Assembly (NCBI GenBank): GCA_036172245.1
Contig: JAYWIR010000066.1
Span: forward strand, 372,001-436,000
Source: Raillietiella orientalis
Lineage: Eukaryota
Reading direction: 5' to 3'
Length of the DNA stretch: 64,000 nucleotides
In this document: piece by piece, positions 1-64,000 of the stretch
How positions within the stretch are numbered: the stretch's first letter is position 1
How the letters are laid out: the number at the start of each line of letters is the position of its first letter
Position numbers and translations under genes: made by a program
The notes under the pieces: generated by a model
Databases searched by the model: none
Told to the model about the DNA's origin: nothing
Seen by the model: the letters and a program-made list of their open reading frames with translations, nothing else

Positions 1-1104
1 TTAGGAACAGGGTTAAGGATCCGTGCTGCCGGGGCACAGCGGGGTCGCGAGCCTTTCCAGGGTCGCCGCCTCCCCCCCGCCGGCATTCCCAGCGCATCCA
101 GAGTGGCGGGGTCCTTCCCTGGCAGTAGGAGGAGCCTCGGGCAACCTACCGGGAGCGTCGCCTACACTGCAGCCAGGCGCGCGTCGCCGGACCCCCGTTC
201 AGAGGTCCGGGACTGCCGTAGGGCAGGGGTCACGGGGATTCTCCCTTCCATCTTCCTCCTCGCGAAGTGCCGACTCCGGCGAGCGTTCGAGAGAGAGCTC
301 TCCCAGGGGAAGGTGCTTCCAGGGGCTTCGTGGGGACGGGATCACATCCGGGATTGAACCCTTAGTCTTCCTGTCGGACCAGGCCGTCCCTGGCGTAAGG
401 GTTTCGCCCCGGGCTCGAAACCGGCGGCTCGTGCCGTCGCCTCCCGGCGACCCGGCCTCGTGGGTGTGTGGCTCGGACACGTCCGGGGGTCCGAGCCGAC
501 TGCAGGCCCAGGGCATCTCCCGGCAGCCCTGGGCACCTCGCTCCGCAGGCTTACTGAGCCGCCTCCGGCAACGTCCGGCAGATGGGGGAGGCGCGGGTGA
601 CCCGGGAGAGCAGCGCGGGCCGCTCCACAGGGTGCAGCGAGAAGCGCGTGGACCCCGCGCACTTCCCTTCCCGCGCGCGCCGCCTTCTCGAGCGACGCGT
701 GCGCTCACTCCGGCGGGCAGCGGCACGCGTGCCTCGGGACGACGAGGTCAGGTCGCGCCGGGCGTCTCTTCACGCCCGCCGCCGCCACCTTTCCCGACGT
801 CGAGGGCAGCGGGACGTGCAGGGCACGCCTGGTAAAGCCGACGGAGGCGGACGGGCGCGCGCGCAGTCTGCGAGAATCTCCGGGCCGGCGGGCGGAATCG
901 CCGCGGGGCGTCTTTCCGCCCCACGGGCGGGTCGCTGAGCGCGCTCCAGGGACTGTCGCAGGCCCGCCGCCACTCCGGGGTCGGGTCGGTGACCTCAGAC
1001 GGCACGGGACGACAAACACCTCCGCCCTTCTGGGAGCCACGCCACCCGTGGCACCAGCGAGCTGCCGCGAAGCTGTAGGCGATGCCGTTCGTCACGCGCG
1101 TGGA

Positions 1105-1590
1105 GCCAAGCCGGTCGCGGGTTCGAATCCCACCTGGGGGAAGGGATCGACTCCGGAGAAATGGGGAAGTGGAGGGGGGAGTTCATTGTGGGTTTTCGAG
1201 TCCCCTCCCTTCCCTCCCCTCCAGAATGATCTACATTCGGGAGCGGCTGGTGGGAACTGGATGACCTTCCGGGACTGGAAGTTGACCCTCCGGGAGGTCC
1301 TTCCATCGAGGGGGTCTGTTCCGGTCGAGAAAATGGGGCCGTTACCATGGAGCTGGTCGACATCCCCCTAGAGGGGCTGCCTTTCCAGAGCGCAAGAAAC
1401 GCTCCCGATTTCTCTTCAGGGAAATCTGGGAGCGCCCCTTCCGAGTTCTCTTCGGAGGAGGAAACGAGGGGCAGACTCTTTCCGGGGGGTCCCTCCGGAG
1501 AGTATGAAGAGTTCCCTCCGGGGTCCCTCCTTGAGTGTGAGAGAGGAACGAACGCCTTCCTGGATTCATGGGAGGTCGTCTCCCGGGGTC
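1105..1590 (+). mobile_element. tRNA-headed SINE-like dispersed repeat, copy 1
   Basis: B-box/T-arm motif GGGTTCGAATCCC at ~1119-1131. The body (ccgttaccatggagctggtcgacatccccc...ctgcctttccagagcgcaagaa...ttctcttcggaggaggaaac) aligns by eye with 6580-7020 (+) and 10985-11430 (-). Confidence 0.65.
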
Positions 1591-2387
1591 GTCCCCCCTG
1601 CAACTTGGAGGGTCAGCGTGCGCACCCTCGAGTGACGCGGGCGACGCCAAGGAGCCTCGCGATCCGCCCTTCGAAGAAGACGACCTCGGCACCGGGACGA
1701 CCCTCCCTGGAGCCACGCGCAGGTGCCGCGCGGTCCTGGCAGGATTGCCGGGTCGGCAGCGCCCGCGCCCGCCGCCATCCGCCCCGCTGCGGGCTCCGGC
1801 GGAGCGAGGGAGCGGGGAGGGGCGACCGGGGACCTCTGAAGCCTCGGAGGGGGAGGAGGAGGTCGCGCCTCGCCGCTGCCGGCCCCGGAAGGACTCCGGG
1901 AAGTCCGGCCGGAGCGTCGGGGTCCTCCGGGAGAATGCGCCGGCTGGCGCAAGCGAGCCGAGGGTGGGGGCCGCCCTCCACCCTGGAATTCTTCCCTTCC
2001 CAGCAGGGAGGAAGGGACGGCCCCACCCGGAGGGGGGTTCCGCAGCCCCCGGGTCCGGAAGCCGTCTCGCGCGCAAGGGAGGCTCCCGGGTCCCCCCTGG
2101 CGCTCCTCACAGAGGGTGTCCATGGCGTCGCCGGGCGGACGGTTTTCGGCCTGCTCGCCGGGACGCCTCCGACTGTGACGTGTAATCCAATGAACTCCCC
2201 TCCCTCCCCTTTCTGGGGAAGGGATCTTCCTGAGGATTTCGATTTCCTGACCCTCAGATGGGAACGGCTGATGCGGGGAGGAGAGGGAGAAAGGGAGAGG
2301 GAAAAGGGAGGGGGATGAGGGGGAAGACGTCACTCTAGTCATTGACGCGGACGCTTCGGGTCGCTCGGAGGCACCAAGGAAGCGCCT

Positions 2388-2424
2388 CGTCATCATCATC
2401 ATCATCGTCGTCGTCGTCATCATC
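2388..2424 (+). repeat. (CAT)n/(CGT)n compound trinucleotide microsatellite
   Basis: cgtcatcatcatcatcatcgtcgtcgtcgtcatcatc. Confidence 0.8.
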
Positions 2425-3765
2425 AACAAGAACAGCAAGAGCAGCAGCGTCGAGCCCACCACGAATCGACTCCCCCGTGTCTCCCTTCGCCGCTTCCCAG
2501 CCCACGGGGAGGGGGGGAGGGGGGCCGCTTCGTTCCGCCGATGACCCAGGCGGCGCGCGTGCCCCGCGCGTCTCGCCTGCGTCTCGCGGCCGCCACGGAT
2601 CCCTCGCAGGCGCTTGCGCGCGTGCGGGCAGAGGACGGGAAGCGAGGAGAGAGAGAGAGAAAGAGAGAGAGGGGGGAGGGAAGGAAGACGTCGAAGGGCT
2701 TCACGGAGTCGCGGGGGTCGCTCCCTCCCTCCCCCTGGCAGCAGGGCGCCATCAGCACCCGGCTCGCGTGCTCGACTCCCCGAGGCGGAGTGGGAAGGCC
2801 AGTCCTCCCACGGCCCCTTCGCTCCCGGCTCCCAGCCCGAACGCCCGGCAGGGACGGCGGCCGCGGAGAGACCGCTCACGCGCTCGTCCGCCCCGCGGCA
2901 GGGGAGTGCAGGCGGTCGCGAGAACCGCCCGCGCTTCCAGCCGACCCGGAACGGGAGAGGAGGAAGCCGTCGCTCCGGAAAGCTCCCGGTCCCCGCGCAC
3001 GTGAGCCGGGAGAGGGGGGGGGGGGGGGCACCCGGCAACTTCTTCCCACGGGACGAAGAGCTACCGGGAAGGCGAGCTCGGGGAAGGGACGGTTCTTCTC
3101 GCCTGCGTCGCTCCTCCTCGTCGCCCGGAGGGACCGCCTTCCGACCGGGAACTCTCCCGGGCTCTTCCTGGCAACGGACGCTATCGGGATGCAGGATCGA
3201 GGCCGCTCTCCATGCCGGCAAGTCCCCTCATTGTCGTCCCGTTTTCCTCCAATTTGCGCCCCGCGGGACCCCATTCTGTTTCGATATGCACGTCCTTTCG
3301 GTGGGGCGGAGGGGCGGTGATAAAAAAAAAAAAAAAAAAAAGAAAAAAGAAGGAAAAAAAAAAAAGGGGGCGGCGGGGAGGGAGAAGTGAAAGGCTCCTT
3401 AATGGGGGAGAGGGACCCCCGCTCCGCGGTAGCCGTCTCGGAGGGAAAGCGCGTGCGGAGTCCCCCCCGCTGCAGCGGCGGCAGCAGCGCCGCCGCCGGG
3501 GTCCGCTGCTGCGTCATCACCGCTCGAGATCTTCAGATAAGCATCGATTTCTCCCTCCCTCCCGGAGCGCGAGCGCGGGGAAAGGTCTCCCCGCATTGGC
3601 TTGCGCGCGACCAATGGAACGCCTCGCTCCGAGCGACGGCACCGCCTGGACGGATTCCGCCAGAAGCGCGCAATCCGCCCATCCCTATCTCCGGTAATCA
3701 CTTTTTTAACAAAGGCTCTTTTTTCCTCTTCTTCTTCTTTTTTGGGTCTCTCTCCTCCCCTTTCC

Positions 3766-3797
3766 CCTCCTCCTCCTCCTCCTCCTCCTCCTCCTCC
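3766..3797 (+). repeat. (CCT)n microsatellite
   Basis: About 10 tandem CCT units. Confidence 0.8.
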
Positions 3798-6579
3798 CCT
3801 TCCCTCCCTCCCCTGATGGAACATATTCTTCCTGTTAATGCATCCCTTTCACATGTCACGCGGAATCTGATATTTTCTCCGGTGACAGCTTTTATGAAGA
3901 CGTGGCTTTGTGTTGCTCGGGAATTTTTCCAGCGTTGAGGCTGGAGGTTCCCGGACCGAACCAATAAAAAAAAGGAAAAGGCGGGTTCGGATAACAGCGG
4001 CCCCGCGATTCCCGGATGCTGCTCTCCGCAGCGCCGTGCGTGCGGAGCGGCGAGGGGGGGAAGCAAGAAAGAAGGAGAAGAAGAAGAAGAAGAGAAGGAA
4101 AAAAGAAAAAAAGAGGGGGTGTGTGTGTGTGTGTGGAGAAAAGCGCCGAGGCACGCGAGGCGGTTGCCATCGCGACCGGGGCGGTCTCCTCCTCCCGGCC
4201 CGCTTGGAGCGTATCGCCGGCCTCACTCAACTGCGGGGAGGAGAGAGATCCCTGTTGCTTGCTCCTCCGTAGGCGCGGACGGAGCGAGCGAGCGAGCTCG
4301 GACGCAACCCTGCCTCCGGCGCCGAGCAGGGGAATTTCGTTTTCCACGCCGCCCTCCTCCCTTCCCCCCACATTTTCTTATTTCTCTGCCGAAGCGCGAG
4401 AGCCGGTGGCCCGCTGCCGCTGTTGCCGGGGAGATGGCAGCACCTCCGCAGGACCCGTTAATGAATTTCTCCCGCTGCAAGTTGACGCGCGTGTTTATCT
4501 TCCACTTTGGAGTGTTTTGCGCTGCAAATTGGGGATGAGTTTGACTGGCGCAAATATGACCGGCTGATGCGTGCGCGAGACGGCGCTGATATTCCCGACG
4601 AGCCCCGCGTGGGGAACCGAGGGGGAGGAAGGGCGGCAGAGGAGACGGCTCGAAGGCGGTGTCAGAAAAATCACTTTCGAGGGCAAGCGGCGGATCCCGA
4701 AAAAATCGGCAGCGTGTTTCCCCTCCTTCCCGCAGCGAATGGGAAAGAATCCCCACCCCCCTCTTCTTCTCTTTCCTTCCTTGCCTTTCCTTATTTTGCC
4801 TTTCGCCTCGTGGCTTCAGCAGCGCCAGCCGAAAACCGAACAGCGGGGCAAAAACCGCGACACGAGGGGTCGGCCCTCGCGCGCGCCACGCACATCCCTG
4901 CCACGTCCCCGCGGCCGGATTTTTGGCCGGCACAGGAACGGGGGATCCCGAGGGGGTCGCAACTCTGGAATGTCCCGGCGGCGCGCGAGCCGGGCACTCC
5001 CGGGAGTCCGCGAACCACGCCGCGGAAACCGAAGCGGGAGCAGGAATCATCCTCTCGCCCGGATCGCTTTTGGGGAATCCCCACGCGCGGAATTCCATCC
5101 CATGCGTGGCCACCGGAAACTGCGCGGCGCCCTTGATGAGCGGGAACGCGCTCCTACGTCCACCACCCTGTCCGCCGGGTGTGGCTGGAAACAGGATGAG
5201 CCGGTCGCAAGTGCAGCTCGCTACCTCCTCTGCGGTGCCTAGCGACGAAAGCTTTCCGGGATGCCTCGGGGTGCGGGGAAGGGAAGGCACTTGTGACCCA
5301 CGCGGAGGACACGGGTGGCATTCTGCGTGGGTCGACAAACAACGGAGCGTCCATTTGGGACTCCACGTGGGAAACCCAGTTCGCGAGGGCGGTTTCAGGT
5401 TGTCCCCGAGACCGGTTTCTAGGGGTGGGTGCCCGCGCGGCTGCGCTTCTCCAGAGGCGCGCATCATTCTTACGCTGTGCGAGGCGCGGGACCCGGGAGC
5501 GGCTTCGACCGGTGGCCGGAAAAGCTGCAGCTGCGTCATCGCCGTCGAAGAAGCACAAGATGCGCTTCTCGCCTGTCGGGAGAGGAGGGTCGCAGCGGAG
5601 GGGTTCCGGAGAGGGCCGCGCCCGGAGACAGGGGCGTCTTCACCCGGAGGGACGACTTGTTTCCCTCTTGGGTGTCCGGCGGCCAGCGGGGTGGCTGCTG
5701 CGGCTGCCGCCCCGGGCGCCACTGAGTGCGGAAGGACCGCTCGTCCTTCCCCGGGCGCGCTTCTCGGTTCCGCCCTGGGTCGCATGAGACCGGGACGCGG
5801 TTGCCAAGGAGTTCTCCCACCTGCGCTCCGTTCGGCTGCCACGGATTTGGCGAGCAAGTGGGGGCGAAGGGAGGCTGCCACCTGCAAGAGACGGAGACTG
5901 GCGCGTTCTCTCCCCGGAAAGAAAGGAAGGAACCGCCGGCGAGGGATCGCGAGGGTCGGCGCCGTAAGAGGGTCGTGTCTCGAAGATGGACCGCGTCCAG
6001 AGACCGAACCCCGTCTAGCCTCAGGCCAGATGGGCGGATCGCGTGCGCGCGTCCGAGGTCCGGTCCGAGGTCCGCGCTCGGCCCTGCGAGGAGCGGGAGA
6101 TCCGGGCGTTTCCCGCGCGCGCCTGCGAGACGGGAAGTCGCCGGACCAGCGGAGCCGGCGAAAGCGCCATCGCCCGCCTGCGCCTCTGGCGGCGGCTCCG
6201 TGGAAGGTCATCTCCGGATGAAGATGCGCGCTATGACACACCTGCGCTTCCGGCACGCCGCCGTCGCGAGGAGAAGGCGGGGGGAACAACAGCGTCTGTC
6301 GCCCTGAGCTTTCCAGAGAGCCGCGCCCCGGAGGGCGCAGATCCGGGGAGGGTGGCGCGTAGTCTGCCGTCCCGTCGCCTGCTGCATCCTTCGACGAAGA
6401 GGTCATCTCCGGGGCGCGCCCTCGCGAAAGCAGCCGGCCCACCCCGAGACTGGAAACGGCAGCTTCCGGAACACTGCCTCCGCCCTCCATCCTTTCCCAC
6501 CCTTCTTCCCTGCCACCGCGAACCCCGTGGCGGCGGCGGCGCCGCTGAAGCAGCAAAGGTCTCCCTCGGAACGAGGAAG

Positions 6580-7020
6580 CGCTAGGCTGGAAGTGACCCT
6601 GGGTTCCTTCCAGGAGATCTAGGAGCCCCGGGGACTCCCCTCCGGCTGGGAAAAGGGAGCTGCACCATCGCGCACCATGGAGACAACTGATGCCCCTTCC
6701 CCCTTCCCCCCCTTCCTTTCTTTCTTGCCTCTCCTGAGTGGTGGAGATGGAACCGTTACCATCGCGACGGTCGATGTCCCCCTCGGGGACTGCTGCCTCT
6801 CCAGAGAGCAAGAAGTGCGCTGTTCCCTTTGGGGAGAGCTTCCTTCAGGGGAGAAAACAGGGAGCGGTTCTCTGGCGTGTTCCCTCCGAAGAAGAGCGGC
6901 CCCGCAAACAGGGAGAGAACCGAGGCGGTTCCCTTCCGGATTCCCCTCCCGAGCTTAAGAGCAAGTTCCCTCTTTCCTCCGTAGCCTTTCCCTTCCGGAT
7001 CCATAGGGTGGTGGTCCTGC
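6580..7020 (+). mobile_element. SINE-like repeat, copy 2 (no B-box head seen)
   Basis: gatggaaccgttaccatcgcgacggtcgatgtccccctcggggactgctgcctctccagagagcaagaa matches copy 1 at ~1330-1398. cccttccggatccatagggtggtggtc matches ccttcctggattcatgggaggtcgtc. Confidence 0.6.
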
Positions 7021-8455
7021 CCCCCCCCCCCCCCCCGAGTACCCTCGTCCTCAAGAGTTGATACGCGCCCTCGGGTGGAGCGGACGGTACTTAAAGAGCT
7101 TTGCGAGCCCCCGTAAGGTGGCGAGCGGTTCTTCAGCGCTCCTTGTGTACTCCAAAAGCAAGAGGGGAAAGAAAGGAAAAAGAAAGGGGGGGAGGAAAGC
7201 GGAGGACGGGGAAGAACCGCAAAGGTCGAGCGGTCTCTCGCACGCACGCGCCGACAGGTCGGCGCCCTGGCTTGCCGCTACTCCGAGCTGCCCGGGCCGT
7301 GCGAGGTGGGACCTTTCCTGGGGTCCAGCGAGTGGTCGCCCCGGTTGATGAGAACCGCCGCCGCGCGCGCGTCCCAGTCCCGAGTCCCGACCTCCACGAA
7401 GAGAAGGCCCGGGGGAGGGGGGGAGCCACCGGCCTGCGCGCGCGCACCTTCGTGTCCTCCACCCTGGCCGGCGGGTGCCGCGAGCGAATCGGCGCGAAGG
7501 AGACGCTGGCTCGGCTAGCGCCTTCCTCCGCGTCTGCAGCCGTGCTCCCGGTGCCGGCATCGGAGACGCCGCGCGTTCTCTTGAGCCGAGAAGGGCTCCC
7601 CGGCCGCACCTGGACCCGTGATGATCCTCCACGCGAGAGCCAACTTCCTCGCAGAGAAAAAAAGGGGGGGAGGGAAAGAGGAGAGGGGGGAGAAAGGAGG
7701 AACGACGAGAAGGCGGGAGAGGAAAGATGCAGGAGCGCCTTCGGACGGAGACGGCGCCCGCTTCCCGTGTCTGCCTCCTGGCGCCGGGAGAGGAAGTCGG
7801 GGAGGGGTGGAGGGGAGGAAACGGAATCCTCCCCCCCCCCCCTTCCTCTTCGCTCTCCGGGGGCCGTCGCCCTCTTTGAACGTGGACCCAGACGCGGTGC
7901 TCCTTGCCGCCGGCATTTTCCTCGTTCCTGCTGCGCCTCGGGTGCGCCTGCGAGCGATACGTTCGCGGCTGGCGAGGAAGCCCCGGTCGGGGGCGCGTAC
8001 CCCCGAGCGTACCCTTCCCGCACGGAGCGAATTCGGTCGCGAAGGGTGAGGGCTGACCACCGCGCCGCTCGCGGCGACCGTGTCTCGCGCGCCCTTGCTC
8101 CCCCCTCTTGCCGGCCGGCGCGGCTTTCGTCGAGCACCACCTCAGCCGCCACGTTTCGCCGCCGCTGGCACCGGAGCCCGCCCAGCCAGGGGCTCCAGCC
8201 GGCTCTTCCTCCACCGCCCTACTTTCCGCCCGCGGTGAGTGGCGCGTTCTTTACTCGCAGGAGGAGTCTCCCCGAAGCCTCGCCACGCACTAATTCTCCT
8301 GACCTCTCGGGAGCAGCAGCATCCCTGCTCGGCAATGCAAAACGGTGGCAGTCGGTCTTCGCATCTTCGGTTGGTCCCCAGCGGCGTCCTTTTCATGCGC
8401 TCCCCATCCACAGTCCCCACGAGCCGAACCACCCATGTCCGAATCTCGAAAGATT

Positions 8456-8612
8456 ATAAAGAAAAACACATGCAAACGCGGGTTGTGTACATTCATACAT
8501 AGTATAAAGAACAAATACATAGGATCGTCGTGTACAGCCATAGATAGATTAATCCATAACATAAAGAACAAACTTACAGGCCTATCGTGTATGTCCACAC
8601 ATAGATAAATAT
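8456..8612 (+). repeat. Degenerate triplicated ~48-57 bp unit at the start of an AT-rich island
   Basis: Units begin ATAAAGAA(A/C)AA at ~8456, 8504 and 8561, each followed by ...gtgta...cata(g/c)atag. Confidence 0.55.
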
Positions 8613-10984
8613 GTACATTAACATGTAAATTTATTTTAACGATACGTATTTATTAATATTGATTAACATGCATGTTATTAGCATTATTATTTTTTAATGT
8701 ATGGTTATTAGCATGGACATTATTAATTTACTCAAAAATATGCATTAATGTATTATTAATACATCCATTAAATATCACAAAAACAAATATGTATGTTTCT
8801 TACATGTATCTACGTATATAAGAAATATGTACGAAACGAATATACAAATGTCGAATCGCAAAAAAGAAAAAATAATGGTGGCAGTCAAAGATAGCAGAAA
8901 AAACAGTATACACGTAATCGACGTATACATTTATTTTTCTAGTCTTCAATGTGTATATATTAATACCTATCATCAATTACACTAATAATACGTATGTTGA
9001 TAAATGTTAATTAATTTGTACGCTGAAAATTGCGCATCAGTCCTTATATGAATATGCCTATGAATAAATAAGCATATCCCGTTAATTCTTTGTAATCTTC
9101 CCAATATAGACTGATGTACTTAAAGATATGTACATTAGCAAACACATTCGTATCCGTTCGTTATGATGGCTGGGAACGAAAGCCTCGTCCGCGCGTGGCT
9201 ACGCCGGAGTGCCGCTGGGTGTGGCAGGCAGCGAGCGGCCAAGTGGTTGGCCGTCCACGTCCTTGCAGCTCAGCTTCCCCCCTGCGGCTTCACGCCCGCT
9301 TGTCCACTCGTCGGGCGGCTCGTGGGGCGCCAATCCGCGGCGCCCCGTCGGCGCGCGCTTCCCGGAGAGAATCCTTGCGTACTTTTTCTTCTTCTTGTGC
9401 CCCGCCTCGGGACGCGAAGGCAAGTCCGCAAGAGCCTGGAGCTCTCGGCTCGAATCCGCCTGCGGCGGCGGCACGCGGTTGCGACCGTGGCTGCTGGAAG
9501 GCTTCCCGTGGAAGTGTCCCGCGAGGAGGCCGAACTTCCAGGAACGAGGAAGCGTACCGAACGCCAGAAGCAGGCAGAACGATTCGCGGGCTGGGTCCTG
9601 CGCTTTGGTCTCCGGCCCGAAGGTCGATCCTCCGAGGATGCCACGGCAACGGGCGAGGCAGGTCGTGCGTCGAGACGAAGAGGCGGCGCTTTCCTCAACC
9701 TCCGGGGTCGCCCCTGGGGGCTCGCCCCCGTTTCCGCTCCCACCCATCGGCGCGCCACCTCCCGGTGGACGACGACGCCTCGCGGTGATAAAGCAGCAGC
9801 GCGTCTTCGTGGAGGAAAGGGGTCCAGCGCCGCCTGCCAGCTCCCTACGGACTTGCTACCCCAACCGGGATGGCCTGCTCCGGGAGGACGGCGGCCATTG
9901 TTCGCGTTAATGAGGCATCATAATTGCGATCCATTATCAAAACAATCGCAATCTGTGGCTAATGGCACAGTTGCTGGAGGAAGCGGACCCAGGTGTCCGG
10001 GCAACGGACGTTCCACCCGGCGCGGGCAGGCGCTCAGGAGGAGGATGGGCCCCTGGTGCTCTCGCGCGGAAATCCAGCCTGCGACCGCAGCGAAAGCTTT
10101 CCGAGGGATGCTGCGCCACCATGCTCTCCCGGATGCAGGGTTGCCAGCGCCGGAACGAAGCCACTGTTGGACGGAGCCTCGATGCGTGGCTCCGTGCCAC
10201 TTTGTTCGCCCGGAGAAAGGCAGTCAGTGACGTGTACACGTGAGCTGCCACGGCCACATCCGCATCCGTACCTTCCCGAGCGGGAAAAGAGAGAAGAAGA
10301 AGAAAGAAGGATTTTTCAAAGGCGCAGAGGAACGCAGGCAACCCCCCAATTCCACGGCTGCCAAGTGTTCTTGCACGAATGGCCTTTCGCTCGGGGGTGG
10401 TTTAGATGCAAGAGGGAATGCTTGCTGTTGAACTTCTGACCGGGAGACATCTGAGCACCCATTCCGGGTGCTATCAGGTGTCGGGGGGTGGGATCTCTCG
10501 CAGAGATGCTCTCTTGTTGTCGTTGTTGTTTTCTTTGTGCCTTCGTGAGCATCGTATTCTGGATCGACCGCTGGCACGAGGGAAAAATTCGATACGGACC
10601 CGGAAGCCTTCCCGCTTGGTGGAGGCGCTCCTTCCCCGCGCGCTCTGGAGGTGGCGCCTCGCCGCAAGTGGCAGACGGATGCGCGGTCGAGCCTCCCCGG
10701 CACGGAGCTGGTGGTGGTGGTGACCCGGAGGTCGCGCGCGAGCAGGTTATTTGCAGGCACGGCGCGCGCGCGGAACGAGGACGGCCCTTCTCGCGCGGCG
10801 CGGCGCTCGGCTCTCCGACTGCCCTTCGCCCGCCGAGTCCCTTCGCCGGGTGGCTGGCCGTCTTGGCCCGCCGAGCGCCGAAGAACACGCCTCGCCTCCT
10901 CGGGACAGGGGGGAGAGGTCACGAAGCCCCGCCTCCCTAAACTCTTTCTACGCCGCCCCCGATGGTGCATGAGACACCCTTCAG

Positions 10985-11430
10985 GTGAGGGGGATCACCC
11001 CGAAAGGAACCCTCACTTTGGCCGTCTACCGAAGGAAGCCCTTTCTCATTCTCTCAGGGAGGGAACCCGGGAATGATTTTCTCCCTTTTCCTCCTCTGAA
11101 GAGAACCCCGAAGGGAGCAGTGCCCTTCTTCACACAACCTGGAGAGGCAACCCATGAGGAAGGGGGTTCGCCAACTGGCTCCACGGTAACGACTCCGTCC
11201 TCACAGCTGGAAGGACTCCTTGGTGTCCTGGAAGGATCCCCGGGGCTGGGCTTTCGACCCTAGCCGGGGGGGTTCGGGCGTCCACCCGTGCCACCGGCCC
11301 CCAACATGCCAAACCAGCGTCATTTTGCGGGGGGGGGGGGGAGATTCGAACTGTCACGCCGCACACCCTCCCTTCTCGCCTGCGGTCCGCCCTTGGCCCC
11401 GGAAGGGGGATTCGACCCCGTGACCGGTCT
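10985..11430 (-). mobile_element. SINE-like repeat, copy 3 (inverted)
   Basis: The reverse complement gives accggtcacggggtcgaatcccccttccgggg (head; cf. gccggtcgcgggttcgaatcccacctggggg), gtcgttaccgtggagccagttggcgaaccccc...ttgcctctccag, and ttctcttcagaggaggaaaagggag. Confidence 0.65.
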
Positions 11431-11707
11431 TCGCGGAGCGGCTGCTGGCCGCAGGCGGGCAGCGAGAAAAAGAGCACGCGCGTTGGGAAAACGGCGCGCG
11501 GGGCAGCGCCACGCCGCCAAGGTGGTGCGCGCGGGCGGGCTCCTGCTTCTTCCCGGTGCCCTTCCCGCCTCGATCTTCGGAGAAGGATCGGCGAAGGATG
11601 CCTCGGGCCCTTCGCGGAGGCGCGCGCGCGGATGCGAGGTGCAGGCCGGGCGCTCAACCCCCCGAAGATTCCTCGGTCCCGACTGTTTACTTTGGTCGTC
11701 AAGGAGA

Positions 11708-11745
<38 letters not shown>

Positions 11746-14700
11746 CTCTCCTCCCCTCCAGCGAGCCGAAAAGCGACTCCGCCTCCGAGCGGTGCCAAGG
11801 AAAATAGGAATCCGGGGTCGATCATTTCGGTTTTTCAGGGAACCTCCCCCCCCCGTCTCCCCTCTCTCTCTCTCTCTCTCTCTCTCTTCGCACGTGGGTG
11901 GCTCGTTCGCGTGAGTGGCGAGCTGTCTCTCGGACGTGCCCTCGGCCGAACACAGGGGGGAGTGATGGGGGCGCCCGGGGGAGAGGTCCACTCCATCCTC
12001 GACCCCCCACCCCCCGCGGAAGCCAAAACTTTCCCAGCTCCTTCCGAGGGAGTGGGAAACCTGCAGCGCTCTTTTTTCGTCGGGAATTCCGAAGGGGCAA
12101 CTCGCGCGCGCGCCCGGACGGGTGAGAAAGGGCATGGCCCGGGTAGAAGAAGGCGAAGATGCTGGCGCGCGCTGGGGGGGTGAGGGTGATCTCTCTCGCC
12201 TCTTCGCGCCGGATTTGCATAATTCGCGGCGAAACGGCGTCCCGCGGCCCCTCCCCCTCCAAAAGGCTCTTCGTCGCTCCCCACTCATTAGACGGCGACT
12301 TCAGTCAACACAGCGTTAATCACACACAAGAGGAGGAGGAGGAGTGGCGGGGGGGGGGAGGGGAGGGGAGGAAGAGGGGGAGGGGATGTTTCCAGGGCTC
12401 TCCGGGATGACTCAGCGGTTTCGGTTTGCTGATAATCGTGATGCAGCATGACGGCCGGTGCCCGCAGCATCTCTCAAACACTTTCCCAGATGTGATGGCC
12501 CGTCACTTTCGTCTCCAGGACTCGGAATCAACAGCGCACGGGAGTAGGGCGCGAGCGCGGCTCACCCCCTTTTAGCTCCTCCCCCCCCCCCGAGCACAAA
12601 AACGGTCGAAAAAAAAAAAAAAAACAAGAAAAGACCCGAGGTTTCGCGCCGGGGGTGCGGCGCGGGCCGTGGTAGCCCGGGCTGGGGCTCTTGGCAGAGG
12701 GCGGGGAGGGAGGGGGGGATGGGAACGGCTGGCTCTGAGCCTCGCGAGGATCGTCCCGGGATTTCTGCTTCCCTGTGCGACACCGCTCGACGGCGGAGTC
12801 GCCTTTCTCAGCGCCCCGAGGACGCGGCGCGTGCAGGCGGGGAGGCGGAGGACTCACCCAGTAGAAGGCCATCCCCAAGGATCCGTTCCCGGCGGTTGCG
12901 TGGGAGGAGGAGTGCTGGCAACGACGCGAGCCAGCGCTGGCGATCTCAAGTGGTTTCTTTTTCTTCTGCTTTCGGATCCCTTCCGCCCCCCTCCCCGCTT
13001 CCCTTCGGAGGTTCCAGAAGAAGCGAGCTGAACCAGGAGGAGGAACTTTGCTCCGGGAGGTCTCCGGCGGCGTGAACTCTGATTCGCCGCCGCAGAGCTC
13101 CGAAGGGAGGAAGGAGGAGAGTGCACGGCTGGAGCTCCCGGGAGTTCGGAAAAAGCCGAACCGCTCGGCCGGACAGCCGCGAGTTCGAGCGGCGAGGCAA
13201 CGCGCGTCGCCCCCCTGGAAGGGGGGAGGGCCGACGGCGTTTTCGAGGACTCCGTCCGGTGCACGTGACAAGAAGCGTTGAGCTCCCCCCTCCCCCTCCC
13301 CCCCCCCCCCTATCTTCCTTCCTTCCTTCCTTCCCCCTTCCCCTCCTGCTCGGTTTCTCGGTCGGCCCCCTTCTCAAGTGGCACCGAAAAGCACGCGACT
13401 TTCCCCGGAGAGAGCTGCGACCGGTGGCATCTAACGTGCGTTCGCCGAACTAACCCCGCGATTCGCCTCCCGGAAAGGACCGTTCCTCTTCTCATTTTTT
13501 TTCTTTTTCTGGTCCACTTCCCACTGATTTCGTATTCACCTTTCATAGCTCTCATTTTCTCCTGCATCTTCTCTATGCCGGTTGGTGCATGTTCTCTCTC
13601 TCCCCCTCTTTCCCTCGGCGGTCCAGATTCTCTTTTGCGTATTCTTGAACCGCATCACAGCAGCTCGAGGGAATGAAGACTCGCGTGCAGGGGCGCATCG
13701 TAAGACCGCAGCAATGAACCAGGCACCCGGAAACGTTCCGGGATGAATCGGGAGCATGATTTGGGGCAATTTCGAACCTCCGTGTTCGGTTCAAACCCTC
13801 TCGATGCAAAGGAAAAGAGAGGGGCAAACCAACGAGCGAGCGAACGAACCTCCTACGGAGAGCGCGTAGGCACGGACCTCAGCACAGAGGGGCTCGACGG
13901 AGCGGGCTGATCCGCCTTGCATCCCTGTGATGTCTTTACTCTGAATTTCCTTCCTTCGTCTTTTTTTTTGCTTTTTCGGCACGGAAAAACAGCAAAGGAG
14001 GCGGCAGCGCCGAGATTTCTTTAGGATGACGCCACGATACTCCCTTCCTCCGAAAAACAACCGTCGCAAGAGCATCGATTACCAAGGAATGATGAAAAGA
14101 TACCAAGAGCGACTGGGGAGTGGCTTTGGGCCACATATGATCACGCGGATGCTGATTCGTCGTGGATCGATGGAAAGCGACCGCAGAGTTACGGGAATCA
14201 CATGACCGGATTGGTCAGTAACGACGGTCGACGTGCGTTGACACCACCTCGAAACGGGTGCTGCTGATGCTGGGAGCAAACCAGAGAGAGGAGGATGCGA
14301 AGAGGGGCTCGTAAGCGACCGCTGGACGAAAACGCACCTTCGCCTCTTGTTCCCGCGCAAGAAAACATCCCTCTCCGTTCCCCGCTTCGCCATCCCGAGG
14401 CCGCCTGCACCTCATGGAAATTCGGGAGTACGGGAGCTCCCGAACGCGCTGATGAGACAAAACCACGAGTTCCTATTCTTCTTCTCCTCCGAAAACGAAG
14501 AAAAAAAAGAGTCAGGAACGTGCAGGAAAATGCATGCCGGTGAAAAGCAAGTCCGGAGCTGCCCTCTGTCTTTAAAGAGATGGTCAAGTGATTCAACAGG
14601 GGGCACCCCGCCAGCACCGAGTTGATTCCGAAAATGCACGCCGGTGAAATGCCAGATTTCCCTCTCCCATCCCCTCCTCCCAGTCAGCGGAGGGGGGAAA

Positions 14701-17700
14701 CCTCAAACTATGATTCTTTTTCCCGATAAGAGCACGTAACGCGATTATTTCCCTGTCCACACGGAATGCCCGTTGGCTACCTCGGCTCCGCGGAGAACCT
14801 TAATTTGTTCCGGCGTATCTTCCGAAGCAACACGAACTCCTCTCTCGCGCCCCTGGGCGCCCTTCTGCAGATGGCGGTTGCCCGCGGAGGAAAGCGGGAA
14901 AGCAGGAATGGGCCAACGGGAAAAGAAAAAGCGGATGACAAATACGGCGTTCCCGACGTTTTTTTTTTTTTTTTTTTTTTCTCATCCCTCTTCCCTCCCA
15001 TTGCTTCGTCCTGGAGGGTTGCGGAAGACGTCGAAGCGTGTCAGACGCGAGCAGGCCGGGAGCAGCTTCGTTCCATCATGCCGCCAGCTATCCTCCAGCC
15101 AGAGAAAGAACGTCGGAATCCGATTTTGATCCCAGCAGACGCTTCCAGAGTTTGGAGCGCCCGGAACCGAAAGTCCCGACCGGAAGCAGCGGCGAAAAAG
15201 GACTTGCGGAACGAAGGCCTGTTCGGAAAGTCGAAATCCCATCTCGGGAAACTGAATCCCGGTGTTCCTTTGCCTGCCTGCGTCTCCGCTCCTCAAACCT
15301 CCCTGATCTTCCCGCTCCATTTTTATTACGTTTACTCTGCACGTTTTCGATTTTTGTATTTTTTATATCGTCGCCCTGAATGTATGTGTGCGTATACATA
15401 TACATATCCATCGGCAAGATATTCATAGGCTTTCCCATGGCTTTTTTTTTTGGGGGGGGAGGGGGAGCTGATTTTGAATTCTCTCCCTACCACCGTGCCA
15501 CATCCATTTTTACGGTGAACGTCCGGGAAGTTGTGTGGATGGCATCGCCACCACCTCCATTCGTGACCATCGTTCTTGAATTGGCCCCCCGTCGTTCAAC
15601 AGCGCCAACGCCGACGGTTTCCCCAGCAACGCGAGCGCAAGACCCGTGCCGCTCTCTCGAACGGACCTCCCGGCTGATTTGCCAGCGTCGAATTTGCCTC
15701 CATCTCGCACGGAGGTTTCCTCTTAGGTGAGGTCAAAAAAAATCGTCGCGCTGGAATCCGTAACGGATCATATGAGATTCCGTGCCCCTGCGACATGAGG
15801 GAGCGAAGGACCCCCTGCGAGTTCTGCGAGAGGGGGTGAAATCCAAACAACCCCTTCGCGTCGTCTCGTTATTAAATCGAAGTCGGGGATGGAACCCCTG
15901 CGGAAACCACCCGTGCCTGGCGTTTGGATTGCGTGCCTCCAGCAGCCCATGGAATGCATCCCTCTCCGACAGCTCAGACTGCGAGGCCGTAAAAAAAAGA
16001 AAGAAAGAAAAAGAAAAAAGGCAATCGACAAGCGGCTTTAAAAGCTTTTCCAAGAGCACTGCGGTTGTTGTACTTCCTACGTTTGGGGTCACTTTCACCG
16101 GTGGATGGTCAGCGGATGTCGCAAGCTCGTCCTGGCTTTTCTTTTTGGGGATCGACGCCATCCCTCATCATAACTCCGCTCAAAAACGAAAATCGAGAAA
16201 ATCCGGGACAAACCAAAGGAAATCATTGTCCCGGTTTGCATTCCAGCCGCCGTGCCGAGGCTGTTTGACCTTTCCCGTTAAGGAAGGGGGAGGGGGTGAG
16301 CTTGGGAACATCGTTGTGAATGGTAGGACATGGGCTGAAGAATGAGTAATGAAACTCACCGGGGTCACCCAACACTTGCGCGCTCCTGCTCTTGCAGAGG
16401 AATGTTTCCATGCAGGAAGAATCGCACTCGAGGAAACATTAGGGAAAAACGCGCGTCCTATCACGTGGTCATTTCAAAATTGCTGGGGCGGGGGGGGGGG
16501 GGACAAAGAGTAGGAAGATAATCATTTGAAAATGCGGCAAGATCAACCTGTGATCATAAAAGCATCAGAGCAGTCGATGAGCTTTCCTTCCCTCTTCTTT
16601 TCTTTTCTTTCTTTTTTTTTTTTTTCGTTAAGAAAATTATGATTTCACCACCGCGAATGGCACGGTGGTGAAACGACGTCAGCCGTTACGCTGAGATGCA
16701 GCGGTCCACATATTTGTTCAGCGACAACTTTCTGGGACCGTGCTTCATAAAGTTGCACTCCTCCCGCAATCCTGTTTGGAGGCCCAGTGCAAATAGGGTG
16801 ATGGCAAATTAACGCAGGAAGGAAGAGTTAACAAAAACCTCGTCTTCTCTGGTTCGTTGCCTGCAGGAAGAACAAATAGGAATCTCGACATTTGGCATTT
16901 CGAATCGATCCTTCACTTGGGATAAATCCCACAGGTTTGGGCTCGGACCTACAGACCGACGGAGGGAAGGAAGACGTCCTGAAGGAACTCCGAGAGCAGC
17001 ATCCTGAAGGAGCAGGAAGCAACGGGGTGTCTCCTGGGGAAAAACGTTCCGCCTCCGAAGTGTTGAAAGAGATGTGACAGCAGCTACGAGGCCACAGAAA
17101 ACAGCCATTTCTTCATACGGAAGAAGAGCATGTCGATCACTGTCACTCGATAAATAACTGGTTCGTGTAATTAATAACATTAGTTTCAACGCAGCTACTG
17201 GAATATGTCTGCATTTATTGACATATGAAATCTAGCCCAATCTCGTTGAAGTGTGTGTGTGTATGTGCGTGTTTTATCCTCCGGTGCTCATCTCGCTCCC
17301 TTGCTTTAAATCGCTTACCTTTATTAAACTCAATCCTTCCCGAAAACACACCGGACATCTAATCTTACTCAAAAATTACTGCTACCGGTAATTTTTGAGA
17401 AAGCAGGAAGAAAATAAAAAATCGAATGGATGATAATTTGCTTCCTCTCTTCGAATGAACACATTAAGAATCTTTGTAAGCAAGGGATTTTGTAGAAAAA
17501 AAAAAAAAAAAAAATAAGCAAACAAAAGGATGTAGATGCTGAAAAGGATAGAACTTTCGAAAAAATTGTACGGACAAAACTGACTTGCAAATACGTAAAT
17601 GATAGTCGAGGGAAACGCGTCAAGTAACCATATGTTTTTAAATCATGCACCGTAGAAATAGAAAAATCAGAAATTAACAGAAATGTAAAATGAAAATCCG

Positions 17701-19339
17701 ATATTACTGCTTTATCTGGTCATGGGAAAATGGAGTCCATCTCATAACAGTTGATCGAAAAACCGGAGAATAACGTACTGCACATTATATGTACACATAC
17801 ACACTTGCATGCACACATACATACTGGTTATCGTACGGGTGACTTAATGGAAAAGTTTAGTTACGATTTTTTCTGGGATTTTCCAGAAAGAATTAGTGAT
17901 TTAAAATAAGCAGTCAATAAAGATAATAGTAACATTTGAAGAACAAGCAATGCCGACAAAAATAATGGGCACTACGAAAGAAAACAATTTTTCATTTGTT
18001 GAAGAAGAAATCGAAATAAAATTGCAAAGTTTTTGTAGATTTCCATGGATATGCAGTGCAGCTGTAAGAGAGAACTTAACAAACGATTGCCAGCGTGGCA
18101 CAATTATTTCATGATGTTTCGAAACTAACCGAGTTATGTGATCCAAGGAATTATTTTAAATTGATAATTTCAGTATTCATTTGGATGCTTTCCCTACTTC
18201 CCTAAGTGGTTTTTTACAGCTCTTCTTAATTCTGCAAGCTCTGGAACAACTATTGAAAGTTGAATCAAAATGCCTGTATCTGATTCTAGATGCTGATAAA
18301 CATAGTACTGCATCGAATGGTTAATGGAAGTGAAATTTAAAGACGTCTGAAATTATCTGCCTGAAGTTCAGTTTATGCATATTAATTATCCCTTCAAACA
18401 TTTTTTTATATCCTTTATTGATCTCGTACTGATTGCAACTAAACCATGCCGAGTGCTTTCTTAATAGAAATAAATTAATAAAAAAAAATCTCCGGGTGAA
18501 ATAGGATTCCCTCCTGATAGGATGTAAGGTAGTGATGTGTATCAAATCAACACATCATTATGCAAGGGACATCCACGTCCATGTCCCGTGAATAGTTGTT
18601 TTCTGGAAAAACAAATACACATATGTAGTTCTTCAAGGAATGATCACGAAATAGGAAAGTATTCAAGGAAATGATATACTAAATATTCCACAACATAAAG
18701 AGAAACTTCTGAAACTCCTGTTTATGACAGCGTATATTATAGGAATAGATGGAATTCATGTATGAACTTTTCATTTCTATTTCATCCTTTTATTCTTGAA
18801 GACTCTAGAAAGCTGCCCTCGACAAAATTTTCGTGGAAATGATTTCATTGAAGAATGAATGAAGTCTCAGGGGGAGAGAATGGAGATATTTTTCATTATT
18901 TACCAGCCTTTCCGGAAAACAGAGTTTTGATTGAACATTTAGTCATCCCACTGAAACAGCTTTATCCATCTACTTAATGTTTTGGTTATTCTAGCACATT
19001 CAATCACAGTGGATATCAAAATAAACATTTATATTTATACGGTACACATCAGGAAAACTTTTTCCTGTGGTAGCTCCAAGAGGAGGAAACATGCGCTCCC
19101 GTAGTGGAAAGTGGGCAGTGGAACGTGTTTGCTTTCCAGTTAGCATCTTTTGCTTTTTGAACGTAAACGGACCGCATCAAAAGTGATTATCCGCACACAA
19201 TCTTAATTATGGATCCTCATAAGCCTGTATTCGAGAGTTTTCTTGCAATTATGAGTTTGAACGGTTCATCCGAGATAAGATTTCAAACCAGATTACTAGA
19301 CAAGTGATATGAGGGCATCTGTTCAACCACCATCAAAAA

Positions 19340-22300
19340 ATGGTCTCTCTTCAAGAAGGTAATACCCCCTAATGATGAACAAAGGTTTTATTTATGCATT
19401 TATTTCATGACTTTAGAATTGTTTTCTTACCTAAACGATGATAAAATGAGCCACGAGTGCAAAACGAAACTAATTGTAAATGGGTTTTTCGATAAAAATT
19501 TTGTTATATATCAAAAAGAAATACTAATCCTTGATTGGATTGGGAAAAAAATAAGCTCCGAATGTCAAGCATCTGGATCCAGGGACATACTTTGGTTGTT
19601 GGAAAGTTTGCATGTCATTGTAACAAGCAATTATCTTAAGCATCTGAAAGAATTGAAAGCGTTAAAAATAATTTTCCCCAAAGAAGTCTTACTGGTAAGA
19701 CGGCATATGTACGTTCTTAGCAAAAAAATACACTGACTTCTGTGATGAAACATCATGCTGCAATTTATTTTTCAGGCATTTCCAAATTTGCTACCCCATC
19801 AGAATGCCAAAATTCAGTTGGAAGCGTTGAAAATACTAAACGTAGTCGTTCCAAAACTGGATTTCTATTTTGGGTTTCCTCCAAGTTTAGATTATTGCTG
19901 GAGATTGGCTACTAAAATCTTTGGTTTTCTAAACCCTTGTAACTTGAAAAGCAGTGTCATTGAGAATCAGGGTTTGCAACTGATTCACAGTTTTACTATT
20001 TTACTTAAGCAGTTACAGAGAAATTCTGTGTTTTCTTTGGACTTTTTTCTTTATGTGCTGAATAGGGATGTGTCCTTTTACATACAGTATTTAGATGACT
20101 TTGTAAATGTGAAAAATGTGGACAGTCAAATAAATCCTTTATTCGCAACTATTTCTTTTGATTTGAGCATTCTTCTGAGTGATGTCTTGCTGCCTCCCAC
20201 AGTTAGAGAGCATTTTGTTGACTTTCTAATACGTGCTTTCTCTGAAGAGGCTGTTGACATGCCTGCATCAGTAGATAAACTAATGGAACTCTTCATGACA
20301 ATTGTAGAGCAAAATAATGTGAATGCAATCTGCCATTTTGTCCGACTGATTTGCAACTCTTGGATGCAGATGACCAGAGAAGACCTTCATGTATTTGAGT
20401 TTCTTGTTTTCTTCTGTCATCTTCTGGGAATCAATCCACATACCAAAGACTGTGTCCAACTTACAAGTGACACTTTTATTAAAACTCAGGAATTGTCAAA
20501 GACTTTGATTTTGACCGTATTGCATGTTCTGTTTTCTGAAATCCATGTGATTCAAATAGAAATGCATCAAGAACTTAAGGGCATCACTTTTCTGGCATGG
20601 CTGCAGGGATTAGCAGTCCTTCTTCATTCAGACTTCTTTGAAGAAAAACCAGTGATTTGGTTCCAATTGATAGACAAAGTGCTGCAATGGAATGTATCCA
20701 TATTGAAAGGCTGCATAATTCAAACACTTCAGTATTGCGTCTTCCTTCGTAAGGAGCACTTAGCAGTTCAACCCCACAGAGATTTGTTACTAGAGAACAT
20801 GCTTTGTGCTTATGACGAAGTTCGTCAGTTGCCTAAATATGTCAGTTATTTGTTCATAGCAATTGACAAGGTGCTGGAGCAAAGCTGTGATCAGGCTAAA
20901 ATGAGTTTGCCTATTGGAACTTTAGAGAAATTTTCTTGTGTGCTCCCACAGCAGGCAACCTCGCAACAAATAGAAATCTGGAAGACACTTTTATATTATG
21001 CCCTGAAAATGCCTAAATCAGGAACAGAGTTTGCAAGTAATAGCATTTATTTGAATTTCGATGGCTTGTAACATGAACATTTTTCAGAAGGACTTGAACA
21101 GCAGCTTTTCATGGAAAACATTCTGATATTCTTTTCTGCTTTTCTCTCTAATGCTAAGCTGGTTGGTCACAAAATAGCTAGCTTAACTTCGGCAAAGTTA
21201 CTAGACCTGCTGAAAAAAACGACAGAAGCTCTTAAGGTGATTGGCTCAAATCTTTTTTCTCTGCAGTCGGTGAGTCCTTCTCAACTGTATTGCTCATGGA
21301 GATCTTGTCCAGTCATTGTCATTGCTTCTTGCATACTTGAGATGGTGTGATAGTTATGGTGAATTTGTTTTATTGCTTCATATATACAACAAGGAACTAC
21401 TGAACTGTGGCAGCTATCCAACAAAGCATTTACACTGTTACTTGAAAAACAAGCAATGGAACCAATTGATTGATTACATTAGAAGTTTTGAAAGTCGAGA
21501 AAGCTATATATATTTGGTAATCATTTGAGCAAACAGACTTACATTGCTGTGTTTGTTTCTGCAGGCAACCATCTGTATTCAGGAATTAAAATACGGAAGT
21601 TTGGTTCAAAGAGATTTGGTTGTGGATTCCAAGACCCTTGATAAATTGCTGGCGTACCTAGACCATTGCCCCAGTATTCCACAAAAGCACTGTGTTGTGT
21701 ATTTTCACAAGTTTTTGAATTTGGATCAACTATGTCATTTGAATGGAATTCTTATTAAGCATTTTTTAATTTCAACAGCTAATTGGCGGGAATTCTTTTC
21801 TGCAAATTTTTTAAAAACCAGAATATTGCAAACTGTGCTCATCTGGACATTTTGCTGTGAGGCTAGCAAACTTCTGTGTCGTGTCAAGAGAAAATACAAC
21901 ACTAGTTTTCAGAGAACCACTGTTTATAAAATCTTATCAAAGATTACAGACAGTGTCAAACCCTTTTTAGACTATGAGGAGGACTCTCACAATGAAGCTG
22001 GATGCATTTTGCAGCAAGCAGGACATTTGATCCATACAGCAATTGTAGAAAGGAATCAGCACCCAGTCAAGGCTGCCAGCACCCTTGAAGATGTGAAATC
22101 TCTGTTTAAATGTCTTGCAAATCTTCCTTGTTCTCATTTGTTATCAGTTAATCAGCAACTGATCTGGTGCACTGCTTTAGCAGTGACTGTGCATTTAGAG
22201 GAAGTCATTTTACCTTGCACAATGGATGCGCAGTTTGTTGGTACTTTGTTCCAAATTTTGCAGGACACTCTGTCAAATCCTGACAGTTCTGTCCTCTCAT

Positions 22301-23891
22301 TGGTTCACGTAAGTGACACCATCATTTGGTTGTTTCACATTAAGCAAAAATACTGTTGTGAAATGGATGGCTTTGATAGATTGCTAAGCATGATAATTCG
22401 TGAGGCATCCAGAAAAGTCGTTCTCTGGGCACAGTTAGGTTCATGTGTGGAGTTTTTTGGTACTGTAGCAGAGAAAGACCGATCATCAGCCATGGCTGTT
22501 TATTCTGCAGTCTTAAGCTGTACAATCAAACAGAAATACGCATCCAAGCAAAAAAAAGAAAGAAAATTCCCTTATGTGAAGAAGATTGCCAGCACTTCAG
22601 CACAATGGCTTCACATTCCTGGACCAACAAAGCAGATTCCTCCTGTGCTTCTTTGTATCGCCCGTCTTGTGATGCAACATAAAATTCGTCAGTTAGAATC
22701 TCATCCCTCTTTTTGGAAAAAATATTTTGCTGTTGCAGTTGATCTAGTGTTGACTATTTTGCCAGATAGCAAAGAATCAGTATTCCAAGAGTGTATGCAA
22801 ATTGTTCTTTTCTTGTGTATGCATTGGCATAGAGTGCACAACTATTTGCCTCAAAATGTCATAGGGATTGCATGGCAATGCATACGCAATCAGAGATCTT
22901 GTCAACATGTGCATTCTTTGTTTCAACATGCTGAATTGTCTCAGTTTAAAAATATGTTGGAAGATTTAACACACAGTCAGGTAGGACAGAAATTTGTTTT
23001 TTTCTTGTTTGTTTAAAATGTTACCATATAGCTGGAAGTCTGGCATCTGCAAATGTGGAGAGAACTCTTTTCTGTTAACTTGGATGCTCAGAAGCAGCAG
23101 CTTCGCCTGCAAAAATTGCCAAATCTCATCATTGGTGCACAACTTTTTTTGAATGCAAGTACTTCAGAAATATGGCTTGCTAAGTTACTGGAAGTTTTCA
23201 AGGTCATTATAGACTGTCAGGCAAGTTCGAACTGGCCAACTTGTCAGCATTTTAAGTGTACTAACAGGATATCAGTCCCAAAGTCACCATGGAGGATTTG
23301 CTTAACAAATGTGTCGTCTTTCCAGTTACATCCAGTTTTGTATTTCAAGAGCTGTGTAGCTTATTGAAAACATTTCTAAAGAGTTATGCTCTCCTATGCT
23401 TGGCATTCTTACCAAGCATTTTTCAGTGCCTACGAATTCTGTTACACTACTTGTGTTCCAATAGTTGCCAGAGCCTCAACTTAAAGGAAGAACAAATTAC
23501 CAATATGATAACATGTGCCAGATCTTTGGAAAGGTTAGCAGAATTGCATTACGTTTGAAAAGTATATCTACTCTTACTGCAGATTAGTACTTCTTCTCGT
23601 AAATCATAAAACTGAAATCAGAAAACTTGTACCGTATTTTCTGACAGATATCATGGAGCAGTTTCATTTGTATACTATCTATCCCGGCGTTAAGGTACTT
23701 TTGAGACAACTGCAATTTTATACGTATGTCTTTTTTAGGAAATTCTACAGTCAATCACACGTAGGTTTTTATTTGTCTGTGATGAGCATGCACTTGTGCA
23801 TCTCCAAGCTGCTCTACCCATGACCAATAGCCAGTTACTGAAAAGTGCACTTGAATATTGCAAAAAGCATAAATATGTAGGTGCTGTATGA
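19340..23891 (+). CDS. URB2: URB2/Npa2 ribosome biogenesis factor, ~1359 aa. Exons 19340-19358, 19417-19694, 19776-21036, 21088-21269, 21313-21516, 21565-22980, 23032-23220, 23268-23533, 23583-23694, 23739-23891
   Basis: Splicing at GT-AG sites (one GC-AG) joins the ORFs in one frame. The N-terminus has QKEILILDW. The C-terminal Urb2-domain-like segment CARSLERL...YTIYPGVKEILQ...CDEH...LQAAL...HKYVGAV* resembles recalled URB2 sequences. Confidence 0.85.
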
Positions 23892-23985
23892 AATCATCTA
23901 AAAGCTGTGTTTAGTAAGCTTGCCTGTGTTATATGAAAGTGATGACATTTGAAGTACCCTCTATAGTTTTATACTTGTTAAGCCA

Positions 23986-23991
23986 AATAAA
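23986..23991 (+). terminator. Candidate poly(A) signal of URB2
   Basis: AATAAA ~95 nt after the stop, followed by T/GT-rich sequence. Confidence 0.55.
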
Positions 23992-26900
23992 TTCAGGCCA
24001 TCATGTTTGCTACGTTTTCATTGATGGTTTTTTAGTTGGTACTGTTTGCCAAATAATTCTGTCCGCAGAAATTACTTGAAGCAATACGAACATTCAAAAA
24101 TCATAAAGGTGGGCTTTAAAATCTGGTCAATAACTGCTGAAACATGCACCAGTGTGTTAAAAATTGCTATGAAAAATCTCCCAATTAAGCAAAATTTGGA
24201 AAGATGCAATTTTGCATTAAGGGATGATGGAGAAGCGGTGCGTTCGTTCATGTCGAAATGAATCGGATCCTCCTGTCCCAAGAACATGGGAGCGGATCCA
24301 GAAAGGAATGAGCTGCTGTTTCTTATCCGGGGGAACGGATCTCTCTCCGTCCGGGTCACCTGCGTAATGGCTGTGTTTTCTTTCAAAAAATAGAACGGCA
24401 CCACAATTCGAGTTTCCTTTTGCATCAGAATTGCTGTCGTGTCTGCTTGTTCCATCGGCTGCTATGCCCGGGTCTTCTTCACTCGTCCTGCCATCGGAAG
24501 AACGCATTTGCCGGCCGCGCTTCGCGGGGGACTTCCACGAGACCACGCTCACGGACTCTGATCAAAATGTTCCCAATATTCGGTAACACTTGGAAGGAGC
24601 TTTCGTGTTCCTTCCGTGTTCTCCTGATCGCCCCAGGAGTGCAACCAGGATCGTACGCTTTGCTCCAGACAAGTTTGACCGTTCACTTTGGTGTCCCCCC
24701 CTTTTTTCTCTCTCTCTCTCTCTCCGGTTGTAGCAAGCAAGCGTGTGTTTGAGATTTTTTCTTCACCTTTCTTTTCTTCACCTTTTTTTTTTTTTTTTAT
24801 GTTCCGACTCGATCGTATTCGATCGACTTTGACTTTTAAGGAGCTGCTAAAGTGATCCTCCATCAGTGTTTCCAGAAATCCGTCCTCCGCCGGTTTGCTT
24901 ACGTCAGCTACTCAATGCAACGATGCATTCCATTCTCTGTACATCGTCCGTAAGGTGTTCGGTGTTTTATTTTCAACACCGAACATGCCCTGATGGAATC
25001 AGTGAGTATCCTGAACATCCTAGAAAGCACTAGCGAGCGTTATTAGTGCGCAACGTTAGTGCTTTCTAAGGTTGACATCGGCTCCATTCTCTTATGATAG
25101 GTTATAAAATAAGAAGCTTCCGATATGCGTCTTCTTTTATTTTTTTCAGAGTCTGCACAGTTTTCTGGAGGACAGTTTCCAAAAAATCTGACGGAGGTGT
25201 GGCTAGTCAGACAGTGCACCTATTCCGGCTTTCGTTCCCACAGGAGCCGCTCCCTACTGCACAGGTCTCCTTGAACCCCTTGCCGGCAGCCACATCTCAG
25301 TTTTAGGGAAACTCTCCAAAGCCGGATGCGAAGTTTGCTCCCTGCGTAAATCGTGGACCGGCCGCCAGCCATCCCGGGAGTCGAAAGGCAAAGGAACGTG
25401 CCGTACGAATCCGTGTACGGTTGCATACAGAGTGTCCGGGTGGCGAACACCGGTCTTTGAAGAGCTTTCAGCTTTTCGCGGGAATCATTCCAAACTAATT
25501 TTTCTAATAGTAAATACTGCGAGCGCTTCCCGCAAAAGAGCCGTTGTGCAAATTCATTTCGAATACGAACGTCTCACTGTGGCCCCCCCAGGGCAAGATT
25601 CCAGAGACTGCCCAGGAGGCGCGCCTTCCATGCTTTCGATTTTCCGCTTTCGTAAGGAGTGCTTAGGACAATATCACTCTGGAAGCTCCCATCCTACGGA
25701 AACCTTTCCTGAATGTGCACACGAGCAAACATGTTGTTCCTTTTTTTTTGTTTTTGTTTTTGTTTTTTCCGAGAATGAATGCCCATCACGTGTTAACGGA
25801 ATCCTGAGGCACCCTGTGCTTCTTCCCAAGTGCAGCTATTTACAATTTTGCAGTTGTGACTGCTTCTACTTATGAATGCAAAACAGGACGATAAAGTAAT
25901 CAGGCAAATCAAAAACACGTCGACGACTGTAATGTACGATTCCTAACGCTCTGAGCAGACGACAGCCGAGCTCCCCAAGAAGTGTTGGAGACGTGCGTAG
26001 GCCGTACGCAAGACACGGATTTGTTTTTGTTTTTGTTCGACCCGCCCCAACACTACGCGTCCCATCGTATCCAAGCCTCTCCTTTGGCAGGAGGCCCTAC
26101 AATTGTACAATGTCACGTACACACAAGATCTTGCACCAGTCGCTGGAGGATGCAAGCGCGTACCGATCAACCAAACAAAATAACGCCAGCTTTCGCAACG
26201 TAAATTACTCCAAACCAATTTTCGTGTAAGTACTCCTTTCCCGTGCCTCCATGTTTTTTTTTTTTTTTTTGTTGTTGTAACGAAATTTCCTTTTGCAATT
26301 CCGTCGACTTTGTTTTCCTCCTGAAACGAAATTGCCCTATAACAGAGAAGCACCTGCTGGTTTGAACTTCAGCCCTGATGGGAGAAAAATTTACGAGAAA
26401 GCCAGCCCTCCGAAAAAACATGGGATCGCGACGCAAAATAGAAATTTTCGTAGAATCGGCTTCTAGCAATGGGTGCCAGACATTTTCGGTTGTACTTGGT
26501 GAAAAGGGTAAGGCGAACTCCCCTGCAGGCACCTTGTGCACCAGGCGTGGATTTGGAGTGATCCACCGCAGCGGCAATACTGACGCTGCCACCACGAAAT
26601 TTGGAGTAAACAGTTATTCAACTCTTCCTATGGAAACCTCATGAATCGACAATCTCGAAACACATATCAACGTTCAACGAGTTGGAAGCGGGGAGTGTGT
26701 ATCCATCCGCATGTACTGCTGCATTATGCCAAAAGGCTCATTACCATAAATTTTGCAGGCAGATGCCATTCTCTTGATCAGCGCGATAATTCCCGGTCCC
26801 AGAATAACACTTGAGCCTTCCATTTTTTTCAACGTATGGTACGTCATTTTTATCATGGAGTCACTCAAAAAGTATTTTGAGTATCGGCACATTTTTTGCC

Positions 26901-27480
26901 GTTTAAATTAACACACGCACTGTGAGGTTTCAGCTCAAAGTGGGGTGCCTTCGATTTATTCATACCTCTTAGCTTGGGAAATTACAGTTGCAACGTAAAC
27001 GCGACTTAACAAAATTCTGTTAAATGTGGGAACTTGGTTTATACGACTGGTGAAAGCTAGTTTCACTAGCCAATGGGTTTTGCTGAATCTCAGTTGAAAC
27101 ATTTTCGCAGTTTTTGCAGATGGATAGGGAAGCTTTTCGTTCAAATTTGCCACTACTGCACACAAGACTCTTCACTACCACCGAAATTCCAAACCAGGAC
27201 CAGAATGGTAAATGTGTAAATGGCAATACGACTTAACAATTACTTCACTAATAATAATCCCAATAAAATATGCACCGGGGATACTGAATAAGTGACTTAT
27301 TTGTGAACCTGGGTCCCTGCCTTTGAGCAGTACAGCAGTCAAGCATAACAAACCTGAAAGAATCAGAATGGATACTGAACAGACACTGACGATACCTTCA
27401 CCAAAATAATAAAGACTGCCGATTCCAATACAGCAGCATAAAATTTCAATGGAATAACAGATACATTCAACTGAAAGTAA

Positions 27481-27486
27481 TTTATT
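27481..27486 (-). terminator. Candidate poly(A) signal of striatin
   Basis: TTTATT on + (AATAAA on -) ~190 nt after the stop. Confidence 0.4.
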
Positions 27487-27678
27487 AATGATGCATTTGG
27501 TTCCACGACATCAAAATAATTTAAAATGAATAGTGGAACCACGGAAACTCCACATGTTAAATGATTACTTTGTCCAAAAGTTGCACTATTCCTCAAAAGA
27601 ATGAAAACATTGAGGAAACCATCCATAATACATTGTCAAAAGTGCCACATAAAGTACAAAGGAGGTATGATTCTAAGA

Positions 27679-30600
27679 TCAAACAAAAACTTTAGTTAAA
27701 CCATCAGCACCTGCACTTGCTAGATAAGACATAGTGGGGTGGAAAGCTACATCAAAGATGGATTCATCAAATTTCTTCCTATGAGCTGTGATTTCTTGTA
27801 CACACATTTTGGTATCAAGGTTCCATAAGCGTATGCTACAATCATGACCTGAATTGTCAATGAAAGATAGCAATCAGCACTGTCTCCACTCTTAAGCAAA
27901 CTTACTTCCTGAAAGCAGGTAAAGTCCATTGGGCTCCATGGCGAGGCTAGTGACAGCATCTAAATGAGCTACCATGGTATGTATACAACAGCCACTATTA
28001 TTGTCATAAAAGCAAATTTGTTTGTTGTTGTACGCAGCAACTGTTAAAGCCAATGTTGGATGACAAAGTACTCGGTTTATAGAATCGCTAACATCAGACT
28101 ACGAGAAAGTATGGATCAGCTGGAACAATAAATCTTATTACCTGAGGATTCTCTAAACAGATGATTGGCTTTCCTGTCTCTAAATCACAAACAAAACAAT
28201 TTGAGTCACGAAACCCTACCACAAACTGTGTTGGTGCAGGATCTGAATGTACTAAATCCAATGACGTAGGGCATGCTTCTAAAAATAGTCACATTTTTGA
28301 ACCAAAAGTCCTGCTTTCTTTTTTTAGGTTTACCAGAATTGAACGTATACGATGATAGCCAGGGTTGAGAACTACCTGGCTTCCATACTCGAATGCTACT
28401 GTCAGCAGAACAAGAAAGCAATTGATGGCTTGTGGGATGGAAGGCAAGGCCCCAAATGCAATCTGTGTGACCAAGCAATGATTCAGTAAGAACAGTGGGA
28501 TTGAAAGTATCATAGGGATCCACTAAAGGACTGGGAACATTCCAACAATGAATCACACCATTCAAATCTCCACTAAAACACTGCTCTCCAGTAGGAGACA
28601 GGGTCAAGCACAAAATAGGTTCTGTGTGACCTCGAAATGTGCAGACTGGCTCTACATCCAAAGAAGCAGATCTAGCATTTTTAGTCAAGGCACTGTTTGC
28701 ATCAAAAAAAAAAAAAAAAGAAAAAAAAAAAGAAAGAAAGAAAAGAAAAACTTACTTTTTTGATGGTAAAGTTTTTTGCAGATTCCACAATTTTAGTGTA
28801 CAGTCCTCAGATGCAGTTAATAAAACGGGTTCTGTAGGGTGAAATGCCAGAGCTCGCACACCATCAAAATGGCTACGTAATGTATATTTAGCATTCCATG
28901 TTTTCCTATTTGCGTCTCTACAAGAGATCTAACAAACGAATTTTTGAGTACTTAATGAGCTTTCCTCACATCGTAACCCATTTCCTCATCATTGCTGACA
29001 GAAAAATGAGCCAGCTCTCCGAGACCCAAGTTATTTCTCAAGACAGTTTCTAAAGCACCTTCTTCAATTCCCACAGACATGGCAGCAGACTTGTCAGTTT
29101 CTGAACAATCTATGGTTACGTTTTTGCTAAATGAATCTGTCATTCACATGCACCATCATGCATTTTATCCAACTTCTACCAAAAAGTTTTACTGAACAAT
29201 CTCACTAAATACCAAACATTTTTCAATAAAAATTTTTGCAAGTAACTAACACAGAGAATTCTATACACGAAAAACTGCCCTTTCAAATCATATGAATGCA
29301 TACTTGAAACTGTGTTACATAAAAAAAGAAAAAAGCTTGTGTTCTTTTATGCGCACTGCACCATCTCATATCAAATTGCTAATTGTTTCTGAATCACAGA
29401 TGCACAATCTATAGTTACAGAAAGTAATGAAACAAAAAACTAACCTCTCACAGGAGACAACTGTGGCAAACTATCTATTCTAGTAGCATGAAGAAAGTCA
29501 AATTCAGAAAGCACCTCTTCAGTTTCAGCATCCATTTCTACTTGATCCCTCACCTAAATACATAGAAAACTTAGATATTATTGAAAACTCATTGGAGCTG
29601 ATGCTAATGCATTGACTGGAGTACATAAAATTACTTTGGCCTTCCTGGAATCCTGAGATCTCATATCAACTTGATCAGTATCTTCATCCACCCCTTCCAA
29701 TTCATCACTTGATGAATCCTCATCTATGTTTCCTACATTGCTATCATCTCCTGAAAGAAATTCGAAATTCGACATTACAGCAACCTCTGCATTTCTTAAT
29801 ATGGCTTCTTTAACGGATGGAGAACGCTAATGAATTAAATTATACACAATAGTTGTAAATATATCTGAACTTGATTCATACCACTTTCTGTCCTAAATGT
29901 ATGCAATTAAAATGTTGAATTGAATCTAATCCATTAACTCCAGAAGCAGAGTGTGATTTATCTTCATTTTCTGAGTTATTTGATATCCCTAACAAAGTTC
30001 GAACTCTCGAAGATCGTACATCAATTATAGTATCTGTGTATCCAATCTCTTGTAAATATCTATTGATACATCATCAAGAACTCCGCAATATCAAATAAAG
30101 AAACTAACTGCCGCAATAGCTGTCTTCCTTGCTTCCATTTTTTGTGTGTTGCAGATGCATTTTCACAATCTGCAGGTACATCTTCAAATGAGGTATTCAC
30201 CTCTGATGGCAAATCAATCCCATACTTCAATTTATGAAATTTTGCTCTAAAATGCATTTGCTTGATATTTTAATATTAAAGTCAAGTTCTCATTCTCACT
30301 TTCCTATCTTATCTGCTTGAAAACCTTAGTAAATCTCAAATGATAAATAAATAATATGCAATAATCATTTATTGAAATGAAAAAAAGCAAAGCAAAACAA
30401 AACAAAAGCAATTTTATTTAGCTTGCACATTTAGAAAGGCAATGAGTCTTCAAGCAGAATGAACTGTTAGCAAAATGTGAATAAAACTGGATAAAAATGA
30501 AACAGTACTAAAGATTGTTTGATACCTTTCTTGCTTCAGTGCATATTCAAGCATTTTAATTCTTCGAACAAGATCATTCTTAAGATTTTCCTGACCTTTT

Positions 30601-32319
30601 CTTTCACCTTGAAGAAAGGATATTTTTGCCTAGAAGACATTCATCTGGAGAAACTTTACAAAATGCATTCACCTTTATATTTTCAATTATATGCAAAATA
30701 TGGTAAAAGGAACATACTTGATTGCATACATGAATGATTATTAGAGAAAAAAGAAAAAAAATAAACAGGAAGGAGTCATTCTGTAACATACAATTTTTGT
30801 TTATAGACTGCTTCATTAACATAATAAGGAATGAATTAAGAATCTTACAGAGAGCTTTATTTTGGTGTTTTGAAACCAAACTCCAATTTACTGTTACTGT
30901 GTGTTCACCAATTTGTATTCTTGGATGCTGTTATATTAGTAGAAGACACACTGTTACCAGGCAAATAATCAATCAACTTAATTCAACTAATTCAATGTTA
31001 CAGTCAACATGCCTCCATAGGATAAATTGATATTAAGTTTGGAAAACAAAATTCCTAGTTCCAAATCAATATATTTGAAAAATAAAGCCGACAGTTTACA
31101 AACATTGAAAAAGGCATCAAAAACCTTGAAAATGAAAAATTACCTCTTCAAAACTTATTTATGAAATGGATTTCCTATGCTTAATAAGTTCAATTTTTTG
31201 ATCACATAAATCAAAGAAAATTAACTCCTAAATCATTTTGCTACCGTATAACAAAAAACGACAGCTTTCTTCTTTCTTATTACAAATTTATTTCAAATCA
31301 ACAATGATTGCAGAAAATTCAGATTTTCTTAACTGTCATGATAGAATGCTGATGATTGAAACGACAAAGAGTTGCATATTATATATTGCAATATAAAAAT
31401 CGAGTTGCATTATGCGCAAGACATGATTATCAAATTAATAAAAAAAATACCTGACATCTACAACTTTTCTAAGAACTTGCATGAGCATATTTCACATTTT
31501 TCTTGTGCTTCTGAAAACTTTACTGTTTTGCAATTCATTTGCTGATTAAAAATTCTCAAAACTTAAGGATTTCAAATTTAAAAGCAGAATCATACAAAGA
31601 ATGAGAGTAAGAATTTAAAAAACGAATTATTATTGGGTGAAAACCCCCCGAAAGTGTACATTAAAATAACAAAACAAATGAAATACTGCATACATTAACA
31701 CAACTACAAAGTTACATGAAACAAAAACTAATCTGAAAACAGAACGCCAGTCCTCATAGAAATTTATACAGCAACACAACTATGACTGCAAAAGTATTCT
31801 GCAATGTTTCTGTAAAAACACATTCACCTCTAAACAGGATTCGATACCAAGGTTCATTAAAAGGTCATAATACCCTTCATAAATATGATATAATTAGGTA
31901 ATTCAGAACGCTAAATGCAATTTATGAAACTATAAAGCATTTTAATACTTCAATTCCAACTGATTGAATATGTGAATCACCATGATAGGTTTACTCATCT
32001 AACATATCAGTTTTGAATTAGTAACCAATGCTGTTGGTAACTAATTCAATATCCGCTGAAGAATCATAATTCTTACTTTGTAGCTTCAATTTGCTTGAAC
32101 AAAACAGATTACCTCTAGTTCCGCCTTTTCCAGTTCCCATTGCACCCTTTCCATTTCAAATCGTGTCCACTCATGCTGAATAAAATGGAGAATCCCTTGG
32201 ATCGAGTATTCAGGTGATTTCTTTTGTTCTTCGGCAGCTTTGTTGTTGTTTCCTGATGGCACGAGATTAGGTGCGGAAACCTGACCATTTGGGGGAAGTG
32301 TATTTGATCCTTCATCCAT
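27679..32319 (-). CDS. STRN: Striatin family protein (Cka/STRN3-like STRIPAK scaffold), ~689 aa. Exons 32319-32113, 30629-30526, 30246-30109, 30059-29882, 29826-29635, 29553-29445, 29100-28970, 28928-28756, 28671-28334, 28278-28142, 28098-27906, 27848-27679
   Basis: Hallmark motifs are YSIQGILHFIQHEWTRFEMER, FLQGERKGQENLKNDLVRRIKMLEYALKQERAKFHKLKYG and WKQGRQLLRQYLQEIGYTDTIIDVRS. WD40 repeats start TWNAKYTLRSHFDGVRALAFHP and end HRKKFDESIFDVAFHP...AGADGLTKVFV*. Exon lengths sum to 2070 nt. Confidence 0.95.
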
Positions 32320-35300
32320 ATTTAATAGCTTCATAGTAGATTACTAACATTTTGATTTATAGTAATAGTGGCTCATGGATAATTACGCTAAATGTACATC
32401 AACTGACAGCACGATTATATTAACTTTTAACTTTTAATTTCTACTAACATAGCACATGATCACTAGCATTCACACACTTCTACTCCCGTTAAAAGCCGAG
32501 ACTTAAATGGCAGCATGTTTGCCAAGTTCCCAAAGTTTTTTCTTAAATAAACAAATTACATTATGGAAGCAAGTAAAACAGTTAGTGTTCCTCAAAAAGG
32601 ATTTCCGCACACAATAAATTTATTGTTAATATACTCAGTAAAAATTATTTTGAATAAGTATTCAATGAGTATTGTCTCTATATGAAGAAAGCAAACAGGA
32701 TATTAAAAATGAACCGGAAGGAGTCTTGAATTTCTTAATTTAGATTACGCATTTCGTAATAGGTGACACCGACCTTTCAGCAATCGGTCACTAAAAATTA
32801 GAGGTAGTTTTGAGGGTCTCTGTCAAAGTTGTGTTCCATTTCTTTGAAACAGAAAAGATATACCTAGGAAATGCGTGTATGTATATTTGTTGAAAACGTA
32901 CGTTTAAATTTAAACATGTAAATAACAAAACGGCAGTCAAAATGTTTCAGTTTTATAGTTATATCTAGAAAATTTCGAGTTTGAATGTTGAAGCAAAAGA
33001 ACGCAAGGGATGATGTTTCTTTACAAGTTTTAGAATAATCGCATTTTTATTCTAGCAGAAAACAAAGGATCCGCTTAAAAATCATGCAATAGACTTTTAG
33101 TTTTTAAAGTTTTATTTTTGTTTTTATAGAATTTCGCTGGTCTTTTAGATGAAACTGCATACTACTTCATACCCTATGTTGCTTAAAGTGTTCAAGATGC
33201 CAAGATTCGAGAATAGGATTTAAACTATCAGCATCATTAACGATACTGCTATAACTGTTTCAAAATTTTAAATCTTGTAGCGCTTTATATTAGCTCTCAA
33301 GTCAGATTAGGGTATTGCGGAAGTTGTATAAAGGAGCATGAGCACACTATTAGAAAATATGAGAACAAGGATGCAGATTCTATTGAATTCTTCCATGGCT
33401 CATAGATTGCCAATTTCAGGTAAATGTATCAATGCTGAATTACGCTTGAGGGATCAATGAGATCAATGCAATAAGCGGTGTGTAACAAAGGTGCTTACCG
33501 TCACTATCTACTTACAGTTGGTGATAATCACACTCTATCAAAGATCCTGATGAAGTATGATTTACAGTTGGTCATTTCTTGTCTGCAAAATTTTCAGATC
33601 TTAATGCAAATATGAATTAGTCATTATTTTTATGAAAATGCTTGTCGTACGGTTCATTAAGAAAAAAGCTATTATAAGTTTGCAAAAGATCGAATTGTTT
33701 TGTTTCCAAAATTAAGCAAAAATAATAGAAATGATTGCAAAGCTTCTTTCACTTGTCTCCATATCACTTTGAAAAAAGGAACTAATTCAGTCGATTATAC
33801 CGCACACAAGATGCCATCTTGGTTGGCATGTTTTGAAAGACGGAACTAACAAATTTCAAATGCTTAGGATGAAAACTTTTTGTAGTGAACCGTAAGTTGC
33901 CGATGGCAAAGTCTAGTTGCTGTCATCATTTCATTCTTCTAGAAACCATTTATGCACGCAAATTTTTGTTTTCCTCTCACTCTTGTTTGCCTCGATTTAA
34001 TTCCACACGCAGTTGAATATACGAACATCAAAATGCACAAATTTAATAGCAAATGCAGCATAAAGCAGTCCAAACCGGGATAGAAAGCAAATCCCTAATA
34101 GCGACATCGGTCTATTTGTATTTTCAATTTTGCTCGAGATGCCCTCAACCTTACTTAACAGCTTCCGTGGAGATAAATAGGCAAATCATGTTTTGTGTAT
34201 TGGTTCTTAAATACCAAATGTCATGGTCATCGCAGTACACAAGCTTGAGAGAGCAGTGTGCATCTACGATTGTTAGATGATTCTAAATGAAGCAAGATTA
34301 TAAACCGTAAGACCAATAAGTGTATCCTAATCATTGATCCGCATTCGGGAAATATATGATATGATTAGGCAAGGATGTACATATATGTACAAGAAATAAA
34401 CAGAGTGCTAAATCTCCAAGTGAAAACCCGTGAGAGTGTGTCGCAACACTTTTCCGTTCAGGCACCAACGCATGATCAGAATATATACTTTCCAATATTG
34501 AGGTTTAATACACATATCTTCATGATCGGTTGTCTCCCTACCTGATTTTATTTGCACATTTTGCAAATTCAGTTTGGTTTCGTCCGATTTTTCTTTTGGA
34601 ATTTAATCCTATGCGCATCCGCAACAGAACTCCATAACTTATACATATCTCATTCTTAAAAGATTCTCCTGGAAACAGTTATTAACTCTTGGGAATGAGT
34701 ATCCACAGATGTAGAATTCTTAGCCTTTCATATCTTTCTTCACGTTTATATGAATACGTAAAGATGAAGAAATCGTACTGATCAGAAACGATTTCTCGAT
34801 GGCATTGGTGATGCTACATCTCTCGAAGCAGCTTGAGCCTTATCCACGTTAGATTCCTTTCAAGAACTAAGTCGAGGAAAGGATAGTTCGTTGGAAAAAT
34901 GAACGCGGACGGATTCTAAATTTCCCAATCAGATGGTCGATTTTTGTATGTCTCTCTGTGCTGACAAACAGGCGGACAAAACAATCCGAATTACAGGAAC
35001 TTTCCTCTCTCCGCATAGCATGAAAGCCAATTGTGGGTATCCAGTTGGCATTGCAAAGGAATTTGATTCGAATAATTTCACAGGACAGTAGTAATTGATG
35101 ATCATTGTCATCTTACTTTGTAATCACTTTAGTCTATGCCACTTAAAATCAGCTCTCTCTTCGTTGAGGTAATGTTACGTTCTGTGCCTATTCAGGATGC
35201 TCAGAGTTATAATGGAAATTATTTGGACAGCTGCTTATTTTTGATCGGATCGCATTTCCAAAATGTCCTGTTTCTATGTAATGTGTGTGTTTTGGAGTTT

Positions 35301-38300
35301 CCAAACGTAAGCGTTCTGAGCTTTTTATTACTTGACATGCCTTCATCATTACATGTTGCTTTTCTGTTTTCATCTTCATTGTTTACTCTCATTTTCCCAT
35401 TCTGTTCCCTATCTATATTTTCATTTCGTCCTTGTTCTCTTCCGAATCCAGTTAGTGATATCCGGAATTGCACAGCGCAGAAAGATCAAAAAGTCTGGAG
35501 GGACTTCAGTACCACAATCAAGCTTCAGGTTCTTCAATTTAAGTACCCTAAAACTGAAGGGTTTTTCATAATGTCCTAAAGCTAAAACGATAATCATTCT
35601 GAAGAATAGAACATCTCAAGACCTCTCCAAAATGAGAAAAATCTCTTGAATGCCTTGAAGTAAGGAGAACCTGGTATCTCACACCTGGCATGGATGCTTT
35701 TTATTACTTCTAAGCTAAAGATTTTCCCTGAAGTTCATGGGCGCTCTTGAAAGACTGAATGGGAAATATTTTCCATATCGTCTTAGTGAGAGCTGTCAAA
35801 ACAAGAAATATCTATTGAGGATGGTTATGGGTTTGCAATTTAGTACAATTTCTAGTAGGTTGGATCGATAGCGGCTTCTACTACACAAGGGGCCTTTATT
35901 TCAGCGGTCCCTCGTTGTTTCGCAAAAGGTAAAATGAAATTGCGAACAGGTCAAAAAGGTTGCAGTGCTAACCAGGAATAGAAGGGAATGCTTGCTATTG
36001 CAAACCTATGCTTTTTGTGTGTGTGTTTTTCAAATCGAAAGAGTCAATTAACCGGTCAGGCATTGACGTTGGGCGCTTGGAAGGTCATCACGAAAGTCGC
36101 CTACATGCGATAAACGGAAGTGTTTCCTTTTTAACCTTCCCTCAAAGTTGCAGGCGAAGAAGACGCGCAGCGGCACCTCGGGAGGGGTTGGCTCCAGAGC
36201 ACCCTCCTGGGCCAGAATGTGGTCCTTGGAAGCCCCACACGCATGCGCAGAAAACGGCCGATGCTGGATTTTCGTAGGAAAGGATGTGTCAGACCTACCG
36301 CACCTCTGTCCGCACAGCTACGGATCAAGACAAGCACGGCTTGACTTGATTTTCTCATTCGAAACATTAGGAAAATTCTATTCACCCTATGATCTCAGAC
36401 AGAAGAAACGGACTCTTCTCTCTGGAAAACAAAAAGGAAAGAAACGAACTTGCAGGTGAAAATGAATACCAAAAGTCACGAATGTTGGAGTCACAATGAG
36501 GAAAAGGCAATTTCGGATTGAATTCTTCATGTATACTTCAAACCCGTATTGAGTGTACTTTTCCGATCTTCCAACGGGGATTTTGCATTTGAAGAAGATT
36601 CAGAGGATCCAGTGAGTTCCCAAGGTAAAGGAAACGACGCGCAAAATTCCGAGACGAACTGAAGACAGCGTGAGTTAGGTTGGTAAAGAATTCCAAGAGA
36701 TGGAACCGTCAAGCATACATAATTAAATAATGATAGGTAAATACCAATCACCGTCAAGTAGCATGTACGATTCATCTATCAAGTGGGAAGTGCGGACAGA
36801 AAGTCGGGAAACAGAGAGTAAACTGGCCACAGAAATAACAGCCGTAGCCATGGAGACTTTCAACACTGGCAGAGTGATGTCTGCCGAGATGTGAAGAGGA
36901 AGAAAGCGCCGGGTACCGAATGCTGAAAGTTCCGAATCATCGATTTCCTTCCAGGAAGAGATGCAGCAGACCATAAGCCCCCCACGAGGGGATTTCGCAA
37001 GGTTTCCCGTTCGTGGAATCTGTGCGGATTTGCGGATACGTGTGTACTTCAGTGTGGTTCTAAATCAGTGTTTATGAGCCGTTTCGAAGCATTTCTGTCT
37101 TCCACAGTGATTTGCAAACCTGACCGAAGGAAGAAGCTCCGTTCCCCTTCTTTCCGGAAAGGTTTTTTCCTTTCTTTTTTTCGAGTTTTTATGAAAGCAA
37201 TCTTTGCGAATGGTCTTTTCGAATTTTAAGAGTTGATTGACGCAGAACTCCAATAAGTATTCCATGAGTAGATCTGGGGAGGGGTAGAAATTCTTAGAAT
37301 TGCTTCGTTTTGACCAATACAGTCGGTTGATAACATTCCGTGTACCGCATGGTCCATGAGGACGAAAAATGCGCGCAACGAATAACTCGAAAACTGTGTT
37401 CCTGTCGACCTCGTCTCGCAGCTTTCGGTTCCCGGTCCTTTCTTTGGTGACCCTTCCTGTAAAAGCGATTCGCTCCCTGAAAAACAAACAGATATCCAAC
37501 CACGTGATTTGTAGTCCTTCGCGTGTGGCCCACTGAAACTCTTTCCCGAGTGCACAAAAAATGAAAGACGAGCTCGGTTTTTGTCGGTCTTCGTGAGAGA
37601 TGACCAAGGACGAACTCAGCTAATGGTGCTTGCAAGTGTGGTGCAAGTTTTAATGGTCACATGGAATGAATGGAACCTCAGACAACATTATTGGTCACGA
37701 CGAGACCCTACACTTATAGACGACTCGCTCCTGTCGCAGGAATGGCAAAGAGACGCCGTACGGGGAATATCGGCTACTGTTCCAATTCCATTCACTACAT
37801 TTTAGGACATCACCATGAAAAGATCTGTACAGAGTTGACGGAAGTTCCCAACCGAGCTCTCACTTGATGCAAGTCGCAGGAAGCATCTGCTAACGTTGGA
37901 CATCTGAATAATAACCGAGCAGTACTACAAACGATCTCGTTTCGAAGCAAAGAGTATTCGACACGCTACTCGACGCGTCCTCCCACCGGCACTCTCCATG
38001 ACAATTTGTGAATTGGGAGACAACTGACAAAAAAGAGCTGTAGGATGTCTATTCTTCTGGCATGACATCAATGGCAGCCAACGTGGTATCGAACACTTGC
38101 AGCCACTTTGAGCTTCTGAGCTCAAAGTGGCTGCAACTTTGAGCTGCAACTTCTCAATGCTTCTGAGCGTCTCCTTCCAGACTCACTATTTTATGCTTTT
38201 CACTGATCCTTTCAGGATACTCTATGGCTCTCTATTCCTATTTGCAGCAGTGCAAACATTACATAGAAGTGATCTGATCTCAGACAGCACCGCGTCCTCT

Positions 38301-39911
38301 GCTAGGATACTCGGCGCTAACATTCGTAACAAATTTCAGTGGGAGCCAAAAAAAAAGTGCCCCTCCAATATGCTCTTAAGAATTTCCCGGAACGTCACAA
38401 TGCTGAGAAGTGGCCAGCGAAAGCTTCGATTCCTAAATAAGCTTAGATAAGATTACAAATTCTCCTGACACTGGAAATCTGCTGCCCCATCTCCCAATGA
38501 ATCGTACCTAAGCAGAAACTCTGGTTGCATTTCCGTGGGCAGACACTGTGGAAACAAACGCAACCTTCCTTCAACGTGCCAGATAACTTTGCGTTGCAGA
38601 AAACATGAAATCTTAGCTAACCTTTCCCCAAAACTGAGAACATGGGAGTTCACCGAATCGCAGCCAACATGCACGCACCTATCTCGACGTGATTTACATT
38701 TCCTATGTCGAAATAGCTGGATTTGCCCTCGAGCACCAAACACTCCTTAGCCTTTCAAAAATGACCACGAATGTGAACTCCGACTTACATGTCCTTGGAG
38801 ATGTGTGCTTTTTTCCCCTTCTTTCTGTGTGAATGAACTGAAATCATCTTGGATGTCCCGTTTTAAAACATCTCTTTCCGGAAGAGATATCTGACATTTC
38901 GTTTGCTGTATTGATTTAGGAAACTGAGACCAAAACACTAGTAATACTTTCTAATTTGGGACTTCTTTAGACTCAACCATTTTGTTCAGTTGTGTTCTCA
39001 TCGAAGATTCATCTAGGGGGAGGCAGCGGTGTATGATTCCAAATGTAAGTGGATAACACAACCGGAACAACAGAGCATGATGTGGAGCACTGATGTCAGA
39101 AATCATAACTGAAACAGAGGATCACTCATAGGAGAGTGAAACAACCCAGTGAATTCTGGGAAATACTGAGAGGGTGAACAAACTGGGCTTAAGACCAGCC
39201 TATGTTGTACAAGACGTACAGAAACGGAAAACAAACGACGGAACAGTGGAAAACAAAAAGAAGCCCATCCAGCATGAAGAAGCGCATCCAAAGCACTAGA
39301 AATTTGTTTGAAAAACTCATTTCAAGCAAACCGTGTGCTTTTGCGCGTTTCAAAACAGAAAAAAAAAGAGAAACGAAGGTGAGGGAAGAGAGACAAAAAG
39401 GCGTATCTAAAGAGAGCCCAGTTGATGCGGTCAAAGTTTCGAACAGGAAGAGTGTTGACTCTGCTTTGGCCGGTAAATTTTTTCTTCATTTTGTGGAAGG
39501 ACCATGCATGCGAGTGACCATTAGGAAATAAAAATGAAATAAGGAGAAAAAATGAAACAATCGCTGCAAGCCGAAAAAAGTAGTTGGAAATAAGAGTATT
39601 GCTCCAACTACCCTGCCTATGTAGTTTGGCAAAAGATCGTAATATTCCGGTGCCTCAGTCTGCCGAAAAAGAAAATCACGCATGGAAAACGAATATACAC
39701 ATATCTGTTGAGATTCATAAGCATAATTAAAGCTTTTGTTCTGGAACAACTGCTTTGAAAAATTGATGAAGCACGAGCTGATCATAATAAGCTGGTCATG
39801 AAAGATTTGGGAAATTCCTCCACTGAATTACTTTTATATAGGAAGGTACACTTATACTTATACTTTTAGAAGTCCGTATCTAACGGGTACACTCATACAT
39901 ACGTGTACCCG

Positions 39912-39918
<7 letters not shown>

Positions 39919-39956
<38 letters not shown>
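39919..39956. repeat. (TA)n microsatellite
   Basis: About 19 TA units. Confidence 0.9.
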
Positions 39957-39958
<2 letters not shown>

Positions 39959-42952
39959 ACATCACGATATACCTGACTTCTAAACAGTCTTATGTACTGT
40001 TTCTATGAAAACTCTATATGAGGCAGGCTTAGACTTTTTGCTCTTGTGTTCCTATAAGAAAAAAAAAGTATCAAATAAAACTAAGTCTGGAGAAGTTTTC
40101 TCGCTAACCAGATACAAAATTGTTGATCAAATTTCTATGGGTTGACCACATTTTGAGTCTATGACTATTTCAATAAATCATAAGTTCATGCTACCTTTCA
40201 CATGAATAAAATACTGATTCCACATTGTTAAACATAAAACTGCTTACAAGAAATGGCTAATACCTACCAAGTATCATCACTTGAAGGAGTCCATCTTTAG
40301 TGTTGCCTCCCTGCAATCCGTTTGTAGCTTAGTTTAGTCATTTTAATATTAGAAGTAGATGCTCACACATGAAAACCCTTTTTAAATTAATTTTGAATCA
40401 TTCCAGCTGGATCGCCCTGAATCTGTTATGCCCAACACGTATTTGCTCCTCTTTAATGAGACTATGCCTGTTGACTATCTAATACTATATGCAATGATTG
40501 CACTGTCCTTGAAACTGTTATATGATATGTAATTTCCAAACAACGTCTGTCGCAGATATGTGAATACTAGTATTTCATTTTAGAAAACACGCTTGCAAGC
40601 ATTGTGCTTACATCAGAATCATTCCTAAAATGTAAAGTTTCTTTGAAAATAGAACTTATAATTTGAATGCAATTAGTCTCCATAGAAGAAATGGTTGTTT
40701 CAGCGTATCTGGAAAACAAGGGTTTCGAGTGATGAATATGTGATGATTGTTTTCCCAAATATGACTCACTGGAAACTTTCCTATTATCAGTTCTGATTGT
40801 TCACTAAAAAAAAAAGGGGAAGGCCAAAATACAGATGGAATGATAGTTTCAAATTTTGTTCCCTTAAGCAGCAATATGATAGGATTATTTCCAGGTCAAT
40901 AGAAGCCAATTACTAATAACACGGATCGGATCTGGTAATGCAGAAAATGAAACAACAAAGAACAGTAGCTATTTTAATGTATCTAGCAGGAAATTCATTT
41001 GAAATGAGACATCCAGCTATTTTAATCTTGATTCATGATTCAGGAGACAGACAAACAGTGTTCTTCTGAAGGTGGAAATTTAATTAGCAGAATTTCCATG
41101 GAAGGGGGCGGGGGGGAAGGACTCGATCTGAAATCGATAAAGTGTCTCCGATACATGAAAACCGTGCCAAAATAATAATAAGCAGACGTTCCCCGTTGGG
41201 TTATATGGCAGCTGCAATGAATTGAAATTTAACCTTGGAATATAAAGTAAATTGCAATATTGTAATCTGAATTAATGTGGGAGTACATGTGTGTGTGTAC
41301 ATATTTCTCACGGGGCGAATAAGGACAGCGGGGAAGAGAATTTCCCGATGATGATTACAAAAGGAAATATGTCCACAACACATGGAGGGAAAAATAATGA
41401 TTTTGAAAACCAGGTTGTTGGTCCATAAAGGGTGTTGAATTAAATTCCTTGCTTTCAATTCATCTATTCATTTCCGAAACTGTCTACATCGTTACGAACG
41501 TTTCCCATTTTACAAGGCATGAACCAATTCCAATGCATACACTCCACGCACATACAGTGTTTTTCCAGCGTTCCTGCTCTGCATGCATTGTGTGTAAGAA
41601 AAAACTGGATACTTAAAAGCAAATAACGAAAGTACTACGAAGTATAACTACAGTTTTACCTAACCAGTTACACACTGAAACCGAGTATCAGCAAGATTCA
41701 CATCACCGATGCACGTGGTGTGATATCCAAGTAAAACATGTAATCACTGCAGTCTTCCTAAGGCAACTGTTTAATAGCAAAATCAAGTCCAGAGCTCAAA
41801 TTCCGACACTTTGATCGAACCGGAGTGCATGTTTTCATTTGTGCCATCTTTTAGAGAGGATAGTCCATTTTGGAAGGGGAAAACAAATCCTGTGGTGCCT
41901 AGGGAACAATACTTTCCCACAGTTTGTACAAAATATAACTTTGTTACTTAATAAAAACAATTTATACATTAGTGTGCGATCGTTTATTTGTAGCTCATTC
42001 ATGTTCATTCCGATTTCCACAGAAACGATCAAGAGTTGCAATACTTTCTTCAAGGCACCAACGGGCGAGTTGCAACATAATTAACCATGTTAGCAATTAA
42101 TAAAAGATATCTTTCCCAAAGATGTTTTTTTTTGAATTATGCAAAACGGTACCGGTTGGCCATCTCCGAAAAGTCACCGGTAAACCCATACTTCATTCAA
42201 CTGGTACGAGGGTATAATGGTACGATACTACAAATTTGAAACGAAAGAGTGTTCAAAATCACGATGCCACTGCATCTTCCAGATTATACGAATGCATTAA
42301 CATACCTCACAATTTACAAATGACAGTTGTGTTTATTTGCAAGTCAAGGGTATTAGACATACAAGGCCGAAATCCTTTCAAATGAATTTATAATGTGATC
42401 CCTTTACTGGAGCAGAAAGATAAATCTCTGCTTAACTTAACGTCTGAGTCAGGGGAAAAATTTTGCACCCATCTGGACTGCATAATGACTTTCTTATTCA
42501 TACCAATCTCAACACAGACACACATATGTCTTAGGATACATGTACTGTATGAGCTTGATGTACCCTAGAATGACATTCAAATTACAAACCAAAGTCAAAT
42601 TAAATTCAATTTTCTCCATATTCGTTCATGGCTGCAAATAAGAAAAAAATGATCCACAGGAGTAACATTCCAACTTTCATTCATGAATTATATCAATATT
42701 GTTGTTAGAAAACTAAATACTATATGCTACTTAATTACATATAACTCTTGAAGAAAACGATGCCTCTGAAGTCAAAATGGAAAAACAGATTGCTTTGTTA
42801 AAAGTTTGTATTAAAATCAAACAATTAAATCGTAATAGAAATCTGCACAAATATATTGCTTATTTAAAGGTAAAACACTTATGATCTTTTCAGATAGATT
42901 ATTCTCTCACATTCTACTTATAAATGCACTATTTCCGGAAACCCACGTATTT

Positions 42953-45900
42953 TCAGGAACTAGTCTGTGATTGTTCACTGGGACCCCAAATCCGCACAGT
43001 TCCATCATCAGAAGCACTTGCTAACATTTGGGGAAACTTAGGATTCCATGTAACACAATTAACCGTTCTTGTATGTCCACTAAGCACACTAATAGGAAGC
43101 TCTCGACGAATATGCCATATGTATACTTTGTTATCTGAAAGGATATCATAAGCAAAAGCAACACAATGAATACTTTTACCTTCACTTCCACTGGCAACAA
43201 AAATTTCATTAAGACCTCCGAAACAAGAGTGTATGGTATAAAAGCCTTGTGTTACTCCTTGAAATTTTCGCACCAAGCATCTATCTTGGAGATCCCATAA
43301 ATGTATACCCTGAGTTGCTACATTTAACAATGCAAGTCTTCCCGAATTATTTACAGTAAAAGACATAATTGCATGATCCTCTTGTAAACTGGAATGAATA
43401 ACACGTAATTCCGTAATGAGTACACCATCATACCTACATATTAAAATCAGAAAGTTCTTCAAAATTGTACCCACGAATTCTATGCAGTGTATCAGCTGCG
43501 AGCACTGTTTTACCATCATTTTTATACCATAAACATTGAACTCTGACTCCCTCCCAAGAATCTAATATGTTTCCATCAAGATCCTAAAGAACATATGGGA
43601 GAAACATATTCAAGAGTTGTAGGAAATGATAATTATGAAAAAAACAAGCAGAAAACAAAACAAAACATGCATAAAGATTTTTGCATCCTTACACACTGAT
43701 AAAACTGTCCTCTTGTACCACCGGTTACAAATTTTTTGCTATCTTTATGCCATGAGCATGATGTCAAACTATCATCAGATGACTGAGAAACTTTAACTTT
43801 GAGTTCTCCTTTTTCAACATCCCATAACCATAAATCTGAGCAATCATCCGGGCCACAAGCAGCCAACATCTTACTATCTGGACTCCAAGCTAAATATGCT
43901 ACACCAAATGAATGGCCTTCTAATACTTTATTGTGCTGAACTTTTTGGGTCTCCTATGAATGAGTACATTCTGAATATACGAAAAGAATGTTTGGAACCA
44001 ACCAGATCAACATTCCATATAATGGCGGAATTGTCTTTAGACCCTGTGGCCAGCATAGTTCCATCTGGAGAAAACTTGCAAAACCAAACTTCATCACAGT
44101 GATTATTAATAATTTGTATAGTTTCACAGGGAAAATTCTCTCTAAAAAATAATTGCGTAATTAAAAACAAAAATTTCAGACGAAAATATATTTGCATTAT
44201 AAATAAATTCACAACAGTGTATTATAATGGCCTATAGCCTTCTAAGAAAAGTTTTCGTGTCGAAGTAATGATCCAAAACCATAACTATTAGGATCGTTCA
44301 ACTGGAGATTATACTGTACGAGCCCATTAACATACGGATATTATATATACGGATATGACTGATAAAACAAACAAAACTCAAAAGGCAATACAACATTTCA
44401 CGCATTTTTAATGATTATTCAGTTAGAGGCCAAATGGGATTGATGGCTAGGATAATTTCCATTTCCAAGATCTCTAAACTTAGGTAAGCAAGCATTAAGA
44501 AAATGAATGTTGCATGTCCTCGCACATTCTTACAGCTTTTACCAAGTTAAATCACTACATTAACCTGTACAAAAAAAAAGAAGAAAAAAACAAAAATTGC
44601 AGGGAATTCCTCTACTCTGATTTACACTACTGAATACTCAAATGCATTTTAAATAAATACGTTTTTCCACTTATTAACAGCCATTAAGCAAATGTCATTT
44701 TAACACGCATCTACTCCCCAAGACAAATCATGATTAGCAAGACGAGAAAACAAAAATACTTTCACTACTGATTAAAGGAATGCTTTGTTTTCTTTGAATT
44801 GTTATTCCAAACCGGAGTTTCTATAAAACAAAAAGACTACGATTTCAGTGGACAAATTTTACTGCTCATACAATTATCTATATAATACTGATACTATTGA
44901 ACTAAGTTTTCTCCTCTTTTGTCAATATTATTCTTGAAATTCTTGATTCATTATCTTTGCATTATGTACTCTATGCTCCTGTGTAACGAGAACTGTTTAC
45001 CAAAAGCACACACAATCTCTTTAAGTTTTAAAAAGCTTAATGGTGCCAAGACTTTCAACAATGTAATTTTCTACACGTATCATTCTTCTTACTTCCAAAT
45101 ATATTACCTTCTAAACCAAATTTATATTTAAAACTTATCTAGTATACTTTAAATAAATATGTGGAAAACCAGAAAAGCAAATTAACTCAGATGATGGAGA
45201 GCAAATGGCTGTTGATTATAAAATTTCACACAATCAAGAAATGAACATGCACTCTTAAAAGTATGAAAAAAAGAAGCATCACAAAGGCAAACACTCAACT
45301 CTACTTGCGATCAGAAATCGTTCATTTACCAAAACTTCCAAAAATAATTAATGACTTTTTTGTCAGCAAATATTGTAGCTTCACAACTGGACACACACTG
45401 ATTATTCTCAATAATACCATATACATGCATGACATTATCAACAGTATTTCTAATTAAATAGAAAACTCGAAAAAATACCTGCTGCAAATATGATCAGTTA
45501 GCAAGGAGCTATTATGAGCTTGAATTTCAGTATTGTGAAAAGGACATCGGTCAAATTGAGATTCAATAGCCTGAATAAGCAGCGTTTTCAATCTGAAATA
45601 CGCATATTAAAATTTTAGCGATTAAACCAATGTCTAATCTTAAACTAATCCATATATACTATGTAGCTATAAGACAACTTGATAATTGAAACATGGACAT
45701 TAAATGGGTTAAGAATTTGATATCAGTGCATGATAAAACAGGCAATGCAATAAAATTGATACATCAATCAACAATGCCATAATTAAGTTACATGGAACAG
45801 TAGGAAAGCAATGTTGAATTCCATAAATTGAAAACACTTTATAGTTCAAAACAGTGAAACACAAAATGTTGAATAAAGTCACCTTCTAGGTGGAAGCATA

Positions 45901-48900
45901 ACTGTGGGTGGTAAAAACTCTTGCAAATGATCCATTAATTTTGATCTACTTGAATCACCTTTTCCATCCCATAAGGCATCTTTTCGAAGATCTTCTGAAC
46001 TTGCACACATGATCAAGCTAAAAAAAAACACACATACGTAAGTGTTTCAAAAATATAACATAGTAATAATGTTGTATGTACCTTGAAAGCTTGTGGATTT
46101 TTTTCGTATTATGCTGTAAAGGTGTCAATTCATTTCGTAAACAAAATAAAGCATCGATCAGCTTTCCATCATCTAAGAATTCAAGAAATTTTTGTTCCAA
46201 AATAACAAATTTCATTTCCTGTAATAGAAACATTAACATGAAGTTTCGATAGAAATTATGTGCAAAGTTTTACAAATGAATGAAACAAATTATATAAGAA
46301 AATGCATGTTCTGATTTAACAGGTGTACATACTTGGAAGAATAAAAAAAAAAACGATAAATACGGGTAACAACATACCGATTTATGCTTGTATGGAATTA
46401 ATAAGTGTTATCAAAAATACAAACACAAGCTTCTTGGATCAACGTCAAAAAATATCAAGTTACGAAATTCTCAAATAAAACACTCTGATATTTAAAAACA
46501 CACATGTTCTTTTAAAGCATACTTCCATAATAAACACAAAGCAATTTTCAATAGAAATCACAATCTTAAATTGATTTAAAAAATGATTTCTAGTTCTATT
46601 TCAAGCTTATATGTATGTTATATATGTATTTTTTTTATTAAGAATTACATCACATACAGCAAATTAATGCAACAATTAATACAAAGTTTTTGCCATTACT
46701 TTTAAGTTCTGTGGATTTTCAAGCAATGATTTTACTTCTACGAGGTCCAATTCTGCCTAAAATAAATCAACAATTACTCACATGCACTAACATGTAGATT
46801 GAAAAGTCAACAATAATAAAGTGAATTGCGATTCTGTGAAATTATAATTAACTTTGAAATCTTATGTAATCAACTTTAAAAAATCAAACTGAATCCAACT
46901 CTGTAAGTCCAATAAAACAGTTCAAGAATTATATAAACCTGTATTTAATTTAGCATTTTCACTCAACATGATATATGAGAAACCTTGAAGTTATTAATTT
47001 CAAAATATCTCAAAAACTAATTTTGAAACAAATTATTGAATTAAAATAATGAAAACAGACATTTGTATACCTACTCCTAAATGAATTCCAAATGCATGCT
47101 TGCAAGTTCCATATTTATGTCATACAAGACTTGAAGTTAATATAAAGCTAATATTTGAACTCAAACATCACAAAGAAATGACTTATTTGGAAGTAAAAAA
47201 AAAAATTATACAAGCTAAACGCTTACAGACCGGAAAGCAAAAAAGAGCCGAAAAAGGCAAGAAATATCGATCAAAGCACATATAAAAAACTAAATGTTAA
47301 CATAACAAAAATGAAATTTTTAAGCTGTAGCAGTTTCAAAGCTTAATGTTAATTAAAATTTTAAGGCTGCTTTCAAACCCATTAAGGCAAACATTAACAA
47401 TGATAAAAGCACACATGGTTCAATCATGAATAATACAAACAAAAACATGAATCATGGAATTTTGTTTCACTAATGCAAAAACCTTTTTCCAATCACCCTC
47501 CATGACATGCTCTCTGAATTTCATTGCTGCTGGATGATCAAGCTTACATCCGGATTCGTAGATGAGTTGTTCAACTGACTGACTAACAAGAGAAAGACTG
47601 CATTTAAAAAAATAAAAATGTGCTTTACATGTAAATTATGAATACTTCCACCTTGGTGTCTAAAGGAATAAATATTCATAACTCCAAAATATTAAGCAAC
47701 AGTCACATTGAATAACTGCAACTGCAAAAATTTAAATATATGGCACATAGGTAAATTTCTCAAAAAATGCATTGCAAATTATATTAAAAATTTAGCATGT
47801 TTTGAAAGACAATTTTTAAAATAATAGGGCTCACACGAGAAAACTCTGAATGAGACACTGAATTTACATGAAGGAACTCACAAGAATCCACAATTTAACA
47901 GAAAATAAGGAGTAAAAAGAATCAAGTCAGCTGCCCCAATAAAGATTTCATTATTAAAAATGAATGGCACAAAACTGAAAGATGCTAGCAAATATCAATT
48001 CCAAATAAATTCATAATTCAACAAGAACATGTCAAAAACAAGCAATACTGAACTGTATTAATTACAGTTCAAGCAAAAAACATTTTAAAGATTAACAATT
48101 AAAGAGTAAATTTTTTTCAAATTTATACAAGAACCAGCCCTTAAAACCCAATTCATCGTATGCACGATGCTACATTATAATCTTAGCCCAAAAATTGAGA
48201 AGCAATTGTGCTTATAAAAAGCAGAAAACTAATTCATAAGAAATACGTGGGAAATTAACAAATAAACTGTGCTATCTGCATAAATCAGTGTGTAACATGT
48301 GAAAAAATTAGTGATAAATAATCCACTAGCAGAGGGAAAAAGTATCTACCAATTTTTAGAAATGAATTCGTAAGTATAATTTTTTTTCCATAATAAATCA
48401 AAAGGATTTAATCCCCACACAAATTACTATGATAAATGACAGAAATTTCATACCAATCATGCAAGCATACAACACAAGTCAACTGAAATGTCATTCACAA
48501 ATCCAACATGAAGCAATATTCCCATTCAATACACACATTCATAACAATCAGAGAATGCAGATTTCCAATAAAAGTATCTAGGAATAACAAGGAATAGTCT
48601 GTTGGAAGAAAAAGAAACTTTAAAAAAACTAAAAAAAAATTCAAAAAACCACATATTATCTCCGGAGGCAATGCATCAAAACAATCATGCATTACTATGT
48701 CAGATACTTTTACTTTCATTGCTTAATTTAAATTGCTGCTAAATTACCTAGAAGCGATGATAAAAACTTACTTGAAGCCAAGACTTCGTAAATATTGTCC
48801 TATTAATCTCACAATATCTTCATCGAGTTTAGATATAGTTTTACCAGATGGTTGAATATATTGCTGCTTATCTGAACTGGATGTAACTTTCACAGCAATG

Positions 48901-50158
48901 TCATTTTCATCAGTAATAGATCCATTTTGTTGAAGACATCCATTAGTAGTGTGCTGCATTGTACATGAACGAATCTTTTGCTTTTTAAGTGGTGGAGGTG
49001 AAACACCTCCCTCTTCTGAATCACCACAGGAGTCCAGGCTTGCAAAAACAGTCACGTACCTAAGAGTAAAGTTATTAAACATCTACAACCCAGTACAATT
49101 CAATCTCTTGTAATAAATTTGTTTCCAACTTAATGTTTTTGGGAGATTTGTAACACTTTCCTTAATAGAAAATAATTGATAGAGAAAAGTACATGAAATA
49201 ATCAATACAGAAATTAAAAGTACAAGCATGAACTTTCAATGAAAGAAACCCATTTAAAGTACAAGTATGTTTGAAAAGCATCTTACTGATTATTGATTCC
49301 AAAACTAAACAATGCAAAAACATCCTAATATATAACAAATATGCTAGAAATACATATCCCTAATTAGAAACTTTAGCAAAATGCATCTTTAAAAATGCAT
49401 CTTTGACTTACTCCACAACTTAATAAGTAGGGATATGTTAATATCCTTCTTGAAGTTCTCATATATTACTGCTAGCCTTTTCAATTGAGTCACTTCCACA
49501 TTAATGTTCTCCAAATATATTTAATCTTCATAAAGAGAAAATCCAACTTACGATACATCTGAATACTTCTAAAAATATAAATCATATGAAGACGGTCCAA
49601 AGTGATTAAATTAGGTTAAAATACACCATATGATCATGCAGTGCATTGTATGTCTTTCGTGGTTTTCAAAACATACTATTTTTCGAATTTAAGTAATTTA
49701 GCCTTTTAATAATACTTTGATAGGAACAAAACACACTTAAAGATGATAGCTCCACAATAAGTACTTTATTAAAAGTATGACGCACAAAACGGATTCCGGC
49801 TGACTATGAACAATCATACAGTTAATAAAAATAGATATAACGTTCACATGCTTCTGGAGACACAGTATTATAAATAAAAAAAAAAGCATAGTATTTCTTG
49901 CCCCTTAATTTATCCTCATATTCTTCTGAATGTTTGTAATAGTGGTCATTGCGACATATTGCGTTTCAACATAGCTGCTTCCAAATCATTACTTTTAGTC
50001 AAACGAATGCACTCAGAAAGTTCACAAATTCGGAAAGACAAGTGAATGTACTAGTAGTTATCAACAATTAACTATAACAACTTACTGCTAACTTTACTTT
50101 CAGATTTAATGTTGGATAGTTGAGTACTGCTCACTTACTCGCGTCCTTTGTTTTCCAT
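42953..50158 (-). CDS. WDR26: WDR26 (GID7, CTLH/GID E3 complex; LisH-CTLH-WD40). Exons [50158-50139 putative], 49059-48772, 47582-47483, 46756-46700, 46218-46082, 46017-45883, 45592-45479, 44141-44003, 43953-43693, 43583-43438, 43388-43180, 43134-42953. 595 aa from AUG 50158, or 555 aa from AUG 48959
   Basis: Motifs [16 protein letters not shown] (LisH), [80 protein letters not shown] and [13 protein letters not shown]...[14 protein letters not shown]. All junctions are GT-AG and in frame. The first exon is less certain. Confidence 0.93.
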
Positions 50159-52368
50159 AATCAGCTGATTAAACATCACGAATCCCTCTTTCCAAGCAAA
50201 ATTTTTCATTTCAATAGAGCTCAGAAAGTCCCTCAGAAATTCGACGTAAAAATAAAACTAATGCTTTCGATAATTAAGGATAATTTATTTATTCAGATTA
50301 AATTCTTAAACAGAAATTAAATGATCATAACTTGATTCGATGAAATTAAATTCGAACAAACAAATAATAAACAAATACCTTCAAGAAATAAGACAAGTGT
50401 ACAATAAAATACTATGATAATTAGAGCTGTTAGGTGTAACTCGTTGAAAGAATCATGGGAAGAAACCATGATAAATAAGCTTAAAGGACGTGTTTTTTCA
50501 TAATTACAAACACAGCTATTTATAGTACATTAATGCTTTGACGTAGTCCTGTAACTCTATTCTCCTGTGCTTTGATTGACATTGATAAGTCTTCCTAAGA
50601 ACTTGATTTCTTAGAAATATTTTGGAGTGAATTAATCCTTAAGCCCTTCTTTTTGCCATAAACTTTCCAATGTATACTGATAAATAGGTGTAATATCCAT
50701 AAGATGTAATCAATCTCGTAAGAACATGTTTTACTCCTTAGAATGTATAAAGTCATCGAACTCCTAAATTCTTTTGTAAGCTTATTTCGAATGCTCTGAC
50801 TTTTAAATATGAAGGATTTATCGTTTACGTATCACCTTGCCAACCTCGTGATTAAGCTATGCTTAAATTTTCTTCTAAGTAAAGTTGTCATTGCAGAATA
50901 GGGTGCACTCGAGTTTTCATTGAGGGATTTACAGCAGCTGGAAGAATTAATGTTTAGTTCAGTTCAGACACCGCAGGTATCACCGTCGCAGATTCTTTTA
51001 CTGTCCCTTCTTTTGGACAACAGACAAAATGTTTTGTCAAACGTATTTTCTAGAAAACTTGGTTTTCGAATCCATGAGGAAATGGGAATAGTTGAGGTGA
51101 TAAACATATGGTTCTGAAAATTTATTGAACGCAAAAAGTACAATAAAATGAATGAATAACAAATTCAGCAAGCCTTATGACTGCATGAACGGTTCATTCA
51201 AACAAAAATTGCGTAGCTTGAAGTATTCATTCTGATCTTAAAGTGGCATATTGATTTTGCACAGAGCATCATACTCATGCTGGCAGCAGTTTTACAACTG
51301 CAAGCAACGTAAAAAGTAGCGAACGATGCACTTTCCTAGAAACCTCATTCAGGAATCGGATTGTGGAATTTTTCATTAAAAGATGACGGCTGATTTACGA
51401 ATGTTTGGGGAAGATTAAAATTCTCCGTTTCACTTGTGCAAAAATGAAAACATTCACATTCCCATCGTGTTCTTCGGCCTATGCACATATCTCCATTCCA
51501 CTACTATAATTCAATACAAATAACGAGCCCTTGCAACACGCAATTGGGTGTCCTGTTTTCCACAGTGCACACTCGCCGTACTGAGACGATGATTGCCAAG
51601 GTACACGGTCTAGAAAAATGATTTTATCCAATCGTTTGCTTTTCGTGCCTTCTTTAGAAATACCCCTCACCATATCTACGACCTTAAAATTTATGATAGG
51701 TTTTGCAGACACGAGGAAAATGACCCTTGTTTCAAGATGGTCCTATCTTACAGATAACTACAAATCACAATTCCGTTTGCGAGTACAACTTTCCGATTCT
51801 TTAAATTGACTATTGGTTGATGATGACTTCATGCTCATCTTGACTCTTGGAACCAGTGTACGTAACGGATTCAGTGTATTTTCGCACTGTGGATTCGGCA
51901 TTGCTAATATATTCCACTTTCCAGTTTTCATATGATCATAACAAATCTTGCTGAAAATTCAGTTGGAGAATTCGAACAAAGGGAGACAGTATTGTTAATG
52001 CAGCAAATACCACAAACACCCAGTTTGGGGAAACTGGATCAGGCAAAAAATACAAACTTGCTGCACAAGAGACTTAAAGTGTTTGTGAATGCAGCTCCCA
52101 GAAAGCCCTTTTTTCTTTAAGTTTCATTCAAGAGTACAAATTTACTTTGCAATGACATGCTAACACACACTACCTGCAAGGTGAGCACACCCAAAATGGG
52201 ACAAACAGCTAATATGAAGAACTACTCAAAATTTACAATATCAAGAGCATCAGTTTCTTTAAATGCTTTTTGCATATGAAAAATTGAATGCAAACCCCAA
52301 ACATACAAAGAAATGAACTTGAAAAACAACAAAAACAATAGGCAACCATAATGTGTATATTTCAGCAG

Positions 52369-53581
52369 TTATGTTGTTTCTTCACCTTTTGTAGCTCTGG
52401 TGTATATTACTTGAGAATGATGCTTTACTACTAATCGGATAAGACCTGCAAAAATTAAATTTGGTATGAACAAATTTAGTTTACCTTTAGAATGTAATTC
52501 CTCCAGGGCTTTTCTTGCTAAAGACCCTCTAATTTTCAACCTTTCTGATACTACTGAAGGTGTGATTAGCTTATAACTGTAACATTCCTTATAAAGTTTG
52601 TCATAAGTAGCCTTATCAAACAGGACCAGATTGTTCAATTTGTCTCTCACTTTTCCTTTGGACCATTTCTAGCATTACAAAAAATGAAAAAAATTATTTC
52701 CGATATAAAAAAGGCACTTATTTGACAAATCTACTTTAAACAGTTAATAAATAAAACTTTTTAAACAGAAACATAATTTAAGTCTTCCTAATGATTGTAA
52801 TTAAAAAACAATAGAAGTGTATGTAAATTTTTCTTCCTTTCAGAATTGCAAAATCAAAAGTGAATTCTGTGCCAAAGAAAAATTTAACGTACTTTGATAT
52901 GACTGGACTTTATATATAAACTTCAATTTTCTGCAACTGCATAAAAACGTATCAAGAACTAACACATGTATTACTAAATGAATAATACACATTAAATAAA
53001 GGATGAATTCATTCATGTTTTTAATTCTACTGGACAAGAACAAGACCACATGCAACACTCAAGTTTTCTGCACGTCATCATTTCAAAATTTCAAATCCAT
53101 ACATTATGCACGCTAAAAATTTAAAGTCTCTTTACTGTATTATACGAAAAATACAAACAACCCTTTGATTTATTGCTCACTAGAATAAAATACGACCTTC
53201 TTTTTAGCTTTTCCACCTCCGCTACCTTCCTTGGGCTTTTTCGGGGCTTTCTGCGGTTGCTTCGACCCACCTTTGGAATCTTTTTTAGGAGGCTACAAAT
53301 AAATTACATATTACGAAAAGTCATTCACAATAACATTAAATTGCATACATAAGCATTTCACTCAACCGGATTCGTTATGATTTCGAATTTTATGGATAAA
53401 GTGAAACATCAATTATAAATTGCTAATAAAGAACAAAATGCTGAAGTCACAAGCCCCATATAAAATCAACCAAAAATGCAAAAAATGATGCTTATTTAAG
53501 TAAATAGAGTGATAAGAAATTATATACGCTAAATTTTGCCTTTGCAAGCAGTTCTCAAAGTAACATGAAGTACCTTACCAT
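52369..53581 (-). CDS. RPS25: 40S ribosomal protein S25 (eS25), 119 aa. Exons 53581-53579 (ATG only), 53292-53197, 52668-52485, 52445-52369
   Basis: [10 protein letters not shown]...[35 protein letters not shown]...[21 protein letters not shown]...[12 protein letters not shown]. Confidence 0.97.
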
Positions 53582-53599
53582 GCTCACAAGTCACACCAG

Positions 53600-53607
53600 C
53601 GAAAGGC
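53600..53607 (-). promoter_or_regulatory. TCT/5'-TOP-like pyrimidine initiator of RPS25
   Basis: On the - strand, gCCTTTCg lies ~20-25 nt upstream of the ATG, as is typical of ribosomal protein genes. Confidence 0.55.
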
Positions 53608-55870
53608 AACAGCGGAAATCAACCACCATATTCATTACGTATTTAGGAAAAGCCTCAGGAGAGTTTTTTTAAAAAAAAATAAATAAAATAAAAACATAGA
53701 CACAGTCTTAATGCTGCATCCTTGAATAATGAAAAGTTACAAGTAATGAATTCAGAGTGTTTATATGTTTCAATATAAAGGTGTAAAACTTTTTATTTCC
53801 AGAAGCTACTTAAGATTCATTGAATCGATGGCAACAAATGCATTAAATAAATTACGTACTGGTTTGTGCACAAAACTATGACCGGTACTTTTCTAGCTTA
53901 ATAAAGCTGAAAGTTCAAGAATGCACCTTCGATAACGGAGTTCAGTCGCTATCATACTTATAATGCCTTTACTGAAAATTCATTGAAAATTCAATATTGT
54001 CCCATGAACCGACTCTCGATAAAGTAGGCAAAAATTTTATCGACTCCATATACTAAAAGCACAGTTTAAATCAACAGTTATACATAAATCATAGTGTATT
54101 TAATATTTAAAAGCACGTTGACTTAATCTAACATGTTAAAATTCATTAGCACAAAAATATTAAAATAAATTCATTACAACCGAGCATTTCTGTTCCACAA
54201 TAATCTGGACTTTTCAATCAGAAAGAAAGAATATCATATGAACTGTATTTTTTAATTTGTATGTGAACCATGTAACTGATTTTCAAATTGCAGCATGTAG
54301 AATTCTATTAAAAATGGCATAAAATTCGCTACTCTGCGTAAAACGGCTGGAAAAAGTGTGATCCATACAAAGTAGAAATAAATTTAACACTTCATTGGGT
54401 TGTCTAGACCTATAAATGATCGAGCACCTATTGCTTTCTGCAATTTAAAAGAAAAATTAGCAAACAAAAGAATAAATAATTGCTTGTGATTTAAAAGCAA
54501 GGCAATTACGTATCTTGTTCAACAGTGTCTCAATGCAATAGTTTTTAAAACAATCCCTAATCTTTTTAATAGTATAACTGATATGAACTCTACAATTCTT
54601 TTCCATATTTTCCTTAGCTTTGTAAAGTGTTATTTCTCCATCCTTGTGTCTTCCATCAGAACGTTCTTTAACGTCAGTGATTTAATATACAAGACTAGTT
54701 GTTAGGTCTTGCTTTTTAGAAAGAACAAAATTCAAGGGAAAAAAAGCACACATCTATGTTCTAAGTAATCAGATTGCTAAAATAATTGACTCTATATTTG
54801 AGAAAAGCAAATATGGAATGAAATCCTAAGTTAAAGTTTATTCATATTTATAGGAAGGAGTCCTGGATAAAACATTTCTACTTAGTTTTCAAATGGTTTG
54901 AAGCCAAATAGTGTGTTAAAAAGAGAAGAACAGTAAATTGTTGCTACTTGATTAGATTGATTCAACAAAATACGCTACCGTAGAATATGCGTTTCCATAT
55001 AAGGTCTGAAATTTTTCCATTCGAAGAGTGTTTTTAAGGATGCTCAAGCATTCTGACACTTTAGTAAATTACATTTGCAAGACGTATGAAAATTCACATA
55101 CGTATTTTTGAGAATAAGCTTACATATGCAACTTTTCTATTTCGTTACATATGAAATGGCGTTCCAGCACAATGATCATGTTAAAAGATACTGGTATCCA
55201 TCAAAGTTGGTTTGTACCTTTCGGAGGTATACTTTTAATCATTGAAAGACCGTGCAAAGGAAATCGATACAAGGAATTTATTGCAATTGCCAATATATTG
55301 TGTGTTTGCGGAATTCTCATGCCTATTAAGTGTAATACCCGTTTTGTATTAATATTTTTTTATAAAAACTGATTGTTGACTTTTGAAGAGTCTTCAATTC
55401 TTTGTGTATATTGCCTTTTGAAATATTTAGTAATATTGACTAACTATGCTTAAGAATTTTGAGAATGCAAAAACTCATGTATGTAGCGCTTCACTTCGCA
55501 TTTGAATTAGAATTTGAAACCAGTGATTCAGTACCGTTAGAGAAAAAATAGATTCATTGCTCTTCCCTGGTAAGGTTTTGTGTAGTATGATTGCCTCGCA
55601 AAGACACCTAGGTAGTTGACGCTAGCAAAAAAAAAAATACCATCAAGCACAACGCTGGAGGCTTTATATTTGCAAGTTCGAATTTCACGATTAGTTATTA
55701 GTATTAAGATGTAAAGAAGTAGAAGTACTTGATACTTTATGGATGAAATGATCTAGATCTCGAAATTTTTTCTTATTTTAGGTCTGTCTAAAAGTACGTT
55801 TGATTTGTTTTGTATTTTGATAATTTCATGATGGTAAAATCTTTTGCCGTGTGAATTCTTTACATATACA

Positions 55871-57550
55871 ATGGATAATAGAGTGCTTCCCCCGAAACCA
55901 GAAGTTGTAAATAATTGCAAGGTACCTCCATTTGCATCAGTAGAAAACTTTTCCGATGATGAGACCTTTTGTGATGGATCATACTTTTCTAATCATATTG
56001 AGAGCAACTTTACGGCAATGCCTGTGATAAATGTCTCTTATGCTAGTAGTACTTCAGTGCAAAGTGATGAGAGTAAATCAGATGGTCCGGAAAAAGAACT
56101 GCTCTTCAGTACAAATTTTTATTCAGGGTTTAATGAAGAAATGACTGAAGATCTCAAGGCAAGCATTGAAGATATTGATTTAAAATCGAGGGGCATTAGG
56201 TTAGAGGTAAGTCCACAAGTGTTTCAAAGGCGTCATAGTGATCAGCCTGTTCGAGGGAACTTTGGAATGGGTAAAGAAAAAATGAGAACTTCATCAGAAG
56301 GGCATTGTTTTTTTGAAAGCTTTATCCCCTTAATACATAAGTTTCGTAATAGCAAATGTGTATCAAATTCTGCATTGCATTCTAAGTGTTCTCCTTTCCC
56401 CCATAAACTCATGATGGAAACCTCTTTTTGTGGTAATAAACCAATTGTGCATAGTGAGAATACCAAAATAGATTGCCTCAGTGATTGCAAACCAATCTCA
56501 TTATTGGACAAAACTGATAATCCCAAAGTTTCAAGAGAGAAATCCAACTGGAATATGACTAAAGAAGATGGCAAAAAAGCTTGTGTATCTCCAGAACTAT
56601 CATCAAAGTGTTTCAATAAAAGGTGTAGTCAGGAAGCTTTGATGAGTTTTCTAAAGCGAAATGAGTCATTGTTGGACAAATATGCTAATAGACGAGGCTC
56701 TCTTAATAACATTGTCAAATGTGTTAAAGAGCAGTTTAAACATAACACAAGTAAAAAGATTCATGATCGTGAAATGTACAAAGTAACAGATCATGAACTT
56801 GCTTCTAGTACCAAAAATCTTTGTAATAAAAGTACTCAATTTACAAAAACAGAAGGTGTGCAAAATGTTACAAAAAGTTTTCACTCAAACAATGAGGATA
56901 GCATTAATGGAGCCATAATGAGTGAAATGCAGACTGCTGAAAAAAATGTGCTTATGGAATCAAACAAAAAATGCTATAATTTCTCTGAGGTAGCTGATGA
57001 TAAATCAGTACAATTAAAGTCTCCTTGCAAGGATTCATTTTCATACAAGCTTAATTTGGATTCTCCCAAGGAAGCAGATTGTGTACAAAGCAGTGCACAG
57101 AATCCACAGTTTAAAGATACAACTGATTCTAGCACAAATGATTTTCAAGAATCAACCGTCATTAAATATCCATCTGTTTCCTATTTGGAAAGTGATCATG
57201 AAAGCAAAATGTTAGTATCTTCTGAATCTCAAGAAGATGAACTGCCATTTGTGCCAACAACATTACCTTCTGAAAGGCCAGTTGGATTGCCTTTAATTTC
57301 CACCAGTAACAGGGATACCACATTTGTGACTAATGTTGTTGAACGACCTCACAAAACAGTTCCAGTTGATGCACAAGTAATGGAAAGTTTTCTAGTTTCA
57401 GCACCCAAAAAAAGTTTGCAGGAAAAACTTAGTGTTTTTCTTCCTTTAAAAGATTCATTGAAATTACATAAATCAGATTTTAAAAAATTTGAATCTTGGA
57501 ATGATTTTTGTACAAAAAGTTTTCTAAGCTCACACTCTAAACAAAAATGA
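55871..57550 (+). CDS. Uncharacterised ~559-aa S/K/E/N-rich, probably disordered protein (single coding exon)
   Basis: A 1.7-kb open frame in AT-rich DNA with ATG in acaATGg context, an acceptor ttttcttattttag at 55781, and CpG depletion like the neighbouring genes. It has RRHS and RRGS basophilic kinase-type sites and a C-terminal motif EDELPFVPTTLPSERP. Confidence 0.75.
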   Translation: MDNRVLPPKPEVVNNCKVPPFASVENFSDDETFCDGSYFSNHIESNFTAMPVINVSYASSTSVQSDESKSDGPEKELLFSTNFYSGFNEEMTEDLKASIEDIDLKSRGIRLEVSPQVFQRRHSDQPVRGNFGMGKEKMRTSSEGHCFFESFIPLIHKFRNSKCVSNSALHSKCSPFPHKLMMETSFCGNKPIVHSENTKIDCLSDCKPISLLDKTDNPKVSREKSNWNMTKEDGKKACVSPELSSKCFNKRCSQEALMSFLKRNESLLDKYANRRGSLNNIVKCVKEQFKHNTSKKIHDREMYKVTDHELASSTKNLCNKSTQFTKTEGVQNVTKSFHSNNEDSINGAIMSEMQTAEKNVLMESNKKCYNFSEVADDKSVQLKSPCKDSFSYKLNLDSPKEADCVQSSAQNPQFKDTTDSSTNDFQESTVIKYPSVSYLESDHESKMLVSSESQEDELPFVPTTLPSERPVGLPLISTSNRDTTFVTNVVERPHKTVPVDAQVMESFLVSAPKKSLQEKLSVFLPLKDSLKLHKSDFKKFESWNDFCTKSFLSSHSKQK

Positions 57551-59994
57551 TGCTGCTTTATAAAAAACATATCAAGTTATATATTAGATACTATTTTGTA
57601 TGAGTAACTAAGCCTTTATGTGTACTTCTAATTTGTAGTGGTTCCCAACAGTACTTCCAACAAATTTAAGATCAAGAGCATTCTTGACTTAAAAATAGGT
57701 ATTGTATAATTGTGGTGTCGCTTTTTGTAATGTTTTGTGCTTGCAAATTAGATGGGTGTTTGTTTTGATTTAATTCATCAGACATAGTGTTCACCTTATT
57801 GGATGAGTTAATTTTCCTGGTTACCACTTTTTTTCTTTTTTTCTATGCATAATCAGATTTTTACAAGTCCTGGCCTGCATTTGAATCATTTGTCAAACAG
57901 TGCTTTAAAAACTCAAATATGTTGTCATTCATATTTCAACACTCACACAAATTGTAATCGACTTTTTCAGTGTTTTTAATAGTATTATTATAATTGAAGG
58001 TTCCCATTATAATTGGAATTTGCACAAGCATATGTGTATCTGGATTTGGTTATTGAAAGTGTAGATTGTTGACAGGTAGGACTGTTATTCATAAGGACAA
58101 GTATAAATTAAAGAAAGAAGTTAAGGAAGTGAATTCAGTTTGTTTCATTTTCAGCCAATTTGATCATGTGATCATTCATTGCATAGAGACAGCATATGAT
58201 GGGTGTCCAGTTGGACGTGGGTACATTAGCATTGGCATCCAGTAGAGCTAAATTTATATGGCTGCCACAGAATGGTGTGCAGTTATTCAGTTTTTACCGT
58301 CATTTATTGAACAAATGAACACCTTGAACTTTGAAAACTGTGTTAATTAGTTGTTATATTATGCTTACACAGAACAGGGATATTGCTAGAATATTACTGC
58401 TGATTTTAGAGTACTCTTAGTTTCAGTCAGTGTTTTTCGAAACATAGTAGCTCAATGACCTCATTTATTGGTGAAAATGTAGTGTCGAATTGAATTTTAC
58501 TATTTGTGTTTACAATCAAGGTTTCATAATTCAATTTCTATTAATATTGTATGCTGAATTCTTTTGCATTGCAGGGTCACTTTCCCATGAATTATTTATG
58601 CTGGGTGGAATTAAACATGCAATCAGATAATTTGCAAGTATTCTGTTAGGAATAGGTAAGTGTTGCTGTAAACATTGGATGCATTAGGAAAATTATGTAT
58701 AATCAGTAAACACAAACATTTGGAGGACTAATCATTTATCATATTAGTGAGTTTCTTTCTGTTTGTGATATGGATACAATTAATCAGTCAGCAAGTTGCT
58801 GTTTGCACAAAAAACTAATTCAAATCAGAGTATTGAGGGAAAGGTTTGGATGAGTTTGGCTGTTGAGAATTTGGCACAGTCTTGAATTTTTGTTTGTGTA
58901 AAGGCATGTGCACAGGATTTGCTGTTCTGATTGAAGACTTATTTAACGGTCGAATCAGCAAGGTTAAAAAAAACCGGTTGTTTTTATATTTCCCCCCGTT
59001 TTTTTTTCTTTTTTTTTTTACATTCACATTTACACAGTGTTTTTGTGTTTTCTGTGTCCATGCCTCGTTATTGACAAGCCCACTTGTCAATAATGAGGTA
59101 TGTTTCCAAGCATTAGCCATAGCCAACACAATACTGTGGATTCTATTATACAGTCTTGCAGTAATTGCCAGTGCATGCCCCATAGGAATATCATTTCTCT
59201 TCATAAACTTTCAGCATGAGAATGTCTTCATGAAATATTTATACGTGATGGCTGTTTCAATCACTTTAGTGACACCTGTTGTATTACTTGTAAGTAAACT
59301 GTACCGAATACACCTGGGAGATGTGCCATTTATTGGAAAAGCTGAGTTGGTCAGAAACAGTGAGCGAGTTTTATGTTACGAAACGCCCGAACGCTGAGGA
59401 GTTTCTACGAAACGCCTGGGCGTGAAATCTTGCGTTGGACTTTGAAGAAAAACTCAACTTCTCAGGGAAGAAATCAGCAAATAGTCACGTCGGTAACGGT
59501 GTTAATGGAATTTTCCACACGGGGTGCAAAGTGACTGTAGGTTCGAAAAATGTGAACTGCTACACTTAGTGTCGAAGTTTCTTATCACACGTAAAGGAGA
59601 GAATCAATTCACAAGTCTGTTCTTTATCCAAGAGAACATCAAAACACATGGCAAGATTTTTTTTCCTTTTTTGAAAAAAAAAAAAAAAAAAAGATGATAT
59701 CCTCTTATTGTGCAATTGTTTGAAAATATTGCAAACTGTTTAAGAATTCCTCTATGCATACTCAATCATTGCCACGGAAGTAGGGATCATAGGGATGAAG
59801 ATGACGCGAAAGAAAGATTTCAGTCTTTTAATTGTACCTTTCGGGTGAAGCAGCAGCACGACGATGTGCAAATGTGTGTCTGCAAAAATATTTTGGAATG
59901 GTACTTATCACATGTGTACATTTTCTTTAGCACTTGTTTTTGACGAATCACTGTTTTGGAAAGGCGATTTTTGCAAATGTTATAATTTATTGAC

Positions 59995-60030
59995 ATTATT
60001 ATTATTATTATTATTATTACTATTATTATT
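59995..60030. repeat. (ATT)n microsatellite
   Basis: About 12 ATT units with one interruption. Confidence 0.85.
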
Positions 60031-61474
60031 AGCAAACATGAATCAAATTAGAATTACGAGGCCAAATTTTGCAAGCCGCCCAAGTTCCAAGATTGAAGAT
60101 TGCATCTCGTGCCCCAAAGCATTCTCTCCGTGGCAACGAGGAAGAGCTGTGACTTTCACGGCTATGAGGAGGAGCAGATCCGTCGATTGACATTCGATTT
60201 AGTAGCTTGTGTTTTGTTTTAAATAAGGTTTTGTATGTAAACACATTCGGGGAATAACGGAAACAAATAGACAACAGGCTGTAGAGAAGTTCTAGGCATT
60301 ATTTCCTCCTTGACTAGTGGGATGACTGTGGAAGCTTATAAATGTTATGTGTATATATTTATATTAAAAGTGAAAATGATTGGTCACTGGCCATAACAAT
60401 TTTTTGGTTGTAGTTGGATTAGTTATACGGAAAGTTGCGATGTTCATTGGTAGCCGAAGCAGTCGAAATTTCCGATGAGTACAAAAGAAACGCTGCGATG
60501 CTAATGCGAATGTGTCGCATTGCATGGAAAAGGAAATTTTTCGTATTGGCATTTATTTTCCGAGTTTTCCCTGCTGGAATGGAGGGTCCTCGATTTTTTC
60601 GAGAAGTATTCGAAAATCTGTTGTAGGTATGTTCTGCGAAAGCTCGTGTATCACGTTGCCCGTTCTCTCAACCAGCGATTTTCTTCGGGACATTTAAGTT
60701 CTTCAAAAAATTGAAATTGCATCTGAGAACTCTGGAATCAATACCTAGAAATCTGAAGGCCACGTTTTCATTGATTGATTTCCATTTTGTTTTCAGGCTT
60801 CCTGTTTATGGGTGGCATCTTCAAAGGATGCGATGGCGGTATAATTACAACGTATTTTCGATTAAAAAAAAAAAATAAAAATAAAAGTTGTGGTGCCATA
60901 ATACGGTGTTGATAAGTATGCCATGTCTTGAAATGTCGGGAAACGTCACCGAACGGTCTGAAACTCCTCAAAACATAAAAGCCAATTTTGAGTGGACTTC
61001 CTACCTGAATGCGATTAGAGAATGATTCCTGGGCTTGAACTCGGGATGTCGGAGTTCCCTCCCGTTTTTTACAAATCCCAGACGTGGATGCGACCCCTTG
61101 CCCGGTGTCGACCACACCGGCAGGGCTGCTCACCACATTTTTCTTATTCTCCGTTCGGCAATGTTTTTGTCTTTTTTTTTTTGCATCCGCGGTTCCAAGT
61201 GGATGTCGTGGACTTTCCTCTGCAAAGGATGAGTTCACTTTTGTACTGCCAGTGGGATCGATCGTCTGACATCACAGTATTTAAGCTCATATTGATTTGC
61301 ACGAGCCCGGTAGCCTTAGAGTAGCTGTGGTTCAAGTTATATCAAAGGCGACAGAAATATGGGAGAGTAATAATGTTAGCGATGTGCTCTAGGTATTTAT
61401 TTGTTGATCTTTTGACTATGATCTTTTGTGTTTTAACTGGTTTCAAATAGCCTAAAGTGAATTATGTTTGTGAT

Positions 61475-61500
61475 GTGTGTGTGTCTGTGTGTGTGTGTGT
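61475..61500. repeat. (TG)n microsatellite
   Basis: tgtgtgtgtgtctgtgtgtgtgtgtgt. Confidence 0.8.
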
Positions 61501-63183
61501 AATGGTTTCATGCCTTTCGAACTCGTTTCCTCTCCCCCTCTTCGTGCTAATCAGCCTTTTGTGAAACTGGTCATAGCATAGCATTTCGTTTTCTTTTTTT
61601 CTTTTTTTTACAGTTGATCAAAAAAAAAAAAAGGTCGATTGGATTGAAAAGAACTTGCAGCAGCAGATCGCGGAGCTTCGTTTTCCCAGCCGAAAAGTTT
61701 GCACTATTCGTGGGGTTTTTTTTTCTTCTTCTTCCCGTGGTGGTCTTCTTTAATTATGGATAACGTACACGAATAACGTGCGAATCGTCCGAGCTTTCCC
61801 ATGAAAACTGGAAATTTCATCATTCCCTCCACTTCGATCCGTCCCCGTGTTTTCTGCCTTTCTGACGTCCGAGGGGACGTTTCCCGACGATTCGATAATT
61901 CGTTTTTCGAATCTCATGCCAATAAGTGGGTGGCGGCATTTTTTCCTGGGGCATTTTTTTTCCGTGCTGCTCCTGCAGAACGCTAAGGCTATAAGGCTTC
62001 CTGTGCAAGAACTGCAGTTAGCCGAAAAAGTGGTCAATCCGTTGTTTCGTGTTGGGGGCACTTCGTGAGTAAACGGGAAAATGTTTCGGTGTTTTTTTTT
62101 TTTTTTTTTTCCCCCCCTTTTTCCTTTCCTCTGCTTGTTGCCGAGGTGCCGCTCGTGCGTTTACCGTGGCTGGGGGGATGCCGCCGGCGTTCGGCCACCC
62201 CCACCCCCCTCCCCCAAGTGAATTCCTTCCTGGCTTCTCCTCTTTTTCGCGTGGTGGTCCACCCGTGGATCGTTTCCGGCGATGCCCGTTTCAAGTTTCT
62301 CATGCAAGCCATTCCGTTTGCATTCGGTTTTGATTTTGTCATCGGTTTGGGTGAGGCACATTTTCCGAACGTGTGGGGTACACTCCACAACCAAGCCAAA
62401 GAAGACTTGGACCCGGTTTCACTTTCTTGCTGTGCTCATGGAATTCCACTTTCCGTATTTTAATAACACAACCAAAAATCTCCGAGTATTTCTCTGCGCA
62501 CAGCATGTTTAATACCAGCTGTGGAAGTAAATGTTCAAGTTTAGACGCCTCTAATTTTACATTTAATTTTGCTCACGTACAATGATTGCTTAGAGTTAAG
62601 TGTTACATTGCAAAGAAGTCATAAATGAGATGTATTTTTTTTTTCTTGTATGTTAACACTTATAATTAGTCTAGTTTGTGATTTTGTCTGCTGCGTGCGT
62701 GCTGTCACGAGATGTTTATCACACCGAAATGATGTGTACAAAAAAGTCATATTGCTACTTAAAAATTGCCTCATTCTATTAAATCATTTCCTTGCTTAAA
62801 CCTGAAAAAAGATGCGTGCCATCTGGTATTGTTTTCCAGCTATGCATCAGCAGCATAGCTAGAAAAATGAGTGCATTTTCTGTTGTGGACATTTCGTTTT
62901 TGAAAACAACAGAAGTCTTTGACTCAATGTATACCAGTCTATAATTTCAGATTTAGCAAGGTAATTTATGAAAATCTTTGTAAAATGAAGTCTTTTTGGT
63001 TTTTGAAACAACATGTATGAACATTGGTTGCTCATTAGAAAAGTTTATATCACTGCTAAATTTATTTAGAAATGATTATTTATACAGTTTTATTTTTTTC
63101 CAATTTACTGATGCATTATTTCCCCTTTTTTTTGTTTTTTTTTTGTTTTTTTTTACGTTTCAATCCTAGATCTGACATTGATA

Positions 63184-63900
63184 ATGCTGAAATTAAAAAA
63201 GCGAAAACAGAATAAAAAGAAGAAGGAAGATTTATTTGATCCAGCTGAGTTAGAAAAGTACAGAGAGCAACGTGAAAAAAATCTTGAGAATTCTACTCTT
63301 GAAAGTGAAGAATGGCAACATTTTAGATTGCTCACATCAGGTGTTGATAAAAACTTAAGTGAAACTCAGAAAAATCTTTCTCTCATAAAATCCGGTAGCT
63401 TTTTCCATGTAAAATCACAAGGGCCACTTTCTTTAAATCATGACTCTGAAGCTCCAAAAAAATCATGGATTCAAGATTTTGATTCAGAAGCAGATAAATT
63501 TGGCAGATCTAATGTGACTGAGTCTAGTGTTAAATTAGATAAAAATCATAGTGAGCATAAATTTGAGGCAGACCTAAATTTACAGAATGTAAATGTAAAT
63601 AATGCATCTGAGCATAGTGATTTTTGTGAAGCACCTGATGTTTGCAAAAGTTTAGATTTGTATACTTCATCTGCTGATCCTTTTGATACATCTGTAGTTG
63701 ACCAAATCAGGGAAAAAGCTTTGCATTTGAAAAATCAGCAAGAAGTTTTGAATAATAAAGGTGTTTCTTTTGGAACCAGTGTTATTTCATTGTTAGCAAA
63801 CATCTCTGGAGGTAATGAACAGTGTGTTATCAGTACTGATGAAAAGGAAAATAAAAAGGCTTGTGCAGAGTATGAGAAAGAAATACATCATGAATTCTTC
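63184..63900 (+). CDS. stnA: Stoned-A, first coding exon (gene continues beyond the window)
   Basis: MLKLKK...KKKKEDLFDPAELEKYR...EEWQHFRLLTSGVDKNLSETQKNLSLIKSGSFF matches the recalled Drosophila StnA N-terminus (MLKLPKGLKKKKKK..ELF.EEELEQY..EEWAKFKALTSGVD). It has a DPFDTS AP-2-binding DPF motif, a poly-T acceptor ending at 63169 and a donor TTC|GTAAGT at 63901. Confidence 0.88.
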
Positions 63901-64000
63901 GTAAGTTCAGTGGTTTCCTTAATTAGCAAGTATACTTGTTGGAAACATTTAATAGATTACACCCCTTTTTAAAAAAATTAATGATTACCTTTATAATTTT

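Follow-up and report, generated by a model that had tools for sequence, protein, structure and literature searches.

The minus strand of the 64,000-nt stretch of Raillietiella orientalis DNA analysed here (hereinafter the window) carries, at 42956..49059, a gene that by sequence comparison is the orthologue of WDR26, a subunit of the CTLH E3 ligase. Two of its exon ORFs match the WD40 repeat (PF00400) with 37.7 and 41.8 bits against a cut-off of 27, the LisH and CTLH exons align with orthologues at 52–66% identity in tblastn searches, and the first-exon piece alone gives a partial match to LisH_TPL (19.7 bits, under the cut-off of 30.7). Searches with the protein recovered 1462 matches at E <= 1e-10, those bearing names being WDR26; identity to insect, chelicerate, mollusc and nemertean orthologues is alike, at 55–64% over 553–678 aligned residues. 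As far as this gene goes, the arthropod origin presumed in the initial annotation is an assumption, and an assignment to a phylum by WDR26 was rejected. The borders of the first coding exon are an acceptor AG at 49061-49060 and a donor GTAAGT at 48771-48766, of which the 5′ border is a consensus match only; the tract ahead of 49060 resembles a polypyrimidine-AG acceptor (Table 1). A repeat scan of 48900–50800 detected no duplication of the first exon, its matches all being short and AT-rich, and an Rfam scan of 24000–41500 gave no match.

Reading the minus strand and listing its ATGs and donors, we found every coordinate in the initial annotation of this locus to be correct. As claimed there, the frame is open upstream of the ATG at 48959; it is bounded by a TAG at 49085-49083, and the stop-to-stop ORF spanning the leader is 104 aa long (49082..48771). 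By a hand estimate from the local GC content (roughly 30%), 41 open codons would arise by chance with a probability of about 3%, so openness alone is weak evidence, and it is homology that is decisive instead. A CTG at 49037-49035 lies 26 codons ahead of this ATG in the context that had been described (agcCTGg, with A at −3 and G at +4), and the stretch gcaagcCTGg is common to the window, insect-like loci and other loci. The canonical ATG itself (48959-48957) has A at −3 and C at +4.

Table 1. Features of the WDR26 locus in the window
Feature	Position	Strand	Evidence
Remaining WDR26 exons (CTLH/CRA, WD40 propeller)	42956..48771	(-)	tblastn with four orthologues; WD40 Pfam matches above cut-off; best database matches named WDR26
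First coding exon (extension, low-complexity N-terminus, LisH start)	48772..49059	(-)	Sequence; tblastn gene model; partial LisH_TPL match
Canonical AUG, short-isoform start (MQHTTNGC...)	48957..48959	(-)	Sequence; annotated orthologues begin here
Out-of-frame AUG between the two starts, weak context, 7-codon ORF overlapping the canonical ATG	48964..48966	(-)	ATG listing
SPPPLKKQK, NLS-like basic motif (consensus SPPPRKKxR)	48975..49001	(-)	Alignment A1
Acidic Ser/Asp/Glu tract ending in Gly-Gly (SCGDSEEGG)	49005..49031	(-)	Columns 18-26 of alignment A1
26-codon N-terminal extension, first residue (L/M)	48960..49037	(-)	Extension-only profile; alignment A1
CUG, proposed near-cognate initiation codon of the long isoform	49035..49037	(-)	Sequence; CTG kept in relatives
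Initiation context agcCTGg (A at −3, G at +4)	49034..49040	(-)	Sequence; relatives
In-frame TAG followed directly by in-frame ATG 49082-49080 (T at −3, T at +4)	49080..49085	(-)	Sequence
Candidate upstream exon with in-frame ATGs 50209, 50176 and 50158	50139..50260	(-)	Frame open from 50257 to 50138; donors at 50138 and 50085

Conservation of the N-terminal extension

Judged by homology, the 26 codons of the leader that precede AUG 48959 are genuinely coding. When the 104-aa ORF was compared with 1.84 billion representatives using phmmer, 33 matches were obtained at E <= 1e-3, and 31 of these, exon-1 fragments, extend beyond the canonical Met on its upstream side, their alignment to the window beginning at residue 14–16. 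A profile of the extension alone, from whose construction the window was left out, retrieved the leader from among all 1850 window ORFs with 39.8 bits and an E-value of 2.8e-11 (runner-up E 0.8). In alignment A1 (32 sequences), conservation begins at residues 14–16, position 13 and those upstream of it not being conserved; P30, P31 and K33 are invariant, and L16 (Leu in 30 of the 32 sequences), S18, G25, K34 and the canonical Met, M42, are kept in at least 90%. The order of the module is Leu-Ala-Ser-Ser, an acidic Ser tract, Gly-Gly and PPxKKxR. The consensus of columns 18-26 is S-S-(S/G)-(D/E)-S-(E/D)-(D/E)-G-G, and in the basic motif the PP is invariant, with the first K present in 32/32 sequences, the second in 29/32 and the final R/K in 30/32.

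The same module precedes the canonical Met in named sequences (insect, Daphnia, gar and octocoral-like) and is present in the human leader. The initial annotation had postulated an ancient SPPP-basic nuclear localisation module ahead of the annotated start, and had named conservation of the motif in other arthropods as the check: exon-1 fragments, the relatives' loci and the named sequences carry it ahead of the AUG, in arthropods as well as far outside them. Hence, the part of this proposal concerning an ancient, conserved coding extension stands, while the localisation role is suggested by the shape of the motif only. The consensus of the classical monopartite nuclear localisation core is K-(K/R)-x-(K/R), and this fits both KKQK of the window and K-K-x-R of the relatives.

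Non-AUG initiation of vertebrate WDR26 was published in 2011, with an ACG/CUG-initiated extension described from human to fish (Ivanov et al., 2011, NAR, PMC3105428). The human ACG-initiated sequence cited in the initial annotation matches entry #22 of Supplementary Dataset 1 of that paper; the equation of 'ASL' in the window with 'ASL' after the human ACG was wrong, and the homologous human codon is a CTG 8 codons further on. At that point the human leader reads ACT CTG GCC TCC, followed by the same module, with the CTG in the same A..CTGGCCTC context as in the window. As far as the human gene is described in these sources, it is like the window in being the same gene with a Ser-rich acidic tract, GG, SPPPRKKxR, a downstream AUG and a dual start (probable in the window), and differs from it in an extra ACG candidate 8 codons upstream and in a much longer spacer to the AUG. 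Human WDR26 gives two bands on a blot (PMC3105428), and one peptide from its extension has been reported. Fly WDR26 was assigned an AUU-initiated extension that was judged independent in origin (PMC3105428).

The conservation described in that paper extends from human to fish, whereas here the CUG is recovered from many lineages of invertebrates, and an octocoral-like sequence has the peptide. At the level of sequence comparison, what is new here is the invertebrate WDR26 member and the depth to which the CUG start is conserved, which revises the 2011 suggestion of independently arisen invertebrate extensions. With the class of near-cognate extensions that are read by leaky scanning and equip the long form with a localisation signal, as characterised in the same source (PMC3105428), the window shares a good-context codon at the 5′ limit of conservation, conservation of the AUG downstream and a motif resembling a localisation signal; a further hallmark of the class, an AUG-free interval, is found here in the relatives, whereas the window itself has one out-of-frame AUG. 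The depth seen for WDR26 is unusual for the class, in that the CUG and its context can be followed between insect-like loci and human, and the peptide as far as Cnidaria. The long isoform is missing from annotation: in the named WDR26 models of Daphnia (RefSeq), spider, horseshoe crab, octopus and millipede, the AUG is taken as the start, and the human near-cognate proteoform is absent from GENCODE v35.

Nucleotide-level conservation of the CUG and the two proposed starts

We fetched the DNA of relatives from 80 metagenome loci, 70 of which carry the module. Wherever the Leu was located (45/45 distinct relatives), the homologous position holds CTG, flanked by A at −3 and G at +4, although these loci are not independent, representing 8, 18 or 24 lineages by threshold, with about half from one clade; no Leu was found in 5 of the 70 module-bearing loci, and in 3/48 distinct loci, of divergent sequence, the search pattern took a non-Leu codon. 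As an internal control, CTG makes up 13/73 (18%) of the other Leu codons in ORFs of the same relatives, and AGY 37/128 of the other Ser codons. CTG is present in 25/25 representatives, and the adjacent conserved Ala, Ser, Pro and Lys codons vary synonymously. The codon at −1 is drawn in the relatives from nine different codons for four amino acids, every one of them A-initial; a splice acceptor behind the conserved A at −3 was ruled out, since −2 varies among G, C and T.

A purine occupies −3 of the canonical AUG in 25/25 representatives, and in 44 of the 45 relatives the interval separating the CTG from the next in-frame ATG has no out-of-frame ATG, the remaining relative having one. Spliced transcripts from seven relatives (ORFs over 500 aa) contain an in-frame stop 1–40 codons upstream of the CTG and no AUG between the two (distances in codons: L065, 1; L070, 7; L004, 8; L006, 8; L009, 17; L050, 19; L054, 40). 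One protein, P0199, begins MASSESEKEGG, with an AUG exactly at the CUG position. The initial annotation had offered three starts (AUG 50158, CUG 49037 and AUG 48959); with the CTG and its context kept at the nucleotide level in relatives, CUG 49037 emerges among them as a strongly supported candidate.

The reading that we regard as probable is that a single WDR26 mRNA has two in-frame starts, CUG 49037 for a long isoform and AUG 48959 for a short one. Part of the scanning ribosomes would initiate at the near-cognate CUG in its optimal context, yielding a long isoform with 26 additional residues (an acidic Ser-rich tract, Gly-Gly and SPPPLKKQK); the others would continue scanning as far as AUG 48959, giving the short isoform of the genome annotations. 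We infer CUG initiation from conservation; at this particular locus the CUG would be in use, and leaky scanning would set the isoform ratio. Several observations count against this dual start. An out-of-frame AUG in weak context, 48966, lies between the two starts, where an AUG-free interval would be expected of the class; a weak AUG lessens leaky scanning without abolishing it. The window departs from its relatives in having Asp, not Ala, at +1 after the CUG, and its match to the family is below average (mean identity 0.44). Likewise, AUG 49082 or spliced upstream-exon AUGs could start the extension instead, some relatives have an upstream in-frame AUG (Daphnia transcripts, a mayfly model, P0007 and L032), and the 45 loci lack independence to the extent given above.

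For the WDR26 locus, the practical outcome of the dual start would be a corrected gene model with a CDS that can begin at 49037. If the CUG is used, WDR26 would furnish translation biology with a very deep example of dual initiation. The fixed start and context, together with core residues that never vary, argue for an as yet unstudied function of the long form.

Possible roles of the extension

The basic motif may constitute a phospho-regulated nuclear localisation signal, with Ser/Asp/Glu positions of the acidic tract as potential kinase sites, and the choice of start might tune nuclear versus cytoplasmic WDR26, as the initial annotation had envisaged. A phosphorylation-regulated localisation signal with kinase sites beside the basic cluster is known from the SV40 large T antigen. 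The extension is like it in layout only, namely an acidic Ser cluster, a Ser-Pro site and a Pro-preceded basic cluster. Our literature search found no paper on a nuclear localisation signal in the WDR26 extension.

Alternatively, with the same start, PPxKKxR could act as a cis pseudo-degron occupying the pocket of the WDR26 propeller, the long isoform then being an auto-inhibited receptor; we rate this as rather unlikely. NMNAT1 contains an internal basic degron, identical with its nuclear localisation signal, to which the propeller of WDR26 binds (Gottemukkala et al., 2024, PMC7616709), and according to the same report a conventional localisation signal cannot substitute for this degron and the N-terminus of YPEL5 mimics it. 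The extension motif is, like the NMNAT1 degron, Pro-preceded and basic; more generally, it parallels the NMNAT1 degron and the YPEL5 N-terminus as a short basic run behind Pro that would serve as a localisation signal and also be read by WDR26. However, those motifs sit on other proteins, and binding between the extension and the propeller within WDR26 is putative. Moreover, the extension motif is without the aromatic residue found after the basic run in the NMNAT1 construct, and AUG-started WDR26 is fully active without the extension in the assays described (PMC7616709). The structural and biochemical work reported there used such an AUG-started construct (PMC7616709).

More broadly, and as a speculation to which we give somewhat more room than to the pseudo-degron by itself while still thinking it doubtful, the WDR26 CUG might be among the oldest conserved non-AUG starts of animals and the extension a phospho-controlled switch of the CTLH complex, acting through either nuclear import or pseudo-degron binding. 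If this were true, start-codon choice in WDR26 would set the location or the activity of the CTLH ligase.

Upstream AUGs and other readings of the leader

The initial annotation had further described an upstream exon with alternative donors, the elements of which are all present in the sequence. ATG 50158 has A at −3 and G at +4 and reads MENKGRE; GTAAGT donors occur at 50138 and 50085, 53 nt apart, and the AG acceptor at 49061-49060. Joining 50139 to 49059 keeps the frame (GA|G = Glu, then YVTVF...), and with the donor at 50085 the frame of ATG 50158 stops at TAA 50137-50135. Beyond that list, we detected in-frame ATGs at 50209 and 50176 and GTAAGT sites at 49551 and 49411. The long isoform could thus be started from AUG 50158 with the exon spliced 50139>49059, use of donor 50085 instead producing a 7-codon uORF and handing initiation over to the downstream CUG/AUG; we consider this switch unlikely. 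The strong context of the AUG and the existence of both donors and an acceptor that join in frame speak for it, as do the AUG-started extensions of some relatives and a 15-nt complementarity (13/15) between sequence just upstream of donor 50085 and the acceptor tract (pair I9). Nevertheless, the candidate exon and its donors are consensus matches only, the extra GTAAGT sites and in-frame ATGs offer competing choices, and a strong AUG lying upstream would capture initiation before the conserved CUG/AUG pair is reached. In the relatives, dual use of the CUG and AUG is indicated rather by the context of the CUG, by conservation of the Met and by the AUG-free interval, and the leaders display no cross-phylum conservation upstream of about −6.

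A second possibility is an mRNA that undergoes no splicing in this region and has its 5′ end slightly upstream of 49082, with AUG 49082 giving the longest form and the CUG and AUG 48959 being reached by leaky scanning. ATG 49082 is relevant only under that condition; in the window read unspliced, it falls between TAG 49085 and the CUG. It is in frame, no other ATG occurs in the 155 nt that precede the CUG (the next being at 49194), and P0007 and P0201 have an AUG 3–12 codons upstream of the Leu. Yet its context is poor, with T at both −3 and +4, the residues between it and the CUG are unconserved, and the tract ahead of 49060 resembles a polypyrimidine-AG acceptor, all of which make this course quite improbable. 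Least probable of all, to the point that we give it very little credence, is that the extension is an untranslated relic in Raillietiella orientalis, a conserved leader that no longer initiates: the module of the window is more diverged than most and has the out-of-frame AUG between the starts, but its frame is intact, the invariant PP and K and the CTG context are kept, and the profile match reaches E 2.8e-11.

Within the leader, the Gly-Gly and Pro-Pro codons can pair in a hairpin of −12.5 kcal/mol in the window (shuffles −5.0 ± 2.1), which recurs in many relatives; a role for it as an initiation enhancer was rejected, Gly and Pro codons being complementary by nature and one clade having no hairpin. 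Separately, an in-frame GTG in weak context is located at 49055.

Conserved extension ahead of the canonical WDR26 start

The exon ORFs of the minus-strand gene show WD40 matches that exceed the Pfam cut-off, along with a partial LisH match that falls below it, and a search with the WD40 exon recovered 1462 proteins at E ≤ 1e-10, those with names being WDR26. Using tblastn with four orthologues, we placed about ten exons between 49059 and 42956. Since the full-length orthologues compared (termite, mayfly, horseshoe crab, oyster, and nemertean alike) all show 55–64% identity, WDR26 does not decide the phylum, 'arthropod' having been an assumption of the initial annotation. We read the minus strand over 48700–50400 and tabulated all ATG and GTAAGT sites there, whereby every coordinate of that annotation proved correct.

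Features of the WDR26 leader and of the surrounding window (window coordinates)
Feature	Position	Strand	Remarks
Canonical ATG	48959	-	opens MQHTTNG
Stop-to-stop ORF, 104 aa	49082..48771	-	frame open upstream as far as TAG 49085
CTG, proposed start	49037	-	context agcCTGg
AG acceptor	49061-49060	-	sequence
Upstream ATG	50158	-	strong context
GTAAGT donors	50138 and 50085, 53 nt apart	-	in-frame join to 49059 from 50138 only
In-frame ATG	49082	-	immediately 3' of TAG, weak context; absent from initial annotation
In-frame GTG	49055	-	absent from initial annotation
Out-of-frame ATG	48966	-	weak context, between two starts; absent from initial annotation
In-frame ATGs, putative upstream exon	50209, 50176	-	absent from initial annotation
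Extra GTAAGT sites	49551, 49411	-	absent from initial annotation
15-nt inverted repeat (pair I9)	49060-49074 + 50089-50103		87% complementary
Perfect 7-bp hairpin	48994-49010	-	GGAGGTG ttt CACCTCC; begins 27 nt past CUG
Striatin-family gene	27680-32340	-	downstream of WDR26, same strand
GC islands	24000-27000, 36000-39000		43-48% GC within ~30% GC locus

With the first-exon ORF as query, a word-seeded search gave no matches; phmmer run exhaustively against 1.84 billion representatives recovered 33 proteins at E ≤ 1e-3 (three at ≤ 1e-10), mostly short exon-1 ORF fragments. We aligned 31 of them with the window sequence (alignment A1, whose columns give the residue numbers used here), omitting P0138 and P0145, which start at the canonical Met and are therefore uninformative on the leader. 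P30, P31, and K33 are invariant in A1, and conservation is 90% or higher at L16, S18, G25, K34, and the canonical M42. At position 13 the commonest residue occurs in fewer than 7/32 sequences and at position 16 Leu occurs in 30/32, the column conservation thus setting in abruptly two residues ahead of the Leu encoded by the window CTG. A profile of the extension only (residues 14–41, window excluded) matched the window ORF with 39.8 bits (E 2.8e-11), the runner-up among 1850 window ORFs having an E of 0.8. This match and the invariant residues bear out the earlier proposal that the leader upstream of AUG 48959 is an ancient coding extension.

The same module is present in models of mayfly, termite (partial), Timema, spotted gar, and catfish. 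In Daphnia, transcript-like assemblies of 698–708 aa, one of them present on 69 contigs, have it behind an upstream AUG, as does a 713-aa D. galeata model, and RefSeq models (625–637 aa) begin at the canonical Met; the 70–82-residue AUG-started extension of the Daphnia cluster (P0154–P0167) is missing from the latter. Annotated spider, horseshoe crab, octopus, and millipede proteins also begin at Met, and fragments resembling spider and octopus, as judged by eye, have the module upstream of it. P0152, with 92% identity (58/63) to an annotated octocoral WDR26 N-terminus, continues upstream as VTLASS...PPPRKKAR, so that the module reaches Cnidaria at the protein level.

Conservation of the CUG codon across animals

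Scanning metagenome contigs with a second alignment (A2: P0130 first, the window, and 27 others, with P0133, P0148, and P0149 also omitted), we obtained 95 confirmed matches and from these 80 loci with DNA. In 70 of the 80, PPxK(K/R) precedes the LisH motif, the remaining 10, mostly matching the LisH end only, being outside later counts. A pattern for the Leu had no match in 5/70 loci (L060, L061, L063, L074, and L078); the other 65 reduce to 48 distinct sequences. Leu is present in 45/48, and in all 45 its codon is CTG with A at -3 and G at +4; in the three non-Leu cases (L057, L059, and L072) the acidic tract is unrecognisable and the pick untrustworthy. As controls from the same ORFs, CTG makes up 13/73 other Leu codons and AGY 37/128 other Ser codons, the Ser preceding the CTG always being AGY. 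Among 25 representatives, picked by eye from the 45 loci with one large clade cut to four, synonymous variation is seen at the Ala, Ser, Pro, and Lys codons, and at the -1 position there are nine different codons, each beginning with A and together encoding four amino acids. Single linkage yields 24 lineages at 80%, 18 at 70%, and 8 at 60% identity; even with just 8 independent lineages the chance of all-CTG is about 1e-6.

In spliced transcripts from seven loci (ORF > 500 aa from the Leu), an in-frame stop precedes the Leu with no intervening AUG (1 codon away in L065, 7 in L070, 8 in L004 and L006, 17 in L009, 19 in L050, and 40 in L054); L032, with an AUG upstream, is an exception. P0199 starts MASSESEKEGG and thus has an AUG exactly at the CUG position. 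From the CTG to the next in-frame ATG, 44/45 loci have no out-of-frame ATG, and leader conservation across phyla covers about the last six bases only. Of the three starts initially proposed (AUG 50158, CUG 49037, and AUG 48959), it is the CUG that this conservation, in 45/45 sequences with its context, makes the most likely.

Some loci depart from this layout. L060 and L061 (transcript-like, 638-aa ORFs) have PPPPAKRARL upstream of Met and lack a recognisable Leu-Ala-Ser start and acidic Ser tract, so the module's 5' part is not universal. L055 has an in-frame stop between module and canonical Met, and the ORFs of L075 and L077 leave the WDR26 sequence shortly past the module; these lineages may have an intron between extension and Met, or a decayed copy. 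In insect-like sequences (L002, L007–L017, L009, L049, and P0184–P0186) conservation continues 5' of the CUG (KFHHGD, with SNKIS.E beyond), and the mayfly model has an AUG start 25 codons before the Leu; insects may make a still longer form from another start.

A non-AUG WDR26 extension is already known in vertebrates. Ivanov et al. 2011 (PMC3105428) describe an ACG/CUG-initiated extension whose conservation runs from human to fish; they predict products of 72.1 and 81.3 kDa, and a vendor blot shows two bands. They also describe an AUU-initiated extension in flies, for which an independent origin is suggested. By supplement entry #22 of that paper, the human leader reads ACT CTG GCC TCC, then the same module, making the vertebrate CUG the homologue of 49037, whereas the human ACG sits 8 codons upstream of that CUG. 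The human sequence given in the initial annotation agrees with this source, but its 'ASL' is not homologous to the 'ASL' of the window. Two further papers report that seven genes, WDR26 among them, still lack a near-cognate proteoform or intact extension in the GENCODE v35 annotation (Fedorova et al. 2022), and that one peptide (4 PSMs) comes from the human extension, its level dropping after EGFR inhibition with the canonical protein constant (Zhu et al. 2018). In the WDR26 literature searched, beyond which one may exist, we found no description of a CUG start in an invertebrate; new here are the invertebrate member and the evidence for the same CUG start shared across animals.

Start selection at the locus

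Read as leader, 49.06–50.0 kb has 26 ATGs and is therefore incompatible with a CUG start. Possibly, this stretch is an intron with its 3' end at 49060, or transcription begins no more than about 155 nt from the CUG, where the sole ATG, 49082, is in frame and weak in context. An upstream exon could also supply an AUG: the initial annotation placed one at 50158, a possible start whose one point in favour is consensus and which, given its strong context, would pre-empt both conserved starts. We regard the CUG as most likely starting the extension, and the splice/AUG switch and the localisation role as hypotheses. AUG 48966 would somewhat reduce the short-form yield; such an out-of-frame AUG is rare in relatives.

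Of the 12 GTAAGT sites that the whole window has on its minus strand, four lie within 49060–51500. The arms of I9 are the tract just 5' of acceptor 49060 and the sequence just 5' of the second donor, 50085. This repeat could bring the two sites together or hide the acceptor; as one among 13 such pairs in AT-rich 1.9 kb, it plausibly arose by chance. The hairpin, formed by the Gly-Gly and Pro-Pro codons, has an energy of -12.5 kcal/mol vs -5.0 +/- 2.1 in shuffles, and comparable GGTGG/CCACC stems are present in many relatives and missing from one clade; it is inseparable from the amino-acid constraint.

Possible function and neighbouring features

The extension comprises an acidic Ser tract, Gly-Gly, Ser-Pro-Pro-Pro, and K-K-x-(R/K). 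Its basic core fits the classical monopartite NLS consensus, making it a putative NLS, in a layout similar to that of phosphorylation-regulated NLS modules. Alternatively, the extension could be a putative cis pseudo-degron, which is conceivable since, according to Gottemukkala et al. 2024 (PMC7616709), the WDR26 propeller binds a basic degron of NMNAT1 that doubles as the NLS of this protein, and the N-terminus of YPEL5 is a mimic of that degron.

Elsewhere in the window, the first ORF of the striatin-family gene matches the Striatin Pfam model (E 6e-12), and its further exon ORFs are WD40-like. Both GC islands hold long overlapping ORFs in several frames and gave no match in an Rfam scan; they may be transposable-element insertions.
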